This document shows positions 1-64,000 of a stretch of DNA of 64,000 nt, one piece after another. The first letter of the stretch is position 1, and the number at the start of each line of letters is the position of its first letter. The position numbers were made by a program, and so were the translations under genes. Origin of the DNA: a virus; the IMG/VR virus record IMGVR_UViG_3300021085_000009, positions 72,815-136,814 of that record, one strand, 5' to 3'. The notes under the pieces were generated by a model. It saw only the letters and a program-made list of their open reading frames with translations, had not been told where the DNA came from and ran no database searches.

Positions 1-3000
1 GATGCTGTATATACGTTAGAAGCAGATGTAATACCAGCGGTATTAAGATACATTCTTTGAGCACCGCCAGCAGAAAATCTTAACGTATCTGCCTGGCTAT
101 CAATATACATTCCAGTATTTTGATCACTATCAAAAGTATAAGTTGGAGCAGCAGGAGTACCATTACTTGCTTTTATAGTATCCGAATATACACTTAACCA
201 CTTCTTACCAGAAGAACCTAAATTATAATAACTATCTGTAGAAGATTGAAAAGACCTTTGAATTTCAATATGGTCTAGTGTATTATTATATGCTATCTGA
301 GCCCAAGCATTTCCTGCCGAGTTATAAAGTTTTAATGCGCTACCGTTATCAATTCTAATATCACCAGCAACATGTAGTTTATGAGTAGGAGCAGTCGTTC
401 CGATTCCAACCTTACCGCCCCAAAGAGATATAGTCTCTAATGAGCCGGCGCTCATAAGCGCCATACGAGGACTGCCAGTGCCGTCTACTCTAAGTTTTAT
501 ACCTGCATAGTCCCAACCTGCGTTATTTGAAGCACCAAGTTTTAATCCCCAATTATCTTGGTTAGCTGCATAAGTGATAGGAGTAGAATATATTCCTCCA
601 GCATGAATATGGAGTTTTTCAGTTGGCGAAGTTGTGCCAATTCCAACCTTGCCATCGCCTTTTATCATCATGTCTGTGCGATTGTCTGTTACGTTATGAA
701 ATCCTAAACCAACTGCACTTTGTAGTCCTATTCTAAATGTATCATGGTTGGTTCTTTCTAATCTTATTTGGTCTGCACTTGTGCCAGATATATGAAGCGC
801 TGCTGATGGATTATTTGTACCAATTCCAAGATTTCCAGCTTCTGTAAGACGCATTAGTTCTGTACCAGAACTACTATTTCCGTTTATATTCCATTCAAAA
901 GATCGGTTTGTATCATCGTTATCACTATCAATATTAAATGTCATATTCTCAAAAGCATTGATATGACCACTGCTTGAATCAGCAGTACCTAGGTATATTT
1001 CTCCGCCTAAAACACTAACAGTTCCAGAAGCAATAGTATTACCACTTGAATTTACATTTAATTTAGTAACACCACCAACTCTGAATTCATGACCAGATAC
1101 TGTTCCACCTAAAGAGCTTCTACCATAAGCTACAGCGGAACCGTTCCAATACATTAACTGAGTATCTCCGCCCGTTGCACCACCACCAACAATAGCAGCA
1201 CCAGAATTAATTTTAACCCCGGATCCTGCTGCACCACTTACATGAATACTTTTATTAATGTCCCATTCATCAGTTGTGCTTGCATATGTGATTCTGGCAT
1301 CTGTGTCAGATCCACAATCAACTGTAATCCCTGCACTATTTGCTGCTGCTTTGTTTGCAGATCCACTTGCAAGAGTAATATTCTTATCGTCTACCGTTAA
1401 TGTAGTAGAATTAATCGTTGTGGTAGTACCATCTATTTGTAGATTACCTGCTATAACGACAGTTCCTGTATCATCCCCATGAGCTGCAGGGTCAATCGTA
1501 AATGTGGAAGGACCTCTTAGGTATCCAGTTGTTGTGATATTGGCCGCACTAATATTTCTACTTGCATCGACAAAAGCAGATCCGCCTACTTCTATTGCTC
1601 CTCCTGCCGCTACTCTAAAGTAGTGGCCAGAACTATTCTCTGCTCTAATAGCATATCCTGAATCTTGTCTAATATCGAGTTTTGCACCAGCAGTAGTATT
1701 TCCAATTGCTACGTTACCGTCTCCAGTAACTCGCATACGCTCAGAAGGTTCAGCAGAAGGGCCTGAAGTAGCAATAATTAAATCATGGTCATTTGCTGTA
1801 CTTTGAATCTCTGCCGCAAGGTAAGCACCTCGTACGGTATTTTGAATACCCCCTAAGAAAATACTACTTGCTTCTCCAGTGGAGCCAGAGTCATTTCCTC
1901 GTACAACTAGACCGTAAGCTTTATTTGCTGTTGCTTGAACTGAATACTCTATGTACTGGCGACCAAAAGTGTGTAGAGCAGGATTCGTTGATCTGTTTAT
2001 TCGTACTAGCTCAGTGTCTGTACTTCCAATAAGCCCTCTAAACTCTAGTCTATCATTCTGCCCATTGTAATTAATTTTAAAGTTACTTGTACCAGAGACT
2101 TCGGAAAATATAATTGTGCCATTCGGATTTGTGTTTGCTCCAGAATTATCAAGCAGAGTAATTGTTGGATCTGTTTTTGAAATAAGTAAATCACCGGATG
2201 TGGTAATAGCACCACTAGAGATAGTTCCAACTGAAATATTATCACCCGATTGGTAATATGTGGAATCTAAAATACCAGTAAAATTACCTGCAGTAACAAT
2301 TTTACTTCCTCCGGTTAGGTTTGCGGAAGTGGCCCAGTATGGTTCGTCATCTGTACCTTTACCAAAATACCTTGAGTTACCTGCACTAAATTGTATACCA
2401 ACTTGATTACTAGTAGGACTAGCTCTTTCTAATGTAAGAGGTGTTGCATTATTATTAGATGTTAAAACTGATAGACCATCAATATCTAATGAATCAGCTT
2501 GTACTTCTCCTGTTATGTCTATACCTAAGCTGGTTGTTGCTAGTTTTTGGTTTGCATTGTGATATAGATTTACACTACCACCATCATAAGCTACCAAATA
2601 ATTAGCACCCACTGAATTACTTACAACCAGTGACGTACCTTGTAAATACAAATTACCTGTGCCATTTTCTTTTATGTAACTATTACTGCCATCATGGTAG
2701 ATTTGTAAATCTGAAGAGTTACCAAATACTGCTTTGTCACCATCGCCGAAGTTTAAGTTAGCAGATGTAGTACCACCATCAAAAGTAATTGTTCCTGTAA
2801 CATCTATACCTGTTGAGGTTGTTTCTAGCTTTTTAGAATTATCATAGAATAATTTAACTGCACCATTTTGTGTTGCAGTAAGCATATCTTCATTTAATGC
2901 CACATTTCTTATAGCAAGTACATCTGAACCTATTAATAATTTACCAGTACCTGCATCTTTAATTACGCTATTGCTACCATTATGATAGATTTGTAAGTCT

Positions 3001-3491
3001 TGAGAATCACCAAACTGTAATTTTTGATTATCATTAAAGTTTAAATTGTTTACAATAGAGACATCTGATTTATAAGCATGAATTTGAATTAAGTCGCCAG
3101 CATCTGCAGCAGTAGTTAATACTACCGATGTTCCATTAGTGCCAGTGTAATCTTGAGAAGAACCTTCATCAAGAAGAATACCATTCATAAAGACTTGAAC
3201 GGAAGGAGGAGTGCCTGTGTTATAGGCTAGAGTATTTGAATTATTGTCAGTACCAGAAAACGTTGTTTGGTTAGCAGTTGCTGTATATTCATACGCAATA
3301 AAGCTGGATGCTATTCCTGAGGCACTACCTCCAACCTCTACAATAGTATCAGTACCGCCTACGCTCTTCTTCATGTAGACTTTACCGTCTGCAGTATTAA
3401 GTGCGAGTTCCCCTAGGTTTAAATTAGATGTGCTGGGTATAGACCCACTGACGGCTGAGCGTCGTAAACGAATGTCTGATAATCTGGCCAA
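1..3491 (-). CDS. Long tail fibre protein, truncated by the window edge (absent from ORF track)
   Basis: TTG start at 3491 with AGGAG upstream. Translates MARLSDIRLRRSAVSGSIPSTSNLNLGELALNTADGKVY..., with repeated FGDSxDLQIYHxGSNS and GxVGIGTTxP fibre motifs. Same frame is open at base 1. Confidence 0.85.
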   Translation of the reverse strand, partial: MARLSDIRLRRSAVSGSIPSTSNLNLGELALNTADGKVYMKKSVGGTDTIVEVGGSASGIASSFIAYEYTATANQTTFSGTDNNSNTLAYNTGTPPSVQVFMNGILLDEGSSQDYTGTNGTSVVLTTAADAGDLIQIHAYKSDVSIVNNLNFNDNQKLQFGDSQDLQIYHNGSNSVIKDAGTGKLLIGSDVLAIRNVALNEDMLTATQNGAVKLFYDNSKKLETTSTGIDVTGTITFDGGTTSANLNFGDGDKAVFGNSSDLQIYHDGSNSYIKENGTGNLYLQGTSLVVSNSVGANYLVAYDGGSVNLYHNANQKLATTSLGIDITGEVQADSLDIDGLSVLTSNNNATPLTLERASPTSNQVGIQFSAGNSRYFGKGTDDEPYWATSANLTGGSKIVTAGNFTGILDSTYYQSGDNISVGTISSGAITTSGDLLISKTDPTITLLDNSGANTNPNGTIIFSEVSGTSNFKINYNGQNDRLEFRGLIGSTDTELVRINRSTNPALHTFGRQYIEYSVQATANKAYGLVVRGNDSGSTGEASSIFLGGIQNTVRGAYLAAEIQSTANDHDLIIATSGPSAEPSERMRVTGDGNVAIGNTTAGAKLDIRQDSGYAIRAENSSGHYFRVAAGGAIEVGGSAFVDASRNISAANITTTGYLRGPSTFTIDPAAHGDDTGTVVIAGNLQIDGTTTTINSTTLTVDDKNITLASGSANKAAANSAGITVDCGSDTDARITYASTTDEWDINKSIHVSGAAGSGVKINSGAAIVGGGATGGDTQLMYWNGSAVAYGRSSLGGTVSGHEFRVGGVTKLNVNSSGNTIASGTVSVLGGEIYLGTADSSSGHINAFENMTFNIDSDNDDTNRSFEWNINGNSSSGTELMRLTEAGNLGIGTNNPSAALHISGTSADQIRLERTNHDTFRIGLQSAVGLGFHNVTDNRTDMMIKGDGKVGIGTTSPTEKLHIHAGGIYSTPITYAANQDNWGLKLGASNNAGWDYAGIKLRVDGTGSPRMALMSAGSLETISLWGGKVGIGTTAPTHKLHVAGDIRIDNGSALKLYNSAGNAWAQIAYNNTLDHIEIQRSFQSSTDSYYNLGSSGKKWLSVYSDTIKASNGTPAAPTYTFDSDQNTGMYIDSQADTLRFSAGGAQRMYLNTAGITSASNVYTA

Positions 3492-3572
3492 TGTTGGCTC
3501 CTATGTTTCAACTCTTATATAAGAGATATTAATTAAAAATAAAATTTCTGCTAATATATATTAGCGTATATC

Positions 3573-3580
3573 TATTTATA
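3573..3580 (-). promoter_or_regulatory. T4-type late promoter TATAAATA
   Basis: Exact gp55 consensus in the intergenic region upstream of the fibre gene. Confidence 0.75.
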
Positions 3581-3606
3581 ATGTTTAGGAAGCCAATTGC
3601 TATGTT

Positions 3607-5220
3607 TTAGTAAGTTCCGCCATCTATTACATCAGAAGCGAATGGAACACCTGAACCATTAAACTGAATCAGATCTCCTTGAGTACCAGTTACTTGCGAT
3701 AAAGCAGTACCTGCACCGTTTGATATAAATACACCGTTACCTGTAAAGCTTGATACTCCAGTACCACCGTGAACAACTGCAAGGTCATTACCAAGTGTTA
3801 CAGTTCCTGATACATCTAGGTTACCATTAAGATCAAGGTCTGCATTTACTTCAACTTCATTAGTAGCTGAATCAAGTACTAACTTACCAGCCGTTGTGGT
3901 AATAGTTTGGTCATCAGCAATACCAACTGTGATATTACCAAGATCAGCACCTGTACCATAAATGTTTCCAAATTCAGCATCACTCCATGGTGCGGAAGCG
4001 TCTTCTCCACCACTTAAATCTTCGTCTTTAGTAAATACAAATCTTTCTGTTTGTATATCAAATCCAAAGAATCCAGTAGCAACTGCAGAACCAGTTCCCC
4101 ATTTAAATCTTACACCACGATCAAGACCATCTGATGTATTTGAAGAAGTGTTATCTGCTAATGCGATTACTGGGTCGTCTAATGTTACAGTTGTTGATTC
4201 AACTGTGGTTGTTGTACCTTGTACTGTAAGGTTACCCGAAATAACTACGTTATCTGTAAGACCATTACCAAGATTAATAGAAGAGCCATTGACATTTAAG
4301 TTGCCATCAATAACTGTATTACCAGTAGCACCTGCGACTGTTAATTTGTTTGAACCTACTACTAAATCTGTTGTTACTGTTAAATCGTTTCCTACAGTAA
4401 CATCATTAGGTAATCCAACTACGACTTTTACATCTGTACCTACTTTAGTTACAGCAGTTTCAATTTCATTAGTTGTTCCAAGTATCTGTAAATCATCTGT
4501 TAGAATATCTACATCTTGTGCACCAGTATCACCGTCAACTGTTAATGCTGTTGCAACAGCAACTTGGTTAGCAGCTATTAAACGACCTTGTTGGTCAACT
4601 GTAAAGGTTGGAATTTGTGTAGCTGAACCATAAGACCCTGGAGTTACTGCAGTATCATCTAGGTCAATTTCAATTGTATTACCTGAACCGGTTGTTGTAA
4701 TACCAGTATCACCTGAAATAGTAAGTGTTTCTGAATCAAGGTCAATAGATAATGCACCACCATTATCACCTTGGAAGTCTAAGTCTTGTGCTGTAACAAC
4801 ACTATCAATATATGTCTTAGCGGCTAGTGCTGTAACTAACTGAGAGTTAGTAGCACCTGCTAAAGTTGTTGATGTTGATATGCTTGTTACTACTTGACCT
4901 GAACCTCCAGTTGCTTCAAGAGCAAGAGATCCAATATTTAATTCTGTTACATGTTTATTAACATCTACGATTAACGCTTTATTGGCTGTTGTAGCACCAT
5001 GTACATGATCGAGTAATCCTACAAAATACTTACCGCCAATTAAATCGACACTAGAAGCAACCCCACCAGATTCTGTTCCAGTACCAATATATAATCTATC
5101 ACCATTGTTTGCTTGTGTACCAGCTACATATGAGTATGCTAATTCACCTGTTTTAATATTACTAGGGGCATTGGTGGTTGCACCCGTAGTTAAGATTTTT
5201 ATTCTTGTTAAATTAGCCAC
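3607..5220 (-). CDS. Tail fibre-like virion protein (537 aa)
   Basis: N-terminal TGELAYS motif, G/T/D-rich beta repeats, VTPGSYGSATQIPTFTVDQQGR and GNLTVQGTTTTV fibre motifs, ends IDGGTY. Confidence 0.75.
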   Translation of the reverse strand: MANLTRIKILTTGATTNAPSNIKTGELAYSYVAGTQANNGDRLYIGTGTESGGVASSVDLIGGKYFVGLLDHVHGATTANKALIVDVNKHVTELNIGSLALEATGGSGQVVTSISTSTTLAGATNSQLVTALAAKTYIDSVVTAQDLDFQGDNGGALSIDLDSETLTISGDTGITTTGSGNTIEIDLDDTAVTPGSYGSATQIPTFTVDQQGRLIAANQVAVATALTVDGDTGAQDVDILTDDLQILGTTNEIETAVTKVGTDVKVVVGLPNDVTVGNDLTVTTDLVVGSNKLTVAGATGNTVIDGNLNVNGSSINLGNGLTDNVVISGNLTVQGTTTTVESTTVTLDDPVIALADNTSSNTSDGLDRGVRFKWGTGSAVATGFFGFDIQTERFVFTKDEDLSGGEDASAPWSDAEFGNIYGTGADLGNITVGIADDQTITTTAGKLVLDSATNEVEVNADLDLNGNLDVSGTVTLGNDLAVVHGGTGVSSFTGNGVFISNGAGTALSQVTGTQGDLIQFNGSGVPFASDVIDGGTY

Positions 5221-5468
5221 TAGTATGTGCCTCCAATTATATTGAGATTTTGATTCTCTAAACTTGTTATGACTTCGTATTTACCCGAAGATCCATTTCT
5301 TTGTAGCATTCCGCCATCAGGATTTCCATTAACAGTTACGTCTGTTAGATCTCCTAGCGTTAATTCGAAATTACCAACCGTTACAGACTTAGCTTGTATT
5401 TCTTGTTGAGCTTTAGATTTACCTTTAACTCTTCCGCCTGTCTGAATTTTTGCTTTCATGTTAGCCAT
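5220..5468 (-). CDS. Small virion/fibre-associated protein
   Basis: Coupled to next gene; LGDLTDV motif; ends IIGGTY like its neighbour. Confidence 0.6.
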   Translation of the reverse strand: MANMKAKIQTGGRVKGKSKAQQEIQAKSVTVGNFELTLGDLTDVTVNGNPDGGMLQRNGSSGKYEVITSLENQNLNIIGGTY

Positions 5469-5480
5469 TTATTCTTTACC

Positions 5481-5813
5481 TTATCTTGTTACACCTGGTG
5501 AAACTTCTACTTGTCCTTCTAAAACTCTTGTAACGACTCCTGTAGATGATGTAATTTCGACATCATATACATATCGTCCAGCCTTCATAGCATTAGTAGT
5601 AGAAGCATCTAGAAGTAACTTAATAGTTCCAGCACTTGTATTAAATACCGTTGCAACAAAGGCTACAGCTGTAGAGGAACTAAAGTTTTTTCTAATCTGT
5701 CCTGCTACAGTGTAATTCGTTAAATTTAATATAGCATCTTCCGCATCAGTAATATCTACTTTTATATCAAAGGTACTACCTTGGTCAATATTTAAATTTG
5801 AGTATATAGCCAT
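5481..5813 (-). CDS. Conserved T4-like virion protein (Ig-like/BppU-like, 110 aa)
   Basis: NLNIDQGSTF...GRYVYDVEI...RVLEGQVEVSPGVTR pattern typical of marine T4-like phages; late promoter upstream. Confidence 0.7.
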   Translation of the reverse strand: MAIYSNLNIDQGSTFDIKVDITDAEDAILNLTNYTVAGQIRKNFSSSTAVAFVATVFNTSAGTIKLLLDASTTNAMKAGRYVYDVEITSSTGVVTRVLEGQVEVSPGVTR

Positions 5814-5823
5814 TAACTTTTAC

Positions 5824-8800
5824 CTATCTATTTATACTTTTAAGATTTTCAATCTCATCTCTAAGATATTTATTTTCTTCTTTTAATTCTTTTATTGCTT
5901 CAATAAAGAATGCAGATAGTTGGTTATAATCTACAACTTTATGTGTCTCATCAGTACCAAGTGTTTCTACTTCTTTAACAGCACTTGGGATTACCTTTTC
6001 CATGTTTTGAGCAATTACACCAGCTGAAGCTTTACCATCTTTCTTCCAATTAAATGTTACACCATCTAATTGTGAAACTAATTCTAAGGCACCTTCAACT
6101 TTTTGGATGTTATCTTTTAGTTTAGCATCTGATGCAGTAGTATTTGAGACTGCAACAATATCGTCGGAAGCATGAAATGTTCCATCATTGCCAAACCTGA
6201 ATTCTTCTCGCATACTGCCACTTACTTCAGCATTAATACTAATCCTAGAATTGCCCGTCCCGCCGGTGCCAACAATTTCAATAGCTGGGCCCATACTGTG
6301 ATCCCAATGGAAACCGCCGCCACCACTTCCCATTGAAAGTTTGGATAATCCCTGAGGATACATGTAGTAACTAGTAGTACCGATATATGATACATCACCT
6401 CTTAGATCGCTCTCTACACTAAATACTGTACCATTAAGATCTAATCCGCCACCTGCAGAATATGTTGTATTACTGTCTACTAAAGTAATTGTTGTATTAC
6501 CTGATTGATCAACTGTAAATGCTTGATTAGATATTCCAGGTTGGACTATAGTAATTGTACCATTATTTGCCGCACTTGGTATACTAGGTTTACTCGTTAA
6601 ATCACTGTAATCATAACCAGTACACCTTGATAAATCCCCTTGGAAGTTAAAGTTAACATCACCTAAGATATTTGTGCTTGGATCATACATCATACCAGGA
6701 TCGTATTTTAATGATTTGTTTCCTGATGAGTTAACGCTTACAAACGTAGGGTAATGTACTCCAGCTGTTCCTGCAGTTTGCGTGGTATATATGTTTGAGC
6801 TATTAGTTGCACTTGTTGCTGTAGATGCATGTGTTGCGGTATCGGCATTTCCTTCTAGATCACCATCAAATTTTGTTGCTGTAATTTCAGCAAAACCATG
6901 AAGATGAGCTGTATGTGGATTATAATTAAAGTGAGAATTGTCAGTATCAATATAAGGCCTTTGATATGATGAACCATTGAGTGTACCAAAGTATACTTGA
7001 TAATTAGCATTAGTATTTGTTTCATCAACATTAATGTTATGAGCATTTGTTGCTGTCGTTGCTGTCGTTGCTGTTGTAGCATTACCACTTAAAGCACCAC
7101 TAAATGTTGTAGCATATAGAGTATTTGTATCCATCCTTGCAGTTATTCCTGAAGTTGAATAAACATTACCCTGGGTATTAATACCATTATGAGAACCTAA
7201 AATTCTCATAACAGTGGTACTATTATATTGGTTTACATACACCTTATCAGAATTAGTAGCATTAGTAGCATTAGTAGCACTTCCAGCTGTTGTAGCTGTT
7301 GTAGCACTTCCAGCTGTTGTAGCAGATGTGGCTGTTGTAGCATTACCTGATAAAGCACCAATAAATGTAGTCGCAGATATTGTATTATCATTCGGCTGAA
7401 ATGTTATTCCAGCAGTAGAATATAGAGTATCACCACTATGCCAAACTGCGCGGTAATTGCTGTTTGCATTTGAATCATTAACATCTACTGTATCAGCCCA
7501 AGTAGCTGTATCAGCATTTCCTTCTAGAGCACCATCAAATTTTGTTGCTGAAATTTCAGCAAAACCATGAAGATGATTTGTGCTTGGATTATAGTTAAAG
7601 TGGCCATTATCAGTATCGATATATTGTCTATTATATCCAGCATTGTTGTTAGCACTAAATGTTACTTGGTAGTTAGTATTACCATTTGCTTCGTCAATAT
7701 TAATGTTATCAGCATTTGTTGCATGACCAACACTTGTAATATCTTTACTAACAAGATCAGTAATATGTCCAAATCCATCAAGAGTAATATCTTGGATAAC
7801 ATTGTTACCGCTATTATTAACACTGGCTTGACTTGAAGTATCTGCGTGAGATACGCTAAAAGTACTAGCGCCCGATTGATTAGCTGACCAGTTAGTATCA
7901 CCACCAAGAGATATACCACTGCCAGATGCTGTTGTAACTGTGGTAGTTCCGTCACCTATTACAACAGCAGCACTAGTTGCACCAGTTACGTGACCGTATG
8001 TATCAAAGGTTAAATCTTGTATAAATGTATTACCAGAATTATTAATATCAGCTTGACTTGATGTATCAGCATGATTAATAGAAATATGATCTGATGATGC
8101 ACTAACCGATAATGTAATACCAGAGTTTCCAGCATCAAGATAAAGAGTATCATTGTTATTATCTGCTACTACTGTTCCTAGTACGCTATCTGCTAAATTC
8201 CTAACTACGATATTCTTAAAGATATTCTGTGATGAACCTTTATCTGTATTTGTAACAGCAAAGGTAAGATCGAATGGATCTGCATCTGAACCAGGAGAAG
8301 TGTCTGTCCAATTAATATCAATGGATGCACCTGAACCAGCACCTTCAACGAATTTCCATTCTTTACCTTGAGTAATAGATAGTTCAGTACCATCTCCGTC
8401 TTCTACTTGGAATGATTGAATATATCTAGTATCGAAGTTTCCAGTTTGAATATTTGTTAAATGACCTCTGTCATCAACAACAAGTCCTGAAACATATATA
8501 CCATTCTGTGTTGAAAGGTTACCGTATGCTCCGTTTAATGTGGAAGTATCAGAGTGATTAATTGTAATCGTATCGCCAGATCTTGCTGACTCTAGCATCG
8601 TGCCGCCATGAATAGTTAGTGTATCATTATTACTATTTGCTACAGCTGTACCGCTATCAGTTGCAATATTTTTCCAGATATACTGTGATGAACCTCTATC
8701 GGTATTATTATATGTTACAGCAAATCCTGATACGCTTTCGCTTAATCCAGCTCCTGCACTAAATGTTAAATTATCACCAGGACCAAAAGAAACACCCTCA

Positions 8801-11800
8801 ATATTAGGAGTATCTAGTGTAGCAGTAGAAAGAATTAATGATCCATCTGCTTCCCATCTATCAGTTGCAAAGTTATATACAATTGAGTGAGCACCTGTTA
8901 CTCCACCAGCCGCGTTACTATGAACACCAGCGAATGGTTTTGTTTCGAGTCCAAATCCGCCAGTTGTTGGTTCAGTTGAACCTAAATTGTTACCTGCTAA
9001 AATTAAAGTATCTTCTACTTCTAGTGTTGAAACATTTAATTTAGTTTCAGTTCCATTAACATATAGATCACCTGTAACTGTTAAATCATTTGCGATTGTT
9101 ACATCATTCGGTAATCCAACAGTAACAGCTCTTCCTTCTGTTCCTGAACCAGTTACCTCAACTTCATTTGCAGTTCCTGCTATTGTTGCAACATAATTAC
9201 CAGATGTTTTAGTTCCTAGTGTTACAGCATTGGTCGCAATCTTTCCAGTAGTAACTGCAAGGTTTGCAATCATTCCAGTCGCAACACCAAGTGCTTTAAC
9301 CTTTAAACCGTCCGAACTAATTTCAAGTGAAGTACCATTGAGGTTAACATCAAGATCCCAATAACCAGATAGGTCTGGTGATGTACCAGTTTGTACCCAA
9401 GTAGTAGTAAGTCCATTACTAGCACTACTGCTAATTAAATGCCTAGCATTATAGAAGTTAACAAGAGGTGATGTTACTGTAGTACCATCGTTCTTCATTC
9501 CAACCACTGTCCATGCTCTTGATGGATCAGCTGATACTTTTGTTTCGTCCCATTGCAGTTTAACATCGTGATCGTTACTACCAGAAATATGATCTCTATC
9601 TACTTGTAATCCCATTTGAGTACTAATGTTAGCATCTAATTTTAAGAATGCTGATCCGAAGTTTGCAACTCCACCTGCTGATGAGAATAACACAGTAGCA
9701 TCTGAGAAATCAACCTGTGTTCCATTTCTATATTTTATTAGATCAGATCCACCATCTTCTCCGATGTTCATATTACCAGTAAAATCTATTGTAGTAGCAT
9801 CGACTGATAAATTGTTATTAACTGTCATTGCATTACTGAAAGTTTTAGCTCCAGCAATTGTCTGTGCACCTGAAGTTCTAACAACTGTGCTATCAACTGA
9901 TATTGATCTATTCGCTGTTAGGTTTCCAATAGTAGTAGTAATACCGCTACCGCCAGATAAAGTAATTGCTCTAAGAGTATTAAGTTCTCCATCGTTAGAA
10001 ACAATAGCACCACTTAGGTTATCTAATACTCCGAATATTGTAGCAGATTTATGTGCGTGAGTTCCGCCACTGTGTGTAATACCATTTGTCGTATTAACTG
10101 GTCCAAGGTCTGCTACGATAGCTTGGATTGCGTTTGTAATATTTGTCTGTCCGTTTGTTGAGTGATCGGCAAGTGAACTAAATGCGTTACCACCAACTCC
10201 AACTTCGTCATGTAACTCGTTAAGTGCTAACTTAATATTATTAGTATTTGTAAATTTACCATTAAGGTTTCCAATATCTAATACACCACCAATAGTAGTA
10301 TTACCATCAACCTGTAGCGTAGAAGCCATATCTACTGCGCCATCAATGTCAACAACATCTAGGTTAGAAACACCATCAACATCTAAGACTCCATGAATAG
10401 TCGCATTAGTAGAAACATCTACTGAGCCGTTTAAATCTAAGTTGCCATCAATGGTTGTACCATTTAATGTTGTAGTACTATCTACGTTAAATGTTCCAGC
10501 AACTTGTGTGTTACCATTTGATTCGTCTACCTTGAAAGTAGCATTACTATATTGAGTACCACCAACTCTAAAGTTACCGTCGACACCAACTGTTCCGTCT
10601 ACTTCTAAATTTCTATCAATTTGTGTATCACCGGTTGCAGCATCAACATTGAATTTATTAGCACCTACTCTTAGGCTACCATCTATTCCTGCTGTACCAT
10701 CAACTTCTAAATTATTTTCTACTGTTACATTATTAGCAAATGTTGCATTAGCACCACTACCTGTAAGCATTGTAGTAGTACCAGATTTAATAACTAGATT
10801 AGTACCAGAACTAGTTAAAGCACCATATTGACTAGCACCAGGACCATCATTTAATTTTATATCACCACCATCAGCATCTAATACAATATCACCTGATGAG
10901 TTAATTGTAAATGCACCTGAATTAATTGTAAATGCATTTGAACCTGCACTAATCTCATGTGTTGATGCGTCGAATACTGATTCAATTTCATTAACTGCAC
11001 CAATTAATCCGTGAGTAGTCTGTGCAGTTGTTAATGTATAGTTACCTAAACTACCTCTTACTGCAGTTTCTATTTCGTTAATAGATCCAACCAATGTAGA
11101 TTTTACTGTTGTTCCTAATCCAGTAATATCACCAATGTCGCCTTGAATTTCTTGAATACCGGTAACAGCTGTTGTTGAAGAATACCCTGCAGCATTATTA
11201 ATATCATTGTGATCACCAAGTTCAGCTCTTAATTCTTCAATAGCATCTTGGAATCCACCAGAAGATAATCCAGTAAATGATACATTAGTAGTACCATATA
11301 AATCTGTTTCGTGTTCGTTAATTGATAATACTAAATCATTAGCAGATGTAGCTAAGTTTTCAGTAACACCAACATCATCTTGAAGTTCGTTAATAGCAGC
11401 AATAACGTCCATACTAAATATTTTAATATCGTCATTGGCTGCAGCTGGTGTATTTAATTCAATACCATTTCCGTATGTTGTATCATAGTTAACAACAGCA
11501 CCATGCTTATTACCAGCAATTACTGATGATTGTCCAAGAACTCTTATATCATCACTATCAACAAATGAACCACTACTTACTTTAAGTAGCATTTCGGTTG
11601 CAGTAGTTCTTAAAATAGTACCATACCAAGCAGAAGTTGATTCTACACTTGCCTGTGTAGATAATTGGCTGCTGTGAATATAAACAGTACGGCCTTCAAC
11701 AAATTCTGTTACAGTAGGATTTCCAGTTAAAGGAATCCTAGCTCTTAAATTAATACCGTGGAATCCATTTACTGCAGTTGTGCTTTGTGTAAGTTCAGTT

Positions 11801-12291
11801 CCATTTTTATAAACTCTTACAACACCTAAAGGATATGCTTCACCAATTCTACTAACAATTTTAGATGCAACAATATCTGATCCACCAGCTGTAAGTTTAC
11901 TTGAAGCACTAAATGTGCCAGTAGTATTTTTAACTAAGATCTTAGTGCTATCGATAGATACGATTGTACAAGCGAATCCACCAGTCTGTGTCATCTCTAC
12001 GCCAGATACAAATGATGATGGAATAGTAGGATTTCCTTTAAGAATAATATAACCACCAGTATTGTCAACTGTTTCCTGTGGTTTAATTTCAAACCTTACA
12101 GTTTTACTGTCGTCATCGTTTCCATAGAATACTGTATCACCTGCAGTAACATTATCAAATAGATATGTTTTATCTTTTAAATTAGAATTAAGCTGTTCAT
12201 TATCGCCTAAGTGAAGAGATACTTCGTTACCCTTCTGTCTTAAACCTTCTAATGAATCTGATTGTAATACTCTAGTTTCTTTATTAGCCAT
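5824..12291 (-). CDS. Long tail fibre (2155 aa) with C-terminal intramolecular chaperone (peptidase S74)
   Basis: C-terminal SDAKLKDNIQKVEGALELVSQLDGVTFNWK...GVIAQ...IEAIKEL coiled coil; N-terminal LVxxINE repeats; internal beta repeats. Confidence 0.85.
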   Translation of the reverse strand: MANKETRVLQSDSLEGLRQKGNEVSLHLGDNEQLNSNLKDKTYLFDNVTAGDTVFYGNDDDSKTVRFEIKPQETVDNTGGYIILKGNPTIPSSFVSGVEMTQTGGFACTIVSIDSTKILVKNTTGTFSASSKLTAGGSDIVASKIVSRIGEAYPLGVVRVYKNGTELTQSTTAVNGFHGINLRARIPLTGNPTVTEFVEGRTVYIHSSQLSTQASVESTSAWYGTILRTTATEMLLKVSSGSFVDSDDIRVLGQSSVIAGNKHGAVVNYDTTYGNGIELNTPAAANDDIKIFSMDVIAAINELQDDVGVTENLATSANDLVLSINEHETDLYGTTNVSFTGLSSGGFQDAIEELRAELGDHNDINNAAGYSSTTAVTGIQEIQGDIGDITGLGTTVKSTLVGSINEIETAVRGSLGNYTLTTAQTTHGLIGAVNEIESVFDASTHEISAGSNAFTINSGAFTINSSGDIVLDADGGDIKLNDGPGASQYGALTSSGTNLVIKSGTTTMLTGSGANATFANNVTVENNLEVDGTAGIDGSLRVGANKFNVDAATGDTQIDRNLEVDGTVGVDGNFRVGGTQYSNATFKVDESNGNTQVAGTFNVDSTTTLNGTTIDGNLDLNGSVDVSTNATIHGVLDVDGVSNLDVVDIDGAVDMASTLQVDGNTTIGGVLDIGNLNGKFTNTNNIKLALNELHDEVGVGGNAFSSLADHSTNGQTNITNAIQAIVADLGPVNTTNGITHSGGTHAHKSATIFGVLDNLSGAIVSNDGELNTLRAITLSGGSGITTTIGNLTANRSISVDSTVVRTSGAQTIAGAKTFSNAMTVNNNLSVDATTIDFTGNMNIGEDGGSDLIKYRNGTQVDFSDATVLFSSAGGVANFGSAFLKLDANISTQMGLQVDRDHISGSNDHDVKLQWDETKVSADPSRAWTVVGMKNDGTTVTSPLVNFYNARHLISSSASNGLTTTWVQTGTSPDLSGYWDLDVNLNGTSLEISSDGLKVKALGVATGMIANLAVTTGKIATNAVTLGTKTSGNYVATIAGTANEVEVTGSGTEGRAVTVGLPNDVTIANDLTVTGDLYVNGTETKLNVSTLEVEDTLILAGNNLGSTEPTTGGFGLETKPFAGVHSNAAGGVTGAHSIVYNFATDRWEADGSLILSTATLDTPNIEGVSFGPGDNLTFSAGAGLSESVSGFAVTYNNTDRGSSQYIWKNIATDSGTAVANSNNDTLTIHGGTMLESARSGDTITINHSDTSTLNGAYGNLSTQNGIYVSGLVVDDRGHLTNIQTGNFDTRYIQSFQVEDGDGTELSITQGKEWKFVEGAGSGASIDINWTDTSPGSDADPFDLTFAVTNTDKGSSQNIFKNIVVRNLADSVLGTVVADNNNDTLYLDAGNSGITLSVSASSDHISINHADTSSQADINNSGNTFIQDLTFDTYGHVTGATSAAVVIGDGTTTVTTASGSGISLGGDTNWSANQSGASTFSVSHADTSSQASVNNSGNNVIQDITLDGFGHITDLVSKDITSVGHATNADNINIDEANGNTNYQVTFSANNNAGYNRQYIDTDNGHFNYNPSTNHLHGFAEISATKFDGALEGNADTATWADTVDVNDSNANSNYRAVWHSGDTLYSTAGITFQPNDNTISATTFIGALSGNATTATSATTAGSATTATTAGSATNATNATNSDKVYVNQYNSTTVMRILGSHNGINTQGNVYSTSGITARMDTNTLYATTFSGALSGNATTATTATTATNAHNINVDETNTNANYQVYFGTLNGSSYQRPYIDTDNSHFNYNPHTAHLHGFAEITATKFDGDLEGNADTATHASTATSATNSSNIYTTQTAGTAGVHYPTFVSVNSSGNKSLKYDPGMMYDPSTNILGDVNFNFQGDLSRCTGYDYSDLTSKPSIPSAANNGTITIVQPGISNQAFTVDQSGNTTITLVDSNTTYSAGGGLDLNGTVFSVESDLRGDVSYIGTTSYYMYPQGLSKLSMGSGGGGFHWDHSMGPAIEIVGTGGTGNSRISINAEVSGSMREEFRFGNDGTFHASDDIVAVSNTTASDAKLKDNIQKVEGALELVSQLDGVTFNWKKDGKASAGVIAQNMEKVIPSAVKEVETLGTDETHKVVDYNQLSAFFIEAIKELKEENKYLRDEIENLKSINR
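5829..5836 (-). promoter_or_regulatory. T4-type late promoter TATAAATA
   Basis: Exact consensus 16 bp upstream of the ATG at 5813. Confidence 0.75.
6835..7720 (-). repeat. Internal ~70-codon duplication and short tandem repeats in the fibre gene
   Basis: YIDTDNxHFNYNPxTxHLHGFAEIxATKFDGxLEGNADTAT occurs twice (~6835-7050 and ~7500-7720); 9-bp tandem units near 7050-7080 and 7253-7280. Confidence 0.85.
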
Positions 12292-12524
12292 TATTTACTC
12301 GCTATACTTTTTAGTAATTTCTTTATTTCTGCCATATCAGCTTTTAATGAATCGATGTCTTTACTTTGCTGAAGATCTATTTCAGCCTTTTTGGCTTTAC
12401 GATCTCTTGCTTCGATTCTTGCTTCATATGCCGACCTATTAGTATTTATAACTGCACCAGTGGATAGATCTTTAACTAGGTTAGGTTCATCAACTATTTT
12501 TACTGTTTGTTTTTTTCTTGCCAT
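12291..12524 (-). CDS. Conserved small T4-like protein
   Basis: LVKDLSTGAVINTN motif plus C-terminal coiled coil; coupled to neighbours. Confidence 0.7.
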   Translation of the reverse strand: MARKKQTVKIVDEPNLVKDLSTGAVINTNRSAYEARIEARDRKAKKAEIDLQQSKDIDSLKADMAEIKKLLKSIASK

Positions 12525-12528
12525 AATT

Positions 12529-15500
12529 TTATGCCGTCGTTGCTATTGCTCTAAAGTCTCCCAACATTGGAACATTAGAGCTGTTACGTGATCTTAGTAC
12601 TACCTTAATTGCAAATTTTGAGAATGCTCCATCTACTACGCCACCTGCTAAACTATTTGCAACTGTAGGATTAATTTCAAAATGTGCTTCACTCATTCCA
12701 CTATCAGATACTGGAATTGTGTTTACTGGATTAGCTGGTCTCCAATTTAACTGTGTAAAATCTGAATCGTCTGCACCTGATTGTACTTTATAATATAAGT
12801 CAACTGAAGAATCAGCTGGCCTTGCTACTGACATATAAACATCGATTAAATCAGCTTCGTTTTCTAATTCAATTTTCTTAGTTATATATTTAGCTAAGTT
12901 TGTAGTACCAGAAGGTTGTGTCTCAGCTACTAATCTACTATTGGTAGCATAATAAGGTGCAGTAGCGTCATTGATTCTATTTTGAATAGTAAACAATGAA
13001 GTTCTTTCCAAATCAATGGTTGGAGATATTCTATCGTTTCCATTGTTATTTAATGTACATTTAATTTCTGTAAGTGTTGTAGCTCCACCATTTGCATTAG
13101 GTGACATAACCATATATGGTTTTTCTGGAACAAAGTTACTATTAGGTAATATTTCAATTTGAGTTTGAGCAGTATATGATTGTTGTGTTGTACTATCTTG
13201 AGATGCTGCTGAAATACCAGTTAAATCTGTTTGTATTGAAGTTCCAGGAACTTGAGTGTTTTCCATTTTTAATACTAATGTATTATATAACATATTTTCA
13301 GTAGCAGTAACATTATCTCCACCGCCAAATATTCCAACTGTAGTAGCAGTTCCTGCATGTGTTATAACATATGAGTCATGTTCTATCTCTGTAATAGTGT
13401 GAGCTTTATTGATGTGTGCTACATTAGTAATACCATTACCAGCAACATAACCAGCAATTATAACTTGATGAGATCCACTACCATAGTGTCCATGGTTAGA
13501 ATGATAAACTCTAATTTTATTTGTAGCAATATATTCTAATGAATCTGGATTAAGCTTCTTAGGTTCTATTGAGTCATTGACTAATGTAACAAATTGATTA
13601 GCCGTAGTACTAAATTGGCATCTATTAAGTTTAAATTTAAGATCCTTAGTTTGCTCTGCTGTCCATGTTGAAGCATTAGCTGATGTAAAGAATACACCGT
13701 TATATGGTTGTTTATTAACTCTTTTATTTGTAATGGTTAAATCCATTCCGCCAACTTCTGATACATATACTTTATAATCAGCTGAGTTTGCAATTAATAC
13801 AATAGAATACTCAGAGTCTCTTTCCAAATAAACTGGATGTTTAAATCTTATAACAGTTCCTGCTGATGCATCACTTGATATATTAATGTTAGCTGGATAA
13901 ACTGTTACGTCAGAGCCAGGTATAACCTTTTGTGTTGGATAACCATTATCAACAGATCGTATAGAAACTTCCAATGGAATGTTAGCATCTATAGATTCAA
14001 AGAATAATTCTATCTCATTTAAAAATACACCAGCTCCTGTAGAGTCTGGATCAGTAATTGTAAATGTTTGTGCTACTGGATCTGTCCATCTGATTAGTTC
14101 AGTCGATCTTTCAAATGTAGTTCGACTAACTGCTTTACTTGCTGAACTAACTTCCCTAGTAACTAACCTTGGAACCTTAGTAGCAATAATTGTTTTCTGA
14201 TGAACTTCTAGTAATCCTTGTGCATAATAATTTGCTGATGCATAAGTATCAGCTTCTGATGAATCGTTTGTAGGGCTATCTGTTAGTTTAAATTCTCTAG
14301 TACCAGTTTTAAATTTTAGTACATCGTTTCTAGGAATAATAAATGATCCTATGCATCGACCAGCAGCATCAGTTACTAGTGCACCTGAATTAGAATCGGG
14401 ATGTGCACTTTCTCCTGTATGACTTTTAACATTGCTTCTTGTTGAAAATTTAACAAATGATGATTCTTGTCTACAATAGGATGTTACTTTAGTACCATTG
14501 AAGAAAGCATCTAGCTTTGAATTCGGCTTAAGAAGTTCTGCGTTAAAGAATATTTTTCTTGATCTAATAAATGGTATAAAGTTTGTTTCTACTACGTAAT
14601 CGCCAACTTCTTTAAATTGTGTATCTGATGCAACTGAAGTTGTTAGCCCAGATCTTGATTGAGAACCAGTTTCAGTTATAGCTTTTTGAACATCTTGAAC
14701 TTCAGCTCTACGGCCACCGTTTCTACCTGGTGCTACAAAACCCATAGCCTCAGCTTTGTTTCTGCTAACTAATCTTTTATTAGATGTGGTTTCTGTTACT
14801 TCTCTACCAGTCCAGTTAGTTTCCCATTCGTTCCATACTGTTCCTAATATGCCTTCTTGCTTAGCCATAGCAACGAACTGATCATAAACACTAGTATCAT
14901 CTATGATAATATCTGGTCTTACATCTACTTCTTTCCATTCATCCGATGCAGGAGATAGTTCAATCTTTCCTTCCCATACAAAGATATCATATGGATTTAC
15001 AAATTCAGCATAAGTAGAAAATGGTTGATCGATATAATTAGCTGTAGTATATGGTAGTGTAACCATATCACCTGAACCAGCAAGTGTGTTTCCTTTTACT
15101 CCACTTTCGACTGAAGAGTTAACACATGTACCAGTATCATTAGACTTTCTTACAAGGTTAACGCCTCTTTCATCAAATGATGGTCTAGCAATTCCAGCAT
15201 CTTTGTCAACTGAAATTTGATAATCAGGATCATTTGAATTACCAATGTTATGTCCTGTAAAGTTATCTACTATAAATCCGTTTTTAATTCTTGGGTTTCC
15301 ATCGCTATCTAGTAAAGGTGTTCCTTGTGCTGACTTTTCTAATAAAGAAAGCGATGTATAATATTCTAGTGTTTTAATTCGTTTATCTAGCTTGCCAATA
15401 TCTCTCATTGTGTATCGTTTGTTGTCAAATGGTACTGGTTTAATATCTAACTTATTGAATACGTATGGTGATATGTTTAATGTATATAATGGCATTGCAT

Positions 15501-18015
15501 CTTTAACATTTTCAGGAGCTACTGGATTAAGATCTGATACACCAGTTATATACTTATATGCACCTTCCTTAGTTATAAATAATTTATCTTTTCTTGGAAG
15601 GAATATTGTAACATCATTAGTAGCAATATTGTTTGGAGCTATTGGAGAACTAAGTGATGATATTCCTCCAGCAAAATCTCCATCTAAATCTTTAACTGGT
15701 CTGAAGTCTAAACAATCTCTTAAATCTACAACTCCGGTTGAGCTTTTAAAACTTGGAATCTCTTCGTACTTAGCAGCTTCAAGAGCTGAAGGTGTAGGAT
15801 TACCAGGTGTGTAATATGAATCAACTGAGAAATAATCTCCGCCAGTATGTGTATAATGATCTAAGATAATAGTCATATTACCAGGAGCTATTGATTCGCC
15901 ACCTTTTAATATGATTGAAGCCTCGTCATAAAAGTTTGCTCTTTGGCCATTGTCAACAACAAATTTATCTGTTACCAGAGTATTTGCTCCATCTATAATT
16001 GAGGTTACTCTAATTACATCAGCTACTCCTAACTCGTAAGTAGAAGTTCCAGCAGAATATGCAATAGTTTTTGTAACGGTTTGTCGAGATTTAGTTTTAG
16101 GTTGAAAGTTAGTTCTTAACACTGTAACAATAGCTGAAATTTGTATTCCAGAAGTCATTGTTTGGCCAGTTTCTGTAGCAGTTAAAGTAAACTGTGAGTT
16201 ATTAACACCACCAGATGTAGAATCAACTTCACTTATTTCAAATGTTCTTCCTGAATTATGATTAGCAATTGATATTTGAATATCGTCGTCATTTGCTAAA
16301 ACTCCATTAGTAATAGTAAATACCGCTTCTCCAGTACCACCAATAGTAGTATTAACTCTTTGTCTAACTCTATAAGCACCTGTAGTAGAACCACTAGTTT
16401 CTAAAGTTTTTACTGTGTCATAAGGTAACTTAAATACTAATGTGTTATTAGATGTATCAAACAATGTTGCACCAGCAGTAATATTACCACTTGCTCCAGT
16501 TCCTAAGTTTCCTTTAAAGTCAACGCCAGATAATACTTGTCCTACGCTTTTTACAGAAGAAAATATATTAGTGCCAGTCATTTGCAAGTCAAATAAGTAT
16601 AATCTGTAATGGGCTGGATTAACACCGATATATTCAAGTCCTCTAGCTCTTGCTGTACCTATTGGTGTCGATTGATTTACTGCACTATATAAAGTTACAG
16701 TTGCTAAATTATTAATGTCTGGAATACCTGTTGTACTATCAGTAGTTAACTTAATATAATTGCCTAGTGGAGTTGAAGTTGTAGCTCCAGCTGCAGTAGC
16801 TGTATCGCTAATGCTTCTTGGTTTATCAATTACAATAGGATCCGATGCAGTCTTTTCGACTCGGTATCCTTGGACATAAGCCACTGAAGGCTCAACAGTA
16901 ATAGCCATTTTACTAGAATCACCACCGTCAGCAGCTGATAAGTAACCATTGTTTCCAGCTTCATCATTTAAATGTTCGTTAATATCTAGGATGAATGGTC
17001 TTACTGCATAGTTGCCAGACTCTTCGAATGTTCTTGTAGCAAATCGATCCGATAATGTTGTATCAATTGGATCAGTTGATGTTGTTTGTGTTACACCATT
17101 TTTGACGAGGACTAATGGTATAAAGTTAGTAGTTGTTTGTGATGCTACTACAACATTTTCTTTTATTAGTGTAGCAACTATTTTTAGTCTGTCTGCGCCT
17201 GGCGCTGTATGATTAGGTGTTCCTGACGCGTTATCATTAAGTGATTGGTCAGAGCCAGAAGTAACTATTGATTGAACGACACTCAGTCCGATTGAGTATG
17301 AAGGAGTATTAGTATACTTATCTAATATCAAAGTACTTGTTGGAATATGCACAAATGATCCATGTAAGAAATACACGCCTTCTTCTATACTTACACTAGA
17401 ACCAGTTCCAACTGAATCGCCAGTTATTAATGAGTCGCCATTATTAACATCAGCTCCAACATATTCAGTTGCACTTCCTGTACCACCGCCAACTTTACCA
17501 TACCTGGATCCAGTATTAGTAACAAAAACTTCTCCAGTACCAAATGCTTTTACATTTTTATCTGGGCCTCCAGAACTTAAGTATTTAATAAACAGCGTTA
17601 TTGGTTCTCCTGGACTAACGTAAGTGCTTACTGCAATAACCTTTGCTTGAACTTGGTTACCAGTATTACCTGTACCAGTAATTGTTTTACCTACAAAATC
17701 ATTTAGGTTTGTAGAAGTAGTATATGTTGCTGCACTGCCAGTAGCAATTGTAGAATTAAATACATCTTCTACTTTTATAAAATCATAATCGATATTTACT
17801 GTGACCTTACCGCCTATAACTCTTGAGCCATTATTAAAAGCCCATTGACCATACTTATCAATCTGTGCTTGTAGCGCTGTTTGTAACTGAGTAAGTTCTC
17901 TAGCTTGAACTGAATAGCCAGGCTTAAATAAGATTCTATGATAATTTTTTGACTCATCAAAATCATCATGATATGGTTTATCTGGATTGTTATAAAGGCT
18001 TTTACTTATTGTCAT
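12529..18015 (-). CDS. Large baseplate-associated structural protein (DUF4815/VrlC-like, 1828 aa)
   Basis: PYHDDFDESKNYHRILFKPGYSVQARELTQLQ start; KRYTMRDIGKLDKRIKTLEYYTSLSLLE; GFIVDNF; DPVAQTF. Confidence 0.85.
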   Translation of the reverse strand: MTISKSLYNNPDKPYHDDFDESKNYHRILFKPGYSVQARELTQLQTALQAQIDKYGQWAFNNGSRVIGGKVTVNIDYDFIKVEDVFNSTIATGSAATYTTSTNLNDFVGKTITGTGNTGNQVQAKVIAVSTYVSPGEPITLFIKYLSSGGPDKNVKAFGTGEVFVTNTGSRYGKVGGGTGSATEYVGADVNNGDSLITGDSVGTGSSVSIEEGVYFLHGSFVHIPTSTLILDKYTNTPSYSIGLSVVQSIVTSGSDQSLNDNASGTPNHTAPGADRLKIVATLIKENVVVASQTTTNFIPLVLVKNGVTQTTSTDPIDTTLSDRFATRTFEESGNYAVRPFILDINEHLNDEAGNNGYLSAADGGDSSKMAITVEPSVAYVQGYRVEKTASDPIVIDKPRSISDTATAAGATTSTPLGNYIKLTTDSTTGIPDINNLATVTLYSAVNQSTPIGTARARGLEYIGVNPAHYRLYLFDLQMTGTNIFSSVKSVGQVLSGVDFKGNLGTGASGNITAGATLFDTSNNTLVFKLPYDTVKTLETSGSTTGAYRVRQRVNTTIGGTGEAVFTITNGVLANDDDIQISIANHNSGRTFEISEVDSTSGGVNNSQFTLTATETGQTMTSGIQISAIVTVLRTNFQPKTKSRQTVTKTIAYSAGTSTYELGVADVIRVTSIIDGANTLVTDKFVVDNGQRANFYDEASIILKGGESIAPGNMTIILDHYTHTGGDYFSVDSYYTPGNPTPSALEAAKYEEIPSFKSSTGVVDLRDCLDFRPVKDLDGDFAGGISSLSSPIAPNNIATNDVTIFLPRKDKLFITKEGAYKYITGVSDLNPVAPENVKDAMPLYTLNISPYVFNKLDIKPVPFDNKRYTMRDIGKLDKRIKTLEYYTSLSLLEKSAQGTPLLDSDGNPRIKNGFIVDNFTGHNIGNSNDPDYQISVDKDAGIARPSFDERGVNLVRKSNDTGTCVNSSVESGVKGNTLAGSGDMVTLPYTTANYIDQPFSTYAEFVNPYDIFVWEGKIELSPASDEWKEVDVRPDIIIDDTSVYDQFVAMAKQEGILGTVWNEWETNWTGREVTETTSNKRLVSRNKAEAMGFVAPGRNGGRRAEVQDVQKAITETGSQSRSGLTTSVASDTQFKEVGDYVVETNFIPFIRSRKIFFNAELLKPNSKLDAFFNGTKVTSYCRQESSFVKFSTRSNVKSHTGESAHPDSNSGALVTDAAGRCIGSFIIPRNDVLKFKTGTREFKLTDSPTNDSSEADTYASANYYAQGLLEVHQKTIIATKVPRLVTREVSSASKAVSRTTFERSTELIRWTDPVAQTFTITDPDSTGAGVFLNEIELFFESIDANIPLEVSIRSVDNGYPTQKVIPGSDVTVYPANINISSDASAGTVIRFKHPVYLERDSEYSIVLIANSADYKVYVSEVGGMDLTITNKRVNKQPYNGVFFTSANASTWTAEQTKDLKFKLNRCQFSTTANQFVTLVNDSIEPKKLNPDSLEYIATNKIRVYHSNHGHYGSGSHQVIIAGYVAGNGITNVAHINKAHTITEIEHDSYVITHAGTATTVGIFGGGDNVTATENMLYNTLVLKMENTQVPGTSIQTDLTGISAASQDSTTQQSYTAQTQIEILPNSNFVPEKPYMVMSPNANGGATTLTEIKCTLNNNGNDRISPTIDLERTSLFTIQNRINDATAPYYATNSRLVAETQPSGTTNLAKYITKKIELENEADLIDVYMSVARPADSSVDLYYKVQSGADDSDFTQLNWRPANPVNTIPVSDSGMSEAHFEINPTVANSLAGGVVDGAFSKFAIKVVLRSRNSSNVPMLGDFRAIATTA

Positions 18016-18037
18016 CTTTTTTCTCTCTTCTTACTAT

Positions 18038-18045
18038 TATTTATA
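18038..18045 (-). promoter_or_regulatory. T4-type late promoter TATAAATA
   Basis: Exact consensus in the short intergenic gap. Confidence 0.75.
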
Positions 18046-18052
18046 TAGTATA

Positions 18053-19570
18053 TTAGAATTCAATTATGAGTTTAATATCTTCAATCTGTGTAGCTGTTCT
18101 ACTAATAGGTGCTCTGTTTTCTAGGAATACCATTTCGCCGCTACCTTTATGTGCTTCTGCTGTAAAATTAAATCCACCGTTTCCTGTAGTATCTAATGAT
18201 GCTGAACCTGCTCCGCCATCAGCTGTAGTACTAACTGTCTCACCTGTAGTGAACTTAGTATAACCAGTCTTTTCATTTTGGTGGTAATAAATTCTGCCAG
18301 CCTGTGCACCGGTCTGCGGTGCTTCTACGACGAATGCTCTAGCTCCACTTGCTCCACCTACAATAACTTGATCAGCATTGAAGTTTACTGAGGATTGACC
18401 AGATGCGATTTTTAAAAACTGTGTTCCTTTTAGAGTAGTTGCTGTGGCAGGTGTAGTTAAATTTCCTGCTACAATAGCTCCAACAGAAACTCCACTAGCA
18501 ATTGATGATGGATTCTTAATTAAACTAACTTGTCTAAAATCTTGATTAATTGTAAGATCATTACCAGATCCTTCATTACCTGTAAGTAAACTATTAATAC
18601 CAACATAGAAAGCTCCAAGTTCTGCTACTGGATCTACACCATGTCCGCCTGCAGGAGCAAGGACTGCTCTAGCTTCTGCAATAACTGGAGTTCCACTATC
18701 ACTTGTGTTTTTTGTTATAACAACATCTGCTACTGTGTAATTGCTTCCTTTATTAGTAATAGTAATACTAGTAATTCTACCACTAGAATCAATATCCTGT
18801 GCAGTAATATCAGCAGCAGCATTAATTCCGTCACCCGTAATAGTAACAGTCGGCCTATTAGTTGTACTATAACCAGAGCCTGAAGTAACGCTATCAACGC
18901 CGTTAGTAACAAGAACTAATCTTTCAATTCCTTCGCGGTTAGCACTAGCATTTGAAGCTATCTGCGCAGCTTGTTGAGGCTGATTAGGATCAGTAGCTGC
19001 AAGAGCTGGAGTTAATGCTAAAGTTTTAACTGGCATGTATGAAGTGGTTAGGAATTTTTCTGAATCAGCAACGGTAACTGTATACATATATTTCCATTGG
19101 TAACCATCCTCTGCAGCACCTATAGGTTGTTCTGACGTATGTACAGGTTCAACTGAAACACCTGCAGGGCCAGCAATAATACATTTATAAACTTTAAACT
19201 GAGAAGTCATAACATAGAACGGGCTTTGAGAATCAAAGATAGATGTAGGTGTTATTACACCACTAACAGATTCTTTATAATTTGAATCCCATGGTTGATA
19301 ACTATCTCCTGCAGTCCAATTATGTCTTGGTACTACGTGTGATACATCACCGGCCGCAATCTTTTTAAGACCGATCATGTTCTGCCAAGCTTCTGCTACG
19401 TTTGTTTGGTTGTCGTATGGAGTAAAAGCATCAGTGTCTGTTTTATCGGATGTGCTGTTTGACCAAACGTCTGCTTTACCGATGCCAACATATACACTAC
19501 TAGTTTCTACGTCCTCTTTAAAATTTTGAGCATTTACTACTCTAAATTGTGAAGTTACTATTGCTGTCAT
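18053..19570 (-). CDS. gp8: Baseplate wedge subunit gp8
   Basis: MTAIVTSQFRV, FYVMTSQFKVYKCI, DGYQWKYMY, GGHGVDPVAELG, ENRAPISR...EDIKLIIEF. Confidence 0.88.
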   Translation of the reverse strand: MTAIVTSQFRVVNAQNFKEDVETSSVYVGIGKADVWSNSTSDKTDTDAFTPYDNQTNVAEAWQNMIGLKKIAAGDVSHVVPRHNWTAGDSYQPWDSNYKESVSGVITPTSIFDSQSPFYVMTSQFKVYKCIIAGPAGVSVEPVHTSEQPIGAAEDGYQWKYMYTVTVADSEKFLTTSYMPVKTLALTPALAATDPNQPQQAAQIASNASANREGIERLVLVTNGVDSVTSGSGYSTTNRPTVTITGDGINAAADITAQDIDSSGRITSITITNKGSNYTVADVVITKNTSDSGTPVIAEARAVLAPAGGHGVDPVAELGAFYVGINSLLTGNEGSGNDLTINQDFRQVSLIKNPSSIASGVSVGAIVAGNLTTPATATTLKGTQFLKIASGQSSVNFNADQVIVGGASGARAFVVEAPQTGAQAGRIYYHQNEKTGYTKFTTGETVSTTADGGAGSASLDTTGNGGFNFTAEAHKGSGEMVFLENRAPISRTATQIEDIKLIIEF

Positions 19571-19595
19571 TTTTCTAATTCCCGTTGTTTATACA

Positions 19596-21941
19596 TTATG
19601 TTGTAGACTTATATGTTATGCTACTCATACCGTTATATCTATTTATATTAGTTATAGATGTAGTTGTAAGTAAATTTGCACCATATTCTTTTAATGGCAC
19701 ATTATCTCTAAATTTTCTGGTTGGAAACCAGTTGTTCTTTTTAATATTATAAAAATTATTATCATGATTAATTTCAAAGGTATCTTCAAATAGATTCATT
19801 ACTAATTGTAATATCATAGTAGTGTCTTTAGCTCTTACTTCGTCTTGAACACCAGAGCCAAGTCTTACCTCAGGTTCAAATATATATCCGTTACCAGCAT
19901 TAGTAGGAGTTATAATCGTGGTATCTGCTAATGATGAAGGAACTAATTCAGCTCTTAATATACCATTACCAGTAACTGTTACTGTTGGAACTGATGTGTA
20001 ACCACTTCCATGGTTCGTCATAACAATTCTACTTATATTACCATTATCCATCTGTGCTACTGCAGTAGCATTGGATCCGCCGCCGCCACTTATTGTTACT
20101 GTCGGTGCTGATGAATAGCCACTACCACCATTTACTATTTGTATATTATTAATCGTTGTTGGCTGAAGTAAAAGTGATGCTGTTGCTTGAACGTTAGTTG
20201 ATAGTGGTTGTCCTAAAGCATTCTTTGCTGTTGGCGCATCTATAACTACCTTAGGTGCAATTCTGTATTTATGATTAACGTCTGAAAGACCATGTAAAAA
20301 TATTTTACTTATACTTCCAGGATTACTTACTGCTGGTATTGAAGCCGCAATTTCTGTGTAACCTGATCCTACATTAGTAATAACAAATCCATCTGGTGAT
20401 AATGAACCAGATGCTGTAACCTTACATGTAACAGCTCCGGCCGATCCACCTGCTCCTGTTATAGTAACAGTTGGCCCAGCATAAAGCTTTTCGCCATTAA
20501 CTATTGTTTCAGTGCTAAGATTTATTGGATAACCATAACCTGCTTTAGCAATTTCAGCTGAAAGAATTTTACCAACATTTGGATTAGCTTGCCCATTCGG
20601 TAATGTGGTTGGTTGTAAATTAATACTAATTTGTCCACTTCTTTTAATAAATGCAGATGGTCTTGGTTCAAACATTGACGCAAACATTTTAACTAGAACT
20701 GGAACATCTTCTATTCCAATCACACCAGGCTGTCTGTCAGGCATAGATGATAAAGTTAATCTATTAATTCTAGGATAACCATAAAAGAATTGCCCTGTGC
20801 CCTGACCATGTTTTGGTCCACCAATATGAGGAACCTCGTACATAGCTTTGGTGTTATCTCCTAAAGCCTTTCTAGTTAATTGTAGTAATATTAGAATCTC
20901 TCCAAAGAATTTAAATCCTGCAGGGTGAACTAATTTACTAAATGCTGATGACCAATCTGTTACGTTCCTACCAGTTCTAATAAGGTATGAAAACTTTTGA
21001 TAAAAGTCGCTGTCTTGTATTTTGATTTCGTCTGATAGCCAACCTTTATGATCTAGGTACTGTCCTTGGGATGCATCCCATGCACCTGACGAAGGTATTA
21101 AAGTTTTATCCCATGGTCTTTCTACTTCAACTTCCTCGTTAAACAATAACCTAAAGAATATTTCAATAGAATCTGAAGAACCTCTAACTTTATAGAAGTC
21201 AACTATCTTTTTATAAAGAGACCTTTTATCTACATTAGATAAGTCTCTAGGAATAGCAGCTGCTACTTCTTTCTGCATCATCTCTAAATAATCTTCTGTG
21301 TTCGCATCGATGTCTAACGCTTCTTCAATTGCGTTCAGCACATATGATGGACCAGGTCCTACCCAATATGTAATTACAGTTGTAAAGGTAGCTTGTAAAC
21401 CATCAAAGGTATCATCGCCAAAAACAATTCTAAAGGTTTTGCCGTGAGGGTTAGTATTATTTTTAAGCGAGCCAGGAAGTTCGTTACCATTAGTAATATT
21501 AAGCTGTGGTGCATTAGCGCCAGTAAATGATATTGGTATACTTTGTCCTGGGTTATATACAACATTGTCAACTGTCATATCAGCATCAGTAGTATTCTTA
21601 ATTAGTAATGTACTACTTGCTCCCTGAAAGTCTGAAAAGAAATGATCATTAGAATTCTCAGGATCCTTAACTCTAAAGATAGCTTGCTTACTTAAAATAG
21701 TATCAAGGAAGACTTCGGTCTCTTGATATATAAACTCTTCCATATTATTAAATTCATAATATGATTTAAGTAATTCTTTAATGCCTCTTTGATTAGACTG
21801 ATCTCCACTACCAACTTGGTCCTGAAGAATATTAGTAGGGATAAGTTCATCAAGTCTAAGATTTTCTTTTGTCTTACGCTTACTCGAAGCAACTGATTCG
21901 ATATAACCAGGTGTTTGTGCTTCTCCTCCATATCGAGCCAT
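19596..21941 (-). CDS. gp7: Baseplate wedge initiator gp7-like
   Basis: DFYKVRGSSDSIEIFFRLLF, IQDSDFYQKFSYLI, VHPAGFKFFGE; GSGYSSAPTVTI repeats; lies between gp6 and gp8. Confidence 0.75.
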   Translation of the reverse strand: MARYGGEAQTPGYIESVASSKRKTKENLRLDELIPTNILQDQVGSGDQSNQRGIKELLKSYYEFNNMEEFIYQETEVFLDTILSKQAIFRVKDPENSNDHFFSDFQGASSTLLIKNTTDADMTVDNVVYNPGQSIPISFTGANAPQLNITNGNELPGSLKNNTNPHGKTFRIVFGDDTFDGLQATFTTVITYWVGPGPSYVLNAIEEALDIDANTEDYLEMMQKEVAAAIPRDLSNVDKRSLYKKIVDFYKVRGSSDSIEIFFRLLFNEEVEVERPWDKTLIPSSGAWDASQGQYLDHKGWLSDEIKIQDSDFYQKFSYLIRTGRNVTDWSSAFSKLVHPAGFKFFGEILILLQLTRKALGDNTKAMYEVPHIGGPKHGQGTGQFFYGYPRINRLTLSSMPDRQPGVIGIEDVPVLVKMFASMFEPRPSAFIKRSGQISINLQPTTLPNGQANPNVGKILSAEIAKAGYGYPINLSTETIVNGEKLYAGPTVTITGAGGSAGAVTCKVTASGSLSPDGFVITNVGSGYTEIAASIPAVSNPGSISKIFLHGLSDVNHKYRIAPKVVIDAPTAKNALGQPLSTNVQATASLLLQPTTINNIQIVNGGSGYSSAPTVTISGGGGSNATAVAQMDNGNISRIVMTNHGSGYTSVPTVTVTGNGILRAELVPSSLADTTIITPTNAGNGYIFEPEVRLGSGVQDEVRAKDTTMILQLVMNLFEDTFEINHDNNFYNIKKNNWFPTRKFRDNVPLKEYGANLLTTTSITNINRYNGMSSITYKSTT
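19640..19647 (-). promoter_or_regulatory. T4-type late promoter TATAAATA for gp8
   Basis: Exact consensus inside the 3' end of gp7. Confidence 0.6.
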
Positions 21942-21944
21942 GTG

Positions 21945-23825
21945 TTATCCTCTAAGTCTTGATGTTGTGTTATATGATATAGTACCAGTACTTCCTGATA
22001 CAGCGATTGAATCAATCTCTGGATTAATAGAAGTCTTTAATGGATCGATTGCGATTAGCTGATCTCTCTTAGGAGCAATGTCTAAAGAAGCTGGTGTCGC
22101 CGTAATTTTAATTCCACCTGTTGGAAGAACTGAAGGAGCAAAGTTATTTAATACAACTTTACCTGTAGTAGAATTTACAGTACCTGCATCAGCAACTACA
22201 ATATTTTCTTTACCACTTACGATTTTATAAACATATACTCTACGTTCGTCTTGTCCTTCCACTGCTTCATCTCCAAAGAAGTGATCAACTCCACCAACTT
22301 GGAATCCTGATGATGTAATAACTGAATCAGTACTACTACCAGTGACATAGAAAGAACCTGTAAAGAATAAAGTAAAACTATTTTCTGCTCGATTTAAACT
22401 AGGTGTAATTGTTTTGAATAACATAGGACGTACAGTAGAGTTAACAATTGATGGATCAGCGTTATCGATTGCTTTTAATAGCTGTGAATGTCTGAACACT
22501 CCATCAAATTTGTTAAGGTTATTAAAGTTATAATCTTCTACTGTATCACTGACCACGCTAAGTAGATCACTTGCACTTCTGTCAGTCAGGTTATTATTAT
22601 ATTTAAAGAATACATCTAACTCTAGGTAAGTATAGTTAGGATCAACCATGACCGGAGTAATAGAGACCACGTTCTTACCTTTAAGGATAGTATTCTTAAT
22701 TGTATTCTTTTGAGCGTCTGTTAGTTTTTCGTTCTGTACTGGTTTAACACAGACATATACGCTACCATAATCTGGTGGATCATTATCTTCACCACCCCAG
22801 GTACTAATCGCATCGATGTCTGAGAACTCTCTTTGAATAATAGCACGATAGTCATCTGTGGTTACCGCTCTGTTCTGAGAAGTAAATGTTAGCGGAGCAT
22901 TATATCGTATTGACTCTAATGTCTCTCTGTCCGCGCCGCCAGTAGACTTACTGACCAGGCTTATTGCGACTGATGATGCACTGAATGGTCCGATATTAAT
23001 ATTAGATCCCATTCCGAAATTTGTCGCACCATTTACATCCTTACCATTTGTATACACATAGTCGAGCGTTACGATATTATTTGACTGAGGACGAGCACCA
23101 ATGACACCATCGCCAAAGAACACTTCGTAATATTCATTTGCATTCTCTTGTAGATGAAAGATTCGAGTTGCAGCGTCGACATTCAGTAGCGTAGTATACT
23201 TAGTATAGATATCGAATGCAGAAGATAAATCGTTAGCCTGTACACGAACGCGCATTGTAGATGTATCTGCATCCTTATCTGATATCTGATACTTCTGATT
23301 CGTTAAATCATTGTCTACTCTAAACTTTAAAGTCTTTAATGTACCTTCTGCGATCTCCACATTATTAAAGGTATATACATTTGTGGCTGAATCGATTGTA
23401 GCGTTATCTGCAGAGAGGACGACGAACGAAAATTCTCTACCGCCAACAGTTGTGACTAACTGCGTTCCTCGTGCGAGTGTTAGGTTTGCAGGATTATTCG
23501 AAGCCTGATCACCAGTGAATCCTGTGACCGCAATATTAACAACTGCACGAGAAGCGAGTTTAGACCTTGGAGTATATCCAAGCAACCTTGCCCGAGAGAC
23601 TACATTACCACGTATCTGTGCTGAGTCTAAAAAGGCCTCGTTTAAACTGAAGTGAGCAGCCATTGCATTATAGTGTGTATTATATGCTAATACATCTAAG
23701 AGTACACTCATACCACTTCCTTCGAAATCATAATCATTAAATGTCGACTGTGTCTTCAGATAGTTCTTAAGATTCTTTTTAATTTGGTCGAAATCTAATT
23801 CCGTTACTTTAAAATTTGTTGCCAT
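21945..23825 (-). CDS. gp6: Baseplate wedge subunit gp6
   Basis: ELDFDQIKKNLK...DYDFEGSGMSVLLDVLAYNTHY...EAFLDSA; SQNRAVTTDDY; WGGEDNDPPDYG. Confidence 0.95.
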   Translation of the reverse strand: MATNFKVTELDFDQIKKNLKNYLKTQSTFNDYDFEGSGMSVLLDVLAYNTHYNAMAAHFSLNEAFLDSAQIRGNVVSRARLLGYTPRSKLASRAVVNIAVTGFTGDQASNNPANLTLARGTQLVTTVGGREFSFVVLSADNATIDSATNVYTFNNVEIAEGTLKTLKFRVDNDLTNQKYQISDKDADTSTMRVRVQANDLSSAFDIYTKYTTLLNVDAATRIFHLQENANEYYEVFFGDGVIGARPQSNNIVTLDYVYTNGKDVNGATNFGMGSNINIGPFSASSVAISLVSKSTGGADRETLESIRYNAPLTFTSQNRAVTTDDYRAIIQREFSDIDAISTWGGEDNDPPDYGSVYVCVKPVQNEKLTDAQKNTIKNTILKGKNVVSITPVMVDPNYTYLELDVFFKYNNNLTDRSASDLLSVVSDTVEDYNFNNLNKFDGVFRHSQLLKAIDNADPSIVNSTVRPMLFKTITPSLNRAENSFTLFFTGSFYVTGSSTDSVITSSGFQVGGVDHFFGDEAVEGQDERRVYVYKIVSGKENIVVADAGTVNSTTGKVVLNNFAPSVLPTGGIKITATPASLDIAPKRDQLIAIDPLKTSINPEIDSIAVSGSTGTISYNTTSRLRG

Positions 23826-23831
23826 AATTCT

Positions 23832-24284
23832 TTACCTTAGTCTTCGAAGTACTAATTCAACTTCTTGTTCTATATCGTACTCCTTTATATTATAGTGTGC
23901 GGTTATTCTATATGCGTTATCATCTGCCAGATCATCAATAAACACATTATATAACTCAATCCTTCCCTCATGTATATTCAACACATTCTCTATATTCTCT
24001 TTTAATGCTATCTTAGTTATCGTATCAGCAGGTTCAAATAACAACCCTCTCATATTCGCACCAAGTGTAGGAGCAAAAGGTCTATCATAGAAGTTAGATA
24101 ACAATAAGTTCTTTACTGCATTACGTATCGCCTGTTCATCCTGTGGTATATAAAGATCTTTTGTTTTATCGTTTATATAGAGAGATAGATCAAGGTCAGC
24201 CCATCCTTTCTTACGAGAGGTACGCGAAGAGGTCTCACTATCTGATATAACGAATCCTGAATTGTGTCTATTAACTGTTCCCAT
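23832..24284 (-). CDS. gp25: Baseplate wedge subunit gp25
   Basis: DLDL...DEQAIRNAVKNLLLSNFYDRPF...LLFEP...LRRLR; start moved to ATG 24284, just below a late promoter. Confidence 0.9.
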   Translation of the reverse strand: MGTVNRHNSGFVISDSETSSRTSRKKGWADLDLSLYINDKTKDLYIPQDEQAIRNAVKNLLLSNFYDRPFAPTLGANMRGLLFEPADTITKIALKENIENVLNIHEGRIELYNVFIDDLADDNAYRITAHYNIKEYDIEQEVELVLRRLR

Positions 24285-24289
24285 GTATC

Positions 24290-24297
24290 TATTTATA
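24290..24297 (-). promoter_or_regulatory. T4-type late promoter TATAAATA
   Basis: Exact consensus immediately upstream of gp25. Confidence 0.8.
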
Positions 24298-24498
24298 TCC
24301 TTTGTGTTATAGTTGACAAGGTTCTGGAAAGAAATTTTTCTCGAGAAATTTTTTTTATATAATGCATATCGAAGCAAAACTCAGATTCATATCGAAGAAC
24401 ATGCATGTACTAGCCCCCCGCCACCCCTGCATGCATTTCCCCTAGTATATAATGGCCAATATGCGTACACAGATGCCTCATATATTCTCCGGAAACAC

Positions 24499-24527
24499 TG
24501 TACATTTGCTCGAAAGTATGGTATAAT
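24499..24527 (+). promoter_or_regulatory. Early sigma70-type promoter, antisense to gp5
   Basis: AAACAC-TGTACA-17 bp-TATAAT with TG extension; same consensus as the minus-strand early promoters. Confidence 0.7.
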
Positions 24528-24562
24528 ATAATAGGTTCTATGGGGGGCAGAGGTAGTACTCA

Positions 24563-25285
24563 TTATGTACCTGCCTTTGGACTACTTGTCTGTGCCGTTG
24601 ATGGTGTAGGAGAACTTGCCCCACCTGTACCTGGCACTTCTGTATGTGTATGTCCTGTTAGTGTAACACTCTCATCGCCTTCACTCTTCGCTGTAATCTC
24701 TTCTGCACAAGTAGTAGCCTCTGTTACATGCAGTGTACCAGTGATTGTAGTGTTCCCGTCTATACTAACCACATCTGATATACTATTGATCTCTACATCT
24801 CCTGCGTTATTAATATTAATAGTCGTTCCGCTAGAGTGCGTTATATTAATACGATTGTTATTAGGAGTGTTATCATACTCTATTAGATGACCTGCCTCTG
24901 TTCTATGTACATGATTTGTGTTACCATCGACATGCGCCTCTGGTGGAATATCGGATACGCCTCCTGTGCTACTTGTTATCGTCCCTAATATGATTGGATC
25001 CTGTGCGCTTTTGCCATCTCGGAAGAAGCCTAGGATCCATGAATTGACCCGGCAACTATGGTTTTTTCCGACCCCTGCAACACTTGCAACGTCATTACCC
25101 ATCATCACTGTAGCCCATGGTAGTTTATCTGTAGGTAATACTCCCTTGTCAGTTGTATGGTAACCAATGCACCTAACACGTACTCTATTCATGTATAATG
25201 GATCACTTACGTCTTCTACTATACCTGTAAACCATACAAAGTTGTTATTTGGTGATATGAATTGATCTTCTTTACGGCTAATCAT
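24563..25285 (-). CDS. gp5: Baseplate central spike gp5 (short; no lysozyme domain)
   Basis: WFTGIVEDVSDPLYMNRVRVRCIGYH...LPWA...GFFRDG OB domain; GHLIEYDNTP; C-terminal GHTH. Confidence 0.88.
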   Translation of the reverse strand: MISRKEDQFISPNNNFVWFTGIVEDVSDPLYMNRVRVRCIGYHTTDKGVLPTDKLPWATVMMGNDVASVAGVGKNHSCRVNSWILGFFRDGKSAQDPIILGTITSSTGGVSDIPPEAHVDGNTNHVHRTEAGHLIEYDNTPNNNRINITHSSGTTININNAGDVEINSISDVVSIDGNTTITGTLHVTEATTCAEEITAKSEGDESVTLTGHTHTEVPGTGGASSPTPSTAQTSSPKAGT

Positions 25286-26589
25286 TACTCTGTCTCTCCA
25301 TTCATGTCCATTATATAAGAATCTTTATTGCAATATACGGTCATGTTATACTCTTCGTCAAAAGAATGTTCTATTTGTGTTACTATATGTCTACCGCTTA
25401 GCATTTTATCCATCTTTATGTTACCTTTTATTTCACTTGGATCTTGTGTACGAGGAATCTCAAGGTATATGATACTACCAACAGTAAGATTTAGATCGCC
25501 AGCCAGTGTAATCCGTTGCGTTAATGCATCTAAAGTTTGTAGCGTTGCCTGTTGATTCATTACGGTCGGTGATGATGCATTTGAATAGTTATCTCCCTGA
25601 AAGGCTTTACTATTAGATGATACATAATGGTGAAATGAATCAGTGGCTTCTTTTAATAATACGGATCCAAAGGTAGATGCATCGGCATATACAGGATGTG
25701 CATTTAAACGTGTTGCATTATCGTCTGCCTTCATGACATGTGTTGTTACAGTCTTTGTAGCAATATCAATATCTGTTAATGTAGAGGAATAACCGCCGGA
25801 AGCCAGTGTTGCAAGTTGCGATAGATCTAAATCAGATGAAAGCTTTTGTATCTTTTTACGTGCTTCTTCATAATACTCTTCATCTCCTATCTGCGATTTA
25901 AAGTATGGAAAATGATTATAGGTATCGTACACTTCGTCATTTAACAAAGATGCATATGAACGTAGACTGACACCATCTTTTGCAGTCTCATAAAAGAAAT
26001 AAGGTGTTCCTTTATCGTATGTATTACGCATTAACCAGGATATCGCCTCTAATGGATGTAATCTAGGGTATATACCTTCAACAGTACTCTTTGAATCTGT
26101 CTCTACAATATGAGTTCTTGACACTCCAGCGTCTCGCATTAACTCTTTGATTGATGATGCAAGTGTTCCTCCAAAGGGTTTAACCATTCGTTTTGTATGT
26201 GAAATGTACATGTGTTCAGAGAATGCTTCTATCTGATATACCTGTAACCCTGGCTTAGGCTTGGAATGATTATAGATCTCAGAGATAAACACTGAGAAAT
26301 TGAATTGTTTTTTCTTATTATCGTTTAAAGAAGTATGCGTTACACCTAATATAATCTCTTCGCTACCTGTTATCTTTGCAGCTTCAAGGAATGAAACCCC
26401 ATCTGCAATCACTAGATTGACCGTAATAGACGATTGATAGAGTGATTCTAGGACCTTAAATGAATCGACAAGATCGATTATATTGAACTCTTTACCGCTA
26501 TTTGATACAATTGTTGCAGTCTTTAACTGATATGAAGAGGGTATAATACTCTTACTTGTACCTGGCTGTAGGAAATGTTGATTACTCAT
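25285..26589 (-). CDS. Putative baseplate hub protein (gp27-like position)
   Basis: Between gp53 and gp5; ESLYQSSIT, YFFYET, GDLNLTVG, LSGRHIVTQIEH motifs. Confidence 0.6.
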   Translation of the reverse strand: MSNQHFLQPGTSKSIIPSSYQLKTATIVSNSGKEFNIIDLVDSFKVLESLYQSSITVNLVIADGVSFLEAAKITGSEEIILGVTHTSLNDNKKKQFNFSVFISEIYNHSKPKPGLQVYQIEAFSEHMYISHTKRMVKPFGGTLASSIKELMRDAGVSRTHIVETDSKSTVEGIYPRLHPLEAISWLMRNTYDKGTPYFFYETAKDGVSLRSYASLLNDEVYDTYNHFPYFKSQIGDEEYYEEARKKIQKLSSDLDLSQLATLASGGYSSTLTDIDIATKTVTTHVMKADDNATRLNAHPVYADASTFGSVLLKEATDSFHHYVSSNSKAFQGDNYSNASSPTVMNQQATLQTLDALTQRITLAGDLNLTVGSIIYLEIPRTQDPSEIKGNIKMDKMLSGRHIVTQIEHSFDEEYNMTVYCNKDSYIMDMNGETE

Positions 26590-27409
26590 TAATCATAGTC
26601 TCAAAATCTTCTACGAATCTATCGATATATTGTGGCGATATGACTCGAATGCTAGATCTTTTCTCGTTTAAATCAAATACAAATGATTGATTGGATTGGT
26701 ATGTAATATCGTTTATAGATGCACCACCGCTGACGTATACACCATTGTCTGTTGGCCTTTTCTCTAGATCGGTGATCAAATGCCAATGATGTGGTGCATC
26801 TCTGTAGGGATATACTTTATATGTATCAACACTATCGTTAGAAAGATTACCAGAAATTGTTTCAGAATTGTTAGATACAAGGTCAGGATCGCCAAAAAAT
26901 GTACCTGTTACGTCCTTTAATACTAATTGATTAAGGTCAATATCCTTTTTAACTAATGTACCTGATGGCGTTGTGGCGCGATTTAAAGAAGCCTGGCCTG
27001 TGATTGTTTCATTTAATCTAAATCTACCTGCAAGTGAGTCTCTGAATGTTGTTATACCAAGGTCAGTATTGGTTACTGTAACAGGGTTTGTTGTAATAAC
27101 GACACCACTATATTCTTCTGCAAGGTAATCTTCCATTACAGTACGGCTCATTGGCCATGCTCTCATGCCATCATGCAACATATCGTTAATTACAAAGAAT
27201 GTCCAGTAATATTCTGGTGTATTATACAACCTTTGAGATACAATATCAGGTCTTTCACCATCTTTAATATTATAGTTTAGGTATAACGAAGGGTTATCAA
27301 CACTTGAACCTTCAATTCTGACTGATCGATATATGTCAACTACCTGTTGTATAATACCATCACGGTTAAAATCATAGCTTTGTGTTGGAAATTGTTTAAA
27401 GAATGACAT
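26582..27409 (-). CDS. gp53: Baseplate wedge subunit gp53
   Basis: MSFFKQFP; YNIKDGERPDIVSQRLY...YYW (LysM-like); WP; NEKRSSIRVI. Confidence 0.88.
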   Translation of the reverse strand: MSFFKQFPTQSYDFNRDGIIQQVVDIYRSVRIEGSSVDNPSLYLNYNIKDGERPDIVSQRLYNTPEYYWTFFVINDMLHDGMRAWPMSRTVMEDYLAEEYSGVVITTNPVTVTNTDLGITTFRDSLAGRFRLNETITGQASLNRATTPSGTLVKKDIDLNQLVLKDVTGTFFGDPDLVSNNSETISGNLSNDSVDTYKVYPYRDAPHHWHLITDLEKRPTDNGVYVSGGASINDITYQSNQSFVFDLNEKRSSIRVISPQYIDRFVEDFETMINE

Positions 27410-27411
27410 GA

Positions 27412-28152
27412 TTATTTACCTCGTACCTGATCGTATCCTTCACCTGTACCATATAGGTCATCACGTGTAAGGTTCTTTGTTTCCTGGAATGATAATGCAA
27501 TGGATGTTTCAACCGGTGCACCATCTGCGTGGAATATGTTTGCAGTTTCGTTATATGAAGTTGTTGCATTTACTAGATAACAATCTTGAATAAATGGTAA
27601 GAATTTAGATTCATCTGCACCTGATGTATAGAATCTAATCTTAAATGTTGGTGGATATTGTAATGCAAACACTCCTAACTTCTTAGGGTATAGATTCTTT
27701 CTAAAAAAGTTTTCAATCTGTCGTGCTTCTTCAGCTTCATCTGCAGATTCTGATACTAATTTAAATGTAAATGCAAATGTACGAACAGTTGTAGATTGAA
27801 ATGCAATATTAGTAAATGGATTAGATACAATACCCTTTTCCAAACCAGCAGTTGTTGAAAATGCTTCTGCAGTTCCGCCTTTACCCTTTAGTAGATTTAG
27901 GCCACCAATTGCAACATCAGCCTCAGTCATTTCAGCTTCTCCAGTACCTGCAGATTTTGCAGCACCAATTGCACCAAGATCTACTGATGTATAACCTGCA
28001 GAATCTGGTACTGATATACCAGTTGGCATATAGAGATGCACCTTTGCACCTCCTTCAGGATTATCTTTAGGAAACACCTGGAAAGACATATGTGCTGCAG
28101 TACCATCATCGATCTGCTTTCTTAAATGTTTTGGAAACGTTAAAATTTTCAT
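27412..28152 (-). CDS. gp48: Baseplate tail-tube cap gp48
   Basis: LYMP; NPFTNIAFQSTTVRTFAFTFKL..S..EA; DGAPV...LSFQE. Confidence 0.75.
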   Translation of the reverse strand: MKILTFPKHLRKQIDDGTAAHMSFQVFPKDNPEGGAKVHLYMPTGISVPDSAGYTSVDLGAIGAAKSAGTGEAEMTEADVAIGGLNLLKGKGGTAEAFSTTAGLEKGIVSNPFTNIAFQSTTVRTFAFTFKLVSESADEAEEARQIENFFRKNLYPKKLGVFALQYPPTFKIRFYTSGADESKFLPFIQDCYLVNATTSYNETANIFHADGAPVETSIALSFQETKNLTRDDLYGTGEGYDQVRGK

Positions 28153-28163
28153 GTTTTTATCCG

Positions 28164-28205
28164 TATAAATAGTAGTAAATAACTTATTTGGTATATCTAT
28201 TTATA
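28164..28205. promoter_or_regulatory. Crossed pair of late promoters for divergent gp48 and gp4
   Basis: TATAAATA on + at 28164-28171 and on - at 28198-28205. Confidence 0.75.
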
Positions 28206-28648
28206 TGGCTTACAAGGGTAAATACACAGTAAAGAACAAATCAAAGTATGTTGGTGATTCAACCAAGGTAACATACCGCTCTATGTGGGAACGCCAGGCC
28301 ATGAAATGGTGTGAAAGCAATCCTAGAATAGTAAAATGGAACAGTGAAGAGGTTGTTATACCCTATAAGTGCAAGACAGATCAAAAACTACATCGATACT
28401 TTATAGATCTCTTTATTGAAATGGACAATGGTGAATGTATATTGGTTGAAATAAAGCCAAAGAAACACACAGTTGCACCTAAGAAACAGAGAAAAACTAA
28501 GAAGTATATCAACGAGGTCACGACCTATATCAAAAATACATCCAAATGGACTGCAGCTGATAAGTTTGCACAAAGGAAAGGATGGAAATTTCAGGTATGG
28601 ACTGAGGACACTTTAAAGAATTTAGGCATAAAACTACTGAAGAATTGA
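28205..28648 (+). CDS. gp4: Head completion nuclease gp4
   Basis: MAYKGKY..KN..KYVGD...YRSMWE...W.SEEVVIPY...HRYFID...EIKP (TnsA-like). Confidence 0.92.
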   Translation: MAYKGKYTVKNKSKYVGDSTKVTYRSMWERQAMKWCESNPRIVKWNSEEVVIPYKCKTDQKLHRYFIDLFIEMDNGECILVEIKPKKHTVAPKKQRKTKKYINEVTTYIKNTSKWTAADKFAQRKGWKFQVWTEDTLKNLGIKLLKN

Positions 28649-28656
28649 TATAAATA
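28649..28656 (+). promoter_or_regulatory. T4-type late promoter TATAAATA
   Basis: Exact consensus 5 bp upstream of the gp2 ATG. Confidence 0.75.
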
Positions 28657-28661
28657 GTATT

Positions 28662-29252
28662 ATGGCTAGTTTATTTAACACATTACAAACAGGTGCATTC
28701 AGGGCAGGAGTTCAAGCAAGGACTAAAAAATCGAGTCAATGGTTTGAACGTAAGGTAAAAGAATTAGGAGATGTATCACCAAGGACGGTCCTTAAAGATA
28801 AAGCTCTAGACCCTACAACAAAGCCACAGATTGGCGATATGATGATGTACTTCTATGATCCTAAGACCAAAGCAACCCTACCATATTACGATAGATTTCC
28901 TCTAACTATTATGGTACAACCAGCTAAAGGTGGATTTCATGGTTTAAACCTACACTATCTTTCACCAAGAGTAAGAGCACAATTCCTTGATGAGTTGATG
29001 GAATTAGCACCAAAGAATATGACAGACAGTAGCCGTTTAACCAAAATGAGGTATAAACTACTGACCGGTGTTGCAAAATATAAAGAGTTTCAACCATGTT
29101 ATAAACATTATCTTATGGGCCATGTTGCATCTAGGATGTCAAGAGTGCCAATGCCAGAGTGGGAAATCGCAGTATTCTTACCAACTGAACAGTTCATGAA
29201 AGTTAAGAAAGAATCAGTATGGAGATACTCAAGGAAACAATACGCAGGATAA
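28662..29252 (+). CDS. gp2: DNA end protector gp2
   Basis: YDPKTKATLPYYDRFPL...GLNLHYL...KHYL...W..AVFLP. Confidence 0.92.
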   Translation: MASLFNTLQTGAFRAGVQARTKKSSQWFERKVKELGDVSPRTVLKDKALDPTTKPQIGDMMMYFYDPKTKATLPYYDRFPLTIMVQPAKGGFHGLNLHYLSPRVRAQFLDELMELAPKNMTDSSRLTKMRYKLLTGVAKYKEFQPCYKHYLMGHVASRMSRVPMPEWEIAVFLPTEQFMKVKKESVWRYSRKQYAG

Positions 29253-29255
29253 CAT

Positions 29256-29882
29256 ATGTCAATTGATCAATTAAAAGCTACAATAAGCAAAAAGGGTGGA
29301 TTATCACAGGCCAATAGGTTTAATGTTATGTTTACACCCCCACAAGGATCTCTTTTAAACAGTGACCCTGCTACTCTCATTGGAGGATTGGTTTCTGGTG
29401 GTGGACTCTCAAACGTTATAAACGATCCTAGGGATATATCACTACTTGCAGAATCAGTTAATTTACCAAGCTCACAGATAACTACACTTGACCATATTGC
29501 AGAAAAGCAAACCGTTAAGATACCATACGCAGTAATACAAGAAGAGGTCACTATGACATTCTTGCTTACCAACGATTATTACATTAAGAACATGTTTGAT
29601 AAATGGGGACAATCAATCGTCGACCTAGAAACATACAGAGTTGCTTATAAAAAAGATATTGTTACAGATGTTGTAATACAGCAACTGAACAAACAGAACA
29701 TTCCTATTTATGGAGTGAAGTTGGAAAATGCATTTCCAACAACAATTGGAGGTATCGCTCTTTCAAATGAATCAGCTGATACACCAAACAAACTGACCGT
29801 GACATTTTCATATGACAAATTTGTTGTAGAGGATGGGTTAACAAGTGCTATATCCGGAGCCGGTGCTGCACTTGGATTATAA
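29256..29882 (+). CDS. Tail tube initiator / gp19-family tube protein (gp54-like)
   Basis: GGLSQANRFNV, AESVNLP, IQQL, LENAFP, LTVTFSY. Confidence 0.7.
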   Translation: MSIDQLKATISKKGGLSQANRFNVMFTPPQGSLLNSDPATLIGGLVSGGGLSNVINDPRDISLLAESVNLPSSQITTLDHIAEKQTVKIPYAVIQEEVTMTFLLTNDYYIKNMFDKWGQSIVDLETYRVAYKKDIVTDVVIQQLNKQNIPIYGVKLENAFPTTIGGIALSNESADTPNKLTVTFSYDKFVVEDGLTSAISGAGAALGL

Positions 29883-29904
29883 TTTATATTAGGAGAAATA
29901 TATA

Positions 29905-30609
29905 ATGGCTTTACCAAAACTGAATAGTTCTAGGTATGAAACAATTGTTCCATCCACAGGACAAACTATAGAATACAGACCATACTTGGTTAAGGAAGAA
30001 AAGATTTTAATGATAGCATTAGAATCCAGCGATTCACAACAAGTAATGAGAGCTGTAAAAGATGTAATTAGGGCATGTGTACTTGAAGATATTGATATGG
30101 AAAAACTAGCTATATTTGATATAGAAAGTTTATTTTTAAATTTAAGAGCTAAATCTGTAGGAGAAATAGTATCACTTAACTCTAAATGCAGTGAATGTGA
30201 AACAGTAAACCCTTACAGAATTAACTTAAGTGATATAAAACCACCTGAGGTTAACACTAATAGGATGGTGGAATTAACTGATACAATTAGTGTTAAATTT
30301 AATTACCCTAAGGCTGCTGATTTAGAGAAATTTAAAGAAGGCGAATTAGAAACTGTTGATGGTGCTTTTAAATTAATTAAAAGTTGTATTGATGGTATAT
30401 ACGATGATGATAAAGTTTACCCAGCTAAGGATGAAACGGATAAGTCGTTAACAGAATTTTTAGATGGATTAAACAATGTGCAATTTGGTGCACTTACAGC
30501 GTTCTTTGAAAATCTACCAGTGTTAAAACATATGATAGAATTTAATTGTATTAAGTGCGATAAGAAGAACGAAATCGAGTTGAGAGGACTGCAGAGTTTT
30601 TTTACATAA
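29905..30609 (+). CDS. gp26: Baseplate hub assembly protein gp26
   Basis: MALPKL...PSTG..IEYRPYLVKEEKILMIALES...FDIE.LFL.LRAKSVGE; two CxxC; ends LRGLQSFFT. Confidence 0.92.
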   Translation: MALPKLNSSRYETIVPSTGQTIEYRPYLVKEEKILMIALESSDSQQVMRAVKDVIRACVLEDIDMEKLAIFDIESLFLNLRAKSVGEIVSLNSKCSECETVNPYRINLSDIKPPEVNTNRMVELTDTISVKFNYPKAADLEKFKEGELETVDGAFKLIKSCIDGIYDDDKVYPAKDETDKSLTEFLDGLNNVQFGALTAFFENLPVLKHMIEFNCIKCDKKNEIELRGLQSFFT

Positions 30610-30656
30610 GCCTCTCTCACGATAGTTTAGTAAACCATTATAAAACTAACTTCGCG

Positions 30657-30800
30657 ATGATGCAACATCACGGATATAGGTTAAGTGAACTTGACGATAT
30701 GGTACCGTGGGAACGAGAGATATATGTCGCTCTTCTACAGGAACATATTAAGGAAGAAAACGAAAGGTTGCAAAAAGAGCAACAAAAAAGGAACCGATAA
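30657..30800 (+). CDS. gp51: Baseplate hub assembly catalyst gp51 (possibly reached by -1 frameshift from gp26)
   Basis: Hand-translated MMQHHGYRLSELDDMVPWEREIYVALLQEHIKEENER; the frame stays open upstream through SHDSLVNHYKTNFA. Confidence 0.85.
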   Translation: MMQHHGYRLSELDDMVPWEREIYVALLQEHIKEENERLQKEQQKRNR

Positions 30801-31123
30801 TGGAAGAAGAAATTAAGAAAAGTGGCCATCATCCCGCTGATGTAAATGGCGATGGATATGTTACACCAAATGAACAGGAAATGTATTTAGAATTTAAGCG
30901 TAAAGAGCTTGAAGACCAAGATGCAATGAGAGATGCTCAACGAAAGATGGCATGGTTCTCTTTAGGTGGTATGTTACTATACCCATTTGCAGTTGTATTG
31001 GCATCATTAGCAGGATTAGATGAAGCACAAAAGACTCTTGGAAGTATGGCTCCAACATATTTTGTAGCTGTTGCAGGTATTGTTGCAGCGTTCTTTGGTG
31101 CACAAGCATTAGGTAAAAAATAG
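30800..31123 (+). CDS. Small membrane protein with EF-hand-like loop
   Basis: DVNGDGYVTPNE loop followed by two hydrophobic helices. Confidence 0.65.
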   Translation: MEEEIKKSGHHPADVNGDGYVTPNEQEMYLEFKRKELEDQDAMRDAQRKMAWFSLGGMLLYPFAVVLASLAGLDEAQKTLGSMAPTYFVAVAGIVAAFFGAQALGKK

Positions 31124-31132
31124 GAATAAAAA

Positions 31133-32827
31133 ATGGCAGAAGATACCGGTAAAACAGTTCCAGGATTATTAACCGAAGTTGTTAAAAAACTAGAAGCAGT
31201 TGATAAGACTCAAGACACTACTGATAAATCCATTAAGGATGAATCGGCTAAGCAACAAGCATTGTTACAAGTAGGGTTAAACATGAGTGCTGAACAAGTT
31301 TCAGCTGCCGAGGCTTTAACCACTGCTTCTGAAAAGAGTGTACAAATTCAAGATCAAGTTAGAGATGCAGACCTGGCTAAAAAAGGTAAAGATGCAGAAA
31401 ACGATAGAGAATCTGGAAATATCTTTAGCAGAATGCTTGATTACCTTGAAGGTATATTCGATAACACTATTCCTAAAGCAGAAAACATTAAATTTGATGG
31501 AATTGGCCAAGCTGCAGGTGGATTTATTGCTGCTATTGGTGGTGCACTTATTGGATTAGGCGTAGGTATCGCAGCTGGTCTATTAGGTAATGTTAAATTA
31601 ATTCTTGGTGGTTTTACTAAAGTACTTAAACTTGGATTTACCAAGCTCGGTGCTTCTTTGGCCAAAGCCTTTCCTAAAACAGCCAATCTATTAAAGGGTA
31701 TTAGAACTTCCATTAGGGCTGCTGCTAAAACATTTAAAAACTTCTTTAAAGATATACCTAAAGCCTTTAAGGCTGGATTTGCTGGTTTAAAAACATTTAG
31801 AACTTCAGTAGGTCAATTTGGTAAGTTAGGATTCTTTGGTAAGTTAGGTGCTCTCTTAGGTAAAGGAGTTACAGCACTTAAAGCAGTAGGTAAATTCACT
31901 GGTATTACTAAAGGATTTGCAGCTATTTCACAGGCTTTTAAATCATTTAAAGGCGCGGTCGGTGGTATTTCCAAAGGTGCTAAACTACTTGATCCTATAA
32001 AGAAATTCCTTAAGCCTATAACAGCAACATTCAAAACATTCTTTACTGCCTTTAAATCATTTGGTAGTGTTATTGGTAAACTATTCTTACCAATACAAAT
32101 TATAATGGGTATTGTCGATACTGTTAAAGGTGCTATTAAAGGGTTTACAGAACAAGAAGGTGGTCTTGGTAAAAAGATCATGGCTGGTATATTCGGTGGA
32201 TTCAGTGGACTACTACAAGGATTAATTGGTATGCCTTTAGATTTACTTAAAGATGGTATTGCATGGTTAATGGGTAAGTTTGGATTTGATGATAGTGCTG
32301 AAGCTCTTAAAAGCTTTTCCTTTAAAGATATGATCGGTAAACTCTTTGATAAAATTAAAGAAGCAGTATTTGGTATTATAGATTGGTTTGGAACACTATT
32401 TAGTAATCCAATGGGTGCACTTAAATCGTTGGTTAGTGGTGTAGGTAATATAATGAAAAAGTTTTATGCTAGCATACTTAGACTTATTCTACCTGACCCT
32501 AAGGGAGAAGGTGCATGGTATAATCCAATGAATCTTATTTCAAACGTTATCCCTGATAGTGTATACGAATTTGCTGGCCTTGATCCAGAGACAGGTGATA
32601 GGATTCCAGAGCCAACTGATCAAATCGAAGGAGCTGGTCCTCAAGTTATGACAGGTGAACAGATTGGTGAGACATCTACTGAGAACCAAACTATTAAGGA
32701 AGAGTACACTAAAGAAATAGTAGTACAACAGGTTAATAATCAATCTAATACAACTACTACTACAACCTCATTCAGTAATACTACAAGTTCTAGAAAGCGT
32801 AGAGATCTAAACCTAGCCAATCAGTAA
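31133..32827 (+). CDS. Putative tape measure protein (gp29-like)
   Basis: 564 aa; long G/A/K/F amphipathic helical repeats; follows gp26/gp51. Confidence 0.6.
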   Translation: MAEDTGKTVPGLLTEVVKKLEAVDKTQDTTDKSIKDESAKQQALLQVGLNMSAEQVSAAEALTTASEKSVQIQDQVRDADLAKKGKDAENDRESGNIFSRMLDYLEGIFDNTIPKAENIKFDGIGQAAGGFIAAIGGALIGLGVGIAAGLLGNVKLILGGFTKVLKLGFTKLGASLAKAFPKTANLLKGIRTSIRAAAKTFKNFFKDIPKAFKAGFAGLKTFRTSVGQFGKLGFFGKLGALLGKGVTALKAVGKFTGITKGFAAISQAFKSFKGAVGGISKGAKLLDPIKKFLKPITATFKTFFTAFKSFGSVIGKLFLPIQIIMGIVDTVKGAIKGFTEQEGGLGKKIMAGIFGGFSGLLQGLIGMPLDLLKDGIAWLMGKFGFDDSAEALKSFSFKDMIGKLFDKIKEAVFGIIDWFGTLFSNPMGALKSLVSGVGNIMKKFYASILRLILPDPKGEGAWYNPMNLISNVIPDSVYEFAGLDPETGDRIPEPTDQIEGAGPQVMTGEQIGETSTENQTIKEEYTKEIVVQQVNNQSNTTTTTTSFSNTTSSRKRRDLNLANQ

Positions 32828-32847
32828 AGCCATCCTTGGCAGTAATT

Positions 32848-33054
32848 CTATTCCTCTTCTGGTTTGGTTGCATCTGTGCCAGTCTTGTCTGCAACATCTT
32901 TAATAAGATTAGATGTTACATCCAATACACCTGCGGTTACACCAAAGACATCTGAACCGACACCTTTAATAACACCACCAGTACCATCGATAGTTGCATC
33001 GACAGTTGAACAAGCAGACAAAACTAATGCGAATGCAATTGCAATAAAACGCAT
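32848..33054 (-). CDS. Small lipoprotein (entericidin-like)
   Basis: Signal peptide with LSAC lipobox; AGGAG RBS; amphipathic mature helix. Confidence 0.75.
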   Translation of the reverse strand: MRFIAIAFALVLSACSTVDATIDGTGGVIKGVGSDVFGVTAGVLDVTSNLIKDVADKTGTDATKPEEE

Positions 33055-33141
33055 AATATTCTCCTGTTTTCTATATTACTGGATAACCAGACACCACGGT
33101 AATACCGTCTCATACTTCTATGTTCAGTTCGTGAACAAATT

Positions 33142-33149
33142 TATTTATA
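33142..33149 (-). promoter_or_regulatory. T4-type late promoter for the lipoprotein gene
   Basis: TATAAATA just past the gp32 terminator. Confidence 0.7.
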
Positions 33150-33154
33150 CGCAT

Positions 33155-33183
33155 AAAAAAAGGGACCCGAAGGTCCCTAAAAA
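33155..33183 (-). terminator. Rho-independent terminator after gp32
   Basis: On the minus strand: AGGGACC-TTCG-GGTCCCT hairpin followed by a T run. Confidence 0.9.
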
Positions 33184-33212
33184 TGTGGTCTGGTTATAAC
33201 CAAACTTTCTTT

Positions 33213-34118
33213 TTATGAGTTTGCCAATTTAGCAAAATAGCTGAGTGTATCTTCATCATCAGAAGACGCTTCTGCTGTAGGTGCTTCAGTGGCTGGAGCC
33301 TCAGGTACAAACTCATTTGTTGTAACTGATGGTGCTGTTTCCATATAGGATTCAGCAGTTGCTCCGGCAGTAACTCCAAGAACTTTATTCAACTTGGCTT
33401 TTAGCTCATCGTATGTTTTATAGTTCTTGACGTCAAGGAAATCACCTAGTGAATGTAACTGTCCGTATACATCCTCTAGCATTCCTTCATCTCCACCGTG
33501 TAGTGCAGCTGGTGATGCAAACTCTGACTTATCATAGTTTACCCAACCTTCTACTTTACGAATCTTAATTTTAAAATCCGCACCTTCCCAGAAATCGTAT
33601 GGATTTACTGGTTGCTCATCTTCAAATTGTGGTTGCATAACATCCATAATCTTATCAAAGATTTTCTTACCAAATTTATAAAGGAATACTTTACCTTCAT
33701 TCTCTGGGTTAGATGGATCAGACACGACCATAATGTTTGACACATAATGTAAACGTCTTTTTCTATCACGAGCGGTAGCTTTATCTTCATCTCGACCAGT
33801 ATTCCACAGCTCTGAATTCATTTCAGATACTGGATCTTGCTGACCAACAGAAGTTAAAGAATTTTCGATATACCAGAGACCAGTAGGGCCTTTAAAGCCA
33901 TGATCCCAATATCGTACCCAAGGTAAGTCCTCTCCCTCTTTCTGAGGTAGGAACCTGATAACGGCATAACCATTACCTGCTTTATCCCTTTGGGGTGCCC
34001 AAAATCTATCGTCGCCGTAACCCTTTGATTCTGACTTTGGTGATGACACAGCTTCAGCTGCTTTAACGAGTTTGTCGATTGACGAGCCTCGTGAGCTCTT
34101 TAAGTTTGCAAATGACAT
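33213..34118 (-). CDS. gp32: Single-stranded DNA-binding protein gp32
   Basis: DDRFW...DKAGNGYAVIRFLP...HGF.GP.G.WYIENSLT...YKFGKKIFDKI; acidic tail DTLSYFAKLA. Confidence 0.96.
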   Translation of the reverse strand: MSFANLKSSRGSSIDKLVKAAEAVSSPKSESKGYGDDRFWAPQRDKAGNGYAVIRFLPQKEGEDLPWVRYWDHGFKGPTGLWYIENSLTSVGQQDPVSEMNSELWNTGRDEDKATARDRKRRLHYVSNIMVVSDPSNPENEGKVFLYKFGKKIFDKIMDVMQPQFEDEQPVNPYDFWEGADFKIKIRKVEGWVNYDKSEFASPAALHGGDEGMLEDVYGQLHSLGDFLDVKNYKTYDELKAKLNKVLGVTAGATAESYMETAPSVTTNEFVPEAPATEAPTAEASSDDEDTLSYFAKLANS

Positions 34119-34194
34119 AATATTTCTCCGTATTGCGTTGTATTAAGGTCTAAGACCTTTTCTGTTTTATCCACGTTATTCATAATATAGATCT

Positions 34195-34223
34195 ATTATA
34201 CCATATTTCTATGGTTTTGTAAA
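34195..34223 (-). promoter_or_regulatory. Sigma70-type promoter for gp32
   Basis: TTTACA-17-TATAAT with TG extension. Confidence 0.65.
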
Positions 34224-34817
34224 GGACTTTCTGATTAAATTTGTACATTTACCAGAGTCGTACTTTACGAAGGGTTGATACTTGGTAACCTTTCGGAATA
34301 TACCAGGCCATGAAATGGTTTCTGTTATACTCTTATTGGCACCTTGCATAAACCCAGTTAAGGAATTAAGAATAACTACCGTTTGTAACGATATCTCTTC
34401 TTGCATCCAAAGCGTTATAATCAGAGGAGGTTGATTATGCTCTTTAACGATTAATAAATCATCAAAGGTTAAACCATTGCTCTCTGAATATTCTGCAAGT
34501 GTATTTATATCAATTGAAAACACACGATGCAGTGATTCTTTTATTCTTTTATGCTCAAGGTAGTTCCTTTCACCGTCAGTATTAATCATATCACCAACGT
34601 ATGATACATCATTAACAAAGTTTGCAATGAGGTATTCAGTGATATCTTTACCGTAGTGTTTACCTAATTTTGCAAAGAAGAATTTGTCTCTTCGTTTAAA
34701 AAATGATTGAGGTTTAACTGAGGTTTTAAAATTATACTTTATAGCATCATAGCCATCTGTCTCAAAGTGTAATTTTAAAGACTGATATAGTTTATAAACG
34801 TCGTATGGATCATTCAT
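34209..34817 (-). CDS. gp59: Helicase loader gp59
   Basis: YKLYQSLKLHF...YDAIKYN...F.KRRDKFFF.KL; next to gp32; start moved to MNDPY. Confidence 0.88.
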   Translation of the reverse strand: MNDPYDVYKLYQSLKLHFETDGYDAIKYNFKTSVKPQSFFKRRDKFFFAKLGKHYGKDITEYLIANFVNDVSYVGDMINTDGERNYLEHKRIKESLHRVFSIDINTLAEYSESNGLTFDDLLIVKEHNQPPLIITLWMQEEISLQTVVILNSLTGFMQGANKSITETISWPGIFRKVTKYQPFVKYDSGKCTNLIRKSFTKP

Positions 34818-34818
34818 T

Positions 34819-35058
34819 CTAGATAGGTAGTTTATTTCCCTTCTCCGCTTCAATGAGGTTTAAACCTGATGCCTCGGCCTCTAATTTGGCCTTAAGTGCA
34901 TCACTTAGTAATCTCTTAATATTACTATAGTCCATTCCTCTTTCCTCTATTACATAAGTCATAGCGTCTATATAACTCATATTGTTTTTTGCGACTAACG
35001 ATTCAACTGCTGTAGTGAATCGCTTTTTAGTCATTATTTTTTGTTCAAGATCTATCAT
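34819..35058 (-). CDS. gp33: Late transcription coactivator gp33
   Basis: F...VE.LV....MSYIDA...LKAKLEAEA..LN....KLPI. Confidence 0.9.
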   Translation of the reverse strand: MIDLEQKIMTKKRFTTAVESLVAKNNMSYIDAMTYVIEERGMDYSNIKRLLSDALKAKLEAEASGLNLIEAEKGNKLPI

Positions 35059-36221
35059 TATACATTGATGTCTCCCACCTTTAACAGTATGCAGTCTGCA
35101 TTAATTCTACCGTTAGGTTCTTTAATCACTGTAGTAAAAGTATCCCACACTTTCCTTGACTGAATGATTGTTTTGTTTATAATAAGAGGTAATACCTCAT
35201 CTGGTTTTCTAAGTTTTGTCTGTTTACTTAGTGCGGGATTAAAATTCTTAATCGATGTACCTTTAACCTCAAATCCTTTAGGAGAGTCGGTTATATACAT
35301 TGCTAAAGCTCGTGTCTTAGTGTTAAATACATACAGTATATTCTTACCTGGTATCATTACTGGATTAAGTGATGTGCACTTGTAATCGATATCAGATGGT
35401 TTATACTTAAGTTTAGCCACCTGTTGATCAGACGCCTTTGGCTTTTTGGCCCTTGGTATCTTAATAGTTTTATTGTTAGCTTTAAGTCTATCAATATCTT
35501 CAATAGTCTTTTCAAGCAAGGTAATCATTTTCTTTTTATTACCTTTACTGATATGTGAATAAGCCTCTTCAGCCTGTTCGCATGTTTTATTATATGCATC
35601 ACTAATACAGTCAAGTTCAAACTGCATTTTTTCTCTAAACATCTTTATTCCTGCACCTTTAATTTTATGTGTGGATAATAAACTATATGCAGGGAATTTA
35701 ATATTATCAAACTCTCCTTCCATCCATTTATCAACGACCATCTCATCAAAATCACCCATAATAGTTTGAGCGATTTTAGATTTCATTCTTTCTGCAGGTG
35801 ATATAACAACTTTAGCAGGTTCAGCTTTTTGTATAGCAACTAGTTCTTTACCTTCTTTAAGAAGTTCATCTAGCTTTAATTTAATCCTATCATAAATGTT
35901 TGAGTCAGGATTGACTTTATCTAGTGGTATACCTGCGTTATGACACCTAACGTTATTGCCAATACCTTGATTAAGCTTCCAGTTTTCAACCTTTTTAAGA
36001 GCTTGAATGTCGCTCTTTGAATAACCTAATTCCTTTTCTGCGTATATTAATACTGCAGGTGCATTAGTTTTTGCATTATTGAAATAGTTAAAATAATTGG
36101 ATGCTTTATGATAAGCACTCTTTAACTCTTCTGTTGATTTAAATTCTTGACCGTGATAACTAGGTGCTGTACCTAAGTACTTATCCTCTAGTGAAGGTCC
36201 TCTACGTTTTGTTTTAGCCAT
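35058..36221 (-). CDS. Conserved T4-like hypothetical protein (387 aa)
   Basis: Long ORF with RBS and own promoter; YVFNTKTR...GFEVKGTSI...KLRKP...PNGRIN motif. Confidence 0.75.
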   Translation of the reverse strand: MAKTKRRGPSLEDKYLGTAPSYHGQEFKSTEELKSAYHKASNYFNYFNNAKTNAPAVLIYAEKELGYSKSDIQALKKVENWKLNQGIGNNVRCHNAGIPLDKVNPDSNIYDRIKLKLDELLKEGKELVAIQKAEPAKVVISPAERMKSKIAQTIMGDFDEMVVDKWMEGEFDNIKFPAYSLLSTHKIKGAGIKMFREKMQFELDCISDAYNKTCEQAEEAYSHISKGNKKKMITLLEKTIEDIDRLKANNKTIKIPRAKKPKASDQQVAKLKYKPSDIDYKCTSLNPVMIPGKNILYVFNTKTRALAMYITDSPKGFEVKGTSIKNFNPALSKQTKLRKPDEVLPLIINKTIIQSRKVWDTFTTVIKEPNGRINADCILLKVGDINV

Positions 36222-36242
36222 ATTATACTCCTTATATAAACT

Positions 36243-36271
36243 ATTATACCATACTTTTAATATAATGTACA
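36243..36271 (-). promoter_or_regulatory. Early promoter TGTACA-17-TATAAT
   Basis: Copy of the repeated promoter motif. Confidence 0.8.
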
Positions 36272-36274
36272 GTG

Positions 36275-36329
36275 TTAGATTGATCTACCTCTGATAAGGA
36301 TAAGAAATTGGCGAGGTAGATCAATCTAA
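36275..36329. repeat. Perfect 17-bp inverted repeat with 21-nt loop
   Basis: TTAGATTGATCTACCTC (36275-36291) and GAGGTAGATCAATCTAA (36313-36329). Confidence 0.9.
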
Positions 36330-36560
36330 ATTCTCTGGTCGCTCATAGTTCTTAATACCAAGAACATAGTTTTCAGCTGCATTTGCAGCATACTCTTCAG
36401 TATGTTCAGGGTACCATTCAATACCTAGAGCGTTATCGTTAATTAGCATTCTAATTCCGAATGCGCGGTTTCCACCAACAGTTCTAAGAACTTCTGCTTT
36501 ACGATTTGCAAATTTCTTTTCACCGAGGTAATAGCTTAATAGCATATACTCATGTTTCAC
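36321..36560 (-). CDS. Hypothetical protein
   Basis: Packed ORF; ends YA.NAAENYVLG, a recurring motif in T4-like phage proteins. Confidence 0.7.
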   Translation of the reverse strand: MKHEYMLLSYYLGEKKFANRKAEVLRTVGGNRAFGIRMLINDNALGIEWYPEHTEEYAANAAENYVLGIKNYERPENLD

Positions 36561-36763
36561 TTGGTTGTCTCCATCATTTCTTTTAGTTTGATGTATGTTA
36601 GTACTCTAATTTCATCCCTTGTTAAATCTGGATATTTTTCTCTTAGTTCTTTACGAACTTTATGCTTTACGTCCGAGTCTTGAATTAATAAGACAGCACC
36701 TGCGCATAAGTATATGAAAAATACTACTCCTACTAATGTTAATACAGTTGATATTACTTCCAT
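36557..36763 (-). CDS. Small membrane protein
   Basis: N-terminal hydrophobic helix; coupled ORF. Confidence 0.6.
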   Translation of the reverse strand: MEVISTVLTLVGVVFFIYLCAGAVLLIQDSDVKHKVRKELREKYPDLTRDEIRVLTYIKLKEMMETTK

Positions 36764-36764
36764 T

Positions 36765-37073
36765 TTATTTCCCTATGTGTTTAACGTCACCCTTTGGTAT
36801 GACTTGATATGCACCTTTATTATATGCCGGTGCGATTGTGAATTTTTTACTTTCTTCGAGCTTCCAGCTTTGGTCTTCTGCCTTATAGTTTACTGGAGTT
36901 AATGGTGCAGAAGGGTAATGTTTTGTTTCCCTTACTGCTGAATTTTGTTTTGGTGTTGACCAATCAAAGTCGGCCATTGTTTTTGTTTTAGGCTTAGACA
37001 TGGATTTGGTCTTACGCTTTTTGCCATTAGGTCCATATCTAAGTGAACCTGCATAAAAATTAGTTACTGCCAT
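36765..37073 (-). CDS. Conserved hypothetical protein
   Basis: C-terminal FTIAPAYNKGAYQVI motif. Confidence 0.7.
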   Translation of the reverse strand: MAVTNFYAGSLRYGPNGKKRKTKSMSKPKTKTMADFDWSTPKQNSAVRETKHYPSAPLTPVNYKAEDQSWKLEESKKFTIAPAYNKGAYQVIPKGDVKHIGK

Positions 37074-37291
37074 TACACATCTCCTGGTGCTTCATTAAGC
37101 AACTGTGCCATTGGTTTTTCTTCTGACACTACTACAAAAGTACCATCTCGGAATTCACGTGTAACCAATCCTGAGTTATATGCCTTTTCGACATATCCAT
37201 CTTGCCCGAGAATGTACTCAATTTGACCTGCCCATGACTCTACAGCCATTTTACGTCTTTGGTACTCTACTGCATCAGTGTACTGTGTCAT
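37073..37291 (-). CDS. Hypothetical protein
   Basis: AGGAG RBS; coupled ORF. Confidence 0.65.
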   Translation of the reverse strand: MTQYTDAVEYQRRKMAVESWAGQIEYILGQDGYVEKAYNSGLVTREFRDGTFVVVSEEKPMAQLLNEAPGDV

Positions 37292-37433
37292 ATGAACTCC
37301 TTCCTAATTCTGCCATTCTTATTAGCTCTCTTAACTTCTGATCCCAGAGTCGTTTAAACTCTGGATTTTGTGCTCTATCCCGAGCTTCTCTGAGAGCTAT
37401 AACTCTCGCTATTGTTCTATTAATCCCAGTCAT
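37275..37433 (-). CDS. Small hypothetical protein (52 aa, absent from ORF track)
   Basis: Hand-translated MTGINRTIARVIALREARDRAQNPEFKRLWDQKLRELI...; fills the operon gap. Confidence 0.6.
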   Translation of the reverse strand: MTGINRTIARVIALREARDRAQNPEFKRLWDQKLRELIRMAELGRSSYDTVH

Positions 37434-37728
37434 TTTTCATCTCATTATATACGTCCATATAAGAAGATCCTGCGATATAGCTTTGAGTGTTTTCTTCGCT
37501 GTAATACATATTTTCTGGTGTATTACACTCGAAGGATGATGGTGCTTTATCACCAGCTTTTAATACTTGCCTAGTGAGCTTTTTGTGCAACTTCATAGCT
37601 GCTTTTGTTTCGGCTTTAATTTGAGCTTTACGAAGATCCATGGTGTGTATTACACGTTTGATCTCTCGTTTTTCCCGAGCCTTTTCTGCTGCAGCTTTGA
37701 TGAGTGCGAGTCTGTTAGTGTCTTTCAT
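37420..37728 (-). CDS. Hypothetical protein
   Basis: AAGGA RBS; part of the early operon. Confidence 0.65.
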   Translation of the reverse strand: MKDTNRLALIKAAAEKAREKREIKRVIHTMDLRKAQIKAETKAAMKLHKKLTRQVLKAGDKAPSSFECNTPENMYYSEENTQSYIAGSSYMDVYNEMKNDWD

Positions 37729-37738
37729 TATATATTCC

Positions 37739-38011
37739 TTATACTGCTTTTAACATTGATAGAGGACAGTTCCAAAGACGACCGTTGATTTCAACGACTG
37801 CTTTAGTACGTTTGATTTTAGTAACAATACCTTTTTCAGCACCTGATCTTGAGTCAACGATTACTGGAGCTCCTACGCTGATACTGTTTTTAACATTAAG
37901 TGCCTTTACTGCACGTAATTGTTTTTGTTTAATTTTGATTAATTCAATAACCTCGTTCATTTCTGAAGTTGAAGTGATTGAATCGATTGCGTTAATAATA
38001 GTTTTTTTCAT
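37739..38011 (-). CDS. Hypothetical protein (KOW/SH3-like C-terminus)
   Basis: SVGAPV...GIVTKIKRTKAVV...W.CP.SML; directly below an early promoter. Confidence 0.7.
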   Translation of the reverse strand: MKKTIINAIDSITSTSEMNEVIELIKIKQKQLRAVKALNVKNSISVGAPVIVDSRSGAEKGIVTKIKRTKAVVEINGRLWNCPLSMLKAV

Positions 38012-38048
38012 AATGTAGTTTCCTTATCAAGTTTTATTTTATATGTAT

Positions 38049-38077
38049 ATTGTACCAGGTCTTCATGTAAATGTACA
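38049..38077 (-). promoter_or_regulatory. Early promoter TGTACA-17-TACAAT
   Basis: Repeat motif with upstream ATGCAGAAAACAC. Confidence 0.8.
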
Positions 38078-38101
38078 GTGTTTTCTGCATTTATTTTGCA
38101 A

Positions 38102-38461
38102 TTAAACAACACTTTTTATTACTTCTACGATTACTTTACCATATTTGGCAAACCAACCTTGTTCTTCTGTTAGTGCAATACCATAATCATTTGCAATTAA
38201 CATTGCGGTTTCTGTGTCTAAAAATGAGTTACCTACCAATACAAACCCTGCACTTGAAACTAATAGAAACATATGATCATTAGCCCTAAAGCTGTGGATC
38301 ATTATGAATAGAGTACCTAAAAACAATAGAATATATGCATATAATTCCATGTGGGGATTAGTGTTTATACCTAACGCCATTGTCATGCCTAAAAACAACA
38401 AAGAACAACCAGAGACTTTAAAGGTCCCTTGTATCATATTGTTTATGTGTTTCTTAGTCAT
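38102..38461 (-). CDS. Membrane protein (about 3 TM)
   Basis: Three hydrophobic segments. Confidence 0.65.
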   Translation of the reverse strand: MTKKHINNMIQGTFKVSGCSLLFLGMTMALGINTNPHMELYAYILLFLGTLFIMIHSFRANDHMFLLVSSAGFVLVGNSFLDTETAMLIANDYGIALTEEQGWFAKYGKVIVEVIKSVV

Positions 38462-38462
38462 T

Positions 38463-38678
38463 TTAAATTTCTTCTACAGTAATTCTGTAGCTTTTTCCAT
38501 TGACGTCAGTGCATTCAATAGTCTTCGTGGTTGTTTGCATCCAACCTTCTTTATGAAGATCCATCTTTACTCTGTCAACACTATCAATTAATCCATTAAA
38601 CTCGCCACAATCTTTGTCGAGTCCAGGTTTGATTATAGTGTGTGCGATGTAGTCGCAGTAAGCCATTGACGAAGCCAT
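38463..38678 (-). CDS. Hypothetical protein
   Basis: Coupled ORF ending DVNGKSYRITVEEI. Confidence 0.65.
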   Translation of the reverse strand: MASSMAYCDYIAHTIIKPGLDKDCGEFNGLIDSVDRVKMDLHKEGWMQTTTKTIECTDVNGKSYRITVEEI

Positions 38679-38887
38679 TATGATTCGTCCTCAGTTCCAA
38701 ACATCGATGCCCAGCACGATGGTGTACAACCAGAGATCAAAAACTCCCTTTGATCCACTGTCGCTTCAGGCATTGCGTCCTGAATGAGAGTACCATCCTG
38801 CCATAGAGCAACTTGCTCTAAAGTAGCATTAATACCCATGGTGTTGGTTTGACCAGTGACGGGGCTTAGTTTTTCGCATAAAATCAT
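38678..38887 (-). CDS. Conserved hypothetical phage protein
   Basis: G.LIQDAMP..T.DQREFLISG.TP..W..MF motif. Confidence 0.7.
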   Translation of the reverse strand: MILCEKLSPVTGQTNTMGINATLEQVALWQDGTLIQDAMPEATVDQREFLISGCTPSCWASMFGTEDES

Positions 38888-38920
38888 AATATATTCCTTG
38901 TTTGATTAATTTATATGTAT

Positions 38921-38950
38921 ATTATACCATAGTTTTTGGTTAAATGTACA
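38921..38950 (-). promoter_or_regulatory. Early promoter TGTACA-18-TATAAT
   Basis: Repeat motif with upstream ATGCAGAAAACAC. Confidence 0.8.
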
Positions 38951-38979
38951 GTGTTTTCTGCATTTATTTGCAATTAATT

Positions 38980-39393
38980 TTACCAACATGTACCAAATAG
39001 ATACTCTTCTCTGGCATAAGCTTCCTTTTCCCAGGGTTGATTGTGGTACTGATAGTTACGTGGTTTACGACCCTTCCAGGATCCACTGTAGCCGTCGAGT
39101 TCCCCTCGTAAATATTGTTTGGCATGAACCATCTCATGAGCTAGAGTTTGCATCATCTCGGCCGTTGAGTAAGGTTCTCCTTCACAGGTTTTGGCTATGT
39201 TAATAGTTATATATCCTTCCTTACGATCACCCCAGCAATTACCCTGGTTACCATCGTCGAGCTCTTTACTAAACCTAACGATAATCGCTTTAGATCTCAA
39301 TCTGTGTATGTTTAACGACCTAGATAGATTCTCTAAGTAGCCGTATATGTACTTTTTGTTCTTTATTTGACCATTAATCTGTAAATAAATCAT
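38980..39393 (-). CDS. Zincin-type metallopeptidase
   Basis: TLAHEMVHAKQY (HExxH) and Y..QPWE.EAY. Confidence 0.8.
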   Translation of the reverse strand: MIYLQINGQIKNKKYIYGYLENLSRSLNIHRLRSKAIIVRFSKELDDGNQGNCWGDRKEGYITINIAKTCEGEPYSTAEMMQTLAHEMVHAKQYLRGELDGYSGSWKGRKPRNYQYHNQPWEKEAYAREEYLFGTCW

Positions 39394-39421
39394 AGATTTC
39401 CTGATTGGTTAATATAGGTAT

Positions 39422-39450
39422 ATTCTATCATAGCTGGATCCAAATGTACA
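39422..39450 (-). promoter_or_regulatory. Early promoter TGTACA-17-TAGAAT
   Basis: Repeat motif; 32-bp near-identical copy at 40052-40083. Confidence 0.75.
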
Positions 39451-39495
39451 GTGTTTCTTTATACTTTTTTGTTATATCCTTATAACTCTTTATAA

Positions 39496-40035
39496 CTAAA
39501 ACGCCGTAGCGAATACGTACATTTCCTTCTCTGTATCGTACACTTCCTTACCATTTGGTAACCACACCTCACGGTTCTCACAGTCGATTCCGACCTCGTA
39601 TCGCCTACTAGCCTTACTTTTGGCGAATAACTGAAGGTCCATAATTTGTGCTAAATCATACCACAATTTACGACCACCCTTACTCTGGCATTCTCCGGCT
39701 TGTAGAGTGATTCCTAACTTCTTGATTATATAGCGATATGCCTGAGCCGCTATCCCTCTACCTGCATAAGATTTATCCAATTTGGTGATATCTACATGCC
39801 AGGCCTTAAATTTGGTCCTTGAGAGATTGATATATAGAACCCTTTTTAGCCGTTGTGGTGACCTTCCATGGGTTACAGTTGGATCAACTACCTCTATTTC
39901 CATAAAACCGTCCATAGAACGGTCTACGTATACGTGGAGACGCCTAAAAGATCCTATTTTTTCCCAATCTTCGTAGGTAGGCCTACTGTCGAAATACCCG
40001 AGCTTTTCGCTCTTTTTCATGTGGATTCGATCCAT
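39496..40035 (-). CDS. GNAT-like acetyltransferase
   Basis: LDKSYAGRGIAAQAY (motif A) and QSKGGRKLW. Confidence 0.6.
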   Translation of the reverse strand: MDRIHMKKSEKLGYFDSRPTYEDWEKIGSFRRLHVYVDRSMDGFMEIEVVDPTVTHGRSPQRLKRVLYINLSRTKFKAWHVDITKLDKSYAGRGIAAQAYRYIIKKLGITLQAGECQSKGGRKLWYDLAQIMDLQLFAKSKASRRYEVGIDCENREVWLPNGKEVYDTEKEMYVFATAF

Positions 40036-40064
40036 TCCCTTTCCTTATCATTTAATATAGGTAT

Positions 40065-40093
40065 ATTCTATCATGGCTGGATCGAAAAGAACA
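40065..40093 (-). promoter_or_regulatory. Early promoter variant TGTTCT-17-TAGAAT
   Basis: Duplicate of the 39409-39440 element. Confidence 0.6.
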
Positions 40094-40132
40094 GGGTTTT
40101 CTGCCGTTTTTTTATACTTTTTAGTTATAAGG

Positions 40133-41971
40133 TTATAACGAGGGGGAATATATGGTTATAAGGTCCTTTTTACCTTTTACGGTAATTTGGCCAATTTTTG
40201 TGCATTTTAGGCTAGAGGGTAACCTGGCGTAGGTATCCCCAGAAATGATGGTTTTATTATCGATATATTCCTTTCTGGCCGCTGTGGCCTCTAATCTCGC
40301 GGCCAGGTTTACGGCGTCTCCAATGACCGAATAATCGAATCTAGACTCACTACCCATATTACCTACAATACAGTCACCCGTATTAATACCAGTTCCGACG
40401 TTAATAGGGGGTAAACCCTGCTCACTATATTTCTTTCTGAGCTCGTCGGTTTTCTTTTCTATATCTATTGCTGCCCTTACTGCCATTTCGGCGTGCCTTT
40501 CACATTCCAAAGGAGCATTCCAAAAGGCCATAATACAATCACCCATATATTTGTCTATGGTTCCGCCATGGCTCAAAATTATTTTGGTCATAGCATCAAG
40601 GAATTCGTTAATTAATACTACTAATCCTTCTGGATCATTCTTATTTTTATAGTGTTCTGATATAGGAGTAAATCCTACAATATCCATAAAGAGGAACGAC
40701 ATCTGTCTTCGCTCTCCACCAAGCTTTAATAGGCCTGGATTTTTCTGTAATAGGTATACTTGTTTAGGATCTAAATATGTCTCAAACTGTTTCTTAATTT
40801 GTTGCCTTAACATATATTGTTTATAAAAGTTATTAAAACTAGCTGATGAAAAGACTGTTATATATAGTAATAGAAAATAACTAATATCAAGGAGAATTCC
40901 CCATTCATTCCAGACGTATGCAACAGAAGCTCCGGTCGAGATCGCAAGCCCAGCGAAGAGCATGGCTGATGAACGAATCGAACGATAATATACAATATAG
41001 ACCAAGAGTCCCGAAGCAATTAGCATTGCCAGGATTTCAATTAAATCCGCCCAGAGAGGACGAGATATCGATATTTCATCCATTATTGACTGGATGGACG
41101 CAGCTTGAATATGATGAGCTGATTGAAGACCAGCAGGAGTTGGAATCTGAGCCGCTAATCCCTTCGCCGTCAGTCCAATTAGAACTGTTCGGCCCTGAAG
41201 ATCAGGCAGCTTGGTCCCGACCTCTATTTCCGTAAAGGTATAATTATGGTTAATCCAGAATGACCCATTAGGATCTGTAGTAATTCTAAATGGCCTAATA
41301 ATTATTTCTTCTATACCCACTTCGTTAACTTTTACCGTATAAGATAATCGTTCATTAGATACTCTAAGAAGTTCTAGTGCAAACGATGGGTATAGTTCCT
41401 TATTAATTTGACTTAATAGAGGTATTCTACGCACTAATCCATCAACTTCTGGCATGCCATTTATTAATCCAGTACCCCATGCACCTTGTTCTATTTCAGT
41501 TATATTTGTAACCAATCCTTTATATCTTATAGCCCAATCTAATGGATCACCTGTACCAAATGTTGCTGAACCTACATAAGGTGCTTTAGTGCTTCTTCCT
41601 CTTTCATCTGCATCTTGAGATAATATAATACCATTATCGTTTACCCAAGAAGCAAACACCTCGTCTCCACCAAATCTATCAGCCTCTGGAAACATTAGTG
41701 TAAATCCAATTAAGCCAGCATTAGCGTTTCTTAGATCAGATATTAATTGTGCATAGGTTTGACGAGGGAATGGGTATTGTCCTAATAGACCTAAGGATTC
41801 TTCTCCTATATTCAGTAGAACTATATCTGATTTCTTTTCTGGAATTGTAGAGATATATTGATCAAAAGTGTTTAATCTTAACTGCTGAACAGGGCTAGGG
41901 TCTATTACTCTTATGGTTATAAGAATAAGCGATAATATTATAGTTGTCCATATCGATGTTAAGTATTTCAT
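40133..41971 (-). CDS. CHASE2-domain class III adenylate cyclase
   Basis: N-terminal TM; CHASE2 motifs (NIGEESL..LGQYPFPR, FPEADR, DGLVRRIPL); 3 TMs; catalytic FMDIVGFT, DKYMGDCIMAFW, GINTG, YSVIGDAVNLAARLE, VKGK. Confidence 0.93.
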   Translation of the reverse strand: MKYLTSIWTTIILSLILITIRVIDPSPVQQLRLNTFDQYISTIPEKKSDIVLLNIGEESLGLLGQYPFPRQTYAQLISDLRNANAGLIGFTLMFPEADRFGGDEVFASWVNDNGIILSQDADERGRSTKAPYVGSATFGTGDPLDWAIRYKGLVTNITEIEQGAWGTGLINGMPEVDGLVRRIPLLSQINKELYPSFALELLRVSNERLSYTVKVNEVGIEEIIIRPFRITTDPNGSFWINHNYTFTEIEVGTKLPDLQGRTVLIGLTAKGLAAQIPTPAGLQSAHHIQAASIQSIMDEISISRPLWADLIEILAMLIASGLLVYIVYYRSIRSSAMLFAGLAISTGASVAYVWNEWGILLDISYFLLLYITVFSSASFNNFYKQYMLRQQIKKQFETYLDPKQVYLLQKNPGLLKLGGERRQMSFLFMDIVGFTPISEHYKNKNDPEGLVVLINEFLDAMTKIILSHGGTIDKYMGDCIMAFWNAPLECERHAEMAVRAAIDIEKKTDELRKKYSEQGLPPINVGTGINTGDCIVGNMGSESRFDYSVIGDAVNLAARLEATAARKEYIDNKTIISGDTYARLPSSLKCTKIGQITVKGKKDLITIYSPSL

Positions 41972-42056
41972 ACGTATATATCTATAAAGTTTCCCTTTAG
42001 TGCTTCAAGAAATCTATACCTTCGATAGTAATTAAACTTTTTAATATTACAGTATG

Positions 42057-42773
42057 TCATTCTTGAGTTACAGATGTAGAGCAACCACCAAAAGTCATAC
42101 AGTCAACACTTAATGTATATGTTTGATTAGTTCCACTCATTTGCTTTAATATTAAATCAGTTCCGTATAAACCATCAAGTGTAATATTTGCGTTATGGGT
42201 AGCACCATTACCCTTTTGACGAATAAACACGTCGTTATTATCATTGTAAATTGTAAGGTCTATATTCTTTGCACCATTACTTTGTTGCTTTATTTTAACC
42301 TCGTTATAATCTCCAGCTAGATGTAAATCAAAGTCGTGGCCATCAAGTGCACCTGTTTGGTTTGTTTGTTGAACTGCTAATTGATTGTTGTCGCCATATA
42401 AGGTAATATCTATTTCGTGTCCACCACTCTCATAGTTATCTACCCACCAAGTTAAATCGGTATCAGAATCAAGTGTAGTCCATGCAGCACCTTGAGCAAG
42501 TTTCATCTGATTACCAGTACCACTTATTTCGTCAAAGGTAATTTTATTAGGAAGTCCACCTGTTGTTGTATTAACCTGCACTAAATACATATCTAAATTA
42601 GATGCTGTAATGTATGAATTAGTGTCTAACATCTCAACGTTATTATTAAACCCATATTGATCAATGCCTAATTGAAAGTTATCTCCAGATTGTTCTAATG
42701 ATATTAGGTTATCATCAGCAAAACAAATTGCTGGAAGTAATAATACGCTTAAAATAAATATAATTTCTTTCAT
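42057..42773 (-). CDS. Curlin-repeat secreted protein (CsgA/CsgB-like)
   Basis: Signal peptide; repeats LEQSGDN, IDQYGFNNNV, ITLYGDNNQLAVQQ, LHLAGDYNEVKIKQ, LTIYNDNNDVFIRQKG; in the csgFG operon. Confidence 0.7.
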   Translation of the reverse strand: MKEIIFILSVLLLPAICFADDNLISLEQSGDNFQLGIDQYGFNNNVEMLDTNSYITASNLDMYLVQVNTTTGGLPNKITFDEISGTGNQMKLAQGAAWTTLDSDTDLTWWVDNYESGGHEIDITLYGDNNQLAVQQTNQTGALDGHDFDLHLAGDYNEVKIKQQSNGAKNIDLTIYNDNNDVFIRQKGNGATHNANITLDGLYGTDLILKQMSGTNQTYTLSVDCMTFGGCSTSVTQE

Positions 42774-43883
42774 TTAATTCACCTGATTTATATAGATGAG
42801 AATGTCGTCACCCTCATTTCCTGTAATTATTCCGTCCCATGTTGGTGTGTATGCATCTATTGTAAAATTACCACCAGCACCAATTTTTAATCTTATAGAA
42901 CCATTTATATTTCTATATAATACTAAAGAACCATCTTGTAAAAATACATTAAACTGTGATTCATCATTAAATCCTCTTGTTGCACCTTTAATATCAAATT
43001 CGCCTAATGTGTCGAAAAGATCAGAACTATCTATAATATCTAATACATCAACTAAAAACTCTACATCTAATTCGTCAATATCTAATTCACTGAATTCGTC
43101 CAATTCATCTTCTTCAAGCTCATCTTTTTCTAATTCAGTAAACTCTAAAAAATCTATATCTAATATGCCTTGATCTTCATTAGCGTCATCGGCCATTTCT
43201 TCTCTTATCCTCTCCTTTACTTCTGGAGGAGGTGATACAATAAACATGTTATCAATTAATGATGGTGTAATACCATTTACTTTAATTGCTTGTGTTGGTG
43301 ATGAATCTAATGTTGCTACCATTGTTGCGGCATAGGCTTCGTTTAATGTAACTACTCCACCTTCATTAGAAACTACTATTTCGCCAGATGGGTCACCGTT
43401 TTCATCTGGTAGTAATATGATTAGGCTTCTACCTAACTCATCTACTGTTGTTGTAAAATCAGTACCCCGTACAGCTATTGAGGCTGTAGGAGTTTTAATA
43501 TCAATATTGGCTTTATTCACTAATCCTAATCTTCCAGATGCGAATCTTGCCGTTCCCATTGTAAACTTCATACTCATCTTTGAGAGTGAAGGATCAGGGT
43601 CATAATATATTTCGTCTATTAGTACTTCAGAATGTTCCTTTAAAGATAGTTGAGCTTTATCTAAAAACTCAATAAGCATTCTTCCGTTACCAGTTTTTGC
43701 TTCATCATTTAATTCAATAGGTATCTGATTAGATACTTTTATCTCTTCATTGTTACGTACAATCTGGCTTACACCAGTCGACTCTACTATATCACCAATG
43801 GAATCTGCTTCAACCCCACTGGCGAATAGTATAAGACTAACTATCGTTAGCTGCGTCTTTCTGATTAATTTGTATGGTAGCAT
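42774..43883 (-). CDS. Secreted FecR-domain protein with acidic linker
   Basis: Signal peptide; I.FLD...LSL.EHSEV.ID; KTPTASIAVRGTDF; D/E-rich tract. Confidence 0.85.
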   Translation of the reverse strand: MLPYKLIRKTQLTIVSLILFASGVEADSIGDIVESTGVSQIVRNNEEIKVSNQIPIELNDEAKTGNGRMLIEFLDKAQLSLKEHSEVLIDEIYYDPDPSLSKMSMKFTMGTARFASGRLGLVNKANIDIKTPTASIAVRGTDFTTTVDELGRSLIILLPDENGDPSGEIVVSNEGGVVTLNEAYAATMVATLDSSPTQAIKVNGITPSLIDNMFIVSPPPEVKERIREEMADDANEDQGILDIDFLEFTELEKDELEEDELDEFSELDIDELDVEFLVDVLDIIDSSDLFDTLGEFDIKGATRGFNDESQFNVFLQDGSLVLYRNINGSIRLKIGAGGNFTIDAYTPTWDGIITGNEGDDILIYINQVN

Positions 43884-44574
43884 TATCTGACGTAATATCT
43901 AAATTAATGATAGCATTAGGAGTTGCACAAGGTGAACCTCCAACACAAGTACCTGAAATTTGATTAATATCAACGTCACCACTATCTCCATTCCACTCTA
44001 CAGTTAATGATTGAGAACCATCGTTTTGTAATGTGTTAAAGTTATTGCTGTCGCCAGTAATATCAAAATTCCAAGTTATATCATCAGATTCAAAATCTAA
44101 ATCAAATACGTTTGAACTACCTAATAGAATTAAATCAGCATCTAGTCTTTCTGCACTTGCTCCAACTTTACCTTGATCTATATCAAATGTATTACTGTCT
44201 CCAGTAATAGCAAAGGCGTAATTAGAAGAATCTGAACTTCCGGTATCTCCAATATTCCAATCAACTTCGTTTGAATCTCCAGTTAATGAAAATGTCAAAG
44301 AAGATGAATCTAAGACTAAAGGTCCGAAGATTAAATTCTGATTACCAATCATATCTAAATCAAAAGTTAAAGATGAACCCACTACGGTCATATCAGACCC
44401 ACTTGATGAAAAATCATCTAGACCAATTTTGTTACCATAACCCACTTGATCTATAAATAATGTTAAAGTATCACCTGTCTGATCTATTCTAATTTCGTTA
44501 TCATCTGTAGCTTGTGCGAAAACAAACGGTGTTGATAACAATCCAAGGATAGTTATACTTAAAAATTTATTCAT
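43837..44574 (-). CDS. Curlin-repeat secreted protein (CsgA/CsgB-like)
   Basis: Start MNKFLS with signal peptide; ~22-28-aa repeats IDQVGYGNKI, LDMIGNQNLI, FSLTGDSNEV, FAITGDSNTF, LILLGSSNVF, FDITGDSNNF. Confidence 0.75.
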   Translation of the reverse strand: MNKFLSITILGLLSTPFVFAQATDDNEIRIDQTGDTLTLFIDQVGYGNKIGLDDFSSSGSDMTVVGSSLTFDLDMIGNQNLIFGPLVLDSSSLTFSLTGDSNEVDWNIGDTGSSDSSNYAFAITGDSNTFDIDQGKVGASAERLDADLILLGSSNVFDLDFESDDITWNFDITGDSNNFNTLQNDGSQSLTVEWNGDSGDVDINQISGTCVGGSPCATPNAIINLDITSDNATIQINQKDAANDS

Positions 44575-45526
44575 TTTCGTTTTCCTCTTTATGTGTATGC
44601 CTTTCGTTTTTCCCATCAACTTGATGAGGATGTCTATGGCCTACGGTTAAATTCCAGAACTTACGGTCGTGACCCTGGTAGATTAATTCCAAAACTGCAG
44701 CTTCGATAGCAGCTCTAACTGCATATGTAACTGACTCATTATTACCCACGCCGTCCTCGTATTCTATAAGTTGTGTTCCTTGTTCAATAAACCTAAACAA
44801 GTCTCCACCACTTCCGTAAGATAATACCGATTTCTTACTTTGGACGTTTAACAAAACTTCACCTGTTAATACTGACACCGCTCTCACAGATACAGTAACA
44901 ACATCTTTACGATACATTTTACTAAAACCTATACCAAGTGTTCGTGCACCACGACCACCTGTTTCAGTGTTAGTATCATAACCAATAATACCCCCTTCTA
45001 TAATCATTCCGGCGAATAGAAGAGGTCCAACTCCTTTGGCAGCCTCAGCCCCTGTGGCTTTAGCTACTTCTTGTCGGGTAGATCTTACAATTTGTCTTTC
45101 CCTTACAAGATTATCAATCCCTTGTCTTTCTACTACTCTAAACCAAGTTCCGCCACCTGCAGTTTTGAGTGCATCTATTAGTAATTCAGTACCACCTTGG
45201 GTAACTGCAGTAGAGAACGATGCTATATTATCTACTGATTTTCTTTGACCTGTTAAATCTTTAAATCCATATACTGCAACAATAGGTTTATCTTTTGCTG
45301 GAGGTAAATTTAATAAATCTACATATGCTGGTAATCTAACTGCAGTTGGTTCATCAACGCAGATATATTTCCTAGCCATGGTTTTTTGTAGACCCATTTG
45401 TAAATGTCTATTAAAACCTTCATCATACTTACCTGCTAAATCATTACAATCTTGGTAGTTATCACTCCATTGAGGCACTGATGCGCATCCACTAAGCATT
45501 AATAATACTATTAGATACTTACCCAC
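44567..45526 (-). CDS. csgG: Curli secretion channel lipoprotein CsgG
   Basis: LSGC lipobox; VAVYGFKDLTGQRK, FSTAVTQG, WFRVVERQGIDNLVRERQIVR, EGGIIGYDTN..TGG.GAR.LGIG, TGEVL, NE.V..AVRAAIE.AV; probable GTG start (ORF track starts at 45544). Confidence 0.95.
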   Translation of the reverse strand: MGKYLIVLLMLSGCASVPQWSDNYQDCNDLAGKYDEGFNRHLQMGLQKTMARKYICVDEPTAVRLPAYVDLLNLPPAKDKPIVAVYGFKDLTGQRKSVDNIASFSTAVTQGGTELLIDALKTAGGGTWFRVVERQGIDNLVRERQIVRSTRQEVAKATGAEAAKGVGPLLFAGMIIEGGIIGYDTNTETGGRGARTLGIGFSKMYRKDVVTVSVRAVSVLTGEVLLNVQSKKSVLSYGSGGDLFRFIEQGTQLIEYEDGVGNNESVTYAVRAAIEAAVLELIYQGHDRKFWNLTVGHRHPHQVDGKNERHTHKEENENE

Positions 45527-46013
45527 CGTCAGAGTCCTGTCCAAAGTTTCCAGTTCCTACTGGTATTTCAATAACTGTAGTAGTTCCATCAGAATCAACT
45601 ATTGTCATTTTAATATATTCGGATCCATCCTCATTTGTTAATACTTCGTATGTTACTACATTACCTTCTAAAGTAAATGAACCAAATCTTACAGAACCAT
45701 CATTACTAAACATAGATTCAACAAGCTGCTTAGACATTTGAGCATATATTCTACTTTCTAAGTTACGAATAAACTTAGCCATAGTACTATTTGCTTCTTC
45801 TCTCTCAGCGGCTTTTCTTGCAGCCTCTAAAGCATCTTGTATTGCCTTTTTTCTTGAATGCTCTTGGTTCTCAATTGTTAAATAATGTGCTCCAGTTCCA
45901 ACTCCGCTAAAAGATGGATTTTTAAATCCAAATTTAATTTCGTCTGCTTCTACAACTAAACTCTGTGTAGAAAATATTGCTGTTAATAGTATAATTTCAA
46001 ATCGTTTTTTCAT
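45519..46013 (-). CDS. csgF: Curli assembly protein CsgF
   Basis: Signal peptide then F.FKNPSFSG; F..NLESRIYAQ.S.QL; C-terminal G.TTVIEIP; adjacent to csgG. Confidence 0.88.
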   Translation of the reverse strand: MKKRFEIILLTAIFSTQSLVVEADEIKFGFKNPSFSGVGTGAHYLTIENQEHSRKKAIQDALEAARKAAEREEANSTMAKFIRNLESRIYAQMSKQLVESMFSNDGSVRFGSFTLEGNVVTYEVLTNEDGSEYIKMTIVDSDGTTTVIEIPVGTGNFGQDSDGG

Positions 46014-46269
46014 TTTCCTTTTCTAACTCCAAGACCTTTTGTCTTTCTTTATATTCAAGTACTACTTTTATCTTTTCTTGTAATCTTATCATATCTTGAT
46101 CAAGCATTCGAACCTGATCAATTAACCGTATTAAACCCATATGCATTTCTTCAAGCTTTGGCTCTAATTCAGAAGACACAAACTGCCATACATAAAATAC
46201 AAAATAACCAAGTCCTACTAATGCCACTGTCTCAAATCCAAATTCGATAATTAATCCAGCTATATCCAT
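45997..46269 (-). CDS. Small single-TM coiled-coil protein
   Basis: GLGYFVFYVWQFV then LIDQVRMLDQDMIRL; similar to the upstream ORF. Confidence 0.7.
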   Translation of the reverse strand: MDIAGLIIEFGFETVALVGLGYFVFYVWQFVSSELEPKLEEMHMGLIRLIDQVRMLDQDMIRLQEKIKVVLEYKERQKVLELEKENEKTI

Positions 46270-46565
46270 TAGTCTCTTCTTGTGTCTATTTTTCCATCCT
46301 CTGCAAAATTTTCAGCTCGGGCCACTCTGTCAATAGGAGGGGTTAACTCTAATGCACTAGATACTAATAAATCAATTTTAATAATTTCATTATTCATAGA
46401 TCTAGCCCTATTTTCTAAAGATTTAGTAAATATTGTTAAGGTACTTATTTGATCTAATACGCCACCAAATATTTGTTTAATTACTATAAATACAAAGACG
46501 CCACATGCTATAGCAGCTGCTATAGGCACGCCCACATCTTTAATTAAAGCAAACAAATCTTCCAT
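46269..46565 (-). CDS. Small single-TM coiled-coil protein, first gene of the curli operon
   Basis: GVPIAAAIACGVFVFIVIKQI then LENRARSMNNEIIKID. Confidence 0.7.
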   Translation of the reverse strand: MEDLFALIKDVGVPIAAAIACGVFVFIVIKQIFGGVLDQISTLTIFTKSLENRARSMNNEIIKIDLLVSSALELTPPIDRVARAENFAEDGKIDTRRD

Positions 46566-46571
46566 ATAATC

Positions 46572-46579
46572 TATTTATA
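46572..46579 (-). promoter_or_regulatory. T4-type late promoter heading the curli/cyclase operon
   Basis: Exact TATAAATA 6 bp upstream of the ATG at 46565. Confidence 0.8.
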
Positions 46580-46590
46580 AGATTAATTGT

Positions 46591-46908
46591 TTAGAACGAT
46601 ATTGATTGTCCACAGCCGCAGGACGCGACTTCATTTGGATTTAAGAATTTGAATTCTGAATTTAGACCCTTGGTTTGGTAATCAAGGGTCATATTCATAA
46701 AATTGTGTAAATGGCCTGTTTCAATAACCAAGACATAATCGCCATAATCGATTATGTGATCGTCTGCATTACTGTCAGTAACAAATACAAACTCGTATTT
46801 CCAACCGTTGCAACCAGCAGGAAGAAGCCCAATTCTGATAATATTTTCACCAGCCTTACGTGTCTTTTCGACGAGTTTTTCATGTGCTTTCTCGGTTATA
46901 TCTATCAT
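46591..46908 (-). CDS. iscA: A-type Fe-S cluster carrier (IscA/HesB family)
   Basis: I.ITE.A; GCNG.KY; F.F.NPN....CGCG.S. Confidence 0.9.
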   Translation of the reverse strand: MIDITEKAHEKLVEKTRKAGENIIRIGLLPAGCNGWKYEFVFVTDSNADDHIIDYGDYVLVIETGHLHNFMNMTLDYQTKGLNSEFKFLNPNEVASCGCGQSISF

Positions 46909-46919
46909 ACGGCATTAAA

Positions 46920-47168
46920 TTAATTGCTGTAAGCGACTTTAACTACTTTAAATCCTGCACCACCTTCTAAAGTATTATCAGGTGCTTTGGATAATACAAT
47001 TTCTGTATTAGCTAACATCTGTATAGTACCTACGGTAGCTCCACCAGCTGACTTCTGTGTTACAGTTCCAGCTGCAGTTGCTAATACTCTAACAACTGTT
47101 GCAGAACCTACTGTGGTAGCTGATGTAAGATCTGTTTGTGATCCTAAAAGTTTAATTATGCTTGCCAT
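46920..47168 (-). CDS. Small conserved hypothetical (probably virion) protein
   Basis: AGGAG RBS; ATTVGSATVVRV...VKVAYSN. Confidence 0.65.
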   Translation of the reverse strand: MASIIKLLGSQTDLTSATTVGSATVVRVLATAAGTVTQKSAGGATVGTIQMLANTEIVLSKAPDNTLEGGAGFKVVKVAYSN

Positions 47169-47181
47169 TTCTTTTCTCCTA

Positions 47182-47373
47182 TTATGAACTGATTAAATTA
47201 AGTTCATTTATTGATTTATGCCAGTCTGAGTATCTAAAAAGACCTTGCTTTTCATGACACCAATACCAACCTTTACTTTCTTGTTCCTCTTGTGGAATAC
47301 TAGATTCGACCTTTAAAGGGCCTCCAGTCTTCCCATAAGTCTTTCTGCTCTGTTCGTTACTTGCTTGTACCAT
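47182..47373 (-). CDS. Possible small hypothetical protein (start uncertain)
   Basis: Fills the gap with GWYWCHEKQGLFRYSDW; overlaps the lysozyme end. Confidence 0.35.
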   Translation of the reverse strand: MVQASNEQSRKTYGKTGGPLKVESSIPQEEQESKGWYWCHEKQGLFRYSDWHKSINELNLISS

Positions 47374-47783
47374 CTTGAATCTCTCCCTTCAACAGCCGCT
47401 ACCGGCCAATCACCACATTGCAGCGCTGCGTTGTGTTTTTTAAATTTACTTAAGCGCGTAAGTCCCATGTTGAACATCATGTTCGCAATGACTTGTTTCA
47501 CTTCTTGTGGATATCCATCCCACCCGTCGTGTAATTTTTTACAATCCTCGATTACTGTTTCTACATCCTTGGCAAAACATTCAATGACTCTATCCTCTGC
47601 CACTGCAGTACCGACCTCCAACCCATGTTCTGGGTCTCCTTCAAGTACCAAGTGTCCAATGCCAAATGTAGCATAACCGAGGTGATCATGATAAATTTCA
47701 TTTACTTGTCCCTCGTCTATAATTAATTGTTCTCTTAACTGATCTACATCAATCACCGTTTTTTCTTCTTTATTCCAAAACAT
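47313..47783 (-). CDS. Phage lysozyme / endolysin (GH24, T4 e-like)
   Basis: L..DEG....IY.DHLGY.TFGIGHL; NMMFNMG...L.KF; DSRWYKQV.NRA.RL. Confidence 0.92.
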   Translation of the reverse strand: MFWNKEEKTVIDVDQLREQLIIDEGQVNEIYHDHLGYATFGIGHLVLEGDPEHGLEVGTAVAEDRVIECFAKDVETVIEDCKKLHDGWDGYPQEVKQVIANMMFNMGLTRLSKFKKHNAALQCGDWPVAAVEGRDSRWYKQVTNRAERLMGRLEAL

Positions 47784-47784
47784 T

Positions 47785-48147
47785 TTATTCTCCTGTTACT
47801 AATTCCAAATGCTTTGTTTGGAATTCATCTGAGCTTTTTAATCCAGCCCACCATTTAACAAATAGCGCTTGGTATGCTAATTCGTTTTCAGCATTATGAG
47901 GATGGGTACCTACAAGCACATCTGTCTGTTCGTCATCTGGTATAGTAAACACCATTGACTTTGTAGTAAGAATAGTATCATCAACATAACCGTGATATGT
48001 ATGAGATATAAGATCTCCGTCATCATTTGTGTATGTGCCATTTATTACACTCGTATCAGAATGTTTTTCTAGTGTAACATTAATTGATTTTGTTACATCA
48101 GATTCATCTCTTACAACGTCTGTTTTTATATGTACGTGTATAGTCAT
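47785..48147 (-). CDS. Hypothetical acidic protein, paralog of 48160-48477
   Basis: Shares (F/Y)(T/S)IP.D..T...PH..ENE.A(Y/F)QA....W. Confidence 0.7.
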   Translation of the reverse strand: MTIHVHIKTDVVRDESDVTKSINVTLEKHSDTSVINGTYTNDDGDLISHTYHGYVDDTILTTKSMVFTIPDDEQTDVLVGTHPHNAENELAYQALFVKWWAGLKSSDEFQTKHLELVTGE

Positions 48148-48159
48148 ATTATTTTCCTT

Positions 48160-48477
48160 TTAAATATATTCCAATTCAGCAGATACACACCAAGTTTGGT
48201 ATGCAGCTTGAAATGCCATTTCATTTTCATGAACATGTGGCTCTTCATGTGTTGCTGTCGTTCTTTGATCTTCAGGTATACTATAAACTTTTGTATATGT
48301 ATCGATTAGATCGCTTTCATTAGCTACTGATACCTCAAACTCTTCGGTATTTCCATCACTATCTACGACATGGCTTTGAACCTCTATAGTACTTGTGGAA
48401 TATTTTTTAAAATTCCACGTAATAGAAGTACTTTCGCCTGCTTCATTTCTTTCAACTGTATATGTAGATGTTATCAT
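48160..48477 (-). CDS. Hypothetical acidic protein, paralog of 47785-48147
   Basis: AGGAG RBS; shared motif as above. Confidence 0.7.
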   Translation of the reverse strand: MITSTYTVERNEAGESTSITWNFKKYSTSTIEVQSHVVDSDGNTEEFEVSVANESDLIDTYTKVYSIPEDQRTTATHEEPHVHENEMAFQAAYQTWCVSAELEYI

Positions 48478-48489
48478 TTTAAATTCTCC

Positions 48490-49269
48490 TTAGAAACAAG
48501 CGGTGGATGTAGCGACACCACGTGCATATAGTAAATAACTGCCTAAAACGCCATCAGCATATCCAGACTTTCTCGCTCTTGCAGTAATAAAGGTATAAGC
48601 ATTTATAGTATTGCTGTTGTAACATTCAGCATTTGCATTTGCTTTAAATTGAAATCCTACTGATTGGTTATTACTTACATTCTGATACGTGTTATCCGCG
48701 GCAGCGTAAGTTGCTCCTGTTGGTGTACTAGTTCCACTAGCAGCGGCCGATCCAAAAGTACCAGTTGTAGTAGGAGTAGTCCAATCTAATGCAATAGAAG
48801 TAACGCCTGTTACATTAAATCTTCCCATCGTTACGTAAGTTGTACTTAAAGTTGTACCACTTCCAGATGTATTATAATAAGTTGAAGAGTTAACAGATGC
48901 TTGTTCTTTTATTTCTAAGTAAACATAAGGATCTGCTCTTCTCAATCTTACAAAAAATCCACCACCAGCGTTAAATACAATAGAGCCAGAAATCGACCTA
49001 GTTGAATAAGCAGCATATTGCGTGGTACCACTAGAGGCTTGTCGCATATAGTTAGTAGTAGTCATTGTAGACAATGAAGATGCTCCATAGAAATCAGCAA
49101 AATCTATCTCTGTACCTAGTGTACTATTAATAGTTCTACCAGCTGCAGCCGTTAAATTTCTAATATCAGTATCATTTAACGAAGAGATTGATGTGGCCGC
49201 ATAACCAGACCCTGCAGCCTCCACGTGAATATCTGCTAATGATATTGGTCCTGATGTTTGTAATGCCAT
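48490..49269 (-). CDS. Virion/adhesin-like protein
   Basis: MALQTSGPISLADI...EIDFADFYGAS N-terminal module; S/T/Y-rich beta region. Confidence 0.65.
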   Translation of the reverse strand: MALQTSGPISLADIHVEAAGSGYAATSISSLNDTDIRNLTAAAGRTINSTLGTEIDFADFYGASSLSTMTTTNYMRQASSGTTQYAAYSTRSISGSIVFNAGGGFFVRLRRADPYVYLEIKEQASVNSSTYYNTSGSGTTLSTTYVTMGRFNVTGVTSIALDWTTPTTTGTFGSAAASGTSTPTGATYAAADNTYQNVSNNQSVGFQFKANANAECYNSNTINAYTFITARARKSGYADGVLGSYLLYARGVATSTACF

Positions 49270-49279
49270 ATATTATCCC

Positions 49280-50008
49280 CTATTCACAAGCCGTTGCTGT
49301 TGCTGACGTTTCTGCACTATAATCGTGCTCTGCAACTAAAGTATCTTGAAAACCACTACCTCTAAGGTAGATTTGAACATTTCCAGTTGCTTCTCTTATA
49401 GATGTATTAAAACATTCTGCAGATGCTTGAACATATAACGTAGCTGAATGCGAAAAGTTTGTTCCAGTAGTTGCTATCCAGCCAGTAGATCCATTTGATA
49501 AAAACCCGGTTGGCCCTGATGCAAGCAAAGAAGCAGTAAAGTTTATTTTAATATGACTAATTTGACTTATTGTATTCGTGCTATACGACATTAATTTCTC
49601 TGTGGTACTTAACGTGTAATTTACACCATTTTTACGGTATAGACTGTTTGAACTACTATAAGCTTCTTTTACATAGTAATATGATCCATATGCATTAGTA
49701 TTTACTCTAACGGTAAATCCAGCTTTAGGAGCAGCAGCATTTGGTGGAATACCGCTACCTGTGCTAAACTTATAACTATACAGACTAGTACCACTAGCAC
49801 TTGCAAACTGAACAAGACTTGATGTAGCAGCTGGGTATGGAACAGCGTGTGTATAACCACTAAACTCTTTCACACCATACTGCGCGCCGTCAGCAGGATC
49901 AGAACCAGCTGTAGCATTATTGGACAATGTTTCTAATGAATGACTATCAACACTAGTAACTTCAGTATTAATTGCTTTCATAGATATATTTGAACTTGGT
50001 ATTGGCAT
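49280..50008 (-). CDS. Virion/adhesin-like protein, paralog of 48490-49269
   Basis: MPIPSSNISM..IN.E...EF.GY start; shared AECxN...AT.TAC C-terminal region. Confidence 0.6.
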   Translation of the reverse strand: MPIPSSNISMKAINTEVTSVDSHSLETLSNNATAGSDPADGAQYGVKEFSGYTHAVPYPAATSSLVQFASASGTSLYSYKFSTGSGIPPNAAAPKAGFTVRVNTNAYGSYYYVKEAYSSSNSLYRKNGVNYTLSTTEKLMSYSTNTISQISHIKINFTASLLASGPTGFLSNGSTGWIATTGTNFSHSATLYVQASAECFNTSIREATGNVQIYLRGSGFQDTLVAEHDYSAETSATATACE

Positions 50009-50274
50009 TACTTAATAATCCCCGTAATTAAATCCTCGAATTGTTCTATTTTGTCAACTCTATTGGGCCATAGAATATATTCTTTTTCAGGATTTTTCTT
50101 TAAATTTGTTAACAAAGGCAATATAGCATTATATAATTTATTTAGTTTTTCTTCGGTTTCTTGTAAACTAGCTGATGTATCAGAAGCCGCTGTTGTAACC
50201 TTTTGTACTGCTTCTAATTCATTTTCATCAACAGCTGTAAAGCCAAAATCGAAATCTAAATTTATATCTGCCAT
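50008..50274 (-). CDS. Conserved T4-like hypothetical protein
   Basis: FDFGFTAVDE.EL...PLL.NLKKNPEKEYI.WPNR. Confidence 0.75.
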   Translation of the reverse strand: MADINLDFDFGFTAVDENELEAVQKVTTAASDTSASLQETEEKLNKLYNAILPLLTNLKKNPEKEYILWPNRVDKIEQFEDLITGIIK

Positions 50275-50276
50275 TT

Positions 50277-50417
50277 TTATACCTCGTAACTATTTATATG
50301 CTTATGCTTCTCTTTCCTAGGAATTTTCTTAGTTTTATCTTCCTGGATTTTGGTTAAAGCATGCAGTGGAACTATCTTCCTAACTTTTATATTTCTATTA
50401 TTAAACGTCAGTTTCAT
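50277..50417 (-). CDS. Small basic protein (46 aa, absent from ORF track)
   Basis: Hand-translated MKLTFNNRNIKVRKIVPLHALTKIQEDKTKKIPRKEKHKHINSYEV; fills the gap. Confidence 0.5.
   Translation of the reverse strand: MKLTFNNRNIKVRKIVPLHALTKIQEDKTKKIPRKEKHKHINSYEV
50291..50298 (-). promoter_or_regulatory. T4-type late promoter
   Basis: TATAAATA upstream of the ORF at 50274. Confidence 0.7.
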
Positions 50418-51825
50418 CGTTCTTTCTTGTCCAATCACTAATACCAAACCTTAAGCTTGGATTAATTGCTATTCTCATAAGTGTCATTAATTCTCTATTA
50501 ACTAACATTTCACTTGCTGAGTCTTCTACAGTTAAACCGATAAATGCATTATATGATCTACCATTAAATTTAACTGTAAGTTCTACCTTAGCTCTTTCAA
50601 TTTTATTATTAGGACCTCTAACACCTACTGATTTACCAAGGTATTTGTTAACGAATTTTTCACCATTCTTTTCCCAATAAACTTTACCATTCTTTATTTC
50701 TACTTTATCAACATGTAACATGGAAGCGTCTGTTCCATTACCTGTATCAAATTTAGCTCTAATCGGTAGTTTATAACCTTCAATATGAACTGTTTCTATA
50801 TATCCAGCTTCTTGTCTAAACCAAGTTTTTCTATTGTACGGTTCTAATATATGTTTAATCATTAAATCAATTGCTTTCTCAGCAGTTAAAGGTTTAGTAG
50901 GTTTATTAGTTTCTAAATCATAACCCATAAAGTGTGATTTAGCACCAGGCGAACCGTTTACTTCAACAACATATATTTCACCATTAACTACTGTATGATC
51001 AACTCCACAATAATATGCACCAGTTGCTCGAGCAGCATTTAGTATTATTTCTACTTCCTCTTCAGATAGTTTATATGGAATTGCTTCTGCACCCCTATGA
51101 ACATTTTTTCTAAAGTCTTTAGATTTTTTAGTTTGTTTTCTTTCAGCTGATGCCATAATATGACCATTTATTACAAGTGTTCTAATATCAGATTTCATTT
51201 CTAAATATTCTTGCAATAACAACTGTGCTTCAAACTTCCATAAAGATTGGCATACTGAGATTAACGAATCATATGATTCTACCTTAGATACGCCAATACC
51301 TTGTGTTCCTGTAAGTGTTTTTATGATTAATGGATATTTACCACCAACGCTTTTTACAGCTAAATCAATAGATTCTTCATTGTTTAAAATGGCTGTTTTA
51401 GGTATCTGCACATTATTTCTTTGTAGTGCAATACTTGTTGCCATTTTATTATTACATAATAACATAGATTCTAAATCATTTATTAAAAAGAATCCAGCTG
51501 TCTGTAATGATGATACTAATGCTTGCCCTACTAAGGTTCCTACAGCACCAGCCCTAACAAAGATGATAGTATTATCAATGTCTAAAGATACAAGTTTACC
51601 TTTACCATCAATATTATGTATCTCAACCTTCCTTAGTTCTACATCGCTATCCGCTAGGAATGCTTTGTTGGTGTGTATAAGTGTGCATTTAACATCGTTA
51701 AACTCACAAACATTAGAGATTATGTCAGCGGCAGTTCCTTCATCAGCATCTAGTGCCAATATAGCAACTTCCGTGACTCCTCGTTTTTCTATCTCTTCCG
51801 TGATGTAGCCATTAAAATTAATCAT
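50401..51825 (-). CDS. RimK-family ATP-grasp ligase fused to a RimB-like (retropepsin-fold) protease
   Basis: ATP-grasp: CNNK, IIK...GTQGIGV, QEYL...DIR.LV, FRKNVHRGA, GVD, EVNGSPG. C-terminal AKFDTGN...MLVNR. Confidence 0.85.
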   Translation of the reverse strand: MINFNGYITEEIEKRGVTEVAILALDADEGTAADIISNVCEFNDVKCTLIHTNKAFLADSDVELRKVEIHNIDGKGKLVSLDIDNTIIFVRAGAVGTLVGQALVSSLQTAGFFLINDLESMLLCNNKMATSIALQRNNVQIPKTAILNNEESIDLAVKSVGGKYPLIIKTLTGTQGIGVSKVESYDSLISVCQSLWKFEAQLLLQEYLEMKSDIRTLVINGHIMASAERKQTKKSKDFRKNVHRGAEAIPYKLSEEEVEIILNAARATGAYYCGVDHTVVNGEIYVVEVNGSPGAKSHFMGYDLETNKPTKPLTAEKAIDLMIKHILEPYNRKTWFRQEAGYIETVHIEGYKLPIRAKFDTGNGTDASMLHVDKVEIKNGKVYWEKNGEKFVNKYLGKSVGVRGPNNKIERAKVELTVKFNGRSYNAFIGLTVEDSASEMLVNRELMTLMRIAINPSLRFGISDWTRKNDETDV

Positions 51826-51830
51826 ACTAC

Positions 51831-51838
51831 TATTTATA
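51831..51838 (-). promoter_or_regulatory. T4-type late promoter for the RimK fusion
   Basis: TATAAATA 5 bp upstream of the ATG. Confidence 0.75.
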
Positions 51839-51845
51839 AGATTTC

Positions 51846-52103
51846 TTACTTAGTAGCTTCCATTAATGCCTCAATATCCTCAACTTCTGTAACAATTTCA
51901 GATATATTTTGCTTATGAAAAGCCTTTGACATCTTCCTTAGAATTTTCTTTGGGATTTCAACATCGTCTTCCAATGCCTCAATAGCTTCTTTTACAAAAG
52001 CCCTTTCACTTTCCATTCTAATATAAGAGTTACTAATCTCTTGCATTGCTTCTCTGATACGTTTTTTGTCTGCATCCGACGATGGTATAATAATACTGCT
52101 CAT
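51846..52103 (-). CDS. DsbA-like double-stranded DNA-binding protein
   Basis: D.K.IREA..E.SNS..R.E.ER...KE........IPKK.LRKM.K.FHKQN; start moved to MSSII (AAGGA RBS). Confidence 0.65.
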   Translation of the reverse strand: MSSIIIPSSDADKKRIREAMQEISNSYIRMESERAFVKEAIEALEDDVEIPKKILRKMSKAFHKQNISEIVTEVEDIEALMEATK

Positions 52104-52163
52104 TTCACTTTCCTTTTTAGTTAATAAATTATATATTCTAATATACATTTAAGTATATATTTT

Positions 52164-52240
52164 TGGCGCACCCTCCAGGATTCGAACCTGGGACCCACAG
52201 CTTAGAAGGCTGTTGCTCTATCCAGCTGAGCTAAGGGCGC
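52164..52240 (-). tRNA. tRNA-Arg (anticodon TCT) with encoded CCA
   Basis: GCGCCCTTAGCTCAGCTGGATAGAGCAACAGC-CTTCTAA-GCTGTGGGTCCCAGGTTCGAATCCTGGAGGGTGCGCCA forms a cloverleaf. Confidence 0.96.
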
Positions 52241-52377
52241 TGCACCTCTTTTTTATCCTGATCTTTCTTTTCGTCTTTCTTCTTTTTACCAAAGATAGAT
52301 TCCCAGTTATCAGAATATGCTTTACTTGGACCCTTACTTTTAATAGAGTCGCCTGTTATTTCGTTTTTCGTTGCCAT
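52231..52377 (-). CDS. Small conserved hypothetical protein (48 aa)
   Basis: MATKNEITGDSIKSKGPSKAYSDNWESIFGKK...; stop overlaps the tRNA 5' end. Confidence 0.6.
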   Translation of the reverse strand: MATKNEITGDSIKSKGPSKAYSDNWESIFGKKKKDEKKDQDKKEVQRP

Positions 52378-52396
52378 AAGTCTTATAAATAGTTAT

Positions 52397-52507
52397 ATGA
52401 TTAAATTATACTGGAAGAAATTTCACAGGATGATGAAATCTGGAAGGATGCACAAGGTAGTCAGAAAATTCTGCCCTATTACCAATGACGTATCACACCA
52501 GAAATAA
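52397..52507 (+). CDS. Small basic late-promoted peptide (36 aa)
   Basis: TATAAATA at 52384-52391 then MIKLYWKKFHRMMKSGRMHKVVRKFCPITNDVSHQK. Confidence 0.5.
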   Translation: MIKLYWKKFHRMMKSGRMHKVVRKFCPITNDVSHQK

Positions 52508-52643
52508 TAACTAAATTTGTTATAATATAAATTAAAATAATTATTGTCCTTGCAATCGCTACATGATCGTTTTGGCGATCATCATTTTTACTTGCCTTTC
52601 CACCCAGGGATTTAGCCCATATCTTCCACAGATACCTAAGCAC
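52479..52643 (-). CDS. Small membrane protein (54 aa)
   Basis: GTG start; LWKIWAKSLG.KAS...D.VAI.RT...ITN..I..GVIRHW, a pattern recalled from marine myophages. Confidence 0.65.
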   Translation of the reverse strand: MLRYLWKIWAKSLGGKASKNDDRQNDHVAIARTIIILIYIITNLVIISGVIRHW

Positions 52644-52818
52644 CGCGCCTTACCAACTCATTGCGTATTTTTTGTTTCTTCTTGTTAGGCGTATGCTGTC
52701 TATCTAACTCTTCTTTCAATTCTGCAATAGGTGTTGACTTCATATAGAAGTTTTCCGTTTTATTCTTTCCCGTTTTTTTATCTCTTACGGTTTGAGATTG
52801 TTTAAATTTTATTGGCAT
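52636..52818 (-). CDS. Hypothetical protein
   Basis: GGAG RBS; K.KQKIRNELVRRG. Confidence 0.65.
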   Translation of the reverse strand: MPIKFKQSQTVRDKKTGKNKTENFYMKSTPIAELKEELDRQHTPNKKKQKIRNELVRRGA

Positions 52819-53408
52819 TATACTTCTCCAGTTATATGCTTATATATGTCTTTCCACTTCCAATACCTTGGAATATCTCCTTCATAATAAGCGTTATGTT
52901 CATGAGCTACAAGAATTGAATTAAGACCAAATCCCTTTCCAACTTCTGCATTCTCTACTTTGTCTTCTACCCAAAAGCATTCTGTACCTTCATACTTTTT
53001 AAGCTCTTTATCTTTATCAGCACCACAAGGTAGATAAATGTAATCGTCGAATAACTCTTTACCAAAAAGTAATTCAAGATTTTGAGTTCTTAATCTTTGA
53101 GCGTATTTATTATCACTTAAAGATGTAATACAATGGAATCTATAACCATGTAACATATTAAGTCTTTTCATGTAATAAACAGCATCTCTTAAAGGTGGTA
53201 AAAAAGCAATTGCTGCTGATTCATTAAATTCTTGAACACACTTTTTACTAAACTCTGGTGTTAAATTAAATCTTTTAGCAACATTGTATTGTGTGTAATC
53301 ACTTGTTGGATAACCCTTATGGTTCATCCACTGCGTAAATGAGTATTCCCAATCACATAGTACTCCATCGCAATCTACTAAAATTATATTTTCTTTCATC
53401 GTTTTCAT
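52818..53408 (-). CDS. HAD-family phosphatase / 5'-nucleotidase (T4 30.2-like)
   Basis: ILVDCDGVL (DxD), ITSL, K, WVEDK..N. Confidence 0.85.
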   Translation of the reverse strand: MKTMKENIILVDCDGVLCDWEYSFTQWMNHKGYPTSDYTQYNVAKRFNLTPEFSKKCVQEFNESAAIAFLPPLRDAVYYMKRLNMLHGYRFHCITSLSDNKYAQRLRTQNLELLFGKELFDDYIYLPCGADKDKELKKYEGTECFWVEDKVENAEVGKGFGLNSILVAHEHNAYYEGDIPRYWKWKDIYKHITGEV

Positions 53409-53437
53409 CTTTCTTTATTTGTTTATTTAATATGTAT

Positions 53438-53466
53438 ATTATACCATTATTATACATATTTGTACA
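53438..53466 (-). promoter_or_regulatory. Early promoter TGTACA-17-TATAAT
   Basis: Repeat motif with upstream ATGCAGAAAACCC. Confidence 0.8.
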
Positions 53467-53478
53467 GGGTTTTCTGCA

Positions 53479-53925
53479 TTATTTCTCTTGTTTTTTGATT
53501 CTTTCGCGTAAGGACGTAGAAGAAAAAGAGTGATCTCTAGTGTTATAAACTATACGAATGTTTCTTTCTTCACATATATTTTTACCTGTAAAGTCTTTAT
53601 TAAGGTAATCAGATCCAATAATTCTTACATCGATTGGAAGTGATAGAAATATATCTTTTAACTCTTCTTCTGTATTATAGATAATTACATCGTCTACATA
53701 CCTAACTGCAGCAACTTGTAATTGACGTTCAACTATGGATTGAACAGGTTTGTTTTTTTCTGGTCTATCAAGTGTAGGATCACACTGTAATGCTACTACT
53801 AAATAATCGCATTCATTTTTAGCTTCAGCCAACATTGTAATGTGTCCTGCATGAAGTAAATCAAAGGCACCACATGTAATACCTACGTGGCCCTTTGATT
53901 CATAATTTTGTAACCACTTTAACAT
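53479..53925 (-). CDS. Cytidylyltransferase (TagD-like)
   Basis: GAFDLLHAGH (HxGH), ER, YVD.V, R.H.FSST.LR. Confidence 0.88.
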   Translation of the reverse strand: MLKWLQNYESKGHVGITCGAFDLLHAGHITMLAEAKNECDYLVVALQCDPTLDRPEKNKPVQSIVERQLQVAAVRYVDDVIIYNTEEELKDIFLSLPIDVRIIGSDYLNKDFTGKNICEERNIRIVYNTRDHSFSSTSLRERIKKQEK

Positions 53926-54134
53926 TATTTAAAATAGTTTTCCAAAACTTCGTATTTGTCGATGTATTCAGCCATTAAACCAAGCTCTTTTTCAAGTGTT
54001 TCCATTTGGTCTGAATGTTCACCAACTGATACTTGATTGCTTAAAATAATATCTGCATTCATCTTATGTTTTGCAGCCTGAGCTTGCATGTATTCCATCG
54101 ATGTTTTTACCATCTGATCTCTAAAGTTTTTCAT
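53925..54134 (-). CDS. Conserved hypothetical protein
   Basis: KH..N....L.N.V.VGEH.D..E..EKEL motif. Confidence 0.7.
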   Translation of the reverse strand: MKNFRDQMVKTSMEYMQAQAAKHKMNADIILSNQVSVGEHSDQMETLEKELGLMAEYIDKYEVLENYFK

Positions 54135-54135
54135 A

Positions 54136-54813
54136 TTATCTCCCGAAAATCTTACGTTTTTTGTATTCAGCAATTGTCTCTAATAACTTATTGCTCCAAT
54201 TATCGCGATGTTCAACAAAAACTTGTGCGCCTTCGTCTCCTGCGATTACAGTTACCAATTGAGTGATTGGCATTCCTGTTCTTTCTTCCCACATAATAGC
54301 ATATGCAGTTTCTTGAATAAAATAGTTTTCACACCATTCTTTTCGTTTATGTTTGGCTGCTGTTTTATAATCTATAATAGAATTTTTACCATCCCATACA
54401 CCAACACAATCGACCCTTCCAGCCAATCCTAAGTGTTTAGAATATAGTGCTGCTTCTTGTGCATAAACCAAGCTTAGCCTTTCATCTAAAATCTTTTTAA
54501 CTTCAAGAAAATTAGAAGTAACAATTGGATTTGCACCATCTAAATAATCTTTATCGTTATCTACGTATTTCTCTAGTACAGCATGTACTTTTGTGCCTCT
54601 TGTAGAAGCTCTTCGTGATATCCTATTGGCTTCTTCTTCACCAACACGAGCTCTCCAAGCACGAATATGATCTTCGCTTAATATTGAAAGTACTGTTGTA
54701 ACACTAGGATAGCGATTATTATCAGGATCGGCGTATTCTCGCCCAGAGCCAGTAGATTGTGCAGTAAGGTCTGTGTACCCAAGATCAATCGGTTCATGTT
54801 TAAAGTTTCCCAT
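54136..54813 (-). CDS. PD-(D/E)xK exonuclease
   Basis: YPSVTTVL, RGT.VH, AGRVDC...IIDYKT, YF.Q..AYA.MWEE.TG. Confidence 0.88.
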   Translation of the reverse strand: MGNFKHEPIDLGYTDLTAQSTGSGREYADPDNNRYPSVTTVLSILSEDHIRAWRARVGEEEANRISRRASTRGTKVHAVLEKYVDNDKDYLDGANPIVTSNFLEVKKILDERLSLVYAQEAALYSKHLGLAGRVDCVGVWDGKNSIIDYKTAAKHKRKEWCENYFIQETAYAIMWEERTGMPITQLVTVIAGDEGAQVFVEHRDNWSNKLLETIAEYKKRKIFGR

Positions 54814-55483
54814 TTTCATATAATTCCTTTGTCATAATAAAGTCTCTTACGAATCCACTTCGTACGATATCTTCCCATGAAAATTCGATATGATCAAAAT
54901 ATTTCATGTTTTGAATAATGTTAATAAATTCTTTAATTCCGTCTTTATCACCATTTCTTGTAAAATCGGATTGGTAATAATCACCTGACATTATAAATCG
55001 GCAGTCTTCACCTAACCTTGTGATTACTGAACATAGCTCATGGTAATTACAGTTTTGAGATTCATCAACTATTACAATTGCATTCTTAATAGTTAATCCT
55101 CTTATAAACGAAGTTGTAAGAAACTCTATATTTTTATTTTGGACCATTTTGGACCATCCATCGTTATCTTGAAATAAATCATTAACAATAGCTTTATAAG
55201 GTGCAGTGTATGCATCTTCTTTTTCTTCTTGTGTTCCTGGTAGAAATCCCATATCCCTTGTAGGAACTGCAGAACGAACAATAATAACCTTACTGTATTC
55301 TTTCTTTAAGACAGCTTCTAGTGCAAGATATAGTGATATAAAGGTTTTACCTGTACCTGCTGAACCATCTAAGCACATATGATTACCAGACGCAAATGAA
55401 TCAAATGCAAGTTTCTGGTTTTGTGTTAGTGGTTCTAATTTGGCTAAATGCTCAATTCTAAGTTTTGATGGCTTCTTATTCAT
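54800..55483 (-). CDS. phoH: PhoH-family ATPase
   Basis: PLTQNQ, GSAGTGKT, RSAV..R.MGFLPG, FIRG.T, DESQN, ITRLG, GD..QSD, IVRS. Confidence 0.93.
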   Translation of the reverse strand: MNKKPSKLRIEHLAKLEPLTQNQKLAFDSFASGNHMCLDGSAGTGKTFISLYLALEAVLKKEYSKVIIVRSAVPTRDMGFLPGTQEEKEDAYTAPYKAIVNDLFQDNDGWSKMVQNKNIEFLTTSFIRGLTIKNAIVIVDESQNCNYHELCSVITRLGEDCRFIMSGDYYQSDFTRNGDKDGIKEFINIIQNMKYFDHIEFSWEDIVRSGFVRDFIMTKELYENGKL

Positions 55484-55722
55484 TTTGTTCTAATTTTATC
55501 CCTATCTTTTGGTGGTAATCCACTTTTAATTCTATCTTGAACTTCTTTCCAACCGTCTCCGGCTCTTCTCAATAAAGATTTATCTCCTTCATAACTTATA
55601 TGCGATGGAGATATAACTTGTTGGATATTTGGATCCTTGACATATTCTTGCATATCAGCAATAGACATCATTTTAGTTTCTATTTCATCAGTTTCTAAAT
55701 TTTTAAAATCATACATTGGCAT
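55480..55722 (-). CDS. FmdB-like small protein lacking Zn ligands
   Basis: MPMYDFKN..T.E...GWKEV..RIK. Confidence 0.65.
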   Translation of the reverse strand: MPMYDFKNLETDEIETKMMSIADMQEYVKDPNIQQVISPSHISYEGDKSLLRRAGDGWKEVQDRIKSGLPPKDRDKIRTK

Positions 55723-56263
55723 AATTAAACCACTCCGGTACTTCTCGTTTAGTCCAAGCCATATTGAACCTATGTTGTTTTGTTTCGTAAAATTTACGAT
55801 ACGATGTAATTGGACATTCTGAGATACATTCTGGAAATGAAGCCATTGCTAATTTAAATGGTGTCATTGGTACTTGAGGAATATTATCTGGTACGTCATA
55901 TAACTCTCCTCTAAGTTTTAAATCAGTAGCATGAACTTTACCATATCTGTATGTATACTCATCGCATAAGGCTACAAAATGTTTATAATGCCATTTGTAA
56001 TTGTGTACTGATTCTCTGGTCCATACTGTAGATGGATGATTAAAATGACATGCCTTATAAAGAATGTCTTCTCTTTCGTCATTAAGTTTAAAGTATTGTA
56101 ACATGGAACCAGACTTTGATGGCCTACGTTCCATTACGCCATCAAGCATACGATGTACTGTAGAAAGCATTTGAGCTGATTCTACAATCATTTTCACCAC
56201 ATGTTTATCGCACTGGTCTTGTGCTGCTTTCACTGGATCATCATTTAAGATAAATATATTCAT
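55709..56263 (-). CDS. Pyrimidine-dimer DNA glycosylase-like protein (DenV-related)
   Basis: MNIFIL..DP...A....DKHVVKM.VE.AQMLST...YK..H.NHP...W...EY..RYGK.H. Confidence 0.8.
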   Translation of the reverse strand: MNIFILNDDPVKAAQDQCDKHVVKMIVESAQMLSTVHRMLDGVMERRPSKSGSMLQYFKLNDEREDILYKACHFNHPSTVWTRESVHNYKWHYKHFVALCDEYTYRYGKVHATDLKLRGELYDVPDNIPQVPMTPFKLAMASFPECISECPITSYRKFYETKQHRFNMAWTKREVPEWFNYANV

Positions 56264-56290
56264 AATATAACCTGTTTGTAATATAATACC

Positions 56291-56319
56291 ATTATACCAT
56301 ACTTTACTGCACATGTACA
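56291..56319 (-). promoter_or_regulatory. Early promoter TGTACA-17-TATAAT
   Basis: Repeat motif. Confidence 0.8.
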
Positions 56320-56329
56320 CATGTTTTTA

Positions 56330-56361
56330 GTAAAAGTTAACCCCACGAGTGAGGTTAACCC
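56330..56361 (-). terminator. Rho-independent terminator
   Basis: On the minus strand: GTTAACCTCAC-TC-GTGGGGTTAAC hairpin followed by TTTT. Confidence 0.7.
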
Positions 56362-56366
56362 CATGG

Positions 56367-56531
56367 TTACCTCCCCATATATACCTGTTCAAGATCTTGA
56401 AGATTCTTTTCCATATATAATACTTTTTTAGCCATTTTATATGCCAGAACTTCTTTGCCTTTTTTAATTAATCTCATTCTATAATGTTTAGTTTCAATGA
56501 TATCTCGCCTCAATCGATGAATCTCGTGCAT
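56367..56531 (-). CDS. Small hypothetical protein (54 aa, absent from ORF track)
   Basis: AAGGAG RBS; MHEIHRLRRDIIETKHYRMRLIKKGKEVLAYKM... Confidence 0.65.
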   Translation of the reverse strand: MHEIHRLRRDIIETKHYRMRLIKKGKEVLAYKMAKKVLYMEKNLQDLEQVYMGR

Positions 56532-56608
56532 GGATTCTCCTTGTTGGTTAGTTAAAATTTAAAAAAACATAATGTAGGTATCGGGTTCTCCTTTAAAGTT
56601 AAATTTAA

Positions 56609-57082
56609 TTAAATGGCCTTATCAATTACAGACTCATCTAACACCATATCACTGAATAGGTCAGGCCATACTTCTGCTACCATTTTCTTGGTAACACCAC
56701 CGAATTTACCGGTAAAGGCTTTGTCCTTCATTGCAATAAGAATATCGGCTTCGTCAGGATGTACTGATTCTAACATGTCGATAAACATTTTTTCTATCTT
56801 TGCTTGTGGTAATCCTTTAGCTTTTGGATGTCCTTTAACAAGATAGGGTAATCGTCTTTGTTCTAATTGGATAGTACTAGGAGCCATTCCTAGTGGTTCT
56901 TTTGATTTTTTAAAAGGTGGTTCGCCTTCTGGTAAATTCCATTCTATAATGGGATCCCAAGCTCCTTTTAAAACTGTAATAAGGGCAACTGAATAGTTTT
57001 CCTTTAGATACTTTTGCTTCTCAGCTTTTCCTCTTTTCTTACCGGTATTATTTAATACCTCAGAGATTAATAAATTAGCCAT
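56609..57082 (-). CDS. Conserved T4-like hypothetical protein following RNase H
   Basis: LISEVL...LPEGEPPF...E.MFI.MLES.HP.EA.ILI..KDK. Confidence 0.75.
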   Translation of the reverse strand: MANLLISEVLNNTGKKRGKAEKQKYLKENYSVALITVLKGAWDPIIEWNLPEGEPPFKKSKEPLGMAPSTIQLEQRRLPYLVKGHPKAKGLPQAKIEKMFIDMLESVHPDEADILIAMKDKAFTGKFGGVTKKMVAEVWPDLFSDMVLDESVIDKAI

Positions 57083-57935
57083 TGTAAAATTCCTCCGCAC
57101 ATTCAACCAGATTTTTTAATCTGTTTTTAATTAGATAGTTTAAAACTTTCATTCGCATAGCTGGCTTTTGCTCTACAAAATTATTTATAATAGTTTGAGA
57201 TAGATCAACCGGGATTTCTTCCAAATCAATAAGTTTTTTATTTCTTTGGTAATTTCTGAATTCCTCAGTTGTCATCACTTCCTGTAGCTTATCAGAGTTT
57301 TCTAACCAATAAGCTATTTTCTTTTGCGTCATTGGCGATTGCCTAATTTCATCAACAAAAGAGTTATCAGGCGATAGTATATTTGGTATACCATCACCCT
57401 TGTCGCCACGACATATATGTTCAAAACAATATGTCCTAGGATTTTTATCTGAAACAGCTTTCTTTTGAATTGGTGAAAACTGTTTCACATTTGAATATTT
57501 GTGTAATTGTATAAAATCTTTATCAGAAGATATAATCATAACTGGTTCATGATTGCCAAACTCTTGAGTATTTTGTACTAGAGCACCGATAATATCATCA
57601 GCTTCTGCACCTTCCATATGTACTACTTTATACGGAAAATTATCTTTAAGTTCTTCTCTAACTAAATTTAGAATTCTGAATACTTCATTCCAATTCATAG
57701 TTGAATCAGTTTCTGCTCTCTTCTTTTTTCTATGAGCTTTATATTCTGGAAAAAAGCTTTTTCTCCAGGTATTCATACCATCAGCACAAATAACCATTTG
57801 GCCGTATTCTGCTCGGTATTTTTTATTATACATTCTAATACTATTTAGTATCATATGTCTAATCATTTTTTCATCATTTAGTTTTTGCACTATAATATTT
57901 GATAGTGCGATTTGGCTATAATCAAGTAATATCAT
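57075..57935 (-). CDS. rnh: T4-type RNase H / 5'-3' exonuclease
   Basis: ILLD.SQI, WRK..FP.YK..RK, EADDIIG, SSDKDF.QL, GD.GDGIPNILS, RN..LIDL. Confidence 0.93.
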   Translation of the reverse strand: MILLDYSQIALSNIIVQKLNDEKMIRHMILNSIRMYNKKYRAEYGQMVICADGMNTWRKSFFPEYKAHRKKKRAETDSTMNWNEVFRILNLVREELKDNFPYKVVHMEGAEADDIIGALVQNTQEFGNHEPVMIISSDKDFIQLHKYSNVKQFSPIQKKAVSDKNPRTYCFEHICRGDKGDGIPNILSPDNSFVDEIRQSPMTQKKIAYWLENSDKLQEVMTTEEFRNYQRNKKLIDLEEIPVDLSQTIINNFVEQKPAMRMKVLNYLIKNRLKNLVECAEEFYNG

Positions 57936-58320
57936 CTTCGTCGTCAATGTCCTCTACTGTTAATTGGTAATCTTCTAATCTGAAAGCAACTAGTGCTGCT
58001 AATTTTTCATAGGATGACTCTAAATCTTCGTGTAAGATATGATCCATTCCAGCTCTTCTGAAAAATAAACTAACCAGCATATTTAGAATAACCATAAAAT
58101 CTTTATAGTTAACGTCATCAGTATCTGCCATATCAATGTTAAGATCTGGATATTCTACTGATAATTCATCTAATGCTGATTGTATTAGATCCATTATATA
58201 ATGTGAGACATTAATAGCATCATCTTCGTTTTGAAGCATGATGTCCATTCTTTCTTCTTCTACTTCAGCTTTTCTACGTTCTGTTGGAAACTGAATTACA
58301 TTACTTTTTTCTGCTTTCAT
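57922..58320 (-). CDS. Hypothetical acidic protein
   Basis: NVIQFP motif; directly below an early promoter. Confidence 0.7.
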   Translation of the reverse strand: MKAEKSNVIQFPTERRKAEVEEERMDIMLQNEDDAINVSHYIMDLIQSALDELSVEYPDLNIDMADTDDVNYKDFMVILNMLVSLFFRRAGMDHILHEDLESSYEKLAALVAFRLEDYQLTVEDIDDEDDIT

Positions 58321-58326
58321 AGTGTT

Positions 58327-58355
58327 ATTATACCATATATTCCATTAATTGTACA
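58327..58355 (-). promoter_or_regulatory. Early promoter TGTACA-17-TATAAT
   Basis: Repeat motif. Confidence 0.8.
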
Positions 58356-58358
58356 GTG

Positions 58359-58781
58359 TTATTTTAGCCCTTTTACTGCATTTCCGCCAAGTCTTACATT
58401 TATAATACCATTATAATATGTATCGCTCATTAGTACTTCTTTATCAAATTGTTCTTTCGCTTCCAGGTAAGCACATTCACCCTTAGTTTTGCATAGATAT
58501 AATATATTTCTATAGAAAATATCTTCGCCTTGAGTTTTAACTTCTTCACATAAAATTTTATTCGATCCAAAATACTTTCTCCAATCAGATTCTATTAATA
58601 TTTTCTTTCTACGTTTTCTACTTTTTGTTTTAGGTAATGTTTTCTGACTCCAGAAAAACTTCTTTCCTATATACTTTTTTCCATTACAACGATTTGTTAT
58701 TTCATAAACGAAACCATAGTAATCATCAGAACTAAAGTTCTCTGGTGGGACAAACACTTTACCTTCATATAACCATTCCAT
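58359..58781 (-). CDS. GIY-YIG family nuclease
   Basis: YGFVYEITN...KKYIGKK...ESDW..Y.GS...E...YYN; start MEWLY. Confidence 0.8.
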   Translation of the reverse strand: MEWLYEGKVFVPPENFSSDDYYGFVYEITNRCNGKKYIGKKFFWSQKTLPKTKSRKRRKKILIESDWRKYFGSNKILCEEVKTQGEDIFYRNILYLCKTKGECAYLEAKEQFDKEVLMSDTYYNGIINVRLGGNAVKGLK

Positions 58782-58789
58782 AATTATAT

Positions 58790-58960
58790 TTATGTATCGT
58801 CTATATCGTCCCAATCTTCTTCATCGTCTTCTTCTGGTTCTTTATAACCACAAAATGGACAATGCTTTGGTAGTAGGTCTGGGTTGTCGTCTTCATCAAT
58901 TTCATAATAAATTTCAGAAGCATGAAAACAAATACTACATTCTATTATTGTGGTTGACAT
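58790..58960 (-). CDS. Small zinc-ribbon protein with acidic tail (56 aa, absent from ORF track)
   Basis: Hand-translated MSTTIIECSICFH...HCPFCGYKEPEEDDEEDWDD. Confidence 0.7.
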   Translation of the reverse strand: MSTTIIECSICFHASEIYYEIDEDDNPDLLPKHCPFCGYKEPEEDDEEDWDDIDDT

Positions 58961-59178
58961 TCTAACAGAGCCTTTAAGTTATCATACCCACCAATTTTTT
59001 CTTCGTTAACAATAATTTGAGGAAATGTTCTTGCAGCTGGAAATGTATCTAACATTTCGTTTCTACTAAAATCTATTCCGTAGTGTTTATACGTAAATTC
59101 TAATCCTTTAGATTCACATAAATTTTTTGCCATTGTACAAAATGGGCATGGCTCTTTACCCCAAATTTCTATATTCAA
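58945..59178 (-). CDS. nrdC: Glutaredoxin
   Basis: CPFC active site; RTFPQI; IGGY. Confidence 0.92.
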   Translation of the reverse strand: MNIEIWGKEPCPFCTMAKNLCESKGLEFTYKHYGIDFSRNEMLDTFPAARTFPQIIVNEEKIGGYDNLKALLECQPQ

Positions 59179-59369
59179 TTTACTACTCCGTTAATCATCC
59201 AAAATGAAAATAACATAAAACCGAACACAATAAATTGAATTATTGATGCCCAGAAGATTTGTTTCATAGGATGTATTTCTGTTAATTTTTCTATCCAAGA
59301 TTCACTTGGTGCTAAGTTTACTACTTGTAAAACTTTTTCAGGTCTTGTAAACCATGGTATATGCATCAT
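59175..59369 (-). CDS. Small membrane protein
   Basis: C-terminal TM; overlaps both neighbours by 4 bp. Confidence 0.6.
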   Translation of the reverse strand: MMHIPWFTRPEKVLQVVNLAPSESWIEKLTEIHPMKQIFWASIIQFIVFGFMLFSFWMINGVVN

Positions 59370-60439
59370 AGGCTCAATCCTGATAATGCCTTTTGATCAA
59401 CATCTTGTTTAACACCACCAGTTACATATGAACTAATTTCGGTTTCCTGTGGAGCTACTTGTACGTTTCCACCACCAATCCATTTCTCAGTCCATGGTAA
59501 TGGGTTTATTTTAGGAACAGTGTAAGGGCATGTTAAACCTAATGCTCTCATTCTCTTACAACCAATCCATTCAATATAATTACCTAAAATGTTTTCGTTA
59601 AGTCCAATCATAGAGCCATCTTTAAATAAATAATGAGCCCATTCCTTTTCTTGTTCTATAACTTTAGTAAATAGTTTAACTACTTCTTCTTCCATTTCCT
59701 TAGCAATTTTTATATAATCTTTATCTTCTTTTAATAGATTTTTAATTAGAACTGTTGTACCTGCCAAATGAGTATTTTCATCTCTGGCAATAAACTTAAT
59801 GATCTTTGCATTACCTTCCATTTTTTTAAGTTCGGCAAATGCCCAAGAACATGCAAATGACACATAAAACCTAATGCCTTCTAAAGCATTAGCTGACATT
59901 AAGCACATATATAATGCTCTTTTATGGTCAAGTTTATTTGTTGGACCTGCATTACAATCGATTAAATCGTCATAATACTTAGCGATATCGTTACCACAAT
60001 CCAATATTTCTTTTACATTAAGCATGCCATCAAATACTAATGAAGGATCTGCATAAACATTTCTTATAATATGTGTATATGATCTACTATGGATTGTTTC
60101 AAAGAAACTCCAAGTTTCAATCCAGTTTTCAATTTCTGGTAAACTTGCAATTGGTAGAAATGCTAGGTTTGGTGCTCGACCTTGAACGGAATCTAAAAGA
60201 ATTTGTCTTTTAAGATTACTTGTAAAAATGTGTTTTTCGTGTTCAGTTAATCCTTCAAAATCCTTTTTATCTTTTGAAATATCTACCTCTTCGGGCCTCC
60301 AAAAGAATCCAAGTTGTTTTTCTGTAATTTTATCTATTTGTGGATATTTTAAAACGTCGAATCTTTGTATATCCACTGCTTCATCTAAAAACATGTTTTT
60401 TGCTAAATGAGATTTTTTATTTTTTTTCAGTATTGCCAT
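59366..60439 (-). CDS. nrdB: Ribonucleotide reductase class Ia beta subunit
   Basis: FFWRPEEVD, LDSVQGR, ETIHSRSY, LEGIRFYVSF, IARDEN.H, VQVAPQE.EISSY. Confidence 0.97.
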   Translation of the reverse strand: MAILKKNKKSHLAKNMFLDEAVDIQRFDVLKYPQIDKITEKQLGFFWRPEEVDISKDKKDFEGLTEHEKHIFTSNLKRQILLDSVQGRAPNLAFLPIASLPEIENWIETWSFFETIHSRSYTHIIRNVYADPSLVFDGMLNVKEILDCGNDIAKYYDDLIDCNAGPTNKLDHKRALYMCLMSANALEGIRFYVSFACSWAFAELKKMEGNAKIIKFIARDENTHLAGTTVLIKNLLKEDKDYIKIAKEMEEEVVKLFTKVIEQEKEWAHYLFKDGSMIGLNENILGNYIEWIGCKRMRALGLTCPYTVPKINPLPWTEKWIGGGNVQVAPQETEISSYVTGGVKQDVDQKALSGLSL

Positions 60440-60450
60440 TTATATATCCT

Positions 60451-62775
60451 TTATATTTTACAGCTTTCGCAATCGTCATCGTCAATAATTACTGACTGGG
60501 TTTCAGTTGTTCCACTATCGTATGGGTGATGGTCATCGTCTTTCATTTCTCCTGCACCATCATGAGTGTTAAAATAGTAGAGTTGTTTTAATCCAAATTT
60601 GTATGCATTAACAAGGTCCTGTATCATTAATGACATAGGAATTTTATTGTCTTCAAACTTTTCTGGATTGTAAGAAGTATTAACACTAATACCCTGATCA
60701 ATATACTTTTGAAGGATTGCGCATATCTTGAGATATCCATCGGTTCCTTCTTGATCCCACAATAAATCATATTTATTTTTTAAATGGTGGTATCCTGGAA
60801 CAACCTGAGCTAATACACCGTCCTTAGATTGTTTATAAGATACGAGTGCTCTAGGTGGTTCAATACCATTAGTGCTATTACTAATCTGTGCAGATGTTTC
60901 GGCTGGCATTAATGCCATTAGAGTACTGTTTCTAATACCATGTTCCTTTAAGTGAGTTCTTAATTGCTTCCAAGGTACGCGTTCTTTATGCTCTATTAAA
61001 TTATCTACTGCACCTTTATATGTATCAATTGGAAGTACTCCAGAGCCGTATTTTGTGTCATCAATTGCAGATATTTTACCTTTTTCTCTGGCTAGTTTTG
61101 ATGAAGCTCTAATAAGATAATACGACCAAGATTCAGCATATTCATCTACAACCTTAAATGCCGATTCATCGTATTTTAATCCTCTTTTTGCTAAGAAATA
61201 AGCTAGGTTTATAATACCAATACCTAATGGTCTTCGAGCCATTGTAGATTTTTCTGCAGCTGGAATTGGATATGCTTGATAATCCAATAATTCATCTAAA
61301 CCTCTTACTGCTAATTCACAGTACTTTTTAAATTCGCCAGGATGGTTAATTAAACCCCAATTAATTGCTGATAATGTGCATAGTGAAATTTCACCTTCAT
61401 CGTCATCATATGATTCCAATGGCTTTGTCGGTAAATCAATTTCACAGCATAAATTACTCATTCTAATTGGTGCTCTATCTGGTTTAAATGCACCATGATC
61501 ATTTGCATGGTCAACATTCATTACATAAATTCTTCCAGTATCTTTTCTTTCAGTTAATAGCTGTTGAAATACTTCGAGTGCTGGTAAAGATTTTTTACGT
61601 ACAGAATATGCTCTTTCGTATTTTTCGTATAACTCTTTAAATTTTTCTTGGTCATCAAAGAACGATTCATACAATCCTGGAACATCGTTAGGATCAAAGA
61701 ACGTTATATTACCACCTGTTAATAGTCTTTCATACATTAACTTATTTAATTGGAACGCATAGTCCATGTGTCTTACACGACCTTCTTCAGTTCCTTTATT
61801 ATTTTTAAGTACTACTAAGTCCTCAAATTCATAGTGCCATATTGGTAGATATACAGTTGCTGCACCACCACGAACACCGCCTTGAGAGCATGATTTAACT
61901 GCCGATTGAAAATATTTTAAGAATGGAATAAGTCCAGTATGAACAACTGAACCATCACCTACTTTAGCACCGTTAGCTCTGATAGAGCCAGCACCGATTC
62001 CAATACCTGCTTTCTTACTAATGTATTTTACAATAGAGGTGGCAGTAGCGTTAATGCTGTCAAGAGAATCGCCAGATTCGATAAGCACACAGCTTGAAAA
62101 CTGACGGGTTGGAGTACGTACTCCTGCCATAATCGGAGTAGGGAGTGATATATAAAATTGACTAATTGCATCGTAATAATCCTTCACGAATTTCATTCGA
62201 GTTTCTTTTGAGTAGTTTGAAAATAGAGTTGCTGCAACCATCATATACAGCATTTGTGGTGTTTCGTAATAAACCTTTTCTTTTCTATCTTGTACTAGGT
62301 ATTTACCACGGAACTGTTCCATTCCAGCATATGTAAATAGATCATCTCTATCATGTTTTATGTATGAATCTAACTGATCTATTTCATCACGAGTATAACT
62401 TTGCATAATCCCACCATCGTATACTCCACGTGAAATATTTTCAATGATGATGTGCGCAAGAGACCATGGTTCATACTGACCATAAACTTCTTTTCGTAAT
62501 TTATAATTGATTAATCGAGCCGCTACAAATTGATAATTCGGCGTATGCTCAGAGATTAATTCAGATGCACTCTTAATTAGTAGTTCGTGTATATCGTATG
62601 CAGGTATCTTATCATACAATTGAATATTAGATTTTAGTTCTATTTCAGATTGTGATACCCCTGAAATATCTTCTACAGCCCACTCTAGTACCTTATGTAC
62701 TTTTTCTAGATCAAAGCTTTGGAGAGAGCCGTCCCTCTTAGTGACATTTATATCCATAATGTTTATCCCGTTCAT
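60451..62775 (-). CDS. nrdA: Ribonucleotide reductase class Ia alpha subunit
   Basis: ATP-cone VTKRDG; PTPIMAG; QFSSCVL; CSQGGVRGG; SNLCCEI; MPAETS; KQLYY; C-terminal CESC. Confidence 0.98.
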   Translation of the reverse strand: MNGINIMDINVTKRDGSLQSFDLEKVHKVLEWAVEDISGVSQSEIELKSNIQLYDKIPAYDIHELLIKSASELISEHTPNYQFVAARLINYKLRKEVYGQYEPWSLAHIIIENISRGVYDGGIMQSYTRDEIDQLDSYIKHDRDDLFTYAGMEQFRGKYLVQDRKEKVYYETPQMLYMMVAATLFSNYSKETRMKFVKDYYDAISQFYISLPTPIMAGVRTPTRQFSSCVLIESGDSLDSINATATSIVKYISKKAGIGIGAGSIRANGAKVGDGSVVHTGLIPFLKYFQSAVKSCSQGGVRGGAATVYLPIWHYEFEDLVVLKNNKGTEEGRVRHMDYAFQLNKLMYERLLTGGNITFFDPNDVPGLYESFFDDQEKFKELYEKYERAYSVRKKSLPALEVFQQLLTERKDTGRIYVMNVDHANDHGAFKPDRAPIRMSNLCCEIDLPTKPLESYDDDEGEISLCTLSAINWGLINHPGEFKKYCELAVRGLDELLDYQAYPIPAAEKSTMARRPLGIGIINLAYFLAKRGLKYDESAFKVVDEYAESWSYYLIRASSKLAREKGKISAIDDTKYGSGVLPIDTYKGAVDNLIEHKERVPWKQLRTHLKEHGIRNSTLMALMPAETSAQISNSTNGIEPPRALVSYKQSKDGVLAQVVPGYHHLKNKYDLLWDQEGTDGYLKICAILQKYIDQGISVNTSYNPEKFEDNKIPMSLMIQDLVNAYKFGLKQLYYFNTHDGAGEMKDDDHHPYDSGTTETQSVIIDDDDCESCKI

Positions 62776-62799
62776 ATTTGTGTTTCATTTAATATATCT

Positions 62800-62828
62800 A
62801 TTATACCATAAAACTCAACAAATGTACA
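62800..62828 (-). promoter_or_regulatory. Early promoter TGTACA-17-TATAAT for nrdA
   Basis: Repeat motif. Confidence 0.8.
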
Positions 62829-62838
62829 CTGGTTTGTG

Positions 62839-63165
62839 TTATTTTTTTATTTTGAGTCTTCTTTCAATTTCTTCAATTCGAGATATAAGAGGTTTATAAC
62901 CGTCGAACTCTTCAATACCGCATTTGCAATGTGCAACGCTTTCTACATAATCAAGCCTTTCAGCTATAAGTGGATATTGTTTTCTAAATTTAGCATCCTT
63001 TTTTGCTAATTCTAAATCGTATTTATCTGCGACATGTGCCATAAATCTATCGACTTGTTTTTGGAACCATATACCACCTTTTGTTCCTTGGAACCAGTTG
63101 TAGAATGAAGAACCTATAATAGAACTTAAAATGGATTTAAGTGATAATATTAGTAAAAAATACAT
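62839..63165 (-). CDS. Hypothetical protein with N-terminal hydrophobic segment
   Basis: Coupled to the lipase gene. Confidence 0.65.
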   Translation of the reverse strand: MYFLLILSLKSILSSIIGSSFYNWFQGTKGGIWFQKQVDRFMAHVADKYDLELAKKDAKFRKQYPLIAERLDYVESVAHCKCGIEEFDGYKPLISRIEEIERRLKIKK

Positions 63166-63917
63166 TACTTTTCCTTTGAAAGCTTTTTAATTGCTTTAAC
63201 ATAGTTTGGCATTCCATGGTCTACTACGCCATCAAAGAATTTAAATCTTTTCCATGACTGACCAATTCCATAAAAGAAATCTGTCCATGTTGGCTTAAGT
63301 TGCTTATCTCCAAATCTATTAAAATAAATCATCTCGCCATGATGTCTAAATCCTAACCATGCTGGTGGAATTCTACATACGATATCGTTATTATTCATAA
63401 ATCTGTAATGTGGACATTTAATATTTTTAATAAAGTGTTTACCACCTACCCTTGGTGATCCAAAGGTGAAGAGTTCTTCAGGCTGATAACGCGTAGCACT
63501 AATTGTGGCCATTGCAGCACCTAAGCTATGACCAGTAATATATACATCTTTTCTTACTTTTAATTGATCATTATGCTCTAATTCTTTTACGATTTCCATC
63601 CATACATCGTCAACTTCTTGTTGAAATCCGCCATGTACTTTACCACCAGCTTTAGCAGTATTTTTAACAATTTTTAAATCGGCCATAACATCATTTAGTT
63701 TAGATGGTTCTGTTCCTCTGAATGCAAACCATAGGTCATTACGGTCTTTAGCAATAAGTACTTCTGCACCGCCATTACTGATTAGTTTACCTGAAGAAAA
63801 ACCTAATTTCTTACATGCAGTTTCTGCTGGTTTGGGGTTCATATAAGCAATTGCTGATAGCTTGGCTGCTATCTCTGCTCTTTCCCATACCGTCATATCA
63901 TCTTTCATTCTACTCAT
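63165..63917 (-). CDS. Class 3 lipase (alpha/beta hydrolase)
   Basis: FAFRGTE, VH.GF, ITGHSLGAAMA, TFGSPRVG, NNDIV.R.P, F.H.G, DH; probable start MSRMK. Confidence 0.9.
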   Translation of the reverse strand: MSRMKDDMTVWERAEIAAKLSAIAYMNPKPAETACKKLGFSSGKLISNGGAEVLIAKDRNDLWFAFRGTEPSKLNDVMADLKIVKNTAKAGGKVHGGFQQEVDDVWMEIVKELEHNDQLKVRKDVYITGHSLGAAMATISATRYQPEELFTFGSPRVGGKHFIKNIKCPHYRFMNNNDIVCRIPPAWLGFRHHGEMIYFNRFGDKQLKPTWTDFFYGIGQSWKRFKFFDGVVDHGMPNYVKAIKKLSKEK

Positions 63918-64000
63918 TTTCTTTCTCCACTTTAATTTCCACCGCTCCGCCATCTTCATCATTTATTGTTACATTCCTATAGTAAACTATCACCTCACCG
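63910..64000 (-). CDS. 3' end of an upstream gene, possibly an outer spanin-like lipoprotein
   Basis: Open frame ...GEVIVYYRNVTINDEDGGAVEIKVEKENE*; EVIVYY recalls spanin-like C-termini. Confidence 0.35.
   Translation of the reverse strand, partial: GEVIVYYRNVTINDEDGGAVEIKVEKENE

Follow-up and report, generated by a model that had tools for sequence, protein, structure and literature searches.

The window that we analyze is a stretch of 64,000 nucleotides from a phage record of 136.8 kb, for which CheckV estimates 76% completeness; the phage is a marine T4-like myophage related to Pelagibacter phage HTVC008M. According to the open reading frame coordinates of the window, eight co-oriented genes occupy the minus strand from position 46565 to position 40133, in the order TM1, TM2, CsgF, CsgG, curlin-like 1, FecR-domain protein, curlin-like 2 and CHASE2 class III cyclase. 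These genes and their associated features are listed below from the upstream end:

46591..46908, minus strand: IscA/HesB-like gene, shortly before the late box (PF01521, 1.2e-11)
46572..46579, minus strand: T4-type late promoter box TATAAATA, followed after 6 nt by the first ATG
46269..46565, minus strand: TM1, small membrane protein, 98 aa (phrog_18771, 3.4e-22)
45997..46269, minus strand: TM2, small membrane protein, 90 aa (phrog_18771, 5.6e-23)
45519..46013, minus strand: CsgF homolog, 164 aa (PF10614, 9.4e-15)
44567..45544, minus strand: CsgG homolog, 325 aa (PF03783, 3.8e-52)
43837..44574, minus strand: curlin-like subunit 1, 245 aa if started at the ATG, in an open frame that begins with a TTG at 44619 (Curlin_rpt, 18.3-18.4 bits)
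42774..43883, minus strand: FecR-domain protein, 369 aa (PF04773, 3.8e-8)
42057..42773, minus strand: curlin-like subunit 2, 238 aa (Curlin_rpt, 21.8 bits)
41972..42056, minus strand: spacer before the cyclase gene, 85 nt, containing TATAGATA
40133..41971, minus strand: receptor adenylate cyclase, 612 aa (CHASE2, 4.3e-38; Guanylate_cyc, 1.8e-21)

Adjoining genes of the eight-gene unit abut or share 1 to 47 nt, the exception being the 85-nt gap before the cyclase gene. The FecR gene is flanked by the two curlin genes: it shares 47 nt with curlin 1 and directly adjoins curlin 2. The whole cluster belongs to a variable region that has the gp32/structural genes on one side and the nucleotide-metabolism genes on the other. 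Outside the eight-gene unit, the IscA/HesB-like gene accompanies the cluster; in relatives it is found either upstream or between curlin 2 and the cyclase gene, as in loci L021, L069 and L085. An initial annotation of this DNA had described an eight-gene late operon, with csgE, csgC and csgD not visible in the window. Its gene calls are borne out by a Pfam profile search and by the coordinates, and neither csgE nor csgC is found in the whole 136.8-kb record, at 76% completeness. For comparison with other viruses, a CsgG scan of IMG/VR returned 236 relatives, of which the best 80 loci were kept.

The first two genes encode small membrane proteins. TM1 has a membrane helix at its N-terminus and a helical tail after it; it contains no histidine, it has no match in Pfam or NCBIfam, and its nearest Atlas clusters are viral. 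TM2 is a paralog of TM1: the two can be aligned over their full length, with 18-23% identity and without any invariant histidine, and both are kept in 73 of the 74 loci with upstream flank. The label ‘histidine kinase’ is unsupported for these small genes, whose products are 90-98 aa long with a single helix and have neither a kinase domain nor an invariant histidine; HATPase_c is found nowhere in the phage record.

The CsgF homolog carries a signal peptide, scores 55.4 bits against PF10614 (cut-off 25.8 bits), and is kept in 74 of 74 loci. The CsgG homolog is an outer-membrane lipoprotein channel; its lipobox, read from the sequence, is LSGC, and its residues 69-300 match E. coli CsgG structures at 2.4e-44. 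Both curlin-like subunits have signal peptides and mature lengths of ~215-225 residues, with net charges of -34 and -20. Subunit 1, which is acidic and bears two C-terminal cysteines, scores below the 20.7-bit Curlin_rpt cut-off, and 13 of 14 members of its family match the repeat at E <= 0.01. Its AF2 model is all-beta (pLDDT 66.6) and aligns by VIA-align with beta-solenoids, the fifth-ranked match being Pontibacter CsgA (8c50_A; Z 15.3, rmsd 9.2, 190 residues, 17% identity). Subunit 2, with a C-terminal CxxxxxC, exceeds the same cut-off; Curlin_rpt matches 7 of 13 members of its family (best 2.8e-9), and hhalign identifies it as a paralog of subunit 1 (probability 98.5%, E 3.2e-15). The phage set is like bacterial curli in its CsgG match to the E. 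coli structures, its CsgF family, its two curlin-repeat subunits and its beta-solenoid model. It differs in lacking CsgE, CsgC and CsgD, in the strong acidity and C-terminal cysteine pair of its curlins, in being encoded by a phage whose presumed hosts are reported to be without curli, and in the addition of FecR and cyclase genes, matches to which were found within ~10 kb at none of five alphaproteobacterial csgFG loci.

The FecR-domain protein begins with a signal peptide, followed by a conserved N-terminal part (residues ~28-215), an acidic linker (216-299) and, at the C-terminus, a small beta domain (300-369); the net charge of the linker ranges from -19 to -30 in 14 of 14 homologs. PF04773 matches residues 62-150 at 3.8e-8 and is the only Pfam family to match at E <= 0.01; phrog_37870 matches at 4.9e-68. 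The structural model of this protein, with a pLDDT of 43.5, is too poor for use. The cyclase is laid out as a membrane helix, a periplasmic CHASE2 domain, three further membrane helices and a class III cyclase domain. Its best solved relative is the cyclase domain of P. aeruginosa CyaB (3r5g, 5.9e-36), and adenylate cyclases fill the first 26 PDB rows. Among 13 homologs D430, K474, D478 and R559 are invariant and N555 is nearly so; judged by sequence, the catalytic residues are intact.

Over the window as a whole the late motif shows no enrichment, with 20 copies of TATAAATA where 13.1 +/- 3.6 would be expected and 6 of 100 shuffles attaining that count. Its position is conserved, and the single late box of the initial annotation holds up: among 73 related loci, 51 have an exact copy no more than 60 nt upstream of the homologous first small gene, 35 of these at 5 to 7 nt from the start, versus 0 of 50 loci before the cyclase. 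The box also precedes curlin 2 in 3 of 65 loci, and it is found before TM2 in 0 of 74, CsgF in 0 of 75, CsgG in 0 of 79, curlin 1 in 0 of 79, and FecR in 0 of 69. The 85-nt spacer in our window does contain TATAGATA, a copy of the late box with one mismatch, and therefore the cyclase could have its own start here. The corresponding spacer measures 0-9 nt in 23 of 50 related loci, and at this spacer an RNA-library contig from one relative skips 98 nt. RNA-library contigs from two studies, 99-100% identical to the window, include one 1659-nt piece spanning TM2-CsgF-CsgG and others spanning the curlin 1/CsgG and FecR/curlin 1 junctions; such contigs are no proof of a single transcript, as DNA carry-over is possible. 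Expression of the module as one late unit forms part of the explanation that we favor below.

The gene content of the cluster is conserved. The initial annotation had coupled csgFG to FecR and the cyclase, and this association holds in related genomes: among the best 80 of 236 relatives, all 43 viral loci that extend 5.5 kb or more downstream keep both FecR and cyclase, and 42 of them keep the second curlin; FecR, counted by itself, is kept in all 59 loci that extend 2.1 kb or more downstream. When related loci are compared with one reference and their kinship is ignored, identity to the window is correlated between FecR and cyclase (rho 0.83-0.86) and between curlin 1 and FecR (rho 0.85-0.88), while for curlin 2, located between FecR and cyclase, rho is only 0.40-0.69. 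Under class boundaries picked after seeing the data, the loci split into the same two classes by the CHASE2 domain and by the C-terminal domain of FecR (63-98% versus 30-36% identity, and 66-89% versus 32-47%, respectively). At locus L061, for example, the cyclase domain is 77% identical to that of the window, and identity is 36% for CHASE2 and 40% for the FecR C-terminal domain. An exchange of nothing but the curlin 2 cassette could account for all of these co-variation figures.

FecR genes also adjoin CHASE2 cyclases in bacteria. We searched 301 alphaproteobacterial genomes for FecR-profile matches within 3 kb of a CHASE2 match, and such a neighbor occurs at no fewer than 38 of the 150 CHASE2 matches listed. 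In 12 pairs hand-picked from these 38, an N-terminal FecR domain is present in all 12 partners, 9 of which add RTX, cadherin, Ig or VWA repeats, and 11 of the 12 neighbors have the CHASE2 plus Guanylate_cyc architecture. FecR with a CHASE2 cyclase is a widespread bacterial gene pair that occurs apart from curli, and therefore FecR looks like the periplasmic partner of the cyclase, not an iron regulator.

Published cases, as far as the accessible parts of the sources go, are of the same kind. CHASE2 cyclases of Campylobacterota are found in a cluster with an outer-membrane protein that has a FecR domain (PMC9239204). In S. meliloti, the studied case is that of CyaK, whose signalling requires the outer-membrane protein NsrA; in addition, CyaD1 is SMc02176, and the FecR-domain protein SMc02177, which bears the adjacent locus tag, adjoins smc02178, a gene placed near cyaD1 and clr, and is reported to be dispensable for plant-signal perception (PMC5498481). 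The phage pair is like NsrA-CyaK, SMc02177-CyaD1 and the Campylobacterota pairs in that a FecR-domain gene stands by a CHASE2 class III cyclase of the same architecture. It differs in that the phage FecR protein has only 369 aa, without a beta-barrel or adhesin repeats, and bacterial relatives align with only its N-terminal ~200 residues, the acidic linker and C-terminal domain being absent among the bacteria searched. Moreover, a curlin gene separates the two partners in the phage, the phage cluster has no phosphodiesterase or TPR partner, and the phage record, 76% complete, has no cNMP-binding domain or Crp-type cAMP receptor.

The gene set itself is not new. HTVC008M has the same gene order at 6.9-13.8 kb, and the accessible text of PMC9599517 (mSystems 2022) already gives "HK"-CsgF-CsgG-CsgA/B-FecR-CsgA/B-AC for podo- and myo-pelagiphages, along with metatranscriptome matches for the cluster. 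The initial annotation was right that csgFG was known before, having been first noted in PMC7029224 and PMC9004378, but it understated prior work, in that the whole set including FecR and adenylate cyclase had been published. By that account, the curli (T8SS) regions of HTVC023P-type podophages and HTVC008M-type myophages, which are marine and widespread, have the same genes in the same order, with one or two small genes first; nothing essential is different, and our window is one more copy. The reading of the parts does differ. The accessible text of PMC9599517 takes FecR as an iron regulator and contains zero occurrences of CHASE2, whereas we find no histidine kinases, recognize a CHASE2 sensor and consider FecR its partner.

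We think it probable that this is a pelagiphage type VIII secretion (curli), FecR and adenylate cyclase module, in which two older bacterial modules have been joined and FecR serves as the CHASE2 partner. The first would be a minimal curli system as in Alphaproteobacteria, comprising a CsgG channel, a CsgF adaptor and two acidic curlin-repeat beta-solenoid subunits; the second would be a pair made up of the FecR-domain protein and a class III adenylate cyclase with CHASE2. At a late stage of infection, the CsgG-CsgF pore of the phage would enter the host outer membrane and the curlins would be exported. By analogy with bacteria, the secreted FecR-domain protein would be the periplasmic partner of the CHASE2 sensor domain on the inner-membrane cyclase; this role matches the bacterial arrangement, in which FecR domains head surface or outer-membrane proteins encoded beside CHASE2 cyclases, as in NsrA-CyaK, although three things count against it: the phage protein lacks the barrel or adhesin parts of those counterparts, bacterial matches are confined to its N-terminal ~200 residues, and SMc02177 is reported to be dispensable for plant-signal perception in S. 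meliloti. Cytoplasmic cAMP would then report the state of the envelope or surface. That FecR binds CHASE2, that there is any coupling to the pore or fibre, and what cAMP would act on are matters of inference. Of the surface-to-cytoplasm relay put forward in the initial annotation, the link from FecR to CHASE2 is supported by the bacterial pairs, the literature and the co-variation, whereas the step from curli fibre or CsgG pore to FecR is suggested by gene order and co-inheritance.

It is unlikely, in our estimation, that the cluster is instead two unrelated cargo modules that are linked without signal flow, with a CsgGF pore, with or without fibres, acting in lysis timing, sibling capture or superinfection defence and the FecR/CHASE2 cyclase separately manipulating host cAMP. 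The two modules are indeed separate in bacteria and the region that holds the cluster is variable; a gated secretin or pinholin and a role in lysis timing are proposed in PMC9004378, uptake or sibling capture is proposed in PMC7029224, and the second curlin and the cyclase are rarer in podophages according to the accessible text of PMC9599517. Yet the FecR gene is embedded between the curlins, 42 of 43 loci have the genes in this order, and the same text reports that the cluster moved between phage families as one block; furthermore, there is one conserved late box with none inside the cluster, and curlin 1, FecR and cyclase co-vary.

We give still less credence to FecR as an iron or ferric-citrate regulator that, with a histidine kinase and cAMP, controls phage curli and perhaps siderophore or cofactor import via CsgG, as proposed in the accessible part of PMC9599517. 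The protein shares the Pfam domain PF04773 with the anti-sigma FecR of FecIRA, and an IscA-like iron-sulphur gene travels with the cluster. However, it matches PF04773 only, with a signal peptide at its start in place of a cytoplasmic anti-sigma part, and the phage record, 76% complete, contains no ECF sigma factor (Sigma70_r2), TonB-dependent transducer (receptor barrel) or HATPase_c. The two "HK" genes encode the single-helix proteins described above, and the operon stands behind a phage late box, so that there is no obvious need of cAMP for its own transcription. Bacterial FecR proteins of this type, moreover, adjoin CHASE2 cyclases and none of the five csgFG loci. Just as improbable is a structural accessory of secretion, either a stand-in for the CsgE gate or a fibre-associated factor, with the cyclase sensing something else via CHASE2: CsgE and CsgC are absent and the FecR protein is secreted, very acidic and encoded between fibre genes, but its parts have no profile similarity to curlins (hhalign probability <= 0.5%), its bacterial matches lie beside CHASE2 cyclases and not by those csgFG loci, and its divergence tracks the CHASE2 domain.

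For a pelagiphage module that would join curli secretion to cAMP signalling, our analysis adds the lack of support for the histidine kinase label, the class match between FecR and CHASE2, the bacterial pairing of FecR with CHASE2 apart from curli, and the reading of FecR as the probable partner of the cyclase.

The window makes up the final 64 kb of a viral record 136.8 kb long, and its genes encode T4-type baseplate, tail-fibre, tail-tube and tape-measure proteins, a gp32-type single-strand DNA binding protein, ribonucleotide reductase and PhoH. Among the phages of the annotated collection, only Pelagibacter phage HTVC008M has nucleotide similarity to the region (69% identity over 518 nt, in the cyclase gene). 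In the tail and baseplate region, a gene at 12529-18015 (minus strand) encodes a protein of 1828 aa that matches phrog_358, a family of unknown function, at 1397 bits. The initial annotation described eight co-oriented, mostly overlapping genes behind a late box, and we confirm both their coordinates and their minus-strand orientation. The operon reads from 46565 to 40133, and adjacent genes abut or overlap, with the sole exception of an 85-nt gap 5' of the cyclase gene:

46572-46579, minus strand: T4-type late box TATAAATA, 6 nt 5' of the first ATG, that of TM1
46269-46565, minus strand: TM1, small membrane protein
45997-46269, minus strand: TM2, small membrane protein
45519-46013, minus strand: CsgF
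44567-45544, minus strand: CsgG
43837-44574, minus strand: curlin 1
42774-43883, minus strand: FecR-domain protein, 369 aa
42057-42773, minus strand: curlin 2
40133-41971, minus strand: CHASE2 and class III cyclase protein, 612 aa

Profile searches agree with the identities first proposed for CsgF, CsgG, FecR, CHASE2 and Guanylate_cyc, while the Curlin_rpt matches straddle the cut-off.

Several neighbouring genes deserve mention. An IscA/HesB-like iron-sulphur carrier gene (46591-46908, minus strand; PF01521, 1.2e-11) accompanies the cluster in varying positions: it lies directly upstream of the late box in the window and in the comparison loci L012, L016, L023, L024, L082 and L087; L021 (8213-8524), L069 (11022-11336) and L085 (9390-9701) have it between curlin 2 and the cyclase. 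These placements were obtained by tblastn, at a cut-off that probably passes over divergent copies. Some 750 nt separate the operon of the window from a T4-type lysozyme gene upstream of it (PF00959; 47313-47783, minus strand), and two genes beyond the cyclase of L091, a podophage-like contig, there is an endolysin gene (3250-3639); such proximity is consistent with the published suggestion that the module is linked to lysis, and may also be due to chance. Directly downstream of the cyclase, the genes at 39496-40035 and 38980-39393 (both minus strand) encode proteins of 179 aa and 137 aa. The former matches no family of Pfam, PHROGs or NCBIfam; the latter has weak matches to SprT/M91/M76-type zinc peptidases (1.6e-5 to 6.7e-4).

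The initial annotation named a lack of co-occurrence of the FecR and cyclase genes with csgFG in related genomes as an outcome that would refute its reading; the survey of relatives shows the reverse. A CsgG scan of IMG/VR gave 236 relatives, of which we kept the best 80 loci (63-92% identity); drawn as it is from the nearest relatives of a single myophage CsgG, the sample is not unbiased. Where 5.5 kb or more of sequence follows csgG (43 loci), FecR and cyclase are always present, and curlin 2 in 42 of these 43, L060 being the one without it. FecR occurs in every one of the 59 loci for which 2.1 kb or more downstream is available. On the upstream side, CsgF is present in 74 of 74 loci with flanking sequence, and TM1 and TM2 together in 73 of 74.

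The observation is right and robust, and the cluster corresponds to a module already published for pelagiphages. HTVC008M, published in 2013, has the same gene order, annotated as hypothetical proteins, CsgF, CsgG, "CsgB", two hypothetical proteins and an adenylate/guanylyl cyclase. The csgFG pore alone is treated in PMC7029224 and PMC9004378, which, in their accessible parts, call the fibre genes missing, and in which the words cyclase, FecR and CHASE2 are absent. According to the accessible text of PMC9599517 (mSystems 2022), the complete gene set occurs in podo- and myo-pelagiphages, has alphaproteobacterial affinity, has been transferred as a block between phage families, and is present at 65 of 65 GOV2.0 stations, with metatranscriptome matches. 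The initial annotation was therefore correct that the pore was known, but too modest about prior work, since the full set including FecR and cyclase is described in the accessible part of PMC9599517; the cluster as such is already known and our finding of it is a rediscovery, of low novelty. CHASE2 has 0 occurrences in the text of that paper available to us.

The late-box 8-mer TATAAATA occurs 20 times in the window, where 13.1 +/- 3.6 copies would be expected; a count of 20 is reached by 6 of 100 shuffles. The box is not enriched in the window; its placement is conserved among relatives. In 51 of 73 relatives an exact box is found no more than 60 nt upstream of the TM1 homologue, mostly 5-6 nt from the start, and before the cyclase it is found in none of 50, which upholds the proposal that a single late box heads the unit. 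No box precedes TM2, CsgF, CsgG, curlin 1 or FecR (0 of 69 to 79 relatives), and one lies upstream of curlin 2 in 3 of 65. In the window, a one-mismatch late box, TATAGATA, falls inside the spacer between curlin 2 and the cyclase; this spacer measures 0-9 nt in 23 of 50 relatives. Three TATAAATA boxes of the window stop 5-6 nt short of an open reading frame, at 28649-28656 (plus strand), 51831-51838 (minus strand) and 46572-46579 (minus strand), and the same spacing is the dominant one in relatives. If these boxes are real late promoters, they would give rise to nearly leaderless transcripts.

Metatranscriptome evidence for all genes of the cluster is reported in the accessible part of PMC9599517. 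RNA-library contigs from two studies contain 57% and 49% of the region's sampled words. At 99-100% identity, one such contig of 1659 nt covers TM2-CsgF-CsgG; others span the curlin 1/CsgG and FecR/curlin 1 junctions, and short pieces fall within the cyclase. These contigs demonstrate presence in RNA libraries rather than a single transcript, and DNA carry-over is possible. Their depth is lower for the cyclase than for csgG and curlin 1, but such depths cannot rank genes, and bins that lack coverage prove nothing either. One contig from run X9, representing a related strain, omits 98 nt at 41986-42085, across the curlin 2-cyclase spacer, which fits the variability of spacer length among loci.

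CsgG matches PF03783 at 177 bits against a cut-off of 20.8 bits (3.8e-52), its residues 69-300 align to E. coli CsgG structures (2.4e-44), and a lipobox, LSGC, can be read off the sequence. CsgF matches PF10614 at 55.4 bits against a cut-off of 25.8 bits (9.4e-15), and was not retrieved by direct sequence search of solved structures. For Curlin_rpt, with a cut-off of 20.7 bits, the window copies score 21.8 (curlin 2) and 18.4 (curlin 1); at the family level, 13 of 14 members of curlin 1 and 7 of 13 of curlin 2 match at E <= 0.01. The two curlins are paralogous (hhalign probability 98.5%, E 3.2e-15), and both have a signal peptide, a negative net charge (-34 for curlin 1, -20 for curlin 2) and a conserved C-terminal cysteine pair. 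An AlphaFold2 model of curlin 1 is all-beta, with pLDDT 66.6. Foldseek of this model against the PDB returned nothing at E <= 0.001, its weak rows being beta-helices, and an exhaustive VIA-align search returned beta-solenoids, with SufD-type helices at the top (Z 16.7, rmsd 2.8, 200 residues). The CsgA of Pontibacter (8c50_A) ranks fifth of 48,161 chains in that search (Z 15.3, 190 aligned residues, rmsd 9.2), and has the highest identity to curlin 1, 17%, among the ten best rows; because its rmsd is high, a curlin fold is consistent with the model and not proven by it. By their repeats, the two proteins are predicted secreted fibre subunits of the CsgA/CsgB type and putative amyloid formers. 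As originally noted for csgE and csgC, neither CsgE nor CsgC has a match in the whole phage record, which is 76% complete. The record differs in this respect from enterobacterial curli, with their accessory set csgE, csgC and csgD; alphaproteobacterial curli systems are without these genes, according to the part of PMC9599517 available.

The cyclase comprises CHASE2 (residues 16-322, 4.3e-38) and Guanylate_cyc (423-606, 1.8e-21), and hydrophobic stretches read off the sequence place membrane helices on either side of a predicted periplasmic CHASE2. Its nearest solved relative is the adenylate cyclase domain of P. aeruginosa CyaB (5.9e-36), and D430, K474, D478, N555 and R559 align with that structure (3r5g). 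Across 13 homologs, D430, K474, D478 and R559 never vary, and N555 hardly ever does. We take D430 and D478 to be the metal-binding Asp pair, K474 the substrate residue, and N555 and R559 the transition-state residues; Lys474 with Ser548, a Lys + Ser/Thr combination, presumably specifies ATP. The enzyme thus retains the class III catalytic residues and is a predicted adenylate cyclase. A cNMP-binding domain was sought in the phage record (76% complete), and none was found.

The initial annotation viewed the operon as a relay, in which a curli-like fibre, or a plug at CsgG, signals through FecR to CHASE2 and cAMP. The idea is supported in part, and it is important to separate its two halves: the step from FecR through CHASE2 to cAMP has comparative backing, in bacterial gene pairs and in co-variation among phages, but the step from curli to FecR is speculation that draws on gene order and co-inheritance.

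The bacterial evidence comes from 301 alphaproteobacterial genomes. The phage FecR profile has matches in 89 of them, confined to its first ~200 residues, CHASE2 occurs in 132, and CsgF exceeds the cut-off in 5. Among the 150 CHASE2 matches listed, at least 38 have a FecR-profile match, itself among those listed, no more than 3 kb away, against a chance expectation of fewer than one by rough estimate; this number is a lower bound, as a further 140 CHASE2 and 42 FecR matches lie beyond those listed. From these pairs we picked 12, non-randomly, with partner frames of ~900-2100 aa (loci L126-L137 and L138-L149). All 12 partners have a Pfam FecR domain near the N-terminus; 9 also carry repeats of the RTX, cadherin-like, bacterial Ig, Calx-beta, VWA or a similar type, and the other three, of ~910-935 aa, have no other clear domain. 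The neighbouring gene encodes CHASE2 and Guanylate_cyc, the same architecture as the phage enzyme, in 11 of 12 cases; in the twelfth, the longest frame was picked without a match and is probably not the gene. Bacterial open frames matching the FecR profile are listed up to 5803 aa. This pattern of sequence matches suggests a general rule by which FecR domains may wire CHASE2 cyclases to secreted or surface proteins, and such FecR-headed RTX, cadherin or Ig surface proteins beside CHASE2 cyclases seem little discussed in the literature.

Published cases, as far as the accessible parts of the sources go, point in the same direction. In Campylobacterota, CHASE2 cyclases are found clustered with a phosphodiesterase, a TPR protein and an outer-membrane protein that has a FecR domain (PMC9239204). 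For S. meliloti, SMc02176 is CyaD1, the FecR-domain protein SMc02177 has the adjacent locus tag, and SMc02177 adjoins smc02178, placed near cyaD1 and clr (PMC5498481); and perception of the plant signal by CyaK requires the outer-membrane protein NsrA (PMC13001267, PMC7529298). In pairs of the NsrA-CyaK type, a FecR gene stands beside a CHASE2 cyclase gene, as it does in the phage, with one curlin gene between.

Around five bacterial csgFG loci (~10 kb, tblastn), on the other hand, there is no FecR, cyclase, curlin or small-gene match. Since FecR/cyclase pairs and csgFG are apart in bacteria, the phage module joins two separate modules. A scan of genome contigs with the FecR alignment returned 12 loci, and the nine with enough flanking sequence have the phage-type cluster, including TM1 and TM2; of the remainder, L091 has FecR and cyclase only, at the contig start, L092 is a contig-end fragment whose 60.8-kb record is also that of L090, and L093 amounts to 81 nt of FecR. 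Contigs L082-L092 carry the MAG labels Synechococcus, Sphingobacteriales, Planctomycetaceae, Rhodobacterales, Saprospirales, Maricaulis, Parvibaculum and Neomarinimicrobiota. In the two most distant loci (the Maricaulis and Parvibaculum MAGs), phage tail-fibre, scaffold, head and endolysin genes flank the cluster. On the strength of these two loci, the ones of the 12 checked for flanking phage genes, the cluster-bearing contigs probably come from phages and ended up in bacterial MAGs through binning. Among the contigs searched, there was no bona fide bacterial copy of the joined cluster, which was seen on phage-type contigs only.

Within the phages, identity to the window is correlated between FecR and cyclase, with rho of 0.86, or 0.83 after near-identical loci are merged (34 patterns), and between curlin 1 and FecR, with rho of 0.85-0.88; curlin 2, sited between FecR and cyclase, has rho of 0.40-0.69 with them. 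These figures ignore phylogeny and use one reference, the window. Over 12 loci, CHASE2 falls into two classes of identity to the window (63-98% or 30-36%), as does the FecR C-terminal domain (66-89% or 32-47%), and the two domains are of the same class in every locus, the class limits having been set post hoc. The catalytic domain does not keep strictly to these classes: in L061 the cyclase domain is at 77%, CHASE2 at 36% and the FecR C-terminal domain at 40%. Exchange of the curlin 2 cassette alone would also produce co-variation of FecR and cyclase. The matching classes lend a putative coupling of FecR to the cyclase, physical or functional, indirect support only. Complex prediction with CHASE2 24-312 (13-row alignment) and FecR 28-220 (14-row) gave no answer, with a score of 0.00 in two runs, and so weighs neither for nor against that coupling.

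The FecR protein itself matches PF04773 (3.8e-8), and the rest consists of a linker and a small C-terminal domain. The linker, of 84-97 residues, is acidic, with a net charge of -19 to -30 in 14 of 14 homologs. By hhalign, the N-terminal part and linker are unrelated to curlins, and the C-terminal domain is rejected as a curlin repeat (probability 0.3% against both curlin families). A sequence search of the FecR alignment against solved structures gave nothing meaningful, and an AlphaFold2 model of the whole protein from 14 sequences, with mean pLDDT of 43.5, was too poor for a fold search. The published reading, in the accessible part of PMC9599517, takes this protein to be an iron regulator, which we consider weak. 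FecIRA signalling involves a cytoplasmic anti-sigma domain, an ECF sigma factor and a TonB-dependent transducer, and none was found for the phage protein: it has an N-terminal signal peptide and PF04773 as its sole Pfam domain, with no cytoplasmic anti-sigma part, and both Sigma70_r2 (ECF sigma factor) and the TonB_dep_Rec barrel are absent from the phage record, at 76% completeness. The phage protein also differs from the bacterial partners of NsrA-CyaK type, which carry an outer-membrane barrel or surface repeats (repeats in 9 of the 12 picked), in having neither.

The label of histidine kinase given to the small genes in the accessible part of PMC9599517 can be rejected, as TM1 and TM2 have only 98 and 90 aa and no kinase domain, TM1 has no histidine at all, and none is invariant across 18 homologs; a search for HATPase_c in the phage record (76% complete) found none. 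The two proteins have one hydrophobic helix each and are paralogs, both matching phrog_18771 with a full-length alignment. Neither has a Pfam or NCBIfam match, and a PDB profile search gave coiled-coil noise only (E >= 0.19). The Atlas clusters nearest TM1 are viral only; one is auto-named "MotA/TolQ/ExbB", with no common Pfam family, and this name is a mere lead.

How is the module likely to operate? All four exported proteins of the operon have a signal peptide. Late in infection, the phage would install a CsgG-CsgF pore and export the curlins through it, and the FecR-domain protein would serve as periplasmic partner of CHASE2, by analogy with the bacterial gene pairing. In a bolder reading, the pore and fibre would replace the outer-membrane barrel or giant adhesin to which the FecR domain is fused in bacteria; the acidic linker could thread into the CsgGF pore or dock on it, so that either the FecR domain or the C-terminal domain specific to the phage would sit on the CHASE2 sensor; and fibre growth, plugging of the pore, or contact with a cell or phage would set cAMP in the infected cell. 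The surface loops of NsrA are rich in acidic residues, according to a published remark citing the NsrA work, and the phage CsgGF channel has been modelled as positively charged inside (PMC9004378, accessible part); the parallel with the acidic linker is a lead, nothing more. That signals flow from pore or fibre to FecR is a speculation from gene order and co-inheritance, and we regard a complete surface-to-cytoplasm relay like NsrA-CyaK, with the CsgG-CsgF pore and curlin fibre as its outer part, as unlikely.

Few biological entities in the ocean are as abundant as SAR11 and its phages. The module would supply infected cells with a secretion system and a second-messenger enzyme, both of which are described as missing in the host in the part of the literature available. 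As a discovery, the cluster is of moderate-to-low interest; its interest is higher as a testable hypothesis. The comparative backing for the putative path from FecR through CHASE2 to cAMP is independent of the published account, and missing from its accessible text. FecR and the CHASE2 cyclase, taken as one imported sensor pair, form a sharper hypothesis than an iron regulator and kinases, and one that can be tested at the bench. If the relay is true, cAMP would tune the timing of lysis or the response to superinfection.
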